NCBI GenBank assembly: GCA_040755995.1
Contig: JBFMAF010000025.1
Coordinates: forward strand, 1 to 41,553
Direction of reading: 5' to 3'
Length of the DNA: 41,553 nt
DNA from: Acidobacteriota bacterium
GTDB lineage: Bacteria > Acidobacteriota > CAIWXX01
Part shown: positions 1 through 41,553 of the stretch, piece by piece
Numbering within the stretch: the first letter of the stretch is position 1
How the letters are laid out: each line of letters opens with the position of its first letter
Made by a program: the position numbers and the translations under genes
The notes under the pieces: model-generated
Told to the model about the DNA's origin: nothing
Database searches by the model: none
What the model saw: only the letters and a program-made list of their open reading frames with translations

Positions 1-34
1 AAGTCACGCACCCGCGCTTGGCTCGTTTGGCCAT
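1..34 (-). CDS. 5' end of an unidentified gene running off the window (MAKRAKRGCVT...)
   Basis: ATG at 34-32 preceded by a strong RBS (AGGAGGTG, 46-39) on the minus strand; frame open to the window edge. Confidence 0.55.
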   Translation of the reverse strand, partial: MAKRAKRGCVT

Positions 35-103
35 GAATCACCTCCTGCTCGATCGCACCTGCGCTCGTACAGGAGGATATCAGAACTCTGAGTAAATGCA
101 ACA

Positions 104-358
104 TTATATACGGAACGTTCTACTAGTCTCAGATAGTGCCTTGAGCGCCTCCGGCGTGGACTCCTGGACAGCCTGTGCCCAAGCTGGTGACGCAGGCAGG
201 TAGTCCCAGGAATCCTCGTCGATGTCCAACACGGGGGCGCTGCTGTGGTAGATGATGCTCAGCAGCAGCGCCAGGAACGTCGGGAAGAGGATGAAGAGCA
301 TATATCTCGGTTGCCATATGAAGATCCGTTCGTGGCGTTCCGGGAAACTGGTCATCAT
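104..358 (-). CDS. small hypothetical membrane protein
   Basis: 84-aa ORF with one hydrophobic segment (YMLFILFPTFLALLLSIIY); no family recognised. Confidence 0.4.
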   Translation of the reverse strand: MMTSFPERHERIFIWQPRYMLFILFPTFLALLLSIIYHSSAPVLDIDEDSWDYLPASPAWAQAVQESTPEALKALSETSRTFRI

Positions 359-516
359 GAATGAACGCTCCGACGGGCCCGAGGTTGTGCCGTTGAGCGA
401 TCACAGGCTAGCCGAAGGCAATGAGCGATGCAATGCGCGAAAGGGGCGCTGGAAATGCGAGCGCGTCCCCAGCGATGCTGGGACCGCACACGCGGAGAGC
501 GGGAGAGTGGCCCCCC

Positions 517-547
517 CCGCGTCCCCGTGTCGCCGCGTCTCCGCGCC
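517..547. repeat. 8-bp imperfect tandem repeat (CCGYGTCN x~4)
   Basis: ccgcgtcc ccgtgtcg ccgcgtct ccgcgcc; reverse complement of the array at 29585-29616. Confidence 0.7.
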
Positions 548-585
548 GGATGTATAATCGCAGCCTGATTTCAGATGGAGGAGCC

Positions 586-2919
586 GTGAGATACGCCGCA
601 TCTGCTTTCATTCTTCTCTTTTCGGCTGTGCCGGCCCTGTGGCCCGCGCAGGTGACCCGAGTAGATTTCCTCTCCAGGCTCGGACTGGATGTCAACGGCG
701 CGGGGCCGCTTCTGATAAGAACGGATCCGCCGCGGAACCGTGTCGTCTTGGTCAACACATATACATCGTCCGTCACGTTGATCGCCGGCGGTGACCATTC
801 CGTCATCAACATCGCAATCGGCAGCCGTGTCCCTCAGTACCTCAAGTCCGAGTGCTTCGCGATCGACTCGAAGACGGGCGAGGTATACGTGATAGGGCAG
901 AGCGCGCTTCACGTGGTGGACCCCGGAGCGAGGCGCTGCAAGTCCGTAGAGACCCCGTGCCAATTTGAGATGGTTGCGGTCGACGAGGCATCCGGCGATG
1001 CCTATCTGGTCGGGCGCGAGTCGCGCAGCCTCGGCATCTTCCGCGCGCGCAGCGGGGACATCTCGTACGTCCCCTTCGCTGAGAAGGAAGAGAAGCTGGT
1101 CAACCTGAACATGACGCCTCCACCGCCGATTCGGAAGGTGGTCTTCGACGCAACGCTCAAACGAGTGATCGCGATCGACGGCTATACGTCTACGCTCATG
1201 ACGTTCGACCCGTCGAGTGGAAAGATGCTTTCCTCGCGCAGACTCGAGCTCGTGAGCGGCGCGAGGTGGCACTACGCGGGGTACAATCGCGAGAAACACC
1301 GCCTGTATGTGGTTGTCGAGACGGCCGAACGCCGCGTGGTGCAGGCAGCGCAGATCGACGTGACAGGGGAGGGGGACGTGATCGTCGAGCTCCCGCAGCT
1401 CACCGAAGCCGTCGGGGTTATCTACAACCCGGCGAGGGAGGAGGTCTACATCCCATACGATAACCACCCGACTGTTCACGTGGTGAGTTTCGCGGATGAC
1501 GGGGGGTCGCTCGAGGAGATAAAGATTCCGGCCTACGGAAACGACGCGACAGCCCTGGACGAAGCGGGCGACAGGCTTTACGTTGCGTCGTGGGCGTGGA
1601 GCGAAGTCGACCGCATCGATCTGAAGAGCCGCCGTCTGGAGCGGCGGTATCTTGACATGGGGGTCATCCCGCACCAATTCTCGGCGGCCTTCAATCCCGC
1701 CGACGGTCTGATCTACCTGCCGCTCGGCGCGACCGCGGTGAACGGTGTTTTCGGCGCCGCGGTGACCTTGCTGGACCCGTCGACCGGCGCCCGCCAGAAG
1801 GTGCTCTCCGGCTGGGCCCCGGTCGAACTGATCCAGCGGCCGGCGCACGAATCGTTCCTAGTTTTTAACTCAGAGGATGAGATGGCCGAGGTCCAGCCGG
1901 ACGGGAGCTTCCAGACTATCAAGCTGCCGTGCACGTATCCGCATCAGGCAGTCCCGTCGCCGGAGGGCAACGTGTATCTCTCGTACGGGCCTCACCAGTC
2001 CTACTGGCCGGTGGTTTACATATGGGGGGCCAAGAACGGGATACTCGGAATTGATTCGCGATCGCTGGAATTCTACGATCGTAGAATTCCGGAGCTGAGC
2101 CAGGGGATGGCCGTCGACGCCAGGGGCGTGCTCTACTCGCTGCAGAACAACTGGGGCGAGCAGAAGCAGTATCTCGTCGCGCTGCCGGACGAGGTGCGGG
2201 CCCCCAACATGGGCGACATGCGGATCGAGCTGGATGATACGGTGAACCGCGAGACGACGCAGCGGATCTTGAAGCACGACGAGGCCCTCGGCCGGCTCTA
2301 CATCGGGCGGATCGGTGAGAACGACGGCGACCCCGGCGTCCTGCAGCTCTTCGACATCGAGAGCCGGAAAGTTGTCGGGCGCCTGCTGACCGGCCTCACG
2401 CCGGCCGATATCGTTTTCGACGAGCGGTCAATCTACGTCGCCAACTTCGATTCCAATTCGGTGACGGTGGTGGACAAAGCCGGTGAGGCGCGGCAGGAGC
2501 TGCCGGTGGGACGAGGCCCCCTCAAGCTGGCGATCTGCGAGGGGATCCCTTTCGTCATCAACCACCTCGACAACACATTGCAGGAGGTCCGGCCAGGATC
2601 GAAGCCCCGTCAGATCCCGTTCGCAGGTCTGCCGGATGACCTGGCGGCCTGCGGGAAACGACTCGTGCTCACGTCACATTCGACGACCGAGCTTGCGATC
2701 ATGCAATACGATCCGGCTTCCGGTCGCTTCGAGCTGTTGCATCGCGAGAGGTACCCGTTCGGCGAGACGCGCTTCGATACGGGCAATACCGCCTTCTACC
2801 AACGCGGGCAGTTCGGCGACGCGATCTTCGAGATCACACGCATCCGCGAGGACGCGAAGAACCGGCTCTGGGTCACCGACTTCCTGGCCGGCAAGCTCTT
2901 CATCATCCAGCCGCGGTGA
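586..2919 (+). CDS. secreted YncE/YVTN-like multi-beta-propeller protein
   Basis: GTG at 586 after GGAGGAG RBS, with TATAAT at 553-558; signal peptide; repeated blades (YVANFDSNSVTVVD, PVGRGP, RLYVASW). ORF track starts at 421. Confidence 0.75.
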   Translation: MRYAASAFILLFSAVPALWPAQVTRVDFLSRLGLDVNGAGPLLIRTDPPRNRVVLVNTYTSSVTLIAGGDHSVINIAIGSRVPQYLKSECFAIDSKTGEVYVIGQSALHVVDPGARRCKSVETPCQFEMVAVDEASGDAYLVGRESRSLGIFRARSGDISYVPFAEKEEKLVNLNMTPPPPIRKVVFDATLKRVIAIDGYTSTLMTFDPSSGKMLSSRRLELVSGARWHYAGYNREKHRLYVVVETAERRVVQAAQIDVTGEGDVIVELPQLTEAVGVIYNPAREEVYIPYDNHPTVHVVSFADDGGSLEEIKIPAYGNDATALDEAGDRLYVASWAWSEVDRIDLKSRRLERRYLDMGVIPHQFSAAFNPADGLIYLPLGATAVNGVFGAAVTLLDPSTGARQKVLSGWAPVELIQRPAHESFLVFNSEDEMAEVQPDGSFQTIKLPCTYPHQAVPSPEGNVYLSYGPHQSYWPVVYIWGAKNGILGIDSRSLEFYDRRIPELSQGMAVDARGVLYSLQNNWGEQKQYLVALPDEVRAPNMGDMRIELDDTVNRETTQRILKHDEALGRLYIGRIGENDGDPGVLQLFDIESRKVVGRLLTGLTPADIVFDERSIYVANFDSNSVTVVDKAGEARQELPVGRGPLKLAICEGIPFVINHLDNTLQEVRPGSKPRQIPFAGLPDDLAACGKRLVLTSHSTTELAIMQYDPASGRFELLHRERYPFGETRFDTGNTAFYQRGQFGDAIFEITRIREDAKNRLWVTDFLAGKLFIIQPR

Positions 2920-2983
2920 GACTCGCTCGGGGGCGCAGTGCGGGCACCCCCGGCTGGCGGCAGCTGCGCCTCGTCGAGTTCAG

Positions 2984-3640
2984 CTATCTCGCCCTCAGGC
3001 CGGCAAGCTTCACGGCACCGCGATGATAGCCGTCCGGAAAGAGTTTCTCCAACTCCTCGATTTCGATGTTGAACGCTTCGCACGTCTCGTAGACAGTGGG
3101 AACGATCTGGGCCTTGTGGAAGTTCTGCCGGAGAAACCGGATGAGCTCCCACTGCTTCTCCGTCAGCGGCTCGGCCATCTTCATCTCGTGTGCCTTGTAC
3201 TGCGCATACTGCTCGTCCCACTCGGTCGGATCGACCAGGAAGCCGCGGATGTCGACTCTGTAGGTCTTATCCGGAGCTTTCTCAGCCGGCCCCGGTTCGA
3301 TGGGCAGATACTGATAATGCTGCAGATAGCCTTCTTTGTAAGTGAGCCCCGCCAGCTTGCAGGCGCCTCGCAGATAGCCGCTCGGGAAGAGCGCCTTCAG
3401 GTCCCTCAGGCGAAGTCCGTTCGCCTTGCACGTCTGATAGACGAGCGGGCATTTCCCGAACTCATCCAGCGTGCGCCGGATGAAATGGATCACGTCCCAA
3501 TGCTTCTTCGTCAATCCCTGCGGGATGCCCATATCGGGCGCCGTCGCCACGGCGAAGTTCTCGTCCCACTCACGGTAGTCCTTCAGGAAGCCCGTCGCGT
3601 CGACATGGTATTCCTTCCCGTTTACCTTGACTGTACACAT
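2984..3640 (-). CDS. tandem two-domain TusE/DsrC/DsvC-family sulfur relay protein
   Basis: Two copies of D..GFL....W.....A...LT..(H/Q)W..I.F.R...LFP.G...GA.KLAGL; ATG 3640 after AGGAGGAG RBS. Confidence 0.85.
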   Translation of the reverse strand: MCTVKVNGKEYHVDATGFLKDYREWDENFAVATAPDMGIPQGLTKKHWDVIHFIRRTLDEFGKCPLVYQTCKANGLRLRDLKALFPSGYLRGACKLAGLTYKEGYLQHYQYLPIEPGPAEKAPDKTYRVDIRGFLVDPTEWDEQYAQYKAHEMKMAEPLTEKQWELIRFLRQNFHKAQIVPTVYETCEAFNIEIEELEKLFPDGYHRGAVKLAGLRAR

Positions 3641-3723
3641 GACTCCTCCTCTTATAGAAACGGTTCGATGACTGCATGATGTGTGGGGTCCGGCGGCCGG
3701 CTCGCCGAACCGCTCCCGGCGTA

Positions 3724-4716
3724 TCACTTCGACTCCCATGCCCGAGCCTGACTGATGCGGCTGCGCGGAGGCACGCTGTGCGTCAGCCAGACGTTTCCGC
3801 CGATGACCGATCCTGAGCCGATGGTCACGCGCCCGAGGATCGTGGCACCCGCGTAGATGACCACATCGTCACCGATGATCGGATGTCGCGGAATTCCCTT
3901 GGTCAGATTGCCCTGCGCGTCGCGCGGAAAGCTCTTCGCGCCCAGCGTCACCCCCTGGTAGATCCGCACGCGGTCTCCTATCTCGCAAGTCTCGCCGATG
4001 ACCACTCCGGTCCCGTGGTCGATGAAGAATTTCTCGCCGATTCTCGCCCCAGGGTGGACGTCTATGCCGGTGCGCGCATGCGCAGACTCGGAGATCATCC
4101 GCGGGAGCAGGGGAACCTCGAGCTGGTGGAGCTCGTGAGCGATCCGGTGATTGGTGATCGCCAGGACCCCCGGATAGCAGAACACCGTCTCCTCCGCGCA
4201 GCTTGCCGCCGGATCGCCTTCGAATGCGGCAATGACGTCGGTGGCGAGCAGGTGGCGCACGCGAGGCAGTCGCTGGAGGAAACGATGCGTGGTCTCCAGG
4301 GTATGGTCATGGCACCCAACGCAGTACGCCGGATCGAGCGTGCAGTGAAAGCAGAACGCACGCTGGATCTGCTCTCGCAGCGACCGTTGCGCACGATCCA
4401 GAACCGCGCCTACGTGGAAATGCATGGTCTCGTCGTTGAGATCCGAGACCCCCGAGTACCCCGGGAACAGCACCGATCGAAGATCGTCGAGTATCCGAGC
4501 GACCTCCTCTCGCGAAGGCAATGCCTGCCTGCCTCCATGGTTGGCATTCCAGGATGCAATCCCTTCCGAAGCTGCGCATAGCGCCTCCACGATCGGAGTG
4601 ATCTCGAACTCGCGCACTGAAGTGTCTGGGCGTCTGCCGTCCAATGACACTCCTATTAGTCGACTGATCGGAGCTTCTACCCCTAATCGTTGTGGGTCAT
4701 TGTCCAGTAATGTCAT
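3724..4716 (-). CDS. cysE: serine O-acetyltransferase (EpsC/CysE type)
   Basis: GDPAA..EE...CYPG, HRIAHEL, TGIDVHPGARIG..FFIDHGTGVVIGET, IYQGVTLGA, RHP.IGD.V.IYAGATILG; alternative TTG start at 4644 with AGGAG RBS. Confidence 0.93.
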   Translation of the reverse strand: MTLLDNDPQRLGVEAPISRLIGVSLDGRRPDTSVREFEITPIVEALCAASEGIASWNANHGGRQALPSREEVARILDDLRSVLFPGYSGVSDLNDETMHFHVGAVLDRAQRSLREQIQRAFCFHCTLDPAYCVGCHDHTLETTHRFLQRLPRVRHLLATDVIAAFEGDPAASCAEETVFCYPGVLAITNHRIAHELHQLEVPLLPRMISESAHARTGIDVHPGARIGEKFFIDHGTGVVIGETCEIGDRVRIYQGVTLGAKSFPRDAQGNLTKGIPRHPIIGDDVVIYAGATILGRVTIGSGSVIGGNVWLTHSVPPRSRISQARAWESK

Positions 4717-4739
4717 TATATATTCCCTATTCGTCCGAT

Positions 4740-4768
4740 AGACTAGATCAGATGTTGGCTCATGTCAA
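4740..4768 (-). promoter_or_regulatory. putative sigma-70 promoter of the cysE-dsrC-like unit
   Basis: TTGACA (4768-4763), N17, TAGTCT (4745-4740), with an upstream A tract. Confidence 0.55.
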
Positions 4769-4919
4769 GAGGTTTTTTTTCACCCTCAGCGACCCAAGGG
4801 GCTCAAGTCCCGCGGGGTTAACCCAAGACATGCATCAGAGTCGGCTCCCCGCCTGCGACCCGACTATTAAACCCTTTGACCCTCCGCAGGAACGAAGGAA
4901 GATAGAAGGGAGATAGCAA

Positions 4920-5843
4920 ATGGTGAGAAAGACGGTTTCTCTGGTGCTGGTTGCGGTTTTCGCTGCGTGGCCGGCGTTTGCAGCGGATCAGGGTAGGGGC
5001 AACATTCGCAAAGACAAGAAGGAGATCATGAAGCTGGCGTCGAAGTCGGACTTCTTCACGTCGTATCTGACGGGCGATCGAAGGAACGCGGGTTCCGGCT
5101 GTCCAGCCGTCGCTGACTCCTCGGTGGCTCAGGCAGCGACCTCGAACGGCGGCGCGATCCTGCCGGAGCGCTGGTGGCGCAAGCTGGCTGGCGAGCCGGT
5201 CCGCAACTGGTCGATCACGGTGATTGGAGACACCGCGACTGCGTCCGTAGTGACCGATGCCGACGCAACGCTCTACGTCGACACTACGCACGACGGTGTC
5301 AAGAATCCCGGCACCAAGCCGATCGAGGATCGAATAACACGATACTCGACCTGGGTGAAGACGGACGGCAAGTGGAAGCTGAGCGAGATCTCGGCGGCCC
5401 AGGTCAACCTGCGGGAGATGGCCCGCCAGACAGTTTTCATTACCGAGGTGAAAGTGTCTGTCAACGGGCAGCTGGTCAGGGACGTCACCGATCCGACTGA
5501 GAAGATGAGCGTCGATACCGAGATCCTTCGCGTGCACAACGGCGATGTGGTCACCGTGGAATCGGCCGTTAGCAACTCGAGCCAGTCCGGGCTCGATCCC
5601 CTGACCTACGTCTACTGCCATCCGAATCGGCCGTCCGGCCGGAGAGACCTGATGTTCGATGACGGTGTCAATGGAGGAGACAAGGTCGCGGCCGACGGGA
5701 TCTGGACATACGAGTACACGGTGAACCTGAACCCGGGTGTGCACTTCGCCGCCGTGGACGCACTCGACTCGCTCTGCCTCCAGAACGAAACCGACGACGA
5801 CTACAACTCCAACGCCTGGGGCATGCCGTACGTAGTCGAGTAG
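4920..5843 (+). CDS. secreted hypothetical protein with choice-of-anchor-X-like acidic motif
   Basis: Signal peptide ending AFA-A; motif LMFDDGVNGGDKVAADGIWT; RBS upstream. Confidence 0.75.
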   Translation: MVRKTVSLVLVAVFAAWPAFAADQGRGNIRKDKKEIMKLASKSDFFTSYLTGDRRNAGSGCPAVADSSVAQAATSNGGAILPERWWRKLAGEPVRNWSITVIGDTATASVVTDADATLYVDTTHDGVKNPGTKPIEDRITRYSTWVKTDGKWKLSEISAAQVNLREMARQTVFITEVKVSVNGQLVRDVTDPTEKMSVDTEILRVHNGDVVTVESAVSNSSQSGLDPLTYVYCHPNRPSGRRDLMFDDGVNGGDKVAADGIWTYEYTVNLNPGVHFAAVDALDSLCLQNETDDDYNSNAWGMPYVVE

Positions 5844-6038
5844 CATACGATCCGAATCACAAGACCGACGGCGTGCCTGGGGCTCAGCGCGTGCGAATGT
5901 GAGTGAGCCCCACGCGCGCCGTCAAGACTCGGGCGTCGCGGGGTCTCGTGGAGCTGTTGCCCACTCGTCCTGGACGTGATTCAGCCGCCGTCACCTCCCC
6001 AGGAAACCGGATCGCCTCATGTTCCGTAGAGGGGGGCG

Positions 6039-7271
6039 ATGGGCACAATCGTCGCCTACAACCTGCTGTTGCTCTCGCTCGTCTCCATGTCGCTTGTGCC
6101 CCAGTGGCGAAACAGGACACGCTGCTCGGTCTTGCTGACCGCGTCGCTCGCTCTGGGCATCGCGCTCCTTGGCACAGTAGGTGCGCTCTGCGGGAGCGAC
6201 GACGTGTTCTGCAGTGCTCAGCTCCTGGCATGGACTGCGTTTGTCCACTACCCCGTCTTCCTCGCCGGCACGGCGGCCTGCTTGTATCAGCGAAGGCCGT
6301 TGCTCGCCTGCCTCTCTGCCACGACGAGCGCCGCTATGCTTCTCATCGGACTCGATGCGTTCCTCATTGAGCCGCACTGGCTCGAGGTGAGTCGAGCAAC
6401 GGTTTCCTCAGAGAAGCTGTCATCTCGCATTCGTGTTGCAGTGATCGCAGACCTTCAGACTGACGCCCCAGGGGCCTACGAGCGGGGCGTGCTGAGACAG
6501 GCAATGGATGAGAAGCCGGACATGATCCTGATGGCCGGCGACTACGTGCAGGCCAGGGATCTGGGCCGCTATGCGGAGCTCTGCAATGCAATGAACGCAA
6601 TCATGCACGAGGTGGGCCTACGGGCACCGCTCGGCACATACGCAGTCGGCGGAAATGTCGACCGGGCAGGCGTCTGGCCGCTTATCTCCACAGGGGGCGT
6701 CGTCGTTTTCGAACGGACATCGAGCGTCGATTTGGGACAGGTCGTCCTCACTGGACTGACCCACGCGGACTCGACTGATACTACCCTCCATGTCGCGGCG
6801 AGGCCCCAGTTCCACATCGTTCTGGGACACAGCCCGAATTTCGCACTCGGTGATGTCAATGCGGACCTCTTGATTGCGGGGCACACGCACGGAGGCCAGG
6901 TCCGGCTGCCGATGATCGGGCCCGGGCTGACTCTCTCGCGCATACCTCGACCGTGGGCGGCGGGCGTGACGGCTCTGGCACCCGGCAAGGTGCTCGTGGT
7001 CTCTCGCGGCATTGGAATGGAGCGAGGACTCGCCCCACGGATGCGCTTCCTGTGCCGTCCGGAGCTCGTCATCCTCGAGCTGCTCCCTACTAGGCGCGCT
7101 TCAGGGCACGACGACACGCAGGGCCGCGGGGACCATGCTGGGGTGCAGTTCCGCCAGACGATCGGGCCGGTCGAGCCTACGCCCGCGGACTTCGTCCCGC
7201 ACGCGCGCCAGCGGGCGCATGAAAGCCTCGGCGAGGTCGATACGCTCGATCTGCGAGCCCAGTGGCGGTAA
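6039..7271 (+). CDS. membrane-anchored metallophosphoesterase (YkuE/YaeI-like)
   Basis: N-terminal TM helices; ADLQ, GDYV, GNVD, HSP, AGHTHGGQV, VSRGIG, RFLCRPE motifs; the last ~55-60 aa look like read-through. Confidence 0.85.
   Translation: MGTIVAYNLLLLSLVSMSLVPQWRNRTRCSVLLTASLALGIALLGTVGALCGSDDVFCSAQLLAWTAFVHYPVFLAGTAACLYQRRPLLACLSATTSAAMLLIGLDAFLIEPHWLEVSRATVSSEKLSSRIRVAVIADLQTDAPGAYERGVLRQAMDEKPDMILMAGDYVQARDLGRYAELCNAMNAIMHEVGLRAPLGTYAVGGNVDRAGVWPLISTGGVVVFERTSSVDLGQVVLTGLTHADSTDTTLHVAARPQFHIVLGHSPNFALGDVNADLLIAGHTHGGQVRLPMIGPGLTLSRIPRPWAAGVTALAPGKVLVVSRGIGMERGLAPRMRFLCRPELVILELLPTRRASGHDDTQGRGDHAGVQFRQTIGPVEPTPADFVPHARQRAHESLGEVDTLDLRAQWR
7092..7200 (-). pseudogene. degenerate remnant of a diacylglycerol/lipid kinase 3' end
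   Basis: Encodes ELHPSMVPAALRVVVP* versus ELHVSVLPAALRVIAP* at the end of 9688-10590; 47/60 nt identical to 9679-9738 by hand alignment. Confidence 0.65.
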
Positions 7272-7305
7272 CGGCAGGCGCGGCGTCCCGTCCGGTGATC
7301 GTGAG

Positions 7306-9573
7306 TCAGGGGAGTTTCCTGGAGACGGAGTTGTTGGTCTCGTCCGCCTCGAGAACCGCGCCGAGCGCATCCACGGCTGCGATGATGTACTTGTGTTTGC
7401 TCGTCGGCGTGCCGCTCACCTTCAGCGCCACCGCGGCACCTGCCGCAAGCGCGCCCACTGACCGGGTCTTGAACAGCGTTGATTTCGACCCTGCTGACGC
7501 CTTCTTTGAGAAATAGAACCTGATCTCAAGGCTCCCGGCGCCGGCTGAGCCCTGGTTCCGGCATGAGAAGGTCGCGCTGACCTTGCTTCCCTTCTTGGTG
7601 ACTTTGGTCCAGGAACCGGTGAGATCTGCGCCGGCGGCGCCGCTGCCGATCCCGATCGTGCCGCTCTGGCCGCAGGAAACAGCGCCGGGCGCTGTCGTTG
7701 TCAGCGACCAGGGGTAGGCACCGTCCGTCGCGTAAGAGTGCGTCGGATTCTGCTCGGTCGACGTGCCCCCGTCTCCGAAATCCCACGCGTACGAAACGCT
7801 CCCGCCGGCACAGTCCTGGAGCGTCGCTGTCGATTGGAACGACACGGGATCGCCGACGCCGGCGCTCGCCGGCACGGTTGCCGAGCAGCTCACGCGGCAC
7901 ACCGGCACAGAGTTATAGTATTCGTAGGCACCGACGTCGAAAGCCGCACCCTGGGGGCGCGGGATCCCGTCGTGGTCGCGCGAGACGGAGGTGGCGACAC
8001 CTCGGTCGATCGCGGGGCTCCCGGACTGCAGGTGGTAGTCCGAAGCGCCGGCAAAGAGTGGATTCTGGTTGACGCAGCCCGCGTCCCACGCCTCGCATGG
8101 CCCGGCGCCGAAGACGAGATTGTTGGCGGGCGCGAAGCTCGATGAGCTGGAGCCTGCGTCGAACTCGTAGTACTGCTGCCCTGCCTGCGCCACGATGATG
8201 TTGTTGCGGAGCGTGATGCGCCCGGCCCCGGCCTCCTCGAGGTAGACCTGGGCGACGGCGTTTCCGGAGAGGGTGTTGTTCTCGATCCTGACCGTGCCCT
8301 GTGGATCGTTGACGCGAAGTCCTTCGGTTGAGCGCGAGCCGGCGATGATGTTGCCGGTCACGGTTACCGTGCCGAGGATCTCCGTGCCGCCGTCGCTGCC
8401 CCCGAGGATGAGGTTGTTGAGCTCGGAGCCGACCATCACGTTGTCGTGGATGCGAAGGTTGTCGACGATGTCGCCGGCGAGGTGGCCGTAGACCTGCATC
8501 GAGCGTCCGCCCTCCCGATTGCGGATTTCGTTCCACCCAACCTCGATGTCGCGGTTGATGCCGAACCCCTGAACGTAGATATCGTACGACTTGCCCGCGG
8601 GTGTGCCGTTCGAGTCCATGCGGTTGCCCAGGATCTTGATGGCGGAGGTGTCGCCGAAGACGCCGATCTTGTTGCCTTCGCCACCGTTGGAGAGGTCGTT
8701 GCCCACGATGCGCTGGCCGACTCCGATCACGAGGATCGCCTCGTCTATCAGCCCGAAACGCAAGTTGCCAATGACGATGTGCGAGAGGGGGCCCGCATCC
8801 TGGTTGAGGTAGATCCCTCGGCGGGCTGAGGCGTTTTGGAGGAGTGGCGGGTTGCCGGGGTAGCCCAGGTATGCGATCGGGGCCGACGCGGTCCCCGAGG
8901 CGCCGGCGCCCGTGTCCAGGAAAAGGAGCGTGTCCCATCCCGGCGCTCCGGGGTCCATCTGGGTGAACGTGCCGCCGATCACATAGACGATGTCTCCCGC
9001 CGCCATGGTCTGACGGGGGCGCCAGATGGTCGCCCATGGCTGAGTGTAAGTACCGGGGTTTCCGTCGTTGCCGGTCGCCTGGTTGACGAAGTAGATGATG
9101 CCGGCGCGCACCGTGAAGGGCAGTCCGTTGCTGGCCTGCCCGCCCACGGTGACAACGATGTTGCCGGAGCTGACGCCTGACCCGGGCTGCACGACGATGC
9201 GGTCCAGGCCGCGGGCTGCGTTGTCCTGCCCCCAGCTTGTCACACTCGCGACGGGCTGGCCGCCGATTGTGACGGTGGAGCCACCCTGCGAGGCGCCGAA
9301 GCCCTCGCCATAGATGCTGATGAACGCGCCCAGGTTGCTCTGACCACCGGTCTTCGGACCCGACTCGATGTCGGTGAACAGCAGGCGAGGCCCAGCCGTC
9401 TGGGCTCGCACAGGGGCGCTCGTCCCCGCGAGCATGATGGCGAACGCGAGAACGAGCTCTAGCGAGAAACCCGACCGGGCCGCAGCGGCGGTTCTCAACG
9501 TCACGGCAGACAGCAAAACCATTCCGAAACGTGCGTGCGTCGTGCGAGATCCGTCCATCTGTGGTCTCCTCAT
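7306..9573 (-). CDS. secreted/surface protein: IPT/TIG + right-handed beta-helix + choice-of-anchor Q + PKD + CARDB-like domain
   Basis: IYGEGFGASQGGSTVTIGG (IPT); GNDGNPGT..QPWATI and beta-helix repeats; DYHLQSGSPAIDRG...PRPQGAAFDVGAYEY; YAWDFGDGGTSTEQNPTHSY (PKD); VDALGAVLEADETNN (CARDB). Start uncertain (9672-9435). Confidence 0.85.
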   Translation of the reverse strand: MRRPQMDGSRTTHARFGMVLLSAVTLRTAAAARSGFSLELVLAFAIMLAGTSAPVRAQTAGPRLLFTDIESGPKTGGQSNLGAFISIYGEGFGASQGGSTVTIGGQPVASVTSWGQDNAARGLDRIVVQPGSGVSSGNIVVTVGGQASNGLPFTVRAGIIYFVNQATGNDGNPGTYTQPWATIWRPRQTMAAGDIVYVIGGTFTQMDPGAPGWDTLLFLDTGAGASGTASAPIAYLGYPGNPPLLQNASARRGIYLNQDAGPLSHIVIGNLRFGLIDEAILVIGVGQRIVGNDLSNGGEGNKIGVFGDTSAIKILGNRMDSNGTPAGKSYDIYVQGFGINRDIEVGWNEIRNREGGRSMQVYGHLAGDIVDNLRIHDNVMVGSELNNLILGGSDGGTEILGTVTVTGNIIAGSRSTEGLRVNDPQGTVRIENNTLSGNAVAQVYLEEAGAGRITLRNNIIVAQAGQQYYEFDAGSSSSSFAPANNLVFGAGPCEAWDAGCVNQNPLFAGASDYHLQSGSPAIDRGVATSVSRDHDGIPRPQGAAFDVGAYEYYNSVPVCRVSCSATVPASAGVGDPVSFQSTATLQDCAGGSVSYAWDFGDGGTSTEQNPTHSYATDGAYPWSLTTTAPGAVSCGQSGTIGIGSGAAGADLTGSWTKVTKKGSKVSATFSCRNQGSAGAGSLEIRFYFSKKASAGSKSTLFKTRSVGALAAGAAVALKVSGTPTSKHKYIIAAVDALGAVLEADETNNSVSRKLP

Positions 9574-9687
9574 TCTGCGGCCGCCAACTCCAGATGCCTG
9601 GCGGCTCACGGACTCTGTCGCCCTCAACTTAAGATCGACCAAGACGGAGAACGTACTAGTGCGCCACGTCACAGGGCGAGGCGCGTC

Positions 9688-10590
9688 TCAGGGCGCTATG
9701 ACGCGCAGGGCCGCTGGGAGCACACTGACGTGCAGCTCGGTGGTCGCGACTGGGCGGACCTCGCCGTCGAATTGAACGGCGGTTGAAGGCGGCACCCGGA
9801 GGGTCATTCTCCCGACCCTGCGATGATGGAACTCCTTGATCCGACCGATCGTCCCACGGAACAGGCGCGGCAACGTCGCCAGCGCGCGGAGCGCAGGGAG
9901 CATGTCGATGTAGACAAGGTCCAGGTAGCCGTCGGACAAGCTGGCCCCGGGGGCGATGCGGGCACCGACGCCGTATTGCGGCCCGTTGGCCACGGTCAAT
10001 GCAAACGGCGCCAGCAGCAGCTTCTCTCCGTCGATGTCCACCTCCACCTTCGGCGCCCGATACTGGAAGAACGCCTGGACGCCCAGGGTGAAGTACGGCA
10101 GCGGTCCGCGGACGAGGCCCGCGTGCCGGTGGAAACGGTCGGCGAGGCAGGCATCGAAACCCAGTCCGAAGACGTTGAAGAAGTACGCACCATCCACATC
10201 ACCCACGTCGATCTCCCGAACTTCGCCTTCTTTCAGCACTTCGACCGCCGAGCGAGGTTTGAGCGGGACGCCAAGGCCGCGTGCAAGCCCGTTGCCCGAG
10301 CCGGCTGGGATGATGCCGAGGGCGCTCCGAGTGCCGACGAGCCCGCTCGCGACCTCGTTCACCGTGCCGTCGCCACCGTACGCCACCACCACGTCGAACC
10401 CGTCTGCAGCAGCCGCTGCTGCAAGTTGAGTTGCATGCCCGACGTACTCGGTCTCGAAGATGCGGTAGCTCCCCGGGTAGCCGGCCAGCAGGACACGAAG
10501 CGTCTCCTGCTTGCTCCTGCGGAACCGCTGCCTTCCCGACCGCGGGTTCAGAACAAAGGCCAGCTTGCGTGAATTCATCTCAGGAGCCAC
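9688..10590 (-). CDS. diacylglycerol/lipid kinase family protein (YegS/DagK/BmrU)
   Basis: LNPRSG, GGDGTVNEV, GIIPAGSGNGLAR, GLGFDA, ANGPQYG, QFDGE. Confidence 0.92.
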   Translation of the reverse strand: MAPEMNSRKLAFVLNPRSGRQRFRRSKQETLRVLLAGYPGSYRIFETEYVGHATQLAAAAAADGFDVVVAYGGDGTVNEVASGLVGTRSALGIIPAGSGNGLARGLGVPLKPRSAVEVLKEGEVREIDVGDVDGAYFFNVFGLGFDACLADRFHRHAGLVRGPLPYFTLGVQAFFQYRAPKVEVDIDGEKLLLAPFALTVANGPQYGVGARIAPGASLSDGYLDLVYIDMLPALRALATLPRLFRGTIGRIKEFHHRRVGRMTLRVPPSTAVQFDGEVRPVATTELHVSVLPAALRVIAP

Positions 10591-10641
10591 AAGGGCGGAG
10601 CGTAACTTGAATAGGGACCAACCACGCCGCCCCCCGTCTGT

Positions 10642-10683
10642 CCCTCTTTCGCCTTCCCCCTTGTCCCTTTCCCCTTGTCCCTA
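10642..10683. repeat. 7-bp imperfect pyrimidine-rich tandem repeat (~6 units)
   Basis: ccctctt tcgcctt ccccctt gtccctt tcccctt gtcccta directly after the peptidase stop. Confidence 0.6.
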
Positions 10684-12315
10684 TCTTCGCCGGTCGTACG
10701 GGTAGATCGGGAGGATGTCGATCGGGACGGTGCTGCAAGTTACGAGCGTGCGCTCGACCTCGGGGGACACCTTGCCGTAGTCGGCAACCAGCTTCGCGGC
10801 GCCTGTGTAATCGCCCTTGTACTGGACTCTCAGGAGCTCCTCGGCCAGCCTTGCGACAGCCGTTTTCATCTTCTCGGTGTCGATCTGCCACGTGCCGGAT
10901 ACCTTGTCGAACGTCAGCCCGCCTTCGTTTATGAAGAAGTTGAGCTGGATGATGTTGGCCAGCCCGTGCGCCTCCGCGACTCCGAACCGGATCGAGCGGA
11001 ACACCGACGCCACGAAGCTCACGTAGACGGCCCGTTCCTGCGAAGGCGGGAGCACGTTCTTCTCCATCAGCCTCTGAGCGCAATAGAGCCCCACCACGTC
11101 GGCCTTGGCCTCTTCCATGGCCGCGTACAGATCCTTGAGCTCCAGGTTGGGCGTCGAGCGCGACCCGTCCGCTCTCGTGATGAAGCCCACGCCCAGCGCG
11201 TGTGAGATCTCGTGCAGCAGAATATTGTTGAAGAACGGCTCGAACTGAACCAGCTCGGCGCCCTTGGGCCCAAACGCGATCGTGGCCATCGGCATCAGGA
11301 CCTTGTCGAACTTGGCCCGCATGACGTTTCTCAGCATGATCTTCTTGCTGCCCTTCTCCTGGCGCACCTTCTCGTCGTTGGGCAGGTTGAATGCCGCGGT
11401 CTGGACGCCCTGGCGCGGGTCGCCCGCGCTGAACAGCAGGTTCACCACGCGCAGCGGCGACTCGATTCCGGGAGGCGTCTGCAGCAGCTCCGCAGGCACC
11501 GGGAGCGACTTCTGCATATAGGCCAGATTATCTACAAACGTAGACAACTTGGCGCTCCCGTCCCGATCGATCGCGTACACGAAAGCCTCGTAGGCAGCCT
11601 TCAGGCCCAGCAGGTTGTCCTCGTAGACCTCGTAAGGCCCGATCACGATCTCGATCCGGTTGTCCTTGAGATCGATCCAGTCGCAGTCGCTCTGGTAGTA
11701 GTTGTCGGTGCGCAGATCGGCGGCGCGCTGGCGGAGGTACTTCACGAGCGCCGGATCCTCAAGGAAGCTGCACGCGTCCTCGAGGCACTTCGCAGCCTGC
11801 TCAACTTTCTCGCGATGCAGCTCGTGGTAAGGCACTGCCTTGAGCTCCTTGCCGTCGCGCCGGATGACCGTGTAAGGGCTCTGGAATGCCTCCTTCAGCT
11901 CAGGATGGGCGGCGATGTATTTCTCGAATTCCTGTGCTGTGATGTCCGGCGGGTAGAAATCGGCACCCGGCAGTTTCGGCTGGTCGCCGAAGAACGAGGC
12001 GTCCTCGTTCTGCTGGTCGTAGGGGCCGTAGAAGATGGAGAAGGCGAGCCTGAGGTCCGGCGGGCCGTTCTCGGCCAGCTTCCGGCGCTCGGCGACGTAA
12101 TCTCCTTTCTGGTCCCAGAAGATCTCGTCGACGACTTTCGCGGCCTCGACCAGCTTGAAGATCGCCTGCTTCTGGCGAGGTGAGAAGCTGGTGAGATCCA
12201 CGCTCAGCTCGGTAGGCGAGAACCGATCGGCGATCTGCTTCCACCTCTCCTGTGGGGTCGGTTCGGCTCCCATGGCAAACGCGGCGCAAAGCACGAGCGG
12301 AATGGCTCCTTTCAT
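10681..12315 (-). CDS. peptidase M49 (dipeptidyl peptidase III-like), probably exported
   Basis: IGPYEVYED, AFNLPNDE, HEISH zinc motif, EEAKAD; N-terminal signal peptide. Confidence 0.88.
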   Translation of the reverse strand: MKGAIPLVLCAAFAMGAEPTPQERWKQIADRFSPTELSVDLTSFSPRQKQAIFKLVEAAKVVDEIFWDQKGDYVAERRKLAENGPPDLRLAFSIFYGPYDQQNEDASFFGDQPKLPGADFYPPDITAQEFEKYIAAHPELKEAFQSPYTVIRRDGKELKAVPYHELHREKVEQAAKCLEDACSFLEDPALVKYLRQRAADLRTDNYYQSDCDWIDLKDNRIEIVIGPYEVYEDNLLGLKAAYEAFVYAIDRDGSAKLSTFVDNLAYMQKSLPVPAELLQTPPGIESPLRVVNLLFSAGDPRQGVQTAAFNLPNDEKVRQEKGSKKIMLRNVMRAKFDKVLMPMATIAFGPKGAELVQFEPFFNNILLHEISHALGVGFITRADGSRSTPNLELKDLYAAMEEAKADVVGLYCAQRLMEKNVLPPSQERAVYVSFVASVFRSIRFGVAEAHGLANIIQLNFFINEGGLTFDKVSGTWQIDTEKMKTAVARLAEELLRVQYKGDYTGAAKLVADYGKVSPEVERTLVTCSTVPIDILPIYPYDRRR

Positions 12316-12333
12316 CTCATCACCTCACCGGGG

Positions 12334-13515
12334 CTAGAGGGCGGCGATGATCGCGTCTGTCATCTGGGTCGTGGACGCCGCGCCTTGAGAGAAGACCGCT
12401 GCAGACCCGGAGAGCTTCGCCATGTCGTACGTCCGCACCTTGCCCTCCTGGACCACCTTCGCGATGGCCCCTTTGATGCGCTCCGAGATCGCGGTCTCGC
12501 CGATGTGCTCCAGCATCATGCAGGCCGACAGGATCGTGGCGATCGGGTTCACGATGGAGGGCTTGAGCTCTGCGTACTTCGGAGCGCTTCCGTGCGTCGG
12601 TTCGAACACCGCGCAGGTGTCGCCGATATTGGCGCTGGCGGCGAACCCGAGCCCGCCCACCAGCCCGGCGAATCCATCGCTCGCGATGTCGCCGAACATG
12701 TTGCCGCTGACGATCACGTGGTAGTCCTCGGGGTTCTTCGTGAGCCACATCATCTGCGCGTCGATGTTGGTGTCCTGGACGCCGATGCCGGGATGCTCCT
12801 TCGCCATCTTGTTGGCCTCGGAGAGCATCATGCCGGAGGTCTCGCGGACAACGTTGGGTTTCTCGCAGACGGTCACAGTGTTCCAGCCGTGAGCCTTCGC
12901 GTGTTCGAAGGCGGCTCTAAGGATGCGCTGGCATGCCTTGCGCGTGAAGATGCGGACGGACACGGCGAGATCCTCGCGCGGGCCCGCGGCGAATGCCTTG
13001 AACTTGGGATGCGTCTTCAGTGCGTCGAATACCACGTCGGGCGGGTTCGTCCACTCGATGCCGCAATAGAGGCACTCGGTGTTCTGGCGGAAGATCACGG
13101 CGTTGATCTTGGGCTCCTCCGCCGACCCGTCCTTTCCGCGCCGGATGAAGTTCAGCGGGTTGCCCTTGAACGAGACGCACGGCCGGATCGAGATGTCGAG
13201 GTTGAACTTCTGGCGCAGTCCTACAATCGGGCTGGTGTAGGTGTAGCCCTTCCCGTGCAGCTCAGGCGCGAGCTCGGCAGCCGCCGCCTCCTTCGGCTTC
13301 GACGTGATAGCGCCGAAGAGCGCGATCCGATGCTCTTCGAGCAGCTTGATCGTGCGGTCAGGCAGCGGATTGCCTTCCTTGCACCAGAACTCCCAGCCGA
13401 TGTCTCCGTGCACGTAGTTGGCCTGGAAGCCCGCGGCTTCCATCACCCTCACCGCCTCGGGCACCACCACGGCTCCAATTCCGTCTCCCGGTAGCAACAC
13501 AATGGTTCGTTTCAT
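12334..13515 (-). CDS. isocitrate/isopropylmalate (possibly homoisocitrate) dehydrogenase family protein
   Basis: LPGDGIG, RQNTECLY, KPNVVRETSG, NMFGDIASD, FEPTHGSAPK, NPIATILS; ATG at 13515. Confidence 0.9.
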   Translation of the reverse strand: MKRTIVLLPGDGIGAVVVPEAVRVMEAAGFQANYVHGDIGWEFWCKEGNPLPDRTIKLLEEHRIALFGAITSKPKEAAAAELAPELHGKGYTYTSPIVGLRQKFNLDISIRPCVSFKGNPLNFIRRGKDGSAEEPKINAVIFRQNTECLYCGIEWTNPPDVVFDALKTHPKFKAFAAGPREDLAVSVRIFTRKACQRILRAAFEHAKAHGWNTVTVCEKPNVVRETSGMMLSEANKMAKEHPGIGVQDTNIDAQMMWLTKNPEDYHVIVSGNMFGDIASDGFAGLVGGLGFAASANIGDTCAVFEPTHGSAPKYAELKPSIVNPIATILSACMMLEHIGETAISERIKGAIAKVVQEGKVRTYDMAKLSGSAAVFSQGAASTTQMTDAIIAAL

Positions 13516-13744
13516 GGGGCTCTTCTTCCTCCTAATGTTCTGACATGCAGAGGCCAATATAGGTGAGAGGCCGGGGCCCGGTCAACATCGCCGGGCCTGA
13601 GGCCAAGCGGCAGACGCCGGCTGACTCCGGCTGATGGCAAACCGCTAGCCGCTCGCCCTGTTCCTCGCTCCACTCGTGATATCATCTGGCTGCCCTGAGT
13701 GCTTCATCCTGCGCAGGGAATACTGCTCTGTTTCGCTACGGGCA

Positions 13745-14026
13745 ATGGAGATGAGCTTGCGGTCGAAGAAGTCCAGGAGCCGTTGGAGTCGGGCGATGGC
13801 CTTCTTCGTCTGCACCACCATTGTGCTATGTGGATTGAGTGCCACGTGTCGCACCTGGCCCTTCTACACCAACTACTGGGGCGGATTGATCTATGGACCC
13901 GTCGCGATGGCGATCGGGTTGTTGGGCCTCTACATAGCCGTGTTCAGGTGGGAGAAATCCATAGAGCCGCGCGTGGACAAGAGGGGTCGTCGAGTCGCTT
14001 GGCCCGGTGACGAATCGAGATGGTGA
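13745..14026 (+). CDS. small hypothetical two-TM membrane protein
   Basis: Two hydrophobic segments around FYTNYWGGLIYGP; start uncertain (13676/13745/13751). Confidence 0.55.
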   Translation: MEMSLRSKKSRSRWSRAMAFFVCTTIVLCGLSATCRTWPFYTNYWGGLIYGPVAMAIGLLGLYIAVFRWEKSIEPRVDKRGRRVAWPGDESRW

Positions 14027-14055
14027 GGGCGAGCGGGCCTCGTACCGAGCACCCG

Positions 14056-14111
14056 GAACCGAGAACCGAGAACCGTGAACTGTGAACCGGGAACTGTGAA
14101 CCGTGAACTAC
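14056..14111. repeat. 7-bp tandem repeat GAAC(C/T)GN x8
   Basis: gaaccga gaaccga gaaccgt gaactgt gaaccgg gaactgt gaaccgt gaactac, between convergent genes. Confidence 0.85.
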
Positions 14112-14115
14112 GCTG

Positions 14116-14574
14116 CTACACCTGCTGCTGCATCAGCTGCTTGATTCCGGAGACCGCCTCGGAGACGACCTTCGTGGTGATATCGATCTGGAGCGTGAGG
14201 TTGTGCATCTCGGCCTGCATTCCGAGAATCTCCTGTGACGAGAACGAACGCCCGCTCTGCAGCTCCTTGACGATGTCGTTGAGACGGCCGTAGCCTTGCT
14301 CGAGCTCGCCGCCGAGCTTCTTGAGGCCCTCCGGAGTCTGAGCCATCTTCACCTTCTCGTCGATCATGTTCCGAGCGTTGACCTGGTCCCCAATCCCCTG
14401 TCTCTTGATCTCCGGTACCTGGACCTCGATATTGATCGGCTGGCCGGACCCCTTCGTCTGTTCCAGCTGGTCCATGACCTGCTGGAACTGCTTCATGTTT
14501 TCCGGGGCCTCGTCGGCGACCCTTCTGGCCTGCTCCAGAATCGGACCTATCGATTCCATGCCGCCTAGTGTCAT
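14116..14574 (-). CDS. putative T3SS inner-rod protein (SctI/YscI/HrpB2-like)
   Basis: C-terminal helix FSSQEILGMQAEMHNLTLQIDITTKVVSEAVSGIKQLMQQQV matches the inner-rod pattern (ELL.MQ......DL..K......VK.L...Q); AGGGAG RBS; T3SS-like neighbours. Confidence 0.65.
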   Translation of the reverse strand: MTLGGMESIGPILEQARRVADEAPENMKQFQQVMDQLEQTKGSGQPINIEVQVPEIKRQGIGDQVNARNMIDEKVKMAQTPEGLKKLGGELEQGYGRLNDIVKELQSGRSFSSQEILGMQAEMHNLTLQIDITTKVVSEAVSGIKQLMQQQV

Positions 14575-14659
14575 GACATACTCCCTTCTCTAGTCGCAGA
14601 CCCCGCCGTCTGCCGCCGTCCTGTGTCCCCCCCTTTTCCTGATTTCTTCCGCCGACCTG

Positions 14660-15058
14660 TCAGGCTCGCTGGAAGAGCCCGGATCGCAGCCCAGAGAGCA
14701 ACTCCTTGGCGAACGCGACGGCCGATGGGTCGCGATTGCCCTGAACGACAGAGTTCAAGGCTGTCTCGGCCTCGGACCACCGCTTCTGCGCGATGAGCGC
14801 TTCGGCCAGGTAGGCGCGCGTCAGGTCGTGGTCCTCGTGCTGCTGGAGCACCTGCCGGTAGCCGCGCTCCGCGTCTCCGTACTGGCCCTGCGCAAAATGC
14901 CACATGCCGAGGAACAACCCCGGGGTCGGATCATTGGGCCGGAGCGCCTGAGCGGCGTCCAGGAACGATCGCGCTTCCTTCAAGAACCCCGTCCTCATGC
15001 TCATGTACCCAAGTTCCAGGATTATCTGCGGCAGCTTTTCCTGCGATTCCATCGTCAT
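14660..15058 (-). CDS. TPR protein, putative needle chaperone (YscG/CdsG/HrpB1-like)
   Basis: ~130 aa, three TPR-like units (LELGY...G...EAR...LRPNDP..GL.LG...F..G.Y.DAE); immediately downstream of the needle-like gene. Confidence 0.65.
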   Translation of the reverse strand: MTMESQEKLPQIILELGYMSMRTGFLKEARSFLDAAQALRPNDPTPGLFLGMWHFAQGQYGDAERGYRQVLQQHEDHDLTRAYLAEALIAQKRWSEAETALNSVVQGNRDPSAVAFAKELLSGLRSGLFQRA

Positions 15059-15149
15059 GATCTCCTCATTTCGTCAGCGCCTGCGATCGTCGACGGCCGC
15101 GCCGCGGCGGCGACGAGGCAGGTCGTCTCGTGTGCCTGATTCGCCCAGG

Positions 15150-15196
15150 TGCATACTCCGCCCCCACGCGGCCGGAGTCGGGGAGCGGAGAGCGCA
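15150..15196 (-). other. strong intergenic stem-loop 3' of the needle-like gene
   Basis: UGCGCUCUCCGCUCCCC...GGGGGCGGAGUAUGCA pairing; no U-tract. Confidence 0.5.
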
Positions 15197-15205
15197 GTCA
15201 AGAAT

Positions 15206-15460
15206 CTATTTGAAGTTCCGGATGGCGGTAGTGGCGGAGTCGTAGCGCGCCTTCATAACGGTGGACAACGCCTGGTAGGCCTGCTGTTCCTTCAGCATCG
15301 CCTTCTGGAGATCCAGGTAGTACTTCATGTCGTTGGACCCGGTGGCGTCTGGGTCCTGCATCTTGCTCTGGAAATCCGCGGCGTTGACGTTGGACTGGTC
15401 GATGGCGTCGGTGCCAAGATTGGTGGCCCCTCGAGAATAGTTGACTTGAAACGAGCTCAT
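15206..15460 (-). CDS. putative T3SS needle subunit (SctF/YscF/HrpA-like)
   Basis: 84 aa; C-terminal helix LDLQKAMLKEQQAYQALSTVMKARYDSATTAIRNFK fits the needle pattern (LQ...Y...S...K...D....I.NF(R/K)); GGAGGT RBS. Confidence 0.65.
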   Translation of the reverse strand: MSSFQVNYSRGATNLGTDAIDQSNVNAADFQSKMQDPDATGSNDMKYYLDLQKAMLKEQQAYQALSTVMKARYDSATTAIRNFK

Positions 15461-15732
15461 GGTTTACCTCCAAATGTCTTCTGTATGACGGGCAACATCT
15501 GGGCGGCCAAGAGCAGCGCCTTCTGGACGGCAGCCGAGGATTCTCGGCGGCCCATGGTTGCCAGCTCGTCTACCTTGTTGCGAAATTCATTGGACGGCAG
15601 GTGGACCAGCTCTGAGAGCGTCGGGAAGGCCATCGGATCCAACTGGCCTTTCGAGGAAGGTCCGTCCTGGTTTCTTTGGGGAACGGCGGCAGACGCGATG
15701 TCACCCACACGGAAGCCGGATTGCTCGGTCAT
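15457..15732 (-). CDS. small protein, candidate YscE/CdsE-like needle co-chaperone
   Basis: 91 aa, helical C-terminus (AAVQKALLLAAQML); ATGA overlap with the needle-like gene; AGGAGGT RBS; function inferred from position. Confidence 0.5.
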   Translation of the reverse strand: MTEQSGFRVGDIASAAVPQRNQDGPSSKGQLDPMAFPTLSELVHLPSNEFRNKVDELATMGRRESSAAVQKALLLAAQMLPVIQKTFGGKP

Positions 15733-15758
15733 CGCATACCTCCTGACTCAGCTCCAAT

Positions 15759-15865
15759 TGTACCCGACCGTGCATTGCGGCGATAGGTGCGGGTACACTT
15801 TCTCCCAAAGCGAAGCTGCGCTCCCTCGCTTCCGGGAACGCAGCCTCACCAGGTTGGGAGAGAGT
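15759..15865 (-). other. two adjacent long RNA stem-loops in an intergenic region
   Basis: CUCUCCCAA..GGUGAGGCUGCGUUCCC/GGGAGCGCAGCUUCGCU..UUGGGAGA followed by UGUACCCG...CGGGUACA. Confidence 0.55.
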
Positions 15866-15883
15866 CTTGCGTAATCTCTGACC

Positions 15884-16435
15884 CTATGCGGGTGGTGCCG
15901 CCTGGGCCTTCTTGGCCTCCGAGATGATCTCCTGGAGCACTCCGGGCCCCTTCTCCTGCACCTCCTTGGCGATGGTCGATACAAGCAAGGCCGACGTGCG
16001 CGCGCGGTTCGCGTACGGATCCTTGCCCTCGGGATCGAGCGCCACCGCCTTCTGGAAGTAGTCGATCGCGGGCTCGATCCAGCCCTTCTCCAGGCAGATC
16101 TCGCCGGCGAACGTATGCGCCGCGACGTCCTGTGGGTTGTATCCCAATGCGACCTGGAACGAGGAGAGCGCTGCGTCATTCAGGTTCTTCTGCATGTACA
16201 CGCAGCCGAGCCCCGTGTGCAGAAACGGGTTCTGCGGATCCAGCGCCACCAGTCCCTCCATCAACGTCTGTGCATCGTCTAGCTGGCCCTGCTCGGCGAG
16301 CTGCCGCGCCACGATTGACAGAGCCAGTATGTCCTCGAGAGAGATTCCGATAGCCTCGGCGAGCGTGTCATGGCCCGCCATGAGCTGCTTCATCCGCGCT
16401 TTAAGTTCTTCGAAGTCTTTGTTGTTATTTCCCAT
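15884..16435 (-). CDS. SycD/LcrH/CesD-like TPR type III secretion chaperone
   Basis: G..TLAEAIGIS.EDI..L...A......G..DDA.....GLVALDP....H.GLG.......; three TPRs, ~180 aa. Confidence 0.75.
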   Translation of the reverse strand: MGNNNKDFEELKARMKQLMAGHDTLAEAIGISLEDILALSIVARQLAEQGQLDDAQTLMEGLVALDPQNPFLHTGLGCVYMQKNLNDAALSSFQVALGYNPQDVAAHTFAGEICLEKGWIEPAIDYFQKAVALDPEGKDPYANRARTSALLVSTIAKEVQEKGPGVLQEIISEAKKAQAAPPA

Positions 16436-16463
16436 TGTGGTCTCTCCTAACCTGCTCTGAGTT

Positions 16464-17375
16464 CTATCGGAAGTTCCGGATGGCGCCCATCATCATGTCG
16501 TGCATGCTCTTGCGCATCTCGTTGATCGCCTGGATCATCTGCTGGATCTTCTGCATCTTCTGCTGCAACTGCTGCATCTTCTTCTGGCCTTCTGGCTTGC
16601 TGGTGTCGATGCTCTCCATCTCCTTTTCGATGCTGGCCATCTCATCGAAGCACTTGTTCATCGCCCCTTCACCGAACCCGGCACCGCTGACGCCACTGCC
16701 GCCGCTGGCTCCGCCCGATCCGCCTGCCTGGCCTGCTCCGCCCGCGCCGCCCGCGCCGCCCGCGCCGCCGGCACCCTGCGCCCCTCCGGCCTGTCCGGCC
16801 CCACCGACGCCCAGGATGTTCTTGAGCTGGTCGAGCAGCGAGCCGAGCGTAGGCGGCTGCTGCGGCTGGCCCAGACCCTGCAGAAGCTTGCCGAGCTGGT
16901 CAAGCGTACCCTGGACCTGGTTGAGTGAGTTGCCCAGGTTCTGCAGCAGCTGGCTGTTGGGCTGCATGATGTTTTGCAGAGTGTTCTGCATGTTGTTCAT
17001 CATGTCCATCATCTTGTGCATGTCCTGGTGCATGTGCGCCGGCCCGAAGCAACCCGGGCGCATCGGCTGCCCGCCCATGCCCGGGAACTGCGGGAACATG
17101 CCGCGGCCGGCCAGCTGGCCGATGCCCTGCATCATCTGGTCCATGCCCTTGTGGAACATCTTGTCGCCGAGGCCCTTCATCATGCCGCCATGCTGCATCA
17201 GTTCATGGCCCTTCGTCATCTGGGCCGCACCACCGGCGATCTTCTCGAACGCGTCGCCAATGCCGGGCAACTTCGGGAACATCCCGCCGCCCATGCCCTG
17301 CATCATGCCCTGGGCGAGATTCTGGATCATGGGCATGATCATTTGCGCTGCCATGCCCGCTAGTGCTGGTAACAT
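16464..17375 (-). CDS. Gly/Met/Gln-rich low-complexity protein with needle-like C-terminus (candidate T3SS filament/harpin-like substrate)
   Basis: GAGGAGG RBS; no Trp or Tyr; (GGA)n linker; ends KMQQLQQKMQKIQQMIQAINEMRKSMHDMMMGAIRNFR. Confidence 0.7.
   Translation of the reverse strand: MLPALAGMAAQMIMPMIQNLAQGMMQGMGGGMFPKLPGIGDAFEKIAGGAAQMTKGHELMQHGGMMKGLGDKMFHKGMDQMMQGIGQLAGRGMFPQFPGMGGQPMRPGCFGPAHMHQDMHKMMDMMNNMQNTLQNIMQPNSQLLQNLGNSLNQVQGTLDQLGKLLQGLGQPQQPPTLGSLLDQLKNILGVGGAGQAGGAQGAGGAGGAGGAGGAGQAGGSGGASGGSGVSGAGFGEGAMNKCFDEMASIEKEMESIDTSKPEGQKKMQQLQQKMQKIQQMIQAINEMRKSMHDMMMGAIRNFR
16741..16767. repeat. 9-bp coding tandem repeat (cccgcgccg x3) in Gly-Gly-Ala linker
   Basis: Exact triple repeat inside the GGAGGAGGAGGA peptide stretch. 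Confidence 0.7.
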
Positions 17376-17566
17376 CCCTTTCCTCCTCGTTGAGTTTTAT
17401 AGGTTTGTGTTTCTATCCGTTGACGAACCTGGGTCCACAATTGCCATGCCGGCGCACGGGCGGAGGCTTCCCAGACTCCACCTGCTGCTGGCTGGCTCGA
17501 CTGCTGAACCGTTGACATTGGGGCAAATGGTACCCCGCTCTCCTGCTAATTTGGAAACGAACTTTT

Positions 17567-17575
17567 ATTATACCA
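17567..17575 (-). promoter_or_regulatory. putative extended -10 sigma-70 promoter for the Gly/Met-rich gene
   Basis: TGGTATAAT on the minus strand in an AT-rich intergenic region, ~190 nt before the ATG. Confidence 0.5.
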
Positions 17576-17703
17576 GGAAACTCTACCCATCGCCAGTGAT
17601 TTGTTTTCCGGGCAAGCCGTCCTGGGCCGTGACGCGTGCCGTTCCAATTCGCTGTGCTCAATGCCCCATGGCTCCACGACTCACCATCTCTCATTCCACA
17701 CGC

Positions 17704-17732
17704 TATTATCGGACGCGCATCGAAATTGTTGT
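17704..17732 (-). promoter_or_regulatory. putative sigma-28-type promoter
   Basis: ACAA-N15-TCCGATAA (canonical TAAA-N15-GCCGATAA); related motif at 18826-18838. Confidence 0.45.
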
Positions 17733-18454
17733 CACCGAAGTACGGTTGCACTGGGCGGCGGATTCATCGCACGCTGGACAAGCAGTCGCAACGATCTGAT
17801 CGCTTTCTGGTGTATCCGGCTGGCCCAGGAGCGGGACACGCCGAGCTGTTCAGCCGCTTCAGCAATGTTCAATCCTTCGAAGTAGACCTTGCGCACAAGC
17901 TGCGCCTCCTGTTCGGTGAGCTGGCGCATTGCTTTGGAGATGTAGTCGCTCCATTCGGCCGTCTGGGCGAGCGCCTCGCCCTCCGGCGGGCGATACTCGT
18001 CGCCGCCGAAGGCGGCCATGGCATGGCTCAACATGAAGAGCACCGTGCTGTCGTGCAGAGACTCCTCGATCGTGCTGCACATCTGCTCCACCTCCACCAC
18101 CGGCGCGTCGCCGTCGCACGTGCGCGTGGCGAGGAGCTCATGGAACCCGCGCGCGAACCTGATCTTCTCGCTCATTCTCCGGGACAGTCCCCGCATCTTG
18201 CAAAGGCCGTCCAGGATCGCACCGCGAATCCTGTAGTAGGCGAACGTGGAGAACTGGCACTGGCTCTCCGGTCTGAAGCGGTCGACCGCTTCGATCAGGC
18301 CGATCTGCCCGTATCCTACAAGATCCTCCAGCGCCACTGCCTTTCCGAGAGTCTGCCAGACGGACGCAGCGATGTGACGCACGAGCCCCTGATGCTGCAC
18401 TATCCGATCGTCTCGCGACAGCGCCGCCAGCTGCGGTTGAGTGCTCATGGACAC
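17732..18454 (-). CDS. FliA/WhiG (sigma-28)-family RNA polymerase sigma factor
   Basis: Region 2 EDLVGYGQIGLIEAVDRF.P...FSTFAYYRIRGAILDGL; region 4 LTEQEAQLVRKVYFEGLNIAEAAEQLGVSRSWASRIHQKAI. Confidence 0.9.
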   Translation of the reverse strand: MSMSTQPQLAALSRDDRIVQHQGLVRHIAASVWQTLGKAVALEDLVGYGQIGLIEAVDRFRPESQCQFSTFAYYRIRGAILDGLCKMRGLSRRMSEKIRFARGFHELLATRTCDGDAPVVEVEQMCSTIEESLHDSTVLFMLSHAMAAFGGDEYRPPEGEALAQTAEWSDYISKAMRQLTEQEAQLVRKVYFEGLNIAEAAEQLGVSRSWASRIHQKAIRSLRLLVQRAMNPPPSATVLR

Positions 18455-18463
18455 GCTGATCCG

Positions 18464-18808
18464 CTACGGCATTCTCTCTCTGACCAGTTTCTGCAACAGG
18501 GCCTGGAAGGTCGGGTCATCCCTCAGCGCTTCGGTCAGGTGCTCGTGGAGCTGCGACCGGAGCGTCTCACCCCACGTGCGCGTCGGCACGTTCCGCTGGA
18601 TCCACGAGTCGATCACCTTCTGCGAAATCGCGTTGACATCCCAGGCGCGACCGCCCGCGGGAGCGAGGCTCGTCTTGACTATGCTCAGGAACTCTTTCGC
18701 GGACGCGGGCATTTCACTGTCTATCCTGCTGGTTTGACCCGGTGTTTGTGAAGACGAATCGATTGGCATTGGATTGATGTTCTTCGGACCTTCTGCGATG
18801 CGTGTCAT
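18464..18808 (-). CDS. hypothetical protein directly upstream of the sigma factor
   Basis: 114 aa; polar N-terminus, helical C-terminus (LTEALRDDPTFQALLQKL); 9-nt gap to the sigma gene. Confidence 0.65.
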   Translation of the reverse strand: MTRIAEGPKNINPMPIDSSSQTPGQTSRIDSEMPASAKEFLSIVKTSLAPAGGRAWDVNAISQKVIDSWIQRNVPTRTWGETLRSQLHEHLTEALRDDPTFQALLQKLVRERMP

Positions 18809-19018
18809 AGTTTACCCATCTCTCATATTCTCGTACGCACGACAAAATCCGACACACACGGTCCATCGACAGGGGACGGGCACCTCCTCAACACCTCGAT
18901 TCTGCGCGAGATGACAGCGAGGATACCCAAGTGCTCTCCAAATCCCCACACGCCTTCAGGGAATATACCCGGACCAGATCCGCTTGTCCAGGGATGCTGC
19001 TGGTGTTGGAGGCGACGC

Positions 19019-21142
19019 TCAACTCGCCGCCGCTCGCCGCGAGTGGAGGAGGTCGTCGAGGGTGCGGGCGAGCTCGCTGATCGTGAAGGGTTTCGCGAGG
19101 GCTGCCGCGAATCCCTCGGCGCGATAGTCGGCCAGCACGGGGTCGTTGGAGTAGCCGCTGGCCACGATCGCGATAACCTCCGGGTCGGAGATCTTCAGTG
19201 TGGCCAGAGCCTCCTTCCCGCCCATTCGTCCCGGCACCGTGAGATCCATGATTATGCAGTCGAAAGGTCTATCGGACTGACACGCCTCTTCATAACGCCG
19301 CACTGCGGCTCCACCGTCGGCCACGGCCTCGGCCTCATACCCGAGCTCACTCAGCACGTCCTCGTACATCATTCTCAACTCGGGCTCGTCGTCCATCACA
19401 AGCACGCGTCCCCGGCCACGAGGGACAATCGCCGGCTCCGGCTCGGCGGCAGCCTTTTCCGGCAGGGCGGGGATGTAGATACAGACAGTGGTTCCCAGCC
19501 CGGGCGTTGAGTCGATTGCGAGGTGCCCGTTGTGGTTTCGCACTATCGCGTATGCGGTGCTTAGACCCAGGCCCGAACCGTTCTGCTTGGTGGTGAAATA
19601 CGGGTCGAAGACCCGCTCTCGGATCCCGGCCGGCATCCCTATGCCGTGGTCCGTGATGGAAACCTTCACGTAGGCACCGGGCTCGAGCGGGTGCCAAGTC
19701 GCCTCTTGGAAAGACGCGTTTTCACATCTCACCACGACGGGGCCTCCACCGGGGCTCGCCTGGTCGGCGTTGATCACTATGTTGCTGATGACCTGCGCAA
19801 ACTGTCCCTCATCGATGTCTGCGCACCAGAGATCGCCGGGGATCTGGAAGGTGCAGCTGGAATTGGAGCCCGTGAGGGCGAAGGATGCGGATTCGCGAAT
19901 GAGCTTCCCGAGGTCGGTGGTGCGTTTCACGGGCGCGCCGCCTTTCGCGAACGCGAGCAGTTGCCCTGTGAGCCGCTTGGCTCGTTGGATCGCGATCTCG
20001 GCGGCTGCCAGTTGCACTGAGACTTCCTCGGGGCGGCTTCCTCGATGGCGGGCGAGCGAGACGTTGCCGAGGACGGCCGCGAGGACGTTGTTGAAGTCGT
20101 GTGCGATGCCGCCGGCGAGTAGTCCGAGCGACTCGACCCTGCTTGACCGCAATCGCTCCTCCTGCAGCCTCCGCCTTTCCGTCACATCCTGAGCCATGAC
20201 GAGCACCCGCAGCCGTCCTTCCAAGGAGATGTGCTGCGCGCGCACCTCCAGGTCCCTCAACTCGCCCGAGCCGGCCAGGTGTCTCACCAGCACGGGTTCG
20301 GGGCCCGGCTGCATGTCAGCGGGCGTCTTCTCCATTACCTCGTTCAACCACTCGATTCCTATCTCGCTCGGAAGGCGTCCCACGAGCTCCTTGCGGCCTC
20401 GCCCGCAGAGCAACGTGGCGGCGACATTCGCATCGATCACCGCTCGGCGATCCGGATCAAGCACGAAGTACGGCGACGCCGCACTCTCGAATAGAGCACG
20501 ATATCGCTCCTCCGACTCCGCCAGCTCGGCAGCCCGCTGCATTTCCTGCGAGCGCAGCGTTGAGATCAATCGCCGCTTGGCTTGCAGGTTGCTGATCCCG
20601 ATGAGCGCGAAGAATGCGGCCGCGTAGAGGATGAGAACCCGGAAGGTAAGGATGATCAGGGTCTGCAACGAGGGCCGTTCGTAGACGACCGTCATCGCAA
20701 GGTACGCGATGGTGTTGGCCGCCATGATCACGACTATGCCTCTGCGTCCGATCAGGAACGCGGCCGCCGCCACGTTGGCCAGGGCCCAGGGGAACCAGTA
20801 GCTCTGTGAGCCGCCTGTAATGTGTATCAGCCATGCGATGAGCAGAACATCCGAACCCATCCAGAGAGCCTGCAATGAAACACCGAGGATCCGGCGCAGA
20901 CCTCGCCTGAATGCCAGGCCGAACAGCAGCGAGCTCCCGTCCGACAAACAGACGTACATGCCGACGAGCCACCAGGACCACTGGAACTCGCCCACGAGCT
21001 TCGCTACGCATGCAACGGCGATCCCGGTCGAGTACACGAGCGCGCGGCTCTTCTGGACCTTGACCTGGAAGTCCCGCCACTTCCGTTCGTCCGCCGGAAG
21101 AGCCTCAGGAGGCGAAAGGCCGCGATCTGGCTTCGTGGTCAA
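19019..21142 (-). CDS. membrane hybrid sensor histidine kinase (TM-PAS-HisKA-HATPase-REC; CckA-like architecture)
   Basis: AGGIAHDFNN, NIVINADQA, DHGIGM, FDPYFTTK..GSGLGLS, receiver VLVMDDE...IMDLTVPG..GG...KPF; TTG start at 21142 after GGAGG. Confidence 0.92.
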   Translation of the reverse strand: MTTKPDRGLSPPEALPADERKWRDFQVKVQKSRALVYSTGIAVACVAKLVGEFQWSWWLVGMYVCLSDGSSLLFGLAFRRGLRRILGVSLQALWMGSDVLLIAWLIHITGGSQSYWFPWALANVAAAAFLIGRRGIVVIMAANTIAYLAMTVVYERPSLQTLIILTFRVLILYAAAFFALIGISNLQAKRRLISTLRSQEMQRAAELAESEERYRALFESAASPYFVLDPDRRAVIDANVAATLLCGRGRKELVGRLPSEIGIEWLNEVMEKTPADMQPGPEPVLVRHLAGSGELRDLEVRAQHISLEGRLRVLVMAQDVTERRRLQEERLRSSRVESLGLLAGGIAHDFNNVLAAVLGNVSLARHRGSRPEEVSVQLAAAEIAIQRAKRLTGQLLAFAKGGAPVKRTTDLGKLIRESASFALTGSNSSCTFQIPGDLWCADIDEGQFAQVISNIVINADQASPGGGPVVVRCENASFQEATWHPLEPGAYVKVSITDHGIGMPAGIRERVFDPYFTTKQNGSGLGLSTAYAIVRNHNGHLAIDSTPGLGTTVCIYIPALPEKAAAEPEPAIVPRGRGRVLVMDDEPELRMMYEDVLSELGYEAEAVADGGAAVRRYEEACQSDRPFDCIIMDLTVPGRMGGKEALATLKISDPEVIAIVASGYSNDPVLADYRAEGFAAALAKPFTISELARTLDDLLHSRRAAAS

Positions 21143-21452
21143 CGCGCCTCCGGATGCCTGACCGCCATCCGGCCCGGGAGAGGATCTGCACCTCGCGCGC
21201 CTATGCAAACCAGGCTTTCCATGGCATGGCATCGCCGCCCGCCGAGCGGCGAACCGTTCACGAGGCTTCGCGCGGAATCGTAGTCCCGACGGCAGGCGCC
21301 CTGTGCACCGCTCCGGGGCATGTAACTCGATCCTCTACGCGCGAATATAGGACCCCATCCCGGAATTGTCAACCAACGTCGTTCGCATGCGGTTGTTCGC
21401 CCGAGCTATGCGAGTATAGAATTGCTTCCGGAGGCAGGCGTGAGGCGAATCG

Positions 21453-22415
21453 ATGGTTGAGAAGAGGCCTGGAAGGTCCTCGGGCCGAAGCGCTCCCGAC
21501 GACTTCCTCGGTGCCCACATCTCGACGGCGGGCTCGATTTTGCTGGCGCCCGAGCGTGCCGCGCGGCTCGGGATTCGCGCCATGCAGCTCTTCACCTCGA
21601 ACCAGCTCCAGTGGAGGCAACGGAAGCTATCGCCACTCGAAGTCTCAGAGTTCAAACCTCTACTGCAACGTCACCGCATCGATTTCGTCTGCTCGCATGC
21701 AGCCTACCTGATCAATCTGGCGAGCCCTTCGCCGGTCATTCGGCGGAGGAGTATTGCGGCTTTCAAGGCCGAGACCCGCCGCTGCCTTGCCCTGGGCATC
21801 CCGGTCCTGGTTTTCCACCCCGGCGCGCACATGGGGGACGGCGAGGAAGCCGGCTTGGCGCGCGTCATCGACGCGCTCAACGAGGTCGTTGCGGCCGACG
21901 GTGAGGGACCGTCGCTCACAGTGGAGCTCACGGCGGGTCAAGGCTCCTGCCTCGGGGGATCGCTCGATCATATCCGCCAAATCGTCCGATCGGTTCGTTC
22001 TCGCGTCCACATCTGCGTCGACACGTGCCATCTCCTGGCGTCGGGGATGGAGTTCCGCGACGAGCAGAACTACTGGCGCACGTTCGATGCCATAGATCGC
22101 GCCGTCGGATTGGATAGGATCGCCGTCTTCCATTTCAATGACTCCAAGGGTGACCTTGGCTCCAGAGTCGACCGCCACGAACATATCGGCGAGGGGCGGA
22201 TCGGGCTCGAGCCGTTCCACCGCATCATGGACGACCAGCGGTTCCGTTGCATCCCCAAGGTACTCGAGACGCCCGACGGCGAGAAAAAGGACCCGATGAA
22301 CCTGCGAAGACTGCGGCGTCGCGGACATCCTGTCTCGATGCGAATTTCGGGTTCCAAGGATGATCGGGCGGGGAGAATGCGGCCCCGAAACACCCACTCG
22401 GACGAACGTCCATGA
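21453..22415 (+). CDS. nfo: endonuclease IV
   Basis: LGAHISTAG, HAAYLINLASP, FHPGAH, E.TAGQGS.LG, CVDTCH, HFNDSK..LGSRVDRHEHIG.G.IG, LETP. Confidence 0.95.
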   Translation: MVEKRPGRSSGRSAPDDFLGAHISTAGSILLAPERAARLGIRAMQLFTSNQLQWRQRKLSPLEVSEFKPLLQRHRIDFVCSHAAYLINLASPSPVIRRRSIAAFKAETRRCLALGIPVLVFHPGAHMGDGEEAGLARVIDALNEVVAADGEGPSLTVELTAGQGSCLGGSLDHIRQIVRSVRSRVHICVDTCHLLASGMEFRDEQNYWRTFDAIDRAVGLDRIAVFHFNDSKGDLGSRVDRHEHIGEGRIGLEPFHRIMDDQRFRCIPKVLETPDGEKKDPMNLRRLRRRGHPVSMRISGSKDDRAGRMRPRNTHSDERP

Positions 22416-23800
22416 CGCACCGAGTAGATGCTCGCGTCATTGAAAGACTTCGGGATGCGTGCCCCGGAGTGCTCACCGACGAGGAATCGCTGGCCCAGTA
22501 TGGGCACGACGAGACCGAGGACCTGCGCTTTCCGCCGTCGGTTGTGGTGAAGCCGCGAACGACCGAGGAAGTCTCGGCGATCATGCGGCTGGCGAACGAG
22601 GAGAGGGTTCCGGTGACGCCGCGCGGCGCGGGCACGGGTTTGAGCGGCGGAGCGCTGGCGGTGGAAGGCGGGATCGTGCTTTCTATCGAGCTCATGAACC
22701 GCATCGTGGAGATCGATCGCGAGAATCTGGTGGCCGTCGTCGAGCCTGGCGTCATCACGCAGGTGCTCCAGGAGGAGGTCGAGAAGGTCGGACTGTTCTA
22801 TCCGCCGGATCCCGCCAGCCGCGGCAGCTGCACGATCGGCGGGAACATCGCGGAATGCGCGGGCGGCCCGCGTGCGCTGAAGTACGGTGTCACCAAGGAC
22901 TATGTGCTGGGTGTGCAGGTGGTATTGACGTCGGGAGAGGTTGCGGAATTCGGCGGGAAGCTCTTCAAGGACGTCACCGGCTACAGCATGACGCAGCTCT
23001 TCGTCGGCAGCGAGGGGACCCTCGGTATCGTCACCAGGGCCGTGCTTCGCCTGATCGCCTACCCGCCGCACCGGAAGACACTGATCGTTCCGTTCCGGCA
23101 GACCGAGGATGCCGCCGCAGCCGTCGCGCGCATTTTTCAGGCCGGGGTCATGCCCTGCGCCTGCGAGCTCATGGAACGGGACGTGGTGAAGCGCATCGAG
23201 GAGTACAGGGGCGTCCACGTCCCCTCCTCCGATGCGGAGGCGCAACTCCTGATAGAGATCGACGGCCATTACGAGGATGTTCTGGATCGCGACCTGGAGA
23301 AGATCGCGGGCGTCTGCGAGTCGACGGGCGCGGGCGACATCCTGGTCGCCGAGAATCCGAAGAAGCAACAGGAGTTGTGGGACCTGCGGAGATCGGCCGG
23401 CGAAGCCGTCAAGAAGATTTCAATCTACAAAGAGGAGGACACGACGGTGCCGCGCGCGCGGCTGCCGGAGCTCATCCGCGGGGTGAAGGCCATTGCGCTG
23501 AAGCACGCGATTCGAACGTACTGCTACGGGCATGCGGGCGACGGCAACCTCCACGTGAATATCGTGAGAGGTGACATGGATGCGGAGAGGTGGGAGCGGG
23601 AGCTGCCGAAGGCGGTGGAAGAGGTGTTCGTCCTGGTGAAATCGCTCGGCGGTCGTATCAGCGGCGAGCACGGCATCGGGTATTCCCAGAAGCGCTATAT
23701 GCCCATCGTCTGCACACCCGCGGAATTGGATGCCATGCGCGCGATCAAGCGGGCCCTGGACCCGTCCAACATACTCAATCCGGGCAAGATCTTTCCGTGA
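22412..23800 (+). CDS. FAD-linked oxidase, GlcD/D-lactate dehydrogenase family
   Basis: PRGAGTGLSGGA, YPPDPAS...CTIGGN..ECAGG..ALKYGVT, GSEGTLG, GHAGDGNLH, SGEHGIG, LNPGKIF. Confidence 0.92.
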   Translation: MTHRVDARVIERLRDACPGVLTDEESLAQYGHDETEDLRFPPSVVVKPRTTEEVSAIMRLANEERVPVTPRGAGTGLSGGALAVEGGIVLSIELMNRIVEIDRENLVAVVEPGVITQVLQEEVEKVGLFYPPDPASRGSCTIGGNIAECAGGPRALKYGVTKDYVLGVQVVLTSGEVAEFGGKLFKDVTGYSMTQLFVGSEGTLGIVTRAVLRLIAYPPHRKTLIVPFRQTEDAAAAVARIFQAGVMPCACELMERDVVKRIEEYRGVHVPSSDAEAQLLIEIDGHYEDVLDRDLEKIAGVCESTGAGDILVAENPKKQQELWDLRRSAGEAVKKISIYKEEDTTVPRARLPELIRGVKAIALKHAIRTYCYGHAGDGNLHVNIVRGDMDAERWERELPKAVEEVFVLVKSLGGRISGEHGIGYSQKRYMPIVCTPAELDAMRAIKRALDPSNILNPGKIFP

Positions 23801-23826
23801 TTTCAGATTTCAGATTTCAGATTTGG
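23799..23826. repeat. 7-bp tandem repeat GATTTCA x3-4
   Basis: gatttca gatttca gatttca gatttgg overlapping the oxidase stop codon. Confidence 0.75.
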
Positions 23827-23909
23827 CGGCGTGCGCGGTGAAGGTGTTCTGGAACGTGAGCCAGTGCCATCACCGCGCATACCCCAGGATTCGGAATTCG
23901 AGGCCCCAG

Positions 23910-25256
23910 ATGCGCTGGTGCGCTTGTTCCGCCTCGCTCCTGATACTGCTGATCACGGCCATCGGTCTCGCCTGCAAGCCACGGCCGCATCGTTACAACA
24001 TCCTGCTCGTTTCGGTCGACACCCTGCGAGCGGACCGGCTGGGTTACACCGGCTACCCCCGAGACACAACGCCGAATCTTGATCGGCTCGCCGAGACCGC
24101 CTACCGTTTCACAGACGTGATCACGCAGGCGCCGTCGACATCGGCGTCCCACGAGTCGCTGTTCACGTCGCTCTACCCTTCAGTCCACAGGCAGAGCTCC
24201 AGGCGAGTGTCCGGAGTCCCGTACTCGATCGCATCGATCCTGAAGGAAAACGGCTATCAGACGGCCGGCTTTGTGGACGGCGGTTATCTGCGGGCTGAGT
24301 TCGGATTCGGCAAGGGATTCGATCTGTTCGACGACAAGACCAGGAGCGCCGATCTGAAAGCCGGGGTCGCACGCATCGGGCTGGCGGGTATCAATCCGAA
24401 AGTCCGCCGCTGGCTCGAATCGAAGCCTCGCATGCCATTCTTCGTGTTCGTGCATACCTATGACGTACATTGTCCGTACACGCCTCCAGAGCCATACTTC
24501 TCCAAATTCGCCTCATGGTACAGGGGACCGGTCGTGGCTGAGGGTGCGTGCGGGCACTCAGACTTCAACAAAGAGCGTCTGGACCACGACGATTTCCGCT
24601 ATCTCTCCGATCTCTACGACGGCGGCGTGGCATATCTGGACAGCCAGCTGCAGGCGCTCTTCGAGCTGTTCCGGGAGCACGGTCTCTTCGACGACATGTT
24701 GGTGGTGATCACGTCCGACCACGGCGAGTCGCTCGGCGAGCGCGGGTACGTGGGGCACAACATGCCCTACGAGGAACAGCTTCATGTGCCAATGCTCTGG
24801 CGAATCCCCGGTGAAGACGGACGCGAGGTGAAAGAGCCCGCACAGAACATCGACGTGCTGCCAACGTTGTGCGCCGCGCTGGGGATCAAACCCGCCATCC
24901 CGCTCATGGGGACCAACATGCTGCCCTACATGCGCGGTGAAGCCACGTTCCATGGTAAACGGATGCGGCTGACCGAGGGGCGATTCGGGCACGCGATTCG
25001 TTTCGACAGCCGCTACAAGCTCATCGTTTTCCCCGGCGGCGATCGCGCACTGTATGACCTGCAAACCGATCCTCTCGGCCAGGTCGACGCGACTTCATCG
25101 AGCCCCGGGCAGGCCAGAGAGATGATGAAGTCGTATCGCCGATGGCTCGCGGAGAACCGGCCGATCTATCGCATGTACGAGCAGGCGGGCGAAGCAGTCA
25201 TCGGAGAGGAGACCAAGGACCAGCTCAAGGCGCTAGGCTACGTCCAGGACGAGTGA
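23910..25256 (+). CDS. sulfatase-like (alkaline phosphatase superfamily) lipoprotein
   Basis: Lipobox-like LAC; NILLVSVDTLRADRL, TPNLD, HTYDVH.PY, ITSDHGE, LHVP, LYDL..DP, LKALGY. Confidence 0.88.
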   Translation: MRWCACSASLLILLITAIGLACKPRPHRYNILLVSVDTLRADRLGYTGYPRDTTPNLDRLAETAYRFTDVITQAPSTSASHESLFTSLYPSVHRQSSRRVSGVPYSIASILKENGYQTAGFVDGGYLRAEFGFGKGFDLFDDKTRSADLKAGVARIGLAGINPKVRRWLESKPRMPFFVFVHTYDVHCPYTPPEPYFSKFASWYRGPVVAEGACGHSDFNKERLDHDDFRYLSDLYDGGVAYLDSQLQALFELFREHGLFDDMLVVITSDHGESLGERGYVGHNMPYEEQLHVPMLWRIPGEDGREVKEPAQNIDVLPTLCAALGIKPAIPLMGTNMLPYMRGEATFHGKRMRLTEGRFGHAIRFDSRYKLIVFPGGDRALYDLQTDPLGQVDATSSSPGQAREMMKSYRRWLAENRPIYRMYEQAGEAVIGEETKDQLKALGYVQDE

Positions 25257-25296
25257 GCGGGTGCCGGCCTTCCGGCCTCAGGCGAACTAGTCTCGA

Positions 25297-25986
25297 TCAG
25301 CGGGGCATCTTCCCCGGGACCGCGCGCTGGGCTGCCTGCGAGGCCCTCGCCGCCTCTCTTCGGTGCCTTAGATACTCGATAACACCCGGCATCACCGAGA
25401 TGATGATGATGGCCATGATGACCAACGTGAAGTTCCGCTTCACCAGCGGCAAATTCCCGAAGTAGTAGCCGCCGAGAACGAAAGTGAGAATCCAGAGGAT
25501 GCCCCCTACGACGTTGTACGCCAGGAACCGCAAGTAGGTCATGCTGCCTATGCCGGCGACGAACGGGGCAAACGTGCGGATTATGGGGATGAAGCGGGCC
25601 AGGATGATGGTCTTGCCTCCGTACTTCTCGTAGAAAGCGTGCGTGCGTTTCAGGTGTTCCTTGTTCAGAAACCGCACGTTCTCCTTGCTGAAGATCTTCG
25701 GCCCTATGAAGTGCCCGATCGAGTAGTTGACGGTGTCGCCCAAGATCGCTGCGATCCCCAGCAGAACGCACAGCCACGTTCGGTCGAGGGCCCCTGCGGC
25801 TGCGAATGCGCCCGCCGCAAACAGCAGCGAGTCGCCGGGAAGGAGCGGCGTCACGACCAGTCCTGTCTCGCAGAAGATGATGAGAAAGAGGATGAGATAG
25901 GTCCATAGGCCGTAGTCCTGGATGAGCAGGTTCAGGTGCTTGTCCAGGTGTAGGAAGAAATCGATGAAGTACGCGATCAGGTCCAT
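25297..25986 (-). CDS. dedA: DedA family membrane protein
   Basis: [51 protein letters not shown]. Confidence 0.95.
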
Positions 25987-26252
25987 GATGTGCTCGATGC
26001 TGATTCGATTTCAAACGGCTGCGGATCTGCCGCCGTCATTGTCTTGACGCGCGCATGGAGTCGCCGGAGAGCTCTCCAGGACTGTCCGACCCCACTCCGC
26101 GCATAGTCCTTTGCGTACCGTGTGCTCTTCATGGCCGCGCAAGAATATGCGAACTCCAGCCCAAACTCAAGGTCCACAATCAGGAAATGAGTGGTGCAGC
26201 GCCCCTCCCTCATTTTGCATTGTGACGGCGGGATTTCAACGGCCGGCAGATT

Positions 26253-27956
26253 TCAGGAAGCGGCTCTGCACGAGACGGAGGCCGGTAGACAAGGGCCGCA
26301 GAGCCCGTGGGTGGAGCTATCCAGGTCCCAGGTGCAGCCGCGACATCTCTCGAAGCGGTGGTGCCCTGTCTTGTACTTCGAGTACGCAAGGGCATTCGAG
26401 TTGAAGATCTCGAATTCGCTCAGAAGCGCGTGGTCCTCCGGCCGGAAGATGCATCGCGGCAATGGACCGGCAATCGCGAGGGTCTTGTGCGCTCTCCGCG
26501 CCGCCGCCAGCAAAGCGACGACTCGGTCCCCGTTCTGCGACGTCAGGTCATCTTCGCCGAACTCGAACGAGATGAGGTACGGCAGGCTGCGTGGGTCCAA
26601 CCCGTCCAGGTCGCCGGCTCGAAGTGTTCTCTGAGCGCCCACGATCTCGCGCATCGCGGCGTCGTACACGCCTCCGCGGTAGTCCAGCTTCACCTGGAAC
26701 GGTGAGGTGCCGAAGAGCACAACGACTTCCTCCAACTCGCTCACCTTCAACTTCGGGCTCGCACACGGCCAGAGCCTCGGGTGGAGATGCTCCAGGTCCC
26801 TTCCCTCGAACATATGACGATAGTTCTCGAACTCGGCCGTGCCGGGGATGGGAGTGTAGGCGAGGGGTGTGAGTCTGCACCCGAGCGCCCAGGCCTCGCG
26901 GCACGACCGGATGATGCTGTCCAGGCTCTGATCGGGCATCCCGAACAACACGAAGATCCTGATCTGGTCTCCGGTGAAGCCTGCGGCCTTGAACATCTCC
27001 ACCGATTTCTCCAGGGCTGTGAGTCCCGACGGCCGATGGAACCGATCCTTGTACAGCGCCTCGTCGACGCTTTCGAGCGGCAGCGCGAGCCGCACGACGC
27101 CCGCCTGCTTCATCTTCACGGCAAGCTCCGGGTACAGCAGGTTGGGCTGCAGCCCCTCGGGGAAATCGATCTTCACGTGCAGGCCGTCCTCGATGATGAG
27201 GTCCAGGAGCCTTTCCAGGTGGCGCCGGGCGTTGACGAGGAGGTTGGACTCCCACATGTGGAATTCCGTGATCCCGAAGCGCGTGACGATCTCCTTCATC
27301 TCGTTGAAGACCGATTCGGGGCTGCGAAAGCGCATCCTGGAACCCTCGAGAATCGAGACGGCGCAGTAGCTGCAGTGGTGCGGGCACCCGCGAGTCGACT
27401 TGACGACGGCGAAGGAGGGGACGAAAGGCAGCAGGTCCATCGCCGCCGGATGATCGCTGGCCTCGAACAGCTCACCGACAAAAACCCTGTCCGCCCCGGA
27501 CCTCCGGGCGTGATCAGGGCACAGGGTCGGGTACGGCCCGCCGAGCACCACCGGGACGCCGGGGAACCTCTGCTTGCAGAGCTCGATCACCTTGTGCACG
27601 GGCTTCCAGTAGTAAGTCATGGACGAGGTGACGTAGATTTCGTCAGGCCTCTCGCGTTCCAGCAGCTGCCTCTCGAAATCGTCCCACGGAATGCCTGCGT
27701 GATAGACGGTCTTGCTGATCCGTTCGTTTTCGTAGTTCCCGCACGGCGCCTCATGCACGGCGAAGGCACCGCGTTTCACGAAGTCGTCGCAATCAATGAG
27801 CGAGACCTCATGTCCCAGGTCTCTGAGGTAGCCACCGATCTTCAGCAGCCCGGTAGGCAACGCCATCGTGTCTATGAACGGGAAGAACTCGTGCTTCGGC
27901 GGGTTGATTAGAAGTATCTTCTTCTTGCCTTCCGGAGGTACCTTCAATTCAGTCAT
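26253..27956 (-). CDS. cobalamin-binding radical SAM protein with extra Cys-rich C-terminal domain
   Basis: ILLINPP...PTGLL.I, VVLGGPYPT (B12 domain); TRGCPHHCSYC; YTPIPGT; C-terminal CxxC...CxxC. Confidence 0.88.
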   Translation of the reverse strand: MTELKVPPEGKKKILLINPPKHEFFPFIDTMALPTGLLKIGGYLRDLGHEVSLIDCDDFVKRGAFAVHEAPCGNYENERISKTVYHAGIPWDDFERQLLERERPDEIYVTSSMTYYWKPVHKVIELCKQRFPGVPVVLGGPYPTLCPDHARRSGADRVFVGELFEASDHPAAMDLLPFVPSFAVVKSTRGCPHHCSYCAVSILEGSRMRFRSPESVFNEMKEIVTRFGITEFHMWESNLLVNARRHLERLLDLIIEDGLHVKIDFPEGLQPNLLYPELAVKMKQAGVVRLALPLESVDEALYKDRFHRPSGLTALEKSVEMFKAAGFTGDQIRIFVLFGMPDQSLDSIIRSCREAWALGCRLTPLAYTPIPGTAEFENYRHMFEGRDLEHLHPRLWPCASPKLKVSELEEVVVLFGTSPFQVKLDYRGGVYDAAMREIVGAQRTLRAGDLDGLDPRSLPYLISFEFGEDDLTSQNGDRVVALLAAARRAHKTLAIAGPLPRCIFRPEDHALLSEFEIFNSNALAYSKYKTGHHRFERCRGCTWDLDSSTHGLCGPCLPASVSCRAAS

Positions 27957-28060
27957 CGACCGTCCCGGTGCGCGCGTTCAGCCGGCTCGCTCGCGCTTGC
28001 CCCTCCGCCCATTATCGCACATTCAAGCCACGCGGGTGCGCGGGAGCGAGCGCCCGCATC

Positions 28061-28084
28061 CACTCGTTCACTCGTTCACTCGTT
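28061..28084. repeat. 8-bp tandem repeat CACTCGTT x3
   Basis: Exact triple repeat in the divergent intergenic region. Confidence 0.75.
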
Positions 28085-28141
28085 TCGCAGCGTTGACGCA
28101 CCTGCCGTCGCATGCTATCTTTGCTCGTTTGGAGGTAAACA

Positions 28142-28852
28142 TTGCGGTTCAGGATAGATGACGTCGCGGCGCACTGGGACCACACGGCGCACGACGATTA
28201 CGACGGAATAAACAGCAAGACAAACTCATACATGCGCCGCTTCGAAGAGGGATACAACCTGCTCGGAATGGAAGACGGCGCCTACGTTCTGGATGCCGGG
28301 TGCGGCACCGGCAACGGGATCGTCTTCTTCAGCCAACGAAAGAAGATCTCTGGAATCGGCGTCGACGTGTCGCAGGCAATGCTGGACCTGGCTCAGAACA
28401 AGATCGCCAGCCTGGGCGTACCCTTCAAGGTATACAAGCAGGACGTCGAAGACATGGTGGGGATGGATTCCACCTTCGACGCCGCTCTCTCGTTCGAAGT
28501 GCTCGAACACACGCCTGCGCCCCGCACCTATCTCGCTCAGGTCTACCGTATGCTGAAGCCCGGCGGGAAGGCCGTGTTCACGACGCCCAATACCTCCTGG
28601 GCAGCCGTCCACTGGTTCGTCGGCGTCACCGGCATCCATCACTCCGAGGGCCCTCACTACTTCATCCCCCGCAACGAGCTCGTGGAGCTCTTGACCGGCG
28701 TCGGGTTCAAGATACTGCGCGAGAAGACCTCGGTGATGATCCCGGTCGGACCGGAGTTCCTGCTGAGATGGGGACGCCGCATCGAAGAGAAGCTGGGCGA
28801 GAGGTGGATGAGCAAGGTTGGGCTTCGCCGTATTTTCGTGGTGCAGAAGTAA
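28142..28852 (+). CDS. class I SAM-dependent methyltransferase
   Basis: VLDAGCGTG, GVDVS, FD...SFEVLEH, LKPGG...FTTPN; TTG start after GGAGGT. Confidence 0.9.
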   Translation: MRFRIDDVAAHWDHTAHDDYDGINSKTNSYMRRFEEGYNLLGMEDGAYVLDAGCGTGNGIVFFSQRKKISGIGVDVSQAMLDLAQNKIASLGVPFKVYKQDVEDMVGMDSTFDAALSFEVLEHTPAPRTYLAQVYRMLKPGGKAVFTTPNTSWAAVHWFVGVTGIHHSEGPHYFIPRNELVELLTGVGFKILREKTSVMIPVGPEFLLRWGRRIEEKLGERWMSKVGLRRIFVVQK

Positions 28853-28969
28853 CAGAACCGATTCTCGCCTTCGATGCTTCAGGGGTTTCTCGGAAATGGA
28901 ACCGTCAGGATGGACGGCTTCTTCTGTCGACATCCTGCCGTGCCGCCAGTAGATCAGGGGAGGTGAACG

Positions 28970-29521
28970 ATGAAGCTGGCTTTGACAGTGCTGTTGATGT
29001 CCCTCGCCGCGTGCACGGCAGAGGCTTCCGGAATCTTCGGCATAGGAGCGCATGTGGCGAGCCTGAGCTCGTCAGACGCCGCGGAGAACAAGGTCCTCGC
29101 CGGCGGCCACATCAGGCTCAGGCTCGGGTCGTGCATGGGCATCGAGGCATCGGTCGACTACTGGGAGAACACTTTCGAGCAGGGATCACCGGCTCAGAAG
29201 GCGACCGTAAAGAGCCTGCCCGTTCTCCTTTCGTTGACCACAGACATCATCCCGCAGAGTCCCGTGTCACCTTACGTGCTCGGCGGCGGCGGCTGGTACT
29301 TCAACAGGATCGAGATGAAGACCGAGTATGTCACGATCAACGAAGATGACGTGCGATTCGGCTACCACCTCGGCGGTGGAATCCTCGTGAAGGCCACCGA
29401 CCGATTGACAATCCACGGCGACTACCGATACACCAACGTGGACATCAAGGTCGAAGACCTCGACGTTGACTTCAACGCCAACGGCCACATGATCACGGGC
29501 GGCGTCACGTTCTACTTCTGA
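28970..29521 (+). CDS. outer-membrane beta-barrel (OmpA/porin-like) protein
   Basis: Signal peptide; SPYVLGGGGWY, FGYHLGGG, DYRY; terminal aromatic ...VTFYF. Confidence 0.85.
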   Translation: MKLALTVLLMSLAACTAEASGIFGIGAHVASLSSSDAAENKVLAGGHIRLRLGSCMGIEASVDYWENTFEQGSPAQKATVKSLPVLLSLTTDIIPQSPVSPYVLGGGGWYFNRIEMKTEYVTINEDDVRFGYHLGGGILVKATDRLTIHGDYRYTNVDIKVEDLDVDFNANGHMITGGVTFYF

Positions 29522-29584
29522 AGAAGGGTTGCTCGGGCCTGGGAGTGCGCAGCCACAGCTTAGGTAGTCCGCGCGGTCGGTTCC

Positions 29585-29616
29585 GACGCGGGGACGCGGA
29601 GACACGGCGACGCGGT
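29585..29616. repeat. 8-bp tandem repeat GACRCGGN x4
   Basis: gacgcggg gacgcgga gacacggc gacgcggt. Confidence 0.75.
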
Positions 29617-29764
29617 GAAGGGCTTTTGCCGCGTGCTCAGCGTCTCCCCCACACCGCGCCCCCGCGATCACAACCTACTGTGGCCAGCGGAACTCCCAAG
29701 AAAATCACATCCCACGGGCCGGTCGTGCGTTATCATGGTGGAGAAGAACCGGAGGAGTGAGAGA

Positions 29765-30691
29765 ATGAGCAGAAAACTGGGCGGCCTGATTCTGGTCCTG
29801 CTGCTGGGAGACGCGGCCTGCTACCAGAGTGCCGATCGCGCCGCGCGCATTGCTGCGCCCGAGATGCAGGACAAAGCGTTGGTGACCTCCACGCTTCAAA
29901 GAGACGAGAGCACGAAAATGGCCGAGACCGGGGCGGCTCCGTCCTCACCCGCGCCTGACAAGAGCACGCCCGCTCAGCCAGTGGCCGTCCCGGTCCAACG
30001 CAAGATCATCCGGTCCGGCCAGATGAACCTCGAAGTCGCCGCCGTCGACAAGGCCGGAGAAGCGGTGAAGGCCTTCGTGGCATCCATCGGCGGCTACACC
30101 GCCGATGAATCGCAGAGCCAGAACCCATACTCGGTCAGACAAATGTCCATCACCTGCCGGATCCCCGCCGAGAAACTCGAGGCGGCCCTGGCGAAGTTCA
30201 AGGAGATTGGGAAACTCGAAAGCCTCTCGATCAGCGCCAACGACATCACGGAACAGTACTTCAACCTGGAGATCCGCATCCGCAACCAGAAGCGCCTCGA
30301 GGCGGAGCTGCTGGAGCTGCTGAGCCGACCGACCAACAAACTGGCGGACCTGCTGGAGGTCGAGCGCGAGGTCGCCCGAGTGCGGGGCGAAATAGACGAG
30401 ATGGAAGGGCGCAAGCGTTTTTGGGACAACCAGGTGGAATTCTCGACGATTGTAGTAAGCATGCACGAGCCGCGCCCGGCCATCGCCGGGGGCGAGGGCG
30501 GTGCCTTCCGCAAGCTCCTCCGCGCCTTCCGCGAGGCCGGCGAGAACTTCGTCGATGCGGTCGCCGCGATCATAGCCGCCAGCGGCGCCCTGATTCCGGT
30601 CGCAGCGGTGCTGGCCGCGGTCGGCTGGCTCATAGGCAAGCTCTGGAGAAGGCGCAAACGGGCCCGCCCGCCCGAGCCGCCGAGGCCGTAA
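29765..30691 (+). CDS. DUF4349-family lipoprotein/membrane protein
   Basis: RKIIRSG...LEV, RIPAE, DITEQY..LE.R..N, LLEVERE..RVRGEI..MEG, V.FSTI; C-terminal TM helix. Confidence 0.85.
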   Translation: MSRKLGGLILVLLLGDAACYQSADRAARIAAPEMQDKALVTSTLQRDESTKMAETGAAPSSPAPDKSTPAQPVAVPVQRKIIRSGQMNLEVAAVDKAGEAVKAFVASIGGYTADESQSQNPYSVRQMSITCRIPAEKLEAALAKFKEIGKLESLSISANDITEQYFNLEIRIRNQKRLEAELLELLSRPTNKLADLLEVEREVARVRGEIDEMEGRKRFWDNQVEFSTIVVSMHEPRPAIAGGEGGAFRKLLRAFREAGENFVDAVAAIIAASGALIPVAAVLAAVGWLIGKLWRRRKRARPPEPPRP

Positions 30692-30802
30692 GCGTGCCGC
30701 GCGCGGCGGCCGACGTTGCACGGCCTGGCCCGTGAACCGCGGAATGCTGCCCGGGCATGCTGCCTCTTGCGCCGGTCTCCGCGAGTCCGGATAATGGGTC
30801 CC

Positions 30803-31438
30803 ATGGGCCGACGCATCGCGATCCTCGGCGGCAGCTTCAACCCTCCTCATCTCGGGCACCGCAAGATATGCAGCCACCTGCTGGCGCAGGGTTTTGACGA
30901 AGTGTGGGTCGTTCCGTGCTATCGTCACCCGTTTGGCAAGCGACTCGCCGCCTTCAAACATCGTCTCGAGATGTGTCGCCTGATGTTCGCCGGTCTGCGC
31001 GCACACGTCCTGGACATCGAGAGGCGCATCGGTGGAGTGAGCCGGACGGTGAACACTCTGGAGGCGCTGCGCAGAGAGCACCCGGGCATTCGCCCGGCGT
31101 TGGTCATGGGATCGGATGCATCCAGGGACACAGGCAAGTGGCTCGACTTCGAGCGTATTCGCAAGCTGGCGACGATAGTAGTGATTCCGAGGCCGGGAGG
31201 CTCCGGGCGCGGCCCGTTTCTCTCCCCGCTCAGCAGCACCGGTGTGCGAAGCAAGCTGGCCGGCGGCGTCGAGGTCGATCGCGACACTGGGCGGCGCGTC
31301 GCCCGGTATATCAGGGACCACCATCTTTACGGAGGCTCGTACGCCGGGCCGCGGCTCCCTCGTACGGTACGTCAGACAAGCTGCACGGGCGGCGCAGGCA
31401 CCACGCGAGTGTCAACTCGCCGCCACGCTCGCGCCTGA
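30803..31438 (+). CDS. nadD: nicotinate-nucleotide adenylyltransferase
   Basis: IAILGGSFNPPHLGH, HPFGK, MGSD, W.DF, SST.VR, YIRDHHLY. Confidence 0.92.
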   Translation: MGRRIAILGGSFNPPHLGHRKICSHLLAQGFDEVWVVPCYRHPFGKRLAAFKHRLEMCRLMFAGLRAHVLDIERRIGGVSRTVNTLEALRREHPGIRPALVMGSDASRDTGKWLDFERIRKLATIVVIPRPGGSGRGPFLSPLSSTGVRSKLAGGVEVDRDTGRRVARYIRDHHLYGGSYAGPRLPRTVRQTSCTGGAGTTRVSTRRHARA

Positions 31439-31626
31439 AGGCGGCCGCCTGCTTGAACCTGGCCGGGGCGTGCGCCGCACTCCCTTACGACGCGGCCTAC
31501 TGCGCGGTGCCGCGGGAGGCCGCTTGATTTTTCGCGATCGGGCCACTAATCTTCCTCCGTGATGTGGCCCGGCTGCGCACCAAAGGAATGCCGGGCCGTG
31601 CGCCAACAATTCAACGGAGAAACAGA

Positions 31627-32469
31627 ATGAAAACGAATCGACTCTGTGCGCTAGTGGCCGTGGGGGCTATGCTGGCGGTGACCATGGGCTGTATCAATTC
31701 GGAGACCTTGATCAAGGTCAACGCCGACGGGAGCGGGACCATCGTCGAGACGATGACGATGAACCCGGAGGCGATCAAGCAGATGGCAAAGCAGATGGGC
31801 GGCGAGGGCGGCGAATCTTCGATGAAGATGACTGAGAAGAAGGAGCCGTTCTCGGAGGCCGAGGCGAAGGCCAAGGTGGCGCAATTCGGCCAGGGCGTAA
31901 CATTCGTCTCCGCCGAGCCGATCGACACCAAGGAAGCCAAGGGCATGCGCGTGACGTACGCATTCAAGGACGTCACCAAGCTCAACATCAGCCAGAAGCC
32001 GGCCGGACCCGGCCCCGCCGGAGCCGGCGAACCGGCCAAGGCCGCAGACGAAGACCAGCTCAAGTTCGCATTTGCCAGGCTGCCCAACGGCAATTCGCTT
32101 CTGACCATCCACACGGGCGGCATGGGCGACGCGATGAAGAAGGGGAGCGGGTCGAGCGCCCCGGCTGCGAAGCAGGAGGAAACGCCGCCGGAAATGCTCG
32201 AGATGATGAAGGGCATGTTCAAGGGGCTTCGCATCGCGGTCCTCATCGACGTTGACGGCAAGATCGTCAAGACCAACAGCCCATACGTGAGCGGCTCCTC
32301 CGTCACAATTCTCGACATCAACTTCGAGGCGTTGATGAACGAAGAGGACAAGCTGAAGCAGCTCGATTCGAGCGCCTCCATCGAGAGCATGAAGGCCGTT
32401 CTCAAGGACGTGAAGGGGATCAAGGTGAACCTCGATCCCGATGTGAAAATCGAATTCACCGGGCGGTAG
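31627..32469 (+). CDS. hypothetical lipoprotein (LppM-like N-terminus)
   Basis: Lipobox MGC followed by INSETLIKVNADGSGT; strong coding bias. Confidence 0.8.
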   Translation: MKTNRLCALVAVGAMLAVTMGCINSETLIKVNADGSGTIVETMTMNPEAIKQMAKQMGGEGGESSMKMTEKKEPFSEAEAKAKVAQFGQGVTFVSAEPIDTKEAKGMRVTYAFKDVTKLNISQKPAGPGPAGAGEPAKAADEDQLKFAFARLPNGNSLLTIHTGGMGDAMKKGSGSSAPAAKQEETPPEMLEMMKGMFKGLRIAVLIDVDGKIVKTNSPYVSGSSVTILDINFEALMNEEDKLKQLDSSASIESMKAVLKDVKGIKVNLDPDVKIEFTGR

Positions 32470-32520
32470 TAGGGGCAACCCCCCGTGGTTGCCCTCGGCG
32501 CAACCCCCCGTGGTTGCTCT
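32469..32520 (+). repeat. GTAG-family REP palindrome plus partial second copy
   Basis: GTAG-GGGCAACC-CCCCGT-GGTTGCCC-T (32469-32495), then GCAACCCCCCGTGGTTGC again at 32500. Confidence 0.75.
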
Positions 32521-32781
32521 GGATCGCACATCGTGCGCCCTGGCTGCACCGGAGAGGACGGAGTGGAGCGGAGACGCTCGGCTGGGCATGCCGAGCCGCA
32601 AGATCCTGGGGAACCATTGAAATCCTACTGACTGCTGGTAGGATTAGTATCGCGATCGTTGCTGCGGGCAAGCGACGGTGCTACACACGCGTACACACTC
32701 CACGTCGGCACCCGCCCTTGGTGGGGGGCGCCGCCGGGGTTGGGACCAGAACAACTCAGCACATAAAGAGGAGGTGGGACA

Positions 32782-33150
32782 ATGCAAGAGACTGGGGCTG
32801 GAGCCGGCGGGCTCGGCACGGGGTTCTTTCTCATCTGGCTGGTGATCCTCGTAGTGGTCATCGCCGGTCTGTGGAAGGTCTTCACGAAGGCAGGGAAGCC
32901 GGGATGGGCATGTATCATCCCGATCTACAACGTGATCGTCATCCTCCAGATCGCCGGGAGGCCGGTCTGGTGGATCATTTTGTTGCTGATCCCGGTGGTG
33001 AATCTCGTCATCGCCATCATGGTCGGCATAGACATCGCCAAGGCCTTCGGCAAGGGAACAGGCTTCGGGCTTGGACTGGTCTTCCTCGGTTTCATCTTCT
33101 ACCCGATACTCGGATTCGGGAGCGCGGAGTACGTGGGACCACAGAGGTAG
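32782..33150 (+). CDS. DUF5684-like small membrane protein
   Basis: WKVFTKAGKPGWA.IIPIYN, IPVVN, AKAFGKGTGFGLGL, ILGFG.A.Y; AGGAGGT RBS. Confidence 0.85.
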   Translation: MQETGAGAGGLGTGFFLIWLVILVVVIAGLWKVFTKAGKPGWACIIPIYNVIVILQIAGRPVWWIILLLIPVVNLVIAIMVGIDIAKAFGKGTGFGLGLVFLGFIFYPILGFGSAEYVGPQR

Positions 33151-33532
33151 ATGGGTTTCGGACCTGGAGACTACGAATACACAAATCACGCGGTGGGGTG
33201 GGGTCCCGATCGGCGGTCGGGCCTCACCCTCCCGCCTTCCTCGCTTCGCTCTGCACTTCGCCTCACGTGCGCGACTCCTGGCCTCTGAAGATGCTGGAAA
33301 ACCAACAGGCTGTGCTTGTTTTGCAGTCTGCGGACGGCGGATTCCTGCGTGCTTCGAGTGCGCGTCGTGCGATATGGAGCGGCACGATCTGGCACCTAAG
33401 GTCGACGGGACGTTCCATGCCCGAATCCAGGGCGGGCGAATAAGAGAGACGCCGGGCCCGAGGCGAAGCTCCACTAGGACTTCGACCTATCTTACTATCG
33501 GGCCCATTCGCTGATTGCGGGGACGTGTGCTC

Positions 33533-33552
33533 TGCATATAATAGAGTATGCG
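33533..33552. promoter_or_regulatory. candidate enhancer-binding-protein site (inverted repeat)
   Basis: TGCATA-N8-TATGCG with an AT-rich core, ~75-95 bp upstream of the -24 element. Confidence 0.4.
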
Positions 33553-33625
33553 ATCTCGCGCAAGCGGCGTGGTTACGAGACAGGAACAGGTGCGAGCGAC
33601 GCATACGCAGCCCGGAGCGGCGGCC

Positions 33626-33641
33626 CGGCACGATTCTTGCA
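33626..33641 (+). promoter_or_regulatory. sigma-54 (-24/-12) promoter of the metal efflux operon
   Basis: CGGCACG-ATTC-TTGCA, GG-N10-GC spacing exact, 160 nt before the TolC ATG. Confidence 0.7.
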
Positions 33642-33800
33642 GAGTTCCACCGGGAGGTCGACGTGAGAGAAGGCGAGTCTTCGGCTGCGACACGGTCCAT
33701 CCTGGCTTTCCGGTCTAGTCGGATCTCGACCAGCCGCCAGGCGGACATGAGGTTTCTCGATAGTGTCAGCGCCATCCGTAATTGCAGGGGGATCTGTGTG

Positions 33801-35093
33801 ATGGGCAAGTGGACGACCATGAGTATGCTTTCGGGGCTCACTCTCGTGAGTGCAATGCCGGTTCCAGCGGGTCTGCCGGCCGAGGAGCCGGTTGCGCTTG
33901 CGGCGGTGGTAGAGGAGGCGGTGCAGCGGAACCCGGAGCTTCAAGCTTCGAAGGCCATGTACGAGGCATCGACATTCCGGCCGTCTCAGGAGGGCGCACT
34001 CCCGGACCCAACCATAGGCATCATGTCAACCAGCATGACCAACCCGATCCCGCTCTATTATGCGGATCCGATCGCCAATGTCGCCATACGGGCATCGCAG
34101 GAGATCCCGTACCCTGGGAAACGGCGGCTGGCCAGCGAGGCGGCAAAGCTGGAATCCGAGGCCCTGGAGCAGTCCTATCAGGCGCGGCGTTTGGCCGTTA
34201 TCGCCTGGGCGAAGGAGGCCTACTTCGCGATCGCTTACTATGACCGGGCGCTGCGGCTCCTCGGCGAGAACCTGGTGTTGCTCGATGAGCTCTCACGCGC
34301 CGCCCAGACGCGGTACGCCGTCGGCACTTCTTCCCAGCAGGACGTCCTGAGAGCCCAGACTGAAATCTCGGTATTGACGGCTCGAAAGGTCGCGATCGAG
34401 CAGCAACGACAGGCGGCCGTGGCCAGGCTGAACGGGCTGCTTAACCGACCCGCAGGCACGCCCTTCGGAACGCCGGTTGACTACCCGATACCCGCTCTTC
34501 CTCCTCTGGCGGCCGATTTGCGCGAAGGAGCGAGAGCGAGGTCGCCTGAGCTCAGGGCTCGGCAACTGGACCTGGATGCTGCGGCTGCGAAGCTCGAGCT
34601 GGCGAAAAAACAGCTCATGCCGGACTTCATGCTCGGCGCATCATACGGTTACTCCCGCGAGTATCGCGACATGTGGCAGCTCAACTTAGACCTGAAGGTG
34701 CCGCTCTATCGCCGTGAGAAGCAGAAGATGGGCATACAGGAAGAGACACGCAACGTGGAAGTCGCGCGCCGGGAGCTCGACGGCGCGCTCCAGACGGTCA
34801 CCGCCGGCATCGAGGAACAGTACGCAATGGCCGCAGCCGCATGGCGCCTCATCACGCTTTACGACTCAGGGATCATTCCTCAGGCCCGCCTCACACTCGA
34901 AGCTTCTCTTTCCAGCTACAAGGTCGGCGAGGTCGACTTCCTCACGGTTGTGACGAACTTCATCTCGGTCCTGGAGTATCGAATGAACTACTATGAGCAG
35001 GTGTCCGACTACCAGAAGGCTTTGAGTCAGATCGAGCAACTCGCCGCGACCGAGCTGCTTTCGACCCAGGCTACCACGGAGAACAAGTCATGA
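33801..35093 (+). CDS. TolC-family outer-membrane efflux protein (CusC/CzcC-like)
   Basis: NPEL, LPDP, SQEIPYPGKR, AYF, RYAVG...QQDVLRAQ, YKVGEVDFL; ATG 33801 after GGGGGA. Confidence 0.9.
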   Translation: MGKWTTMSMLSGLTLVSAMPVPAGLPAEEPVALAAVVEEAVQRNPELQASKAMYEASTFRPSQEGALPDPTIGIMSTSMTNPIPLYYADPIANVAIRASQEIPYPGKRRLASEAAKLESEALEQSYQARRLAVIAWAKEAYFAIAYYDRALRLLGENLVLLDELSRAAQTRYAVGTSSQQDVLRAQTEISVLTARKVAIEQQRQAAVARLNGLLNRPAGTPFGTPVDYPIPALPPLAADLREGARARSPELRARQLDLDAAAAKLELAKKQLMPDFMLGASYGYSREYRDMWQLNLDLKVPLYRREKQKMGIQEETRNVEVARRELDGALQTVTAGIEEQYAMAAAAWRLITLYDSGIIPQARLTLEASLSSYKVGEVDFLTVVTNFISVLEYRMNYYEQVSDYQKALSQIEQLAATELLSTQATTENKS

Positions 35094-36619
35094 GATCATC
35101 CATTGGAAAGACGGGCGCAGTGCTTGCGGCCGGGCTGTTGATTGCGGCGCTGGTTATCGCGGGGTGCGCGAAGGGGGCAAAGGAAGTGACCAAGTACCAT
35201 TGCCCCATGCACCCCACGTACATATCCGACAAGCCCGGCGACTGCCCCATCTGCGGTATGCGACTTGTGCCGCTCGGGACGAAGGAGGCCCCGGCAACCG
35301 TTGCCGCCTACACCTGTCCATTGCACCCGGAGGTGACTTCGGATCAGCCCGGCACTTGCTCGAAGTGCGGCACGAAGTTGGTCCCGACAGAGCAGGTCGA
35401 GGGTTCCGGTGGAAAGGTGCCGGAGTCCAAAGGTGCTCGAAAAGTCCTCTACTACCGGAGTCCGATGGATCCCAGCGTCACATCGCCCGTTCCCGCCAAG
35501 GACTCAATGGGTATGGATTTCATCCCGGTGTACGAGGAGCAAGCTGCATCCGCCGCGGGTGCCGTCCCGGGGATGGCCGATGTCTCGATGACCGCGGAAG
35601 GCCTGCGGCTCTCGGGAGTGCTCACGGCACCGGCTGTGCGCGATCGGCTTGCGCTCAACGTGCGGACAGTCGGAATCATCACCCCGAACGAGACGCTGAT
35701 CCGGCACGTTCACACGAAAATCAGCGGATGGATCGAGAAGCTATTCGTGAACTTCACAGGTCAGATGGTCCGGAGGGGCGAACCGGTGCTGACCATCTAC
35801 TCCCCGGATCTCGTAGCCACGCAGGAGGAGTTCTTGCGCGCACTCCAGGCGGCCGATCTCTTCAGCAAGTCCGACCTGCCGGAGATCCGCAAAGGCGGCC
35901 AGGAACTGCTGGAGGGGGCTCGACGCCGCCTCGAGCTCTACGACGTCCCGGAGGATGTCATCGAAACGCTGCAACGTACGAAGGCGCCGCAGCGAACCGT
36001 CACCCTGCTCAGCAACGCCTCGGGCTACGTCACTGCGAAGGAGGTCTTCGAGGGGAAGCAGGTGGAGCCCGGGATGGAGCTGTTCACGATCACCGACCTG
36101 TCGCGAATATGGGTCGAGGCCGACCTCTATGAGTACGAGGCGCGGGCCGTAAAGGTCGGACAGATGGGAACACTCACGCTGCCCTTCGATCCTTCGCTGA
36201 CCCTCAAGGGCCGCGTTGTCTACATACTGCCCTATCTCAGCCCCGAGAGCCGGACTCTGAAGGTCCGACTCGAATTTCCGAACCTCGAGCTCAAGCTGAG
36301 GCCGGCGATGTATGCAAACGTGGAGCTGCAGGTCGATGCAGGGGTGGGAATCGTCGTTCCCGACTCGGCCGTCATGGACACCGGCGAGCGGCAGATGATC
36401 TTCGTGCAGAAAGAGGGCAACGTGTTCGAGCCGCGTGAGGTGAAAGTTGGGATACGGAGCGAGGGCAAGGCGATGGTTCTGTCGGGACTGAGTGAGGGCG
36501 AACGCGTGGCGATTCGCGCCAACTTCCTCCTCGACTCCGAGAGCCGCCTGCGGGCCGCGATCGCAGGGATGACCAGCGCGCCGCCGGCCGCGCACTCCGG
36601 ACACGGTGGCGAGAAGTAA
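35090..36619 (+). CDS. cusB: CusB-type RND periplasmic adaptor with N-terminal heavy-metal-binding domains
   Basis: YHCPMHP...PGDCPICGM, YTCPLHP...CSKCG, YRSPMDP...KDSMGM; YSPDLVATQEE; FLLDSESRL. Confidence 0.88.
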   Translation: MRSSIGKTGAVLAAGLLIAALVIAGCAKGAKEVTKYHCPMHPTYISDKPGDCPICGMRLVPLGTKEAPATVAAYTCPLHPEVTSDQPGTCSKCGTKLVPTEQVEGSGGKVPESKGARKVLYYRSPMDPSVTSPVPAKDSMGMDFIPVYEEQAASAAGAVPGMADVSMTAEGLRLSGVLTAPAVRDRLALNVRTVGIITPNETLIRHVHTKISGWIEKLFVNFTGQMVRRGEPVLTIYSPDLVATQEEFLRALQAADLFSKSDLPEIRKGGQELLEGARRRLELYDVPEDVIETLQRTKAPQRTVTLLSNASGYVTAKEVFEGKQVEPGMELFTITDLSRIWVEADLYEYEARAVKVGQMGTLTLPFDPSLTLKGRVVYILPYLSPESRTLKVRLEFPNLELKLRPAMYANVELQVDAGVGIVVPDSAVMDTGERQMIFVQKEGNVFEPREVKVGIRSEGKAMVLSGLSEGERVAIRANFLLDSESRLRAAIAGMTSAPPAAHSGHGGEK

Positions 36620-39600
36620 TGATCCAGCACATCATCGAGTTCTCCGCGAAGAACCGCATCTTTGTCCTGATGGTCGTGGCCGCACTCTGCGTGCTGGCCG
36701 GCTACATCCTCCAGGAGATCCGCCTGGACGCGCTCCCCGACCTCTCCGACACCCAGGTCATCATCTACTCGAAGTGGGACCGATCGCCCGACATCATCGA
36801 AGACCAGGTCACGTATCCGATCGTCACGGCTCTGCTTGGGGCCCCCCGCGTCAAGGCCATCAGAGCTTCGACCGATTTCGGCTTCTCCTACGTGTACGTC
36901 ATCTTCCAGGACGGCACCGACATCTACTGGGCGCGATCGCGCGTGCTCGAGTATCTTTCCAAGATCCAAACCCGGCTGCCGGAGGGGGTCCAGACCGAGC
37001 TCGGCCCGGATGCCACCGGGGTCGGATGGGTCTTCCAGTACGCGCTCCTGGATAGCTCGGGGACGCATACTCCGGACCAGCTCCGCAGCTACCAGGACTG
37101 GACGCTCCGGTACGCCATTCAGTCCGTCACCGGCGTGTCCGAGGTGGCCTCGATCGGAGGCTTCGTCAAGCAGTACCAGGTGACGGTCGATCCGAACCGG
37201 CTCGCAACTTACCAGCTCCCGTTGTCCGAGGTGATCGCGGCTATCCGGATGTCGAACAATGAAGTGGGTGGCAGGCTGCTGGAGTGGAGCGGTCGCGAGT
37301 ACATGGTGCGCGGCCGCGGATACTCCAGGTCGCTCTCCGATTTCAAACAGATCGTCGTGAAGGTCGGCCCCGGCGGCGTGCCGGTGCTCCTGCGGGACGT
37401 GGCCCAGGTCGATCTCGGTCCCGAGATCCGGCGGGGCATATCGGACCTGGACGGGCTCGGAGACACGGTCGGCGGGATCGTCGTGATGCGCCACGGCGAG
37501 AATGCGTTGAATGTAATCCGCCGGGTCAAGGACAAGCTCCGCGAGATCAAGCCGTACCTGCCCAAGGGTGTGGAAGTCGTGACCACCTACGATCGGGCGA
37601 ATCTCATTGAGCGCGCAATCGAGACGCTCAAGCACGAGCTGACGATCGAGATGATCATCGTCTCGCTGGTGATCCTCATTTTCCTATGGCACGTTCCTTC
37701 GGCTATCGTTCCGATAGTAACCATCCCGGTGTCCGTCCTGCTCTCCTTCATCCCGATGTATTACCTGGGTGTGACGGTCAACATCATGTCGCTGGCCGGA
37801 ATCGCCATCTCCATCGGCGTGCTCGTGGATGGGGCGATCGTGGAGGTGGAGAATGCATACAACAAGCTCCACTTGTGGGAAGCCGGCGGGCGAAAGGGGG
37901 ACTTCCACGCCGTCCGGCTGGAGGCTCTGAAGGAAGTCGGCCCGTCGGTCTTCTTCTCTCTTCTCGTTATCGCGGTGGCGTTCATCCCGGTCTTCGCGCT
38001 CGTGGACCAGGAGGGACGCCTCTTCAAACCGCTGGCTTACTCCAAGAACCTCGCCATGGCAATCGCCGCCATCCTGGCCATCACGCTCGATCCCGCCATG
38101 CGAATGCTGTTCACGCGGATGGATCCGATCAGCTTCCGGCCGAGATTCCTTTCCTGGTTGTCGACGAAGGTGGCCGTGGGAACTTACTATGCCGAGGAGA
38201 AACACCCGATCAGCCGCGCGATCTTCCGCGTATACGAGCCGGCATGCCGGTTCGTCCTCCGCCACCCAAAAACCATCATAGGAATTGCAATCCTCATGGT
38301 GGCCGGCAGCATCCCCTTCTACTTCAAGCTCGGAACCGAATTCATGCCGCCGCTCAACGAAGGCAGCATGCTCTACATGCCCACTACCCTGCCGGGCATC
38401 TCGGTTACACAGGCTCAGGAACTGATGCAGACGCAGGATCGAGTACTGAGGTCGTTCCCGGAGGTCGAGAGGGTTTTCGGAAAGGCCGGGCGCGCCGACA
38501 CATCCACCGATCCGGCTCCGTTCAGCATGATGGAAACCACCGTGATACTGAAGCCGCAGGACCAGTGGCGCAAGAAAGACCGATGGTACTCCCAACAGTC
38601 CCCCGAGTGGTTGAAGCCGCTCCTTCGACCGATCTGGCCCGAGTACATCTCGTGGGAAGAGCTCGTCAACGAGCTTGACGCGGCGCTTCGCATCCCCGGC
38701 GTCACCAACGCCTGGACCATGCCCATCAAGGCCCGCATCGACATGCTCACAACCGGCGTGCGCACCCCAATCGGTATCAAGATCTTCGGCCAGGACCTGA
38801 AGGAGATCGAGAAGATCGGCGAGCAACTGGAGACGGTCGTCAGGCGCATTCCGGGCACGCGGAGCGTCTACGCGGAGCGCGTCACGGGCGGGTACTTCGC
38901 CGACTTCCTGCCTCGACGCGATCAGCTCGCGCGGTACGGCCTCACGGTCGAGCAGCTCCAGGACGTCATCATGAGCGCGATAGGCGGGCAGAATATTACT
39001 ACAACTGTAGAAGGACGCGAGCGATACCCGGTCAACCTCCGCTACCCCCGCGAGCTGCGCGACGACATCGGGCGCCTACAGCGCGTGCTCGTCCCGACTC
39101 CCTCCGGCGCCCAGATACCGCTCATCCAGCTCGCGGACATCCAGCTCGTGCAGGGGCCGGCGATGATTCGCGACGAGAACGGGTTCCTCGCGGGCTACGT
39201 CTACGTCGACATCACGGGTCGCGATATCGGGAGCTACGTCGAGGAAGCCAAGAGGATCGTGCGGGAGGAGCTTGCGGTTCCCCCGGGGTATGTTCTACAG
39301 TGGAGCGGCCAGTACGAGAACATGCTGCGGGTTCGGGAACGCTTGAAGGTAGTGGTTCCCATCACACTGGGCCTCATCTTCCTACTTCTCTTCGCCAACA
39401 CTCGATCGACCTTCAAGGCGATGGTGGTCATGCTGGCGGTGCCGTTCTCCGCGATCGGGGCCATCTGGCTATTCTATTTCCTGGACTACAACGTCTCGAT
39501 CGCAGCCTGGGTGGGGATGATCGCCCTGCTCGGTCTCGATGCCGAGACCGGTGTCTTCATGTTGCTGTTCCTGGATCTCTCACACGATGATGCCAAGAGG

Positions 39601-39897
39601 CGGGGGGCTTTGAGATCCCCCGCCGATCTGGACGAGGCGATCGTCCACGGCGCAGTCAAGCGCGCGCGGCCGAAGATGATGACGGTGTGCGCGGCGTTCA
39701 TGGGCCTCGTCCCGATCATGTGGTCCACATCGGCCGGGGCCGACGTAATGAAACGAATCGCCGCGCCCATGATCGGCGGCCTCGTCACATCGTTCCTGCT
39801 GGAGCTGCTCGTCTACCCGGCAATTTACAAACTGTGGAAGCTGAGGGAGATTCCGAAGGAGGCGGTGGTGGCGCCGGCCCTGCCGACACAGCTGTGA
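36619..39897 (+). CDS. cusA: CusA/CzcA heavy-metal RND transporter (Cu/Ag type)
   Basis: LDALPDLSDTQVI, LGPDATGVGWV, FMPPLNEG..LYMP, TDPAPFSMMET, RPKMMT, APMIGG. Confidence 0.93.
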   Translation: MIQHIIEFSAKNRIFVLMVVAALCVLAGYILQEIRLDALPDLSDTQVIIYSKWDRSPDIIEDQVTYPIVTALLGAPRVKAIRASTDFGFSYVYVIFQDGTDIYWARSRVLEYLSKIQTRLPEGVQTELGPDATGVGWVFQYALLDSSGTHTPDQLRSYQDWTLRYAIQSVTGVSEVASIGGFVKQYQVTVDPNRLATYQLPLSEVIAAIRMSNNEVGGRLLEWSGREYMVRGRGYSRSLSDFKQIVVKVGPGGVPVLLRDVAQVDLGPEIRRGISDLDGLGDTVGGIVVMRHGENALNVIRRVKDKLREIKPYLPKGVEVVTTYDRANLIERAIETLKHELTIEMIIVSLVILIFLWHVPSAIVPIVTIPVSVLLSFIPMYYLGVTVNIMSLAGIAISIGVLVDGAIVEVENAYNKLHLWEAGGRKGDFHAVRLEALKEVGPSVFFSLLVIAVAFIPVFALVDQEGRLFKPLAYSKNLAMAIAAILAITLDPAMRMLFTRMDPISFRPRFLSWLSTKVAVGTYYAEEKHPISRAIFRVYEPACRFVLRHPKTIIGIAILMVAGSIPFYFKLGTEFMPPLNEGSMLYMPTTLPGISVTQAQELMQTQDRVLRSFPEVERVFGKAGRADTSTDPAPFSMMETTVILKPQDQWRKKDRWYSQQSPEWLKPLLRPIWPEYISWEELVNELDAALRIPGVTNAWTMPIKARIDMLTTGVRTPIGIKIFGQDLKEIEKIGEQLETVVRRIPGTRSVYAERVTGGYFADFLPRRDQLARYGLTVEQLQDVIMSAIGGQNITTTVEGRERYPVNLRYPRELRDDIGRLQRVLVPTPSGAQIPLIQLADIQLVQGPAMIRDENGFLAGYVYVDITGRDIGSYVEEAKRIVREELAVPPGYVLQWSGQYENMLRVRERLKVVVPITLGLIFLLLFANTRSTFKAMVVMLAVPFSAIGAIWLFYFLDYNVSIAAWVGMIALLGLDAETGVFMLLFLDLSHDDAKRRGALRSPADLDEAIVHGAVKRARPKMMTVCAAFMGLVPIMWSTSAGADVMKRIAAPMIGGLVTSFLLELLVYPAIYKLWKLREIPKEAVVAPALPTQL

Positions 39898-39955
39898 CAT
39901 GCACAGAACTGCGGAGATTGCCCGGGGGCGCAATCGACGCTGAGGAGAACACATA

Positions 39956-40378
39956 ATGAGGAGCACCCTGATTTGCGCCGCCGCCCTGCTGGTCGCGATA
40001 TCGAGCTTTGGACTGACGGAGGAGAAGCGCCAGACCAAGTGCCCGGTCATGGGAGGCGACGTCGACCCCGCCACGAGCATTCGAATGGACTACCAGGGGC
40101 AGCGAATCTATTTCTGCTGCGCCGGCTGTCCGTCGAAGTTCAAGGCCGATCCGGAAAAGTACTTCGCCAAGCTGGCCGCCGAAGGAATCGCGCTGGAGAA
40201 CATACAGGCGGCCTGCCCGGTGACGGGAGATGCGCTAAAGAAGAGGGACGCATTCACCGACTACAAAGGGCGCCGCGTGTACTTCTGCTGCAAGGACTGC
40301 GTTTCCGCTTTCGAGAAGAATCCTCCGAAGTACCTGCAGCAGCTGAACCCGATCTCAGATAAGTCGAAGGCTTCGTAG
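39956..40378 (+). CDS. exported protein with two YHS/TRASH-like domains
   Basis: CPVMG...YQGQRIYFCCAGCPSKF..DPEKY and CPVTG...YKGRRVYFCCKDC...F..NP.KY. Confidence 0.88.
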   Translation: MRSTLICAAALLVAISSFGLTEEKRQTKCPVMGGDVDPATSIRMDYQGQRIYFCCAGCPSKFKADPEKYFAKLAAEGIALENIQAACPVTGDALKKRDAFTDYKGRRVYFCCKDCVSAFEKNPPKYLQQLNPISDKSKAS

Positions 40379-40423
40379 TCGAAATTACATTCGATGGAAC
40401 ACAATCAAGAAAGGAGACTCAAG

Positions 40424-40804
40424 GTGAAAAGAGTTGGATATGCATTGGCAGCAGGGATAATTGCGATATCGCTGGGCGCTACGGTGCTGGCGCACGAAGG
40501 TGAAATGCATGGTGGCGAACAGGCGCAAATGGTGACCGTGACCGGTGAGGTGATCGACCTCGTGTGCTACATCGACCACGGCGCCGTGGGGGAGAAGCAC
40601 CTTAGTTGCGCGAAGACGTGCATCGAGAGCGGACTGCCAGTGGGGATCAAGGGTACCGACGGCAAGACGTACATGGTCGTGGGTGAGCACAAGCCCATCA
40701 ACCAGGCCCTGGCCCCGTTGGCCGCGAAGACAATCACGGTGCGCGGCAAGCTAGTGAGCCGTGATGGATTCAACCTGCTGGAAAACGTCGAGATCGTGAA
40801 GTAG
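40424..40804 (+). CDS. exported hypothetical Cys/His-motif protein
   Basis: GTG after AAGGAG; signal peptide; HEGEMHGG; GEVID..CY..H....H..CA..C...GLP. Confidence 0.8.
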   Translation: MKRVGYALAAGIIAISLGATVLAHEGEMHGGEQAQMVTVTGEVIDLVCYIDHGAVGEKHLSCAKTCIESGLPVGIKGTDGKTYMVVGEHKPINQALAPLAAKTITVRGKLVSRDGFNLLENVEIVK

Positions 40805-40811
40805 GCGTGCG

Positions 40812-41342
40812 ATGGAGGCCCTCGGCCTGTTCCTCAAGCACCTCAGGCAACCCGAGTACGTCCATGTCCTGCTGAACCCGCTCCCCGTCTACGGCCTCGC
40901 CATGGGTGTCGTGGGAATGGTCGTGGCGTTCATCCTGCGCGAGCGTCGTGCCATGGCGGTGGCGCTAGCGGTAGTTTTCGTGGGAGCGCTGTCGGCCTGG
41001 CCCGTCGTATTCTCAGGGCACCGGGGGTATGACCGCGTCTATGCCATGTCGGGCGAGGACGCACAGCAGTGGCTGGATGTTCACGAGGAGCGGGCCGAAT
41101 CGTTCCTACCCCTCTACCTGACCACGGCGGCGCTCGCCGCCGTGGCATTTTTCTCTCAGCTGAAGTGGCCGCGCCTCGGCAAGCCCGTGACGTGGCTGGT
41201 TCTGCTCCTCGCCCTCGCTTCGCTGGGCGCGGGCGGCTGGATCAGCCAGGCCGGCGGCCAGGTGCGCCACTCGGAATTCCGGGACGGACCTCCGCCCGCT
41301 GATGCTGCGGCGGGCCACGAGGAGGAGCACCAGGCGCGTTAG
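40812..41342 (+). CDS. DUF2231-like four-TM membrane protein
   Basis: HVLLNPLP, HEERA, GGQVRHSE; His-rich tail. Confidence 0.75.
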   Translation: MEALGLFLKHLRQPEYVHVLLNPLPVYGLAMGVVGMVVAFILRERRAMAVALAVVFVGALSAWPVVFSGHRGYDRVYAMSGEDAQQWLDVHEERAESFLPLYLTTAALAAVAFFSQLKWPRLGKPVTWLVLLLALASLGAGGWISQAGGQVRHSEFRDGPPPADAAAGHEEEHQAR

Positions 41343-41553
41343 GACGCATTTTGAGACCACATGCTGCCGGTGCGCGAGTGCAGCAGCCGTGTGTCTAACG
41401 GCCTCATGTCGGATTTCGGATTCCGGGAGGCCGCGCCCCGCTAGGCGCGTTAGCGCCTAGTTTTGGACAACATGTTGTCGATACTGGGTGGTAGTTGGAG
41501 ATCACGTCAGGGCCATGGTGGCGAAGGTTTCACGGAGTTCGTTGCGGAGGTTG

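What the first reader, a model, noticed from the sequence alone, without database searches (positions are those of the whole stretch)
14116..18808. Stand-alone type III secretion 'filament module' with its own sigma factor and no export apparatus nearby
Seen: eight co-directional genes with RBSs, tight spacing and one ATGA overlap, flanked by unrelated genes. Recognised by motif: SycD/LcrH-like chaperone, SctF-like needle, YscG/CdsG-like TPR, SctI-like inner rod and a FliA-type sigma factor. No sctC/D/J/N/Q/R/S/T/U/V and no flagellar genes occur in the 41.5 kb. Established: these are normally parts of non-flagellar injectisomes, and atypical, partly degenerate T3SSs occur in myxobacteria, where one is linked to contact-dependent prey lysis. 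Inference: this is a split, divergent injectisome in an environmental non-model bacterium whose extracellular parts form a separately regulated late operon, echoing the flagellar FliA hierarchy. It could target bacteria or protists.
Basis: partly seen in the sequence, partly recalled or inferred. Interest (0 to 1): 0.9.

Follow-up and report, generated by a model that had tools for sequence, protein, structure and literature searches.

The report
Split acidobacterial type III secretion locus
These eight genes are the needle, rod, chaperone and regulator half of a type III protein-secretion machine in an uncultured soil or sediment bacterium (Acidobacteriota), cut off from the other half by a genome rearrangement and carrying its own flagellar-type sigma factor with a probable new inhibitor protein.

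Summary
They read as: p114 (new small protein), a FliA-like sigma factor, p303 (needle-like C-terminus on a Gly/Met/Gln-rich body), a SycD/LcrH-like TPR chaperone, p91, an SctF-like needle protein, a YscG-like TPR protein and SctI.

The genome is an Acidobacteriota MAG without flagellar genes. It holds one non-flagellar export apparatus, on contig C10 (sctJ to sctV plus FHA-type SctD).

In 3 of 3 close relatives the cassette sits directly upstream of sctJ. The split is therefore specific to this genome. Both breakpoints carry the same GAACCGT heptamer array.

A sigma ortholog lies beside needle, sctI or sctJ genes in 10 of 20 T3SS-bearing Acidobacteriota genomes. A p114-like ORF precedes it in 6 of 7 loci inspected. 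A complex model supports p114-sigma binding (0.84; best control 0.06), so p114 is a candidate anti-sigma factor.

No T3SS-type secretin was found. On a 20-row SctN tree the acidobacterial systems fall outside the classical injectisome families.

Five literature searches found no description.

Verdict: a real system, a new variant of a known kind. The "stand-alone late operon" idea is only partly right.

The parts
18464..18808 (-). p114, a candidate anti-sigma factor that partners the T3SS-linked sigma; belongs to no known family
   Evidence: The ORF is. A 107-125 aa ORF sits directly upstream of, or overlaps, the sigma gene in 6 of 7 sigma-linked loci inspected. It has no Pfam or PDB sequence match. 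Eleven homologues were found in 5.8 billion proteins. The complex model with sigma scores 0.84, against a best control of 0.06.
17732..18454 (-). FliA-like (group 3) sigma factor dedicated to the T3SS locus
   Evidence: It carries Sigma70_r2 and Sigma70_r4. It scores 113.8 bits on TIGR02479 FliA_WhiG, below the cut-off of 189.6. An ortholog lies beside needle, sctI or sctJ genes in 10 of 20 T3SS-bearing Acidobacteriota genomes. A start at the ATG at 18448 gives the 238-aa form that the source annotation uses.
17705..17726 (-). Candidate sigma-28-like promoter, ATTTC-N10-CGATAAT, about 330 nt upstream of p303
   Evidence: This is one of only 2 exact matches in the whole genome on both strands. 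The same motif lies at the same place in G002. Similar sites lie upstream of the needle gene in G143, the sctI-like gene in G035 and p114 in G002.
16464..17375 (-). p303, with a needle-like C-terminal hairpin on a Gly/Met/Gln-rich body of about 230 aa; a candidate polymerising filament or tip protein, or a secreted substrate
   Evidence: The C-terminal 70 aa match the p84 family (hhalign E 2.7e-11) and annotated SctF (E 1.2e-5, probability 81). Composition is G 19.8%, M 12.9%, Q 12.2%. The AF2 model is poor (pLDDT 50.8) but shows helices 236-255 and 261-302. There is no similarity to LcrV, SctA, SctB or SctE.
15884..16435 (-). TPR183, a SycD/LcrH-like class II chaperone
   Evidence: It has TPR families in Pfam. 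It scores 44 bits on TIGR02552, below the cut-off of 104.8. hhalign against 4 annotated SycD/LcrH/SicA proteins gives E 1e-8, probability 95.7, over 121 columns. The comparison with YscY gives 1.9e-5 and with YscG 0.065.
15457..15732 (-). p91, a small protein in the YscE position (possible needle co-chaperone)
   Evidence: The assignment rests on position, size and conservation only. It has no Pfam or NCBIfam hit. It shows no profile similarity to annotated YscE (E 0.33).
15206..15460 (-). p84, an SctF-like needle subunit
   Evidence: hhalign of its family against 3 annotated needle proteins gives E 1.8e-4, probability 48, over 40 columns in register. The other references give E of 0.05 or more. 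The AF2 model is a helix(17-34)-loop-helix(42-83) hairpin with pLDDT 64.7. The gene lies between the YscE-position and YscG-like genes, upstream of sctI. It has no Pfam PF09392 hit.
14660..15058 (-). TPR132, a YscG/HrpB1-like TPR chaperone
   Evidence: Pfam HrpB1_HrpK scores 33.2 bits, above the gathering score of 29.3. hhalign against annotated YscG gives E 5.4e-10 over 113 columns. The comparison with YscY gives E 1e-8, so position decides between the two. It is 27% identical over its full length to the TPR gene that follows the needle gene on the N. vulgaris plasmid.
14116..14574 (-). p152, SctI inner rod protein
   Evidence: TIGR02497 scores 24.5 bits, above the cut-off of 23.45. PF17001 scores 26.7, below 32.4. 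hhalign against annotated SctI gives E 1.4e-4. In relatives sctJ follows it directly.
14056..14108 (.). Tandem array of the heptamer GAACCGT (7.6 copies) at the breakpoint of the split locus
   Evidence: TRF reports it. An array with the same unit (7.9 copies) lies upstream of sctJ at C10:46290-46344. These are 2 of the 6 arrays of this unit class among 215 period-7 arrays in the genome.

Best explanation
What it is. The cassette is the needle, rod, chaperone and regulator half of one real non-flagellar type III secretion locus of an uncultured Acidobacteriota bacterium that has no flagellar genes.

Gene order. In the direction of transcription the genes are:
- p114
- a FliA-like sigma factor
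- p303
- a SycD-like chaperone
- p91 (in the YscE position)
- an SctF-like needle protein
- a YscG-like chaperone
- SctI
This matches the yscE-F-G-(H)-I part of Ysc-type and Desulfovibrio-type loci.

The split. In close relatives the cassette continues directly into sctJ, a gene in the SctK position, sctL, N, O, P, Q, a FliO-like gene, sctR, S, T, U, V and FHA-type SctD genes. In this genome a rearrangement with breakpoints in a GAACCGT heptamer array moved that second half at least about 44 kb away, onto contig C10.

Likely function (inferred). The C10 genes build the basal body and export gate. Through the gate are exported SctI, the p84 needle subunit (held in the cytoplasm by TPR132 and perhaps p91), and p303, which shares the needle polymerisation domain.

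Likely regulation (inferred). The sigma factor is the locus's own regulator. p114 binds it and holds it inactive. By analogy with FlgM and FliA, p114 may itself be exported once the machine is competent. That would free the sigma to transcribe at least the p303/TPR183 unit from a sigma-28-like promoter.

Shown versus inferred. Gene identities, synteny, the split, the sigma linkage and the predicted sigma-p114 contact are shown. Export of p114, the regulon, the existence of an extracellular needle without a dedicated secretin, and the target are inferred.
For: Core on another contig.
- There is exactly one FHIPEP gene in the genome. It scores 775.6 bits as SctV (cut-off 692.25) and 650.1 as FlhA (cut-off 772.1).
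- SctN, SctR, SctS, SctL and a FliJ/YscO-like protein pass curated cut-offs.
- SctP-type (Flg_hook and HpaP), FliO and Yop-YscD_cpl FHA domains are present.
- SctV, U, R, J and Q have no second copy, and SctN's only other matches are 27-32% identical ATPase genes elsewhere.
- No flagellin and no FliF-size match in this genome.

Cassette identities.
- SctI passes TIGR02497.
- HrpB1_HrpK passes Pfam's gathering score.
- The hhalign matrix against annotated proteins from three plasmid T3SS loci gives its best match for each query to the expected reference: p84-SctF 1.8e-4, p303 C-terminus-SctF 1.2e-5, TPR132-YscG 5.4e-10, p152-SctI 1.4e-4 and TPR183-SycD 1e-8. Against the four references the other matches were 0.048 or worse. 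Cross-matches among the TPR chaperone references (YscG, YscY, SycD) are listed under evidence against.
- The gene order equals that of the annotated N. vulgaris plasmid locus.

Synteny and split.
- The cassette abuts sctJ in G001, G002 and G026.
- In G000 both junctions lie inside contigs and carry the same heptamer array. These are 2 of the 6 such arrays in the genome.
- The two arrays share at most 13 exact bases.

Sigma and p114.
- The sigma is linked to the locus in 10 of 20 T3SS-bearing genomes, in four families.
- A p114-like ORF precedes it in 6 of 7 loci inspected.
- The complex model scores 0.84 in three runs (0.84, 0.83, 0.84), against a best of 0.06 among 3 controls. That mark was reached by 116 of 157 solved complexes and by 2 of 215 mismatched pairs. 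The runs agree in at least 83% of contacts, and the partner's pLDDT is 69-70. My own alignments were used, so these counts hold only roughly.
- The contacts cover sigma residues 28-77, 97-144, 160-165 and 230.

Promoter. The motif ATTTC-N10-CGATAAT is conserved downstream of the sigma gene in G000 and G002, and similar sites occur in three other genomes.
Against: - p84 has no direct hit to Pfam T3SS_needle_F or to any PDB sequence, either alone or as a profile. The profile-profile link has a probability of only 48%.
- p91 shows no similarity to YscE.
- TPR132 matches YscY (1e-8) almost as well as YscG.
- The sigma is below NCBIfam's FliA cut-off.
- The canonical sigma-28 consensus is not enriched in the T3SS loci of nine genomes compared with shuffles.
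- In G000 the relaxed motif marks only one site in the two T3SS loci.
- p114 has no similarity to FlgM. Sigma-FlgM complexes have been solved, so the complex pass may partly reflect likeness to them.
- No secretin passes the SctC cut-off in the genome.
- No secretin domain lies in any fetched T3SS locus. An extracellular needle is therefore not assured.
- G001 lacks the sigma at its locus, and family f17 has no linked sigma.
Confidence: 0.7

Rival explanations
1. The module is a deliberately separate, separately regulated 'late' operon of a split injectisome, and this architecture is typical of the lineage.
For: In G000 the module really is on another contig from the core, at least about 44 kb away by contig geometry. 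It carries its own sigma factor. A sigma-28-like promoter candidate lies upstream of p303, while a different, housekeeping-like motif (TTGGAC..TATGAT) is conserved upstream of sctJ.
Against: In 3 of 3 close relatives the module runs directly into sctJ. In four further genomes the sigma sits between needle, sctI and sctJ genes. The same heptamer array at both breakpoints points to a secondary rearrangement.
Confidence: 0.08
2. The split is an artefact of assembly or binning at the heptamer repeat. In the cell the cassette and sctJ are contiguous.
For: The genome is a MAG of 56 contigs with 3% contamination. Repeats of the same unit sit exactly at both junctions. No public contig bridging the junction could be found.
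Against: Both junctions lie well inside contigs, with at least 14 kb of flank on each side. The two arrays share at most 13 exact bases, too few to mislead a k-mer assembler. A reciprocal chimera is needed, not a simple contig break. The GC content of the two contigs is alike, 0.623 and 0.627.
Confidence: 0.1
3. The machine is needleless in effect, like the Myxococcus T3SS*. On this reading p84, p303 and p152 build only a periplasmic rod or stub, or are secreted cargo. The system would work with another envelope machine (one of the seven secretins, or a Tad- or T2SS-like system) rather than as an injectisome.
For: No SctC-type secretin passes the cut-off, and none lies in any T3SS locus fetched. 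A FliO-like gene and FHA-fused SctQ and SctD recall the myxobacterial systems. FliO occurs in Myxococcota non-flagellar T3SS (passages read in PMC12248157). M. xanthus uses a 'needleless' T3SS* together with a Tad pilus (abstract of PMC12075869). Abby and Rocha proposed a secretin-less ancestor with a periplasmic SctF structure (passages read in PMC3459982).
Against: An SctP-type ruler domain (Flg_hook, HpaP) is present, which fits a structure of controlled length. Dedicated YscG-like and SycD-like chaperones are kept. Seven secretins exist elsewhere in the genome and were not assigned to systems.
Confidence: 0.25
4. The sigma and p114 pair is not an export-coupled checkpoint. p114 is instead a co-factor, chaperone or ordinary cytoplasmic anti-sigma that responds to another signal, or the sigma regulates genes outside the T3SS.
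For: p114 has no similarity to FlgM. Only one strong motif site lies in the T3SS loci of G000, while 37 further sites with at most 1 mismatch lie elsewhere in the genome. A hybrid histidine kinase lies directly upstream in G000.
Against: The pair is linked to needle, sctI and sctJ genes in four families. The histidine kinase is not conserved beside the cassette. The first 30 or so residues of p114 make no confident contacts in the model.
Confidence: 0.3

Closest known systems
Ysc-type and Desulfovibrio-type injectisome loci (yscE-F-G-H-I-J-K-L followed by yscN-O-P-Q-R-S-T-U)
   Same: The gene order matches from the YscE position through needle, TPR chaperone, SctI, SctJ, the SctK position, SctL, N, O, P, Q and R, as annotated on the N. 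vulgaris, A. salmonicida and P. damselae plasmids. The best plasmid SctN matches are of these types, at 58-59% identity.
   Different: No sctC, sctW, tip or translocon genes were found. A FliO-like gene is present. SctQ and SctD carry FHA domains. A FliA-like sigma and p114 head the locus. The needle family is not recognised by PF09392. On the SctN tree the acidobacterial systems fall outside the clade of Ysc, Desulfovibrio, Rhizobium, Hrp and SPI-1 types, with support 100/99.
Myxococcus xanthus 'needleless' T3SS* (the Myxo family of Abby and Rocha 2012)
   Same: It is a non-flagellar T3SS in an environmental, non-pathogenic bacterium with no secretin in the locus and with FliO in the locus (passages in PMC3459982; passages in PMC12248157; abstract of PMC12075869).
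   Different: The Myxo systems are described as lacking SctF. Here an SctF-like gene, its YscG-like chaperone, SctI and an SctP-type domain are present. The phylogenetic relation could not be tested, because no myxobacterial sequence could be reached with these tools.
Flagellar FliA (sigma-28) and FlgM export checkpoint
   Same: A FliA-like sigma is encoded next to a small partner protein predicted to contact sigma regions 2, 3 and 4. A candidate promoter has a CGATAA-type -10 element.
   Different: No flagellum is present. p114 is not a member of the FlgM family. The sigma is below the FliA family cut-off. The promoter spacing differs from the canonical consensus, which is not enriched. Export of p114 has not been tested.
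Injectisome regulators released by secretion of an inhibitor: ExsE/ExsC/ExsD/ExsA, and BtrA/BtrS of Bordetella (the latter recalled, not from a call)
   Same: The logic is the same: a small inhibitor encoded in the locus could couple transcription to secretion competence. exsE and exsD are annotated in the Aeromonas locus fetched.
   Different: Those systems use an AraC activator or an ECF sigma, not a FliA-like group 3 sigma. There is no sequence relation to p114.
Chlamydial T3SS scattered over several loci in a non-flagellate that keeps a sigma-28 (recalled, not from a call)
   Same: T3SS genes lie in more than one locus, SctD is FHA-type, and a FliA-type sigma is kept without a flagellum.
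   Different: In chlamydiae the scattering is a trait of the lineage and a T2SS-like secretin is present (Abby and Rocha passages). Here the split is specific to one genome and the sigma is embedded among needle genes.

Membership tests
Non-flagellar T3SS (injectisome) | Core export apparatus and ATPase: SctV, U, T, S, R, N, and also J, Q, L | tested here: met
   All of these are on C10. SctV, SctN, SctR, SctS and SctL pass NCBIfam cut-offs. SctU, SctT, SctQ and SctJ match below the cut-offs. There is a single copy in the genome.
Non-flagellar T3SS (injectisome) | Dedicated outer-membrane secretin SctC | tested here: not met
   The best TIGR02516 match scores 152 bits against a cut-off of 238.45, and lies on C55. 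No secretin domain lies in the window, in C10 1-80 kb, or in 9 relatives' loci. Seven unassigned secretins lie elsewhere in the genome.
Non-flagellar T3SS (injectisome) | Flagellum-specific parts are absent | tested here: met
   There is no flagellin, no second FHIPEP gene and no FliF-size match in G000. Rod, hook and motor families were not searched.
SctF needle subunit (Pfam PF09392) | Match to the family profile | tested here: not met
   p84 has no PF09392 hit at E up to 1. Of 74 homologues scanned, 2 have sub-threshold hits.
SctF needle subunit (Pfam PF09392) | Remote homology to annotated needle proteins, a helix-loop-helix hairpin of about 80-90 aa, and a gene between the YscE-like and YscG-like genes | tested here: inconclusive
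   hhalign gives E 1.8e-4, probability 48, with the alignment in register. The hairpin model has pLDDT 64.7. The position criterion is met. Fold searches returned only generic long helices.
SctI inner rod (TIGR02497 / PF17001) | Match to the C-terminal SctI domain, and a gene directly upstream of sctJ | tested here: met
   TIGR02497 scores 24.5, above 23.45. PF17001 scores 26.7, below 32.4. The gene is adjacent to sctJ in G001, G002 and G026.
YscG / HrpB1-type TPR chaperone | Family profile match and a position after the needle gene | tested here: met
   PF09613 scores 33.2, above 29.3. hhalign against YscG gives 5.4e-10. NCBIfam CdsG, HrpB1 and SctY matches are all below their cut-offs, and YscY matches nearly as well.
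SycD/LcrH class II chaperone (TIGR02552) | Curated family score | tested here: not met
   The score is 44 bits against a cut-off of 104.8. Profile-profile comparison with 4 annotated members gives E 1e-8 over 121 columns, so it is related but not a member by the curated cut-off.
FliA/WhiG sigma-28 (TIGR02479) | Curated family score | tested here: not met
   The score is 113.8 bits against a cut-off of 189.6. A different gene, on C27, passes with 247 bits.
FliA/WhiG sigma-28 (TIGR02479) | Canonical promoter TAAA-N15-GCCGATAA upstream of the controlled genes | tested here: not met
   The consensus is not enriched over shuffles or the antisense strand in the T3SS loci of 9 genomes. A variant, ATTTC-N10-CGATAAT, is found at conserved places.
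FlgM anti-sigma-28 (PF04316) | Match to the family profile | tested here: not met
   None of the 6 p114 family members matches FlgM at E up to 5.
FlgM anti-sigma-28 (PF04316) | Binds its sigma factor | tested here: inconclusive
   The complex model scores 0.84 against a best control of 0.06. This is a prediction only.
FlgM anti-sigma-28 (PF04316) | Exported by the T3SS | not testable with these tools
   This needs a secretion assay.
Myxo-type T3SS (Abby and Rocha 2012) | Lacks SctF as well as the secretin; restricted to Cystobacterineae | tested here: not met
   An SctF-like gene is present, and the host is Acidobacteriota. The phylogenetic position relative to Myxo systems was not tested.

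The most novel reading that the evidence does not exclude
Acidobacteriota may carry a deep-branching lineage of non-flagellar T3SS that resembles the intermediate Abby and Rocha predicted. That intermediate has no secretin of its own but already has an SctF-type needle, SctI and a ruler. This lineage would also retain flagellar traits: a FliO-like gene, and a FliA-like sigma held by a small anti-sigma of a new family (p114) that the machine itself exports. That would be a FlgM-style assembly checkpoint operating in an injectisome.
Probability: 0.25. Interest if true: 0.85.

Novelty: new variant of a known kind. Interest (0 to 1): 0.62.

Why it matters
Non-flagellar T3SS have been catalogued in Proteobacteria, Chlamydiae and Verrucomicrobia (Abby and Rocha 2012, passages read). 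In five literature searches I found no description of an acidobacterial system, nor of an injectisome locus that encodes its own FliA-type sigma.

Here 20 of 301 sampled Acidobacteriota genomes carry an SctJ-type gene, and half of those keep the sigma next to needle genes.

If the sigma and p114 pair is an export-coupled switch, it would show that the flagellar way of timing gene expression also exists in a secretion machine. It would also add a new anti-sigma family.

A needle gene set without a secretin bears directly on how injectisomes arose from flagella.

The practical value is mainly annotation. The p84, p303 and p114 families are currently 'hypothetical'.

Tried and rejected
- Sequence matches for p84. 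Pfam, NCBIfam and PDB-sequence searches, alone and as profiles A1 and A2, gave nothing relevant.
- Fold searches with the p84 model. Foldseek against the PDB gave no match. VIA-align wide gave only generic long helices, with Z up to 5.8. Both are uninformative for an 84-aa hairpin.
- p303 model. Its pLDDT was 50.8, so no fold search was made with it. The Atlas look-up of p303 gave only leads with scores of 0.86 or less, among them Myxococcota clusters with a minority of T3SS_needle_F members.
- Profile comparisons that found nothing. p91 against YscE, p303 against LcrV, SctA, SctB, SctE, LcrG and YscX, and p114 against all of the references gave no similarity.
- FlgM. No p114 family member hit the Pfam FlgM family, and the p114 profile found nothing relevant among PDB sequences.
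- Canonical sigma-28 consensus scan. It was not enriched. Alignment of the intergenic regions of G000, G001 and G002 showed little conservation apart from the sites named in the report.
With A1 it returned only the three relatives already known.
- Expression. No RNA holder is listed for the cassette.
- Reads on the junction. Laying three sediment-metagenome runs gave only short low-depth contigs of a relative about 90% alike. No piece bridges the junction at 14056-14116.
- Secretin. None was found next to any T3SS locus fetched.
- Phylogeny. Myxococcota and Chlamydiae reference sequences for the SctN tree could not be reached with the tools, so the relation to those families is open.
- Supplementary data. 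The supplementary tables of the FliO preprint and of Abby and Rocha were not read. They may list acidobacterial systems.

Full report
OBSERVATION. All eight ORFs are on the minus strand at the coordinates given. I call them p114, sigma, p303, TPR183, p91, p84, TPR132 and p152.
- The ATGA overlap of p91 and p84 is real, and six of the eight genes have a clear Shine-Dalgarno sequence.
- Spacing is not uniformly tight. The gaps are 9, 356, 28, 151, -4, 147 and 85 bp.
- The window is the whole contig C25 of a 7.7-Mb, 56-contig genome with 99.84% completeness and 3% contamination.
- The flanking genes are unrelated: an isocitrate/isopropylmalate dehydrogenase family enzyme and a hybrid histidine kinase. 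None of the 31 other window ORFs scanned has a T3SS or flagellar family.

WHAT THE GENES ARE.
Curated libraries give the following.
- Sigma has Sigma70 regions 2 and 4. Its best NCBIfam match is FliA_WhiG at 113.8 bits, below the cut-off of 189.6.
- TPR132 passes Pfam HrpB1_HrpK (33.2 bits against 29.3).
- p152 passes the SctI domain model TIGR02497 (24.5 bits against 23.45).
- TPR183 matches LcrH_SycD below the cut-off (44 bits against 104.8).
- p114, p91 and p84 match nothing. p303 gives only weak coiled-coil noise.

p84 has very few close relatives.
- The word-indexed search found 5.
- A full HMMER scan with an 8-sequence profile found 293 proteins at E up to 1e-3. All matched at their C-termini and most were 80-190 aa long.
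- Of 74 of these scanned with Pfam, 72 had no T3SS family and 2 had sub-threshold T3SS_needle_F hits.

To test identities against real examples, I fetched annotated T3SS loci from plasmids of Nitratidesulfovibrio vulgaris, Aeromonas salmonicida and Photobacterium damselae. I then ran an hhalign matrix.
- The p84 family against SctF: E 1.8e-4, probability 48, 40 columns in register. All other references gave 0.05 or more.
- The p303 C-terminus against SctF: E 1.2e-5. Against p84: E 2.7e-11.
- TPR132 against YscG: E 5.4e-10 over 113 columns. Against YscY it gave 1e-8, so position decides between the two.
- p152 against SctI: E 1.4e-4.
- TPR183 against SycD/LcrH/SicA: E 1e-8 over 121 columns.
- p91 against YscE: nothing.
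- p303 against tip and translocon proteins: nothing.

Structure models add a little.
- The AF2 model of p84 is a helix-loop-helix hairpin (pLDDT 64.7).
- Fold searches were uninformative.
- p303 is 19.8% Gly, 12.9% Met and 12.2% Gln. Its model is poor, except for a C-terminal hairpin at 236-302.
- The N. vulgaris locus has the same order: a small ORF, needle, TPR protein, a rod-position gene, sctJ, a SctK-position gene, then sctL, N, O, P, Q and R.

THE REST OF THE MACHINE.
- The genome has one FHIPEP gene, on C10. It scores as SctV (775.6 bits, cut-off 692.25) and not as FlhA (650.1 bits, cut-off 772.1).
- Around it, on one strand, lie sctJ, an unknown 355-aa gene, sctL, sctN, a YscO-like gene, a gene with FliK-C/HpaP (SctP-type) domains, an FHA-fused sctQ, a FliO-like gene, sctR, S, T, U, V and two FHA/Yop-YscD_cpl proteins.
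- There is no second copy, no flagellin and no FliF-size match.
- No secretin passes the SctC model. Seven secretins lie elsewhere in the genome.

RELATIVES AND THE SPLIT.
- In G001 and G002 (same family) and in G026 (another family), the cassette is directly followed by sctJ, the 355-aa gene, sctL, sctN and so on. Record titles name these relatives as Acidobacteria or Acidobacteriota MAGs from groundwater and sediment.
- G002 has all eight genes in the same order.
- In G000 both junctions lie inside contigs. Right after the p152 stop codon lies a tandem array of the heptamer GAACCGT (14056-14108, 7.6 copies). An array of the same unit lies just upstream of the sctJ promoter region (C10 46290-46344, 7.9 copies). 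Only 6 of the 215 period-7 arrays in the genome have this unit.
- The two arrays share at most 13 exact bases, which argues against an assembly chimera.
- By contig geometry the two halves are at least about 44 kb apart (inference).
- I conclude that one ancestral locus was cut at this array.

THE SIGMA FACTOR AND p114.
- Among 301 sampled Acidobacteriota genomes, 20 including G000 have an SctJ-type match: 139.6 bits or more, in open frames of 178-370 aa. The next best score is 100 bits. The remaining matches are mostly FliF-size, 520-660 aa.
- A sigma ortholog lies on the same contig, within about 3 kb of needle, sctI or sctJ genes, in 10 of these 20 genomes: G000, G002, G026, G119, G083, G070, G143, G107, G154 and G056. 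These belong to families f1, f7, f33 and f43.
- In G095 and G131 a strong ortholog sits on another short contig.
- In G113 and the six f17 genomes the best match is elsewhere.
- G001 has no strong ortholog.
- In 6 of the 7 linked loci I inspected, a 107-125 aa ORF lies immediately upstream of the sigma gene or overlaps it. These ORFs share a C-terminal pattern (L..L...L..DP......L). G083 is the exception.
- This family has no Pfam or PDB relative and only 11 homologues in the large protein collection.
- A complex model of sigma with p114 supports binding.
  - The score is 0.84 in three runs, against a best of 0.06 among three controls.
  - That mark was reached by 116 of 157 solved complexes and by 2 of 215 mismatched pairs.
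  - The runs agree in at least 83% of contacts, and the partner's pLDDT is 69-70.
  - My own alignments were used, so these counts hold only roughly.
- The contacts run over sigma regions 2, 3 and 4. This is what an anti-sigma of the FlgM kind does. Because sigma-FlgM complexes have been solved, the pass may partly reflect that likeness.

PROMOTERS.
- The canonical sigma-28 consensus is not enriched in the T3SS loci of nine genomes.
- A variant, ATTTC-N10-CGATAAT, lies just downstream of the sigma stop codon in G000 (17726-17705) and at the same place in G002.
- Similar sites lie upstream of the needle gene in G143, the sctI-like gene in G035 and p114 in G002.
- In the whole G000 genome there are 2 exact matches and 38 with at most one mismatch. 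Only one of these lies in the T3SS loci.
- A different motif (TTGGAC..TATGAT) is conserved upstream of sctJ in G000, G001 and G002.
- This fits, weakly, a two-tier scheme. It does not establish a regulon.
I could confirm the kind of motif, but not that breadth, in this genome.

PLACE AMONG KNOWN SYSTEMS.
- SctN is 58-59% identical to Ysc-type and Desulfovibrio-type ATPases.
- On a 20-row SctN tree, a split with support 100/99 puts all ten acidobacterial T3SS ATPases on the same side as flagellar FliI. The Ysc, Desulfovibrio, Rhizobium, Hrp2, Hrp1 and SPI-1 references fall on the other side.
- The basal forks are unresolved. The tree has long branches and includes no Myxo or Chlamydia references.
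- A FliO-like gene and the lack of a secretin recall the myxobacterial systems. Those, however, are described as lacking SctF.

LITERATURE.
- Abby and Rocha 2012 (passages read) list non-flagellar T3SS only in Chlamydiae, Proteobacteria and Verrucomicrobia.
- In the TXSScan paper (passages read), Acidobacteria are named only in connection with Tad pili.
- The FliO preprint (passages read) reports FliO in Myxococcota, some Pseudomonadota and Chlamydiia non-flagellar systems.
- Five searches listed no paper on an acidobacterial injectisome or on an injectisome-encoded FliA paralog.
- Supplements were not read.

VERDICT. The 'stand-alone' state is a secondary split in this one genome. The more interesting points are two.
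- The system is a sigma-bearing, secretin-less acidobacterial T3SS lineage.
- The conserved sigma and p114 pair is predicted to bind.

Export of p114, the regulon, the existence of an external needle and the target are all untested.

Noticed in passing
Genome-wide; for example C10:38466-38492, 40275-40313, 41832-41862, 45187-45222; window 23799-23824: TRF finds 215 tandem arrays of period 7 in this genome, with many different units. Several sit in intergenic gaps of the T3SS core. G001 shows similar heptamer arrays upstream of its p91 and TPR132 genes. In the strict (GGTTCNC)x3 pattern scan (12 hits), three arrays lie just after secretin genes (C16, C24, C29). Their role is unknown.
   Followed up: partly
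G000 C44:40320-41039 (minus strand): A 239-aa paralog of p303 (24.6% identity over 297 aa) stands alone. It lies next to an apparent FHA-domain protein and an apparent ECF sigma/anti-sigma pair. The neighbours were read from their translations only.
   Followed up: no
G000 C27:71662-72345: A gene that passes the FliA/WhiG cut-off (247 bits) exists in a genome without FlhA, FliF or flagellin. Three further FliA-like paralogs lie on C28, C42 and C41. What they control is unknown.
   Followed up: partly
G000 C10:38534-40240 and 38084-38422: SctQ carries an N-terminal FHA domain, and a FliO-like gene sits before sctR in a non-flagellar system.
   Followed up: partly
Proteins P0023-P0154: Many unannotated proteins of 100-570 aa share only the needle-like C-terminal domain (LQ..MQK.QQ...SN..KA.HD....AIRN.R) behind very different N-terminal parts. 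This suggests a wider family of 'extended needle' proteins.
   Followed up: partly
window 2984-3739 (minus strand): A 251-aa protein combines two DsrC-like stretches with a LexA-type DNA-binding domain.
   Followed up: no
window 33525-40378: A Cus-like metal efflux operon: an outer membrane factor, a membrane fusion protein with heavy-metal-binding domains and an RND pump, followed by a YHS-domain protein.
   Followed up: no
window 18464-18808, 16464-17375, 17732-18454: Public gene calls use shorter starts than the conserved N-termini suggest. p114 is called as 82 aa, p303 from residue 16, and sigma as 238 aa.
   Followed up: partly
G107:C778:16728-17408: The sigma ortholog of this relative has one in-frame TGA inside the match.
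   Followed up: no

Follow-up and report, generated by a model that had tools for sequence, protein, structure and literature searches.

Proteins of the SctF family (PrgI, MxiH, EsaG, YscF; PF09392 and TIGR02105) are the needle subunits of type III secretion systems (T3SS) and are about 80–90 residues long, with a short N-terminal segment. The solved structures of PrgI and MxiH needles have the N-terminus on the outside, where small tags are tolerated, and additions at the C-terminus block assembly (PMC3605151). In the filament proteins EspA and Bsp22 (SctA) one helix from each terminus forms the coiled coil, with a central insert lying between the two (PMC12607632).

A 2012 phylogenomic study describes the earliest-branching non-flagellar type III systems as having lost the needle gene (PMC3459982), and the myxobacterial systems are published as being without one (PMC3459982, PMC10433427, PMC12075869, PMC12428579). 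Several LcrH homologues in the myxobacterial cluster are noted in a published account. Up to 2025 it was given as an open question how substrates are moved by the needle-less T3SS* of Myxococcus, which is needed for prey lysis (PMC10433427, PMC12075869, PMC12428579). A figure legend in PMC3459982 mentions sub-threshold profile matches, and the supplements of the myxobacterial papers may list weak needle matches. The literature searched, which covered few subscription papers, yielded no description of an intact needle hairpin joined to a long variable N-terminal tail.

p303 is an open reading frame of 303 aa (positions 16464–17375, minus strand) in a 41,553-nt stretch of acidobacterial DNA, referred to as the window, which is contig C25 of a 7.7-Mb genome (G000). 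It is a needle paralogue that has a long tail and a chaperone gene of its own, and belongs to an unannotated SctF-like family found in supposedly needle-less systems. Residues 1–187 (16815–17375, minus strand) form a Met/Gly/Gln-rich N-terminal extension of short amphipathic helices with no transmembrane-strength segment; this region can be aligned only with close homologues. A flexible Gly/Ala linker follows at about residues 191–231 (16683–16805, minus strand; pLDDT <50), and then a C-terminal needle-type helix-loop-helix at residues 236–303 (16467–16670, minus strand), delimited by AlphaFold2 and profiles, whose end reads KSMHDMMMGAIRNFR.

The first-pass annotation of this DNA had pointed to the amphipathic helices, the linker and the absence of Trp and Tyr, and these features are confirmed. 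The internal repeat that it described is also real, with copy 1 at residues 24–40 (17256–17306, minus strand) and copy 2 at residues 81–101 (17073–17135, minus strand) and a score of 67, whereas 200 shuffled versions of residues 1–135 score 54 at most; it stems, however, from an insertion absent in close homologues. The ribosome binding site, said to be the strongest-looking, ties at −11.8 kcal/mol with that of a 91-aa gene downstream (−11.6 kcal/mol). A further suggestion, that the protein is harpin-like, does not hold. As in harpins (HrpZ, HrpN, Hpa1), the composition is Gly-rich (G 19.8%, M 12.9%, Q 12.2%) without Trp or Tyr, and the gene is T3SS-linked. Harpins are described as Cys-free (PMC12854069) and acidic (PMC3571957), whereas p303 has two Cys, a computed pI of 8.87 and a needle domain at its end, and harpin families gave no match in Pfam and NCBIfam scans of p303.

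The AlphaFold2 model of p303 shows confident helices at residues 236–255 and 261–302 (block pLDDT 79–92 over 241–300); the N-terminal part is of low confidence and the mean pLDDT is 61. A second, shorter open reading frame in the same operon, p84 (84 aa, 15206–15460, minus strand), ends with KARYDSATTAIRNFK, and its last 72 residues form a hairpin in the predicted structure. The two C-terminal ends read as had been claimed. A comparison of the p303 and p84 family profiles, which had been proposed as a check, gives an hhalign probability of 95.4 and an E-value of 1.9e-8 over 57 columns; the score is 48.8, versus 14.0 for the reversed profile and ≤19.0 in 40 block shuffles. By these profile comparisons the shared C-terminus of p303 and p84 is true homology.

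The relationship extends to the needle proteins themselves. When 63 C-termini are combined into a broad profile, its 11 best matches in the PDB are needle proteins. The top 11 are likewise all needles (PrgI, MxiH, EsaG; E-values 9.6e-7 to 9.2e-4) with a profile of 33 long-class C-termini, which contained zero short-class sequences, and the alignments to PrgI and MxiH cover the whole hairpin, not the last helix alone. A short-class profile of 17 rows and a six-row p84 profile each returned zero needle matches from the PDB; thus the class of p303 is the more needle-like in sequence. Of 12 Aeromonas T3SS proteins, the needle protein AscF alone scores (14–17 bits), and the rest remain below 4 bits. 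Judged on these alignments, the C-terminal hairpin of p303 is homologous to SctF, and the original idea of a needle paralogue with a large low-complexity addition stands.

In family scans PF09392 has a single match in the whole genome, p303 itself (E = 0.077, 16.3 bits versus a cut-off of 29.4), and p303 shows no match to TIGR02105. Among 69 scanned proteins, four match PF09392 with E-values of 1.8e-6 to 1.1e-4, the best (28.5) also being under the cut-off. A p303-family profile that holds no p84-type sequence finds exactly three places in the genome: p303, p84 and a paralogue on contig C44 (L002:10321–11040), which is a full-length, stand-alone open reading frame of 230 aa that lacks both the Gly linker and a chaperone gene. 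A word-indexed search with full p303 gave one spurious N-terminal match and nothing more, and an unindexed search was needed; this gave 64 library proteins, of which 59 (52–647 aa) end in a needle-type domain. In these matches the tail is variable and the domain constantly C-terminal.

p303 shares with SctF a ~65-residue C-terminal helix-loop-helix ending I-x-N-F-R, a TPR chaperone gene next door and a location in a non-flagellar T3SS cluster. It differs in having 230 additional N-terminal residues, in its scores below the family cut-offs and in its turn, which reads DTSKPEG with no P-x-x-P (P-x-x-P is present in 24 of the 64 library matches). The operon also has a second, short SctF-like gene, and the chaperone neighbour is nearer to SycD/LcrH than to SctG. 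In its likely mode of action p303 is closest to SctF. Because its size, its scores and its loop all fall outside the SctF pattern, p303 is filed as an SctF-like variant, not a canonical SctF member. The P-(S/D)-(D/N)-P loop is lacking in EscF as well (PMC3605151).

Single-sequence Pfam matches of p303 are generic coiled coils, and fold searches do not single out needles: Foldseek gives nothing at E = 0.001, and VIA-align returns generic hairpins with MxiH at rank 21 (Z 7.8, rmsd 1.9, 67 aligned), tied with many unrelated hairpins. These results would suit a chance coiled-coil likeness or a decayed gene, in which a Gln/Met-rich end does no more than imitate a needle and the protein is cytoplasmic or functionless. 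This explanation is already largely refuted by the failure of the reversed and block-shuffled controls, the uniform needle matches in the PDB, full-length open orthologues in kept synteny, a tight link to SctV and a conserved promoter, and is regarded as highly improbable. An ESM Atlas feature search returned Myxococcota hypothetical clusters (0.90–0.91) and PF09392 clusters (0.89), which serve as leads only.

The operon is read on the minus strand. It starts with a 114-aa open reading frame (18464–18808) that has no family match, although an open reading frame of similar size occupies this place in the related genome G001, and continues with a FliA/WhiG-like sigma factor (17732–18454; TIGR02479, E = 9.7e-33, below cut-off), p303, and a SycD/LcrH-like TPR protein of 183 aa, the likely chaperone of p303 (15884–16435; TIGR02552, E = 1.7e-11, below cut-off). 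The 91-aa gene (15457–15732) is conserved in kin and occupies the position of the SctE cochaperone (YscE/CdsE), although its product has no sequence match to AscE. After p84 come a CdsG/HrpB1-like TPR protein, the likely needle chaperone of p84 (14660–15058; NF052304, E = 6.1e-7; PF09613 over cut-off), and the inner rod protein SctI (14116–14574; TIGR02497 over cut-off). Given this E-F-G-I synteny, the match of p84 to the long class and a score of 13 bits for AscF, p84 is likely the basic needle subunit. The one named close homologue of p84 points to Acidobacteriota as the phylum.

Contig C10 holds open reading frames that read as the remainder of a non-flagellar system, SctJ to SctV, named by sequence features and order. 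The sole FHIPEP gene of the genome is on this contig and passes the TIGR01399 cut-off. The T3SS cluster is split between SctI (C25, window position 14116) and SctJ (C10, L004:11186). Both same-family genomes have the two parts contiguous, in identical gene order and with open, full-length orthologues; as the split falls inside both contigs, it is a rearrangement and not an assembly break.

In a 13-row SctV tree (Chlamydia left out) the export gate of G000 lies outside the Ysc/Rhc/Hrp2/Inv clade (support 94/98), with no resolved placement among the other acidobacterial and myxobacterial gates. An SctC secretin over cut-off was found in none of five genomes tested. G000 has seven secretin genes of ~780–860 aa open frame (on C16, C22, C24, C29, C51, C52 and C55), none of them on C10 or C25 or near T3SS genes. 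The position of the gate and the lack of SctC over cut-off resemble the Myxococcales T3SS*, as does the presence of a FliA-like sigma factor, SctI, several LcrH-like genes and an FHA gene in the cluster. The difference is that SctF-like genes are found here in both the long and the short loci of systems published as needle-less.

On balance, p303 is probably an exported needle-type subunit that polymerises through its C-terminal hairpin and serves as a second filament subunit with its tail outside. The outward N-terminus and the free C-terminus essential for assembly in solved needles fit a protein with a variable front tail and a fixed end. In such a scheme the 183-aa TPR protein would keep the hairpin of p303 monomeric before export, as SctG-type TPR proteins hold SctF; p303 would then be exported by the early-branching type III system and add onto, or mix with, a short needle made of p84. 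By analogy with the variable domains of flagellin, the tail may act as a surface coat or adhesin.

Several points count against the filament reading. The N-terminal additions tried on real needles, and tolerated, measured 3–8 residues only (PMC3605151), so that a 230-residue tail on each subunit may not pack. The missing P-x-x-P turn, the score below the PF09392 cut-off, the many copies with neither type of chaperone gene (60 of 112; see below) and the occurrence of some copies in genomes where SctV was not found also weigh against it. A dedicated secretin did not turn up, so that a filament might remain in the periplasm or make use of some other secretin. Translocators are the usual clients of SycD-type chaperones (PMC13466201), which is a further point against; the same paper finds the large needle chaperone structurally very like class II chaperones, and an LcrH-like neighbour does not for that reason force a translocator reading.

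The SctF-like copies fall into two classes. Among 112 distinct copies in fetched loci, 33 precede an LcrH-type TPR gene (median 274 aa, range 160–498 for the 32 with upstream room) and 17 precede a CdsG-type TPR gene (median 128 aa, based on first-start calls). Sixty copies, the C44 paralogue among them, have neither chaperone type downstream, and two are at contig ends. Since 14 and 7 of these neighbours served as seeds for the two chaperone profiles, the classification is partly circular. Independently of it, the downstream neighbours of 15 long copies all match TIGR02552, with E-values no worse than 7.5e-13 but below the cut-off in every case; the genes next to four other copies (163–561 aa) gave no match in the same family scan. 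Two residues beyond the conserved Lys, an Arg is present in 17 of 17 CdsG-linked copies versus 2 of 33 LcrH-linked copies. A chaperone gene following the long copies is an observation that goes beyond the first-pass annotation, and so is the spread of the family into "needle-less" systems.

In a weak tree p84 falls among short-class copies from myxobacteria and from other families of Acidobacteriota, and apart from p303. This tree, built on 50-residue C-termini, has poor resolution: the class labels do cluster on it (4 changes versus 15.4 when shuffled), and single-clade status is shown for neither class. Since p84 groups with copies from other lineages and away from p303, the duplication that separates the two is old, and p303 as a recent duplicate of its neighbour is rejected in favour of separate old classes.

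A 16-mer shared by the two genes had been put forward as a link between them (16470–16485 in p303 and 15212–15227 in p84, both given on the plus strand). It is present in both, and these are its only two occurrences in the whole genome, but it adds no weight. The 16-mer consists of the five AIRNF codons and one base, identical codons given AIRNF have P of about 0.035, and in neither same-family genome do the two orthologues have such a run in common. Thus the 16-mer is rejected as a mark of recent duplication or gene conversion.

The chaperone next to p303 raises the question of a translocator. A profile of such SycD/LcrH-like neighbours scores AcrH at 54.7 bits and AscY at 23.7 bits, and TIGR02552 is the best match in 11 of the 15 long-copy neighbours. 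A few copies of p303 could dock on the end of a p84 needle through the hairpin, as a tip or primitive translocator, with the amphipathic Gly-rich N-terminal helices contacting or inserting into the target membrane in place of the missing tip and translocon. The role is vacant, in that the SseC, IpaC, EspA and YopD families gave no match in G000 (searches made without a positive control genome). The helices of p303 are strongly amphipathic, its size is similar to that of the SctB/SctE translocators (AopB/AopD with AcrH, YopB/YopD with SycD), and the long-class profile gives weak IpaD matches (E 1.2–2.6) over the last helix. In three loci (L047, L072, L090) two or three long copies surround one chaperone gene, as translocator pairs do.

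Yet the maximum hydropathy of p303 (19-residue window) is 1.11 versus 2.24 and 2.25 for AopB and AopD, a result that also speaks against the classical pore-former suggested earlier. Of 33 long copies, no more than 5 attain 1.6, and one reaches 2.0. AopB and AopD carry the P/VxLxxP anchor; p303 does not, and among the long copies it occurs in 2 of 33 (3.7 expected). AopB, AopD and AcrV score nothing with the class profile, and the tails are unrelated between lineages. A tip or translocator role is rated as unlikely, second to the filament reading.

Like EspA and Bsp22, p303 is proposed to build a second, longer filament whose surface portion varies, and there are several divergent copies per genome, as for bsp22 (bioRxiv 10.1101/2025.09.16.676505). 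However, p303 keeps an intact hairpin (residues 236–302) at its end, with the extra domain in front, in a model whose N-terminal part is of low confidence. Both hairpin helices are C-terminal and there is no pairing of N- and C-termini, so the EspA/Bsp22 arrangement ascribed to it at first is not seen. The comparison by sequence covered EspA, whose family PF03433 has no match at E = 1 in G000 and none in Pfam scans.

SctX, together with SctY, docks on SctV. By this model, the needle-like C-terminus of p303 would be a handle for chaperone binding or gate docking and the N-terminal part a payload or spacer, p303 being an exported cargo or export-gate regulator that forms no filament. In one family of the phylum (L044, L048, L051) a long gene and a TPR gene are directly upstream of sctV, the place of ascX-ascY in Aeromonas, and long-copy neighbours match the SctY model too. 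Stand-alone copies are found off-cluster (that on C44, and L155). In addition, a 439-aa library protein (P0058) carries in front of its needle-like C-terminus a DUF1521 domain, the metal-induced autocleavage domain of NopE. On the other side, AscX scores ≤3.6 bits with three profiles, and p303 is not SctX; the whole hairpin, rather than its last helix, aligns to PrgI and MxiH; and adjacency to sctV is not kept in the family of the window or in myxobacterial loci. We hold the cargo or regulator explanation to be improbable.

A predicted sigma-28-type promoter, ACAA-N15-TCCGATAA, is found at 17706–17732 on the minus strand, about 325–330 nt upstream of p303. The sigma-28 consensus is TAAA-N15-GCCGATAA. 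A matrix search puts the predicted promoter first among 1843 candidate sites in G000. The 18 training sites of the matrix came from other genomes and included that of the G001 orthologue; the site preceding the C44 paralogue is joint sixth to eighth. A −10 motif of the CGATAA type precedes 11 of 30 LcrH-linked copies (2.5 expected) and also 9 of 17 CdsG-linked ones (1.2 expected), in most cases paired with an upstream CAAC/AAAC element at sigma-28 spacing. This agrees with the initial proposal that p303 heads a FliA-driven unit, and the FliA-like sigma factor of the cluster may transcribe p303 from the predicted promoter.

The gap between the predicted promoter and p303 is ~325 nt (window 17376–17705), versus ~130 in G001, and no conserved open reading frame was seen there; it is possibly a regulatory leader. 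The second-ranked sigma-28-like site (C10:194925, minus strand) is upstream of a Ser/Thr protein kinase-like open reading frame, which may belong to this regulon too. Contig C27 (L005:10257–11562) encodes a further FliA-like sigma factor together with a small FlgM-like open reading frame, beside chemotaxis-like genes, in a genome whose sole FHIPEP gene is the non-flagellar gate.

A link to T3SS genes elsewhere, on which the first-pass annotation had made its proposal depend, is seen in the same-family loci, in myxobacteria and across the phylum. Among 401 genomes of the phylum, in which kin are not independent, the SctF-like family is present in 21 of 22 with SctV over cut-off versus 11 of 379 others. 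Four of these 11 are fragmented assemblies, and the remaining seven include copies behind signal-peptide-like starts. A needle-like C-terminal helix is found at L030:4–1689, L032:919–1686 and L035:1495–1986, in genomes without SctV over cut-off, and two of these open reading frames start in a signal-peptide-like manner. The domain possibly has a T3SS-independent use in such genomes.

A contig scan shows that named Myxococcota, Bradymonadales and other records share the pattern of a long gene and a chaperone gene; named members in Bradymonas sediminis, Lujinxingia litoralis and Anaeromyxobacter are annotated as hypothetical. In the myxobacterial family of G401 (Archangium sp.) 141 of 151 genomes, a tally that includes the unpublished genome G454, have 1–12 copies. 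In all 15 genomes of this family that were checked, each of the two T3SS export-gate genes lies no more than 30 kb from a copy; of the 87 copies, 64 are this close to an export-gate gene. This count leaves out G490, where one gate and its nearest copy are on different contigs, and the third FHIPEP gene of G410. For Myxococcus xanthus the presence of SctF-like genes is presumed from its family only.

The myxobacterial long locus begins with an SctF-like gene, a TPR gene, a FliA-like sigma factor gene and SctI, sometimes with tandem copies of 72–74 aa near sctV. The long copy of 498–540 aa is located elsewhere, and in G453 it is followed by an LcrH-like gene. In G523 (L157:6726–7820) a tandem array of 3–5 near-identical short SctF-like genes (~72–95 aa) is found in the long locus, a few kb from sctV, and similar arrays are present in G486, G497, G499, G505, G514 and G548. 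Such arrays are the gene amplification expected of a high-demand filament subunit. Another myxobacterial long locus (L153:5740–6912) has a 390-aa open reading frame followed by an LcrH-like gene; it displays no NCBIfam match and no needle-like end, and is a candidate for another chaperone client.

The SctF-like family provides specific, deletable candidate genes within clusters of the "needle-less" type, and candidate clients for their unexplained LcrH-like chaperones. A broader proposal is advanced tentatively and with some doubt: the "needle-less" T3SS of myxobacteria and Acidobacteriota may in fact have a needle, and may assemble a flagellum-like filament in two tiers, controlled by a sigma-28 regulon. 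First would come a short SctF-type subunit served by SctE/G-type chaperones, followed by long SctF-type subunits, each with its own LcrH-type chaperone and with interchangeable N-terminal tails on the surface. If true, the two-tier filament would give the orphan LcrH chaperones their clients, provide predatory myxobacteria with a conduit for their prey-lysis system, and represent a living stage between flagellin and needle.

Two other features of the window may be mentioned. Positions 2984–3739 encode a protein that combines a LexA-type DNA-binding domain with two DsrC-like stretches, and positions 33525–40378 display an ordinary CusCBA-like heavy-metal efflux operon followed by a YHS-domain protein.
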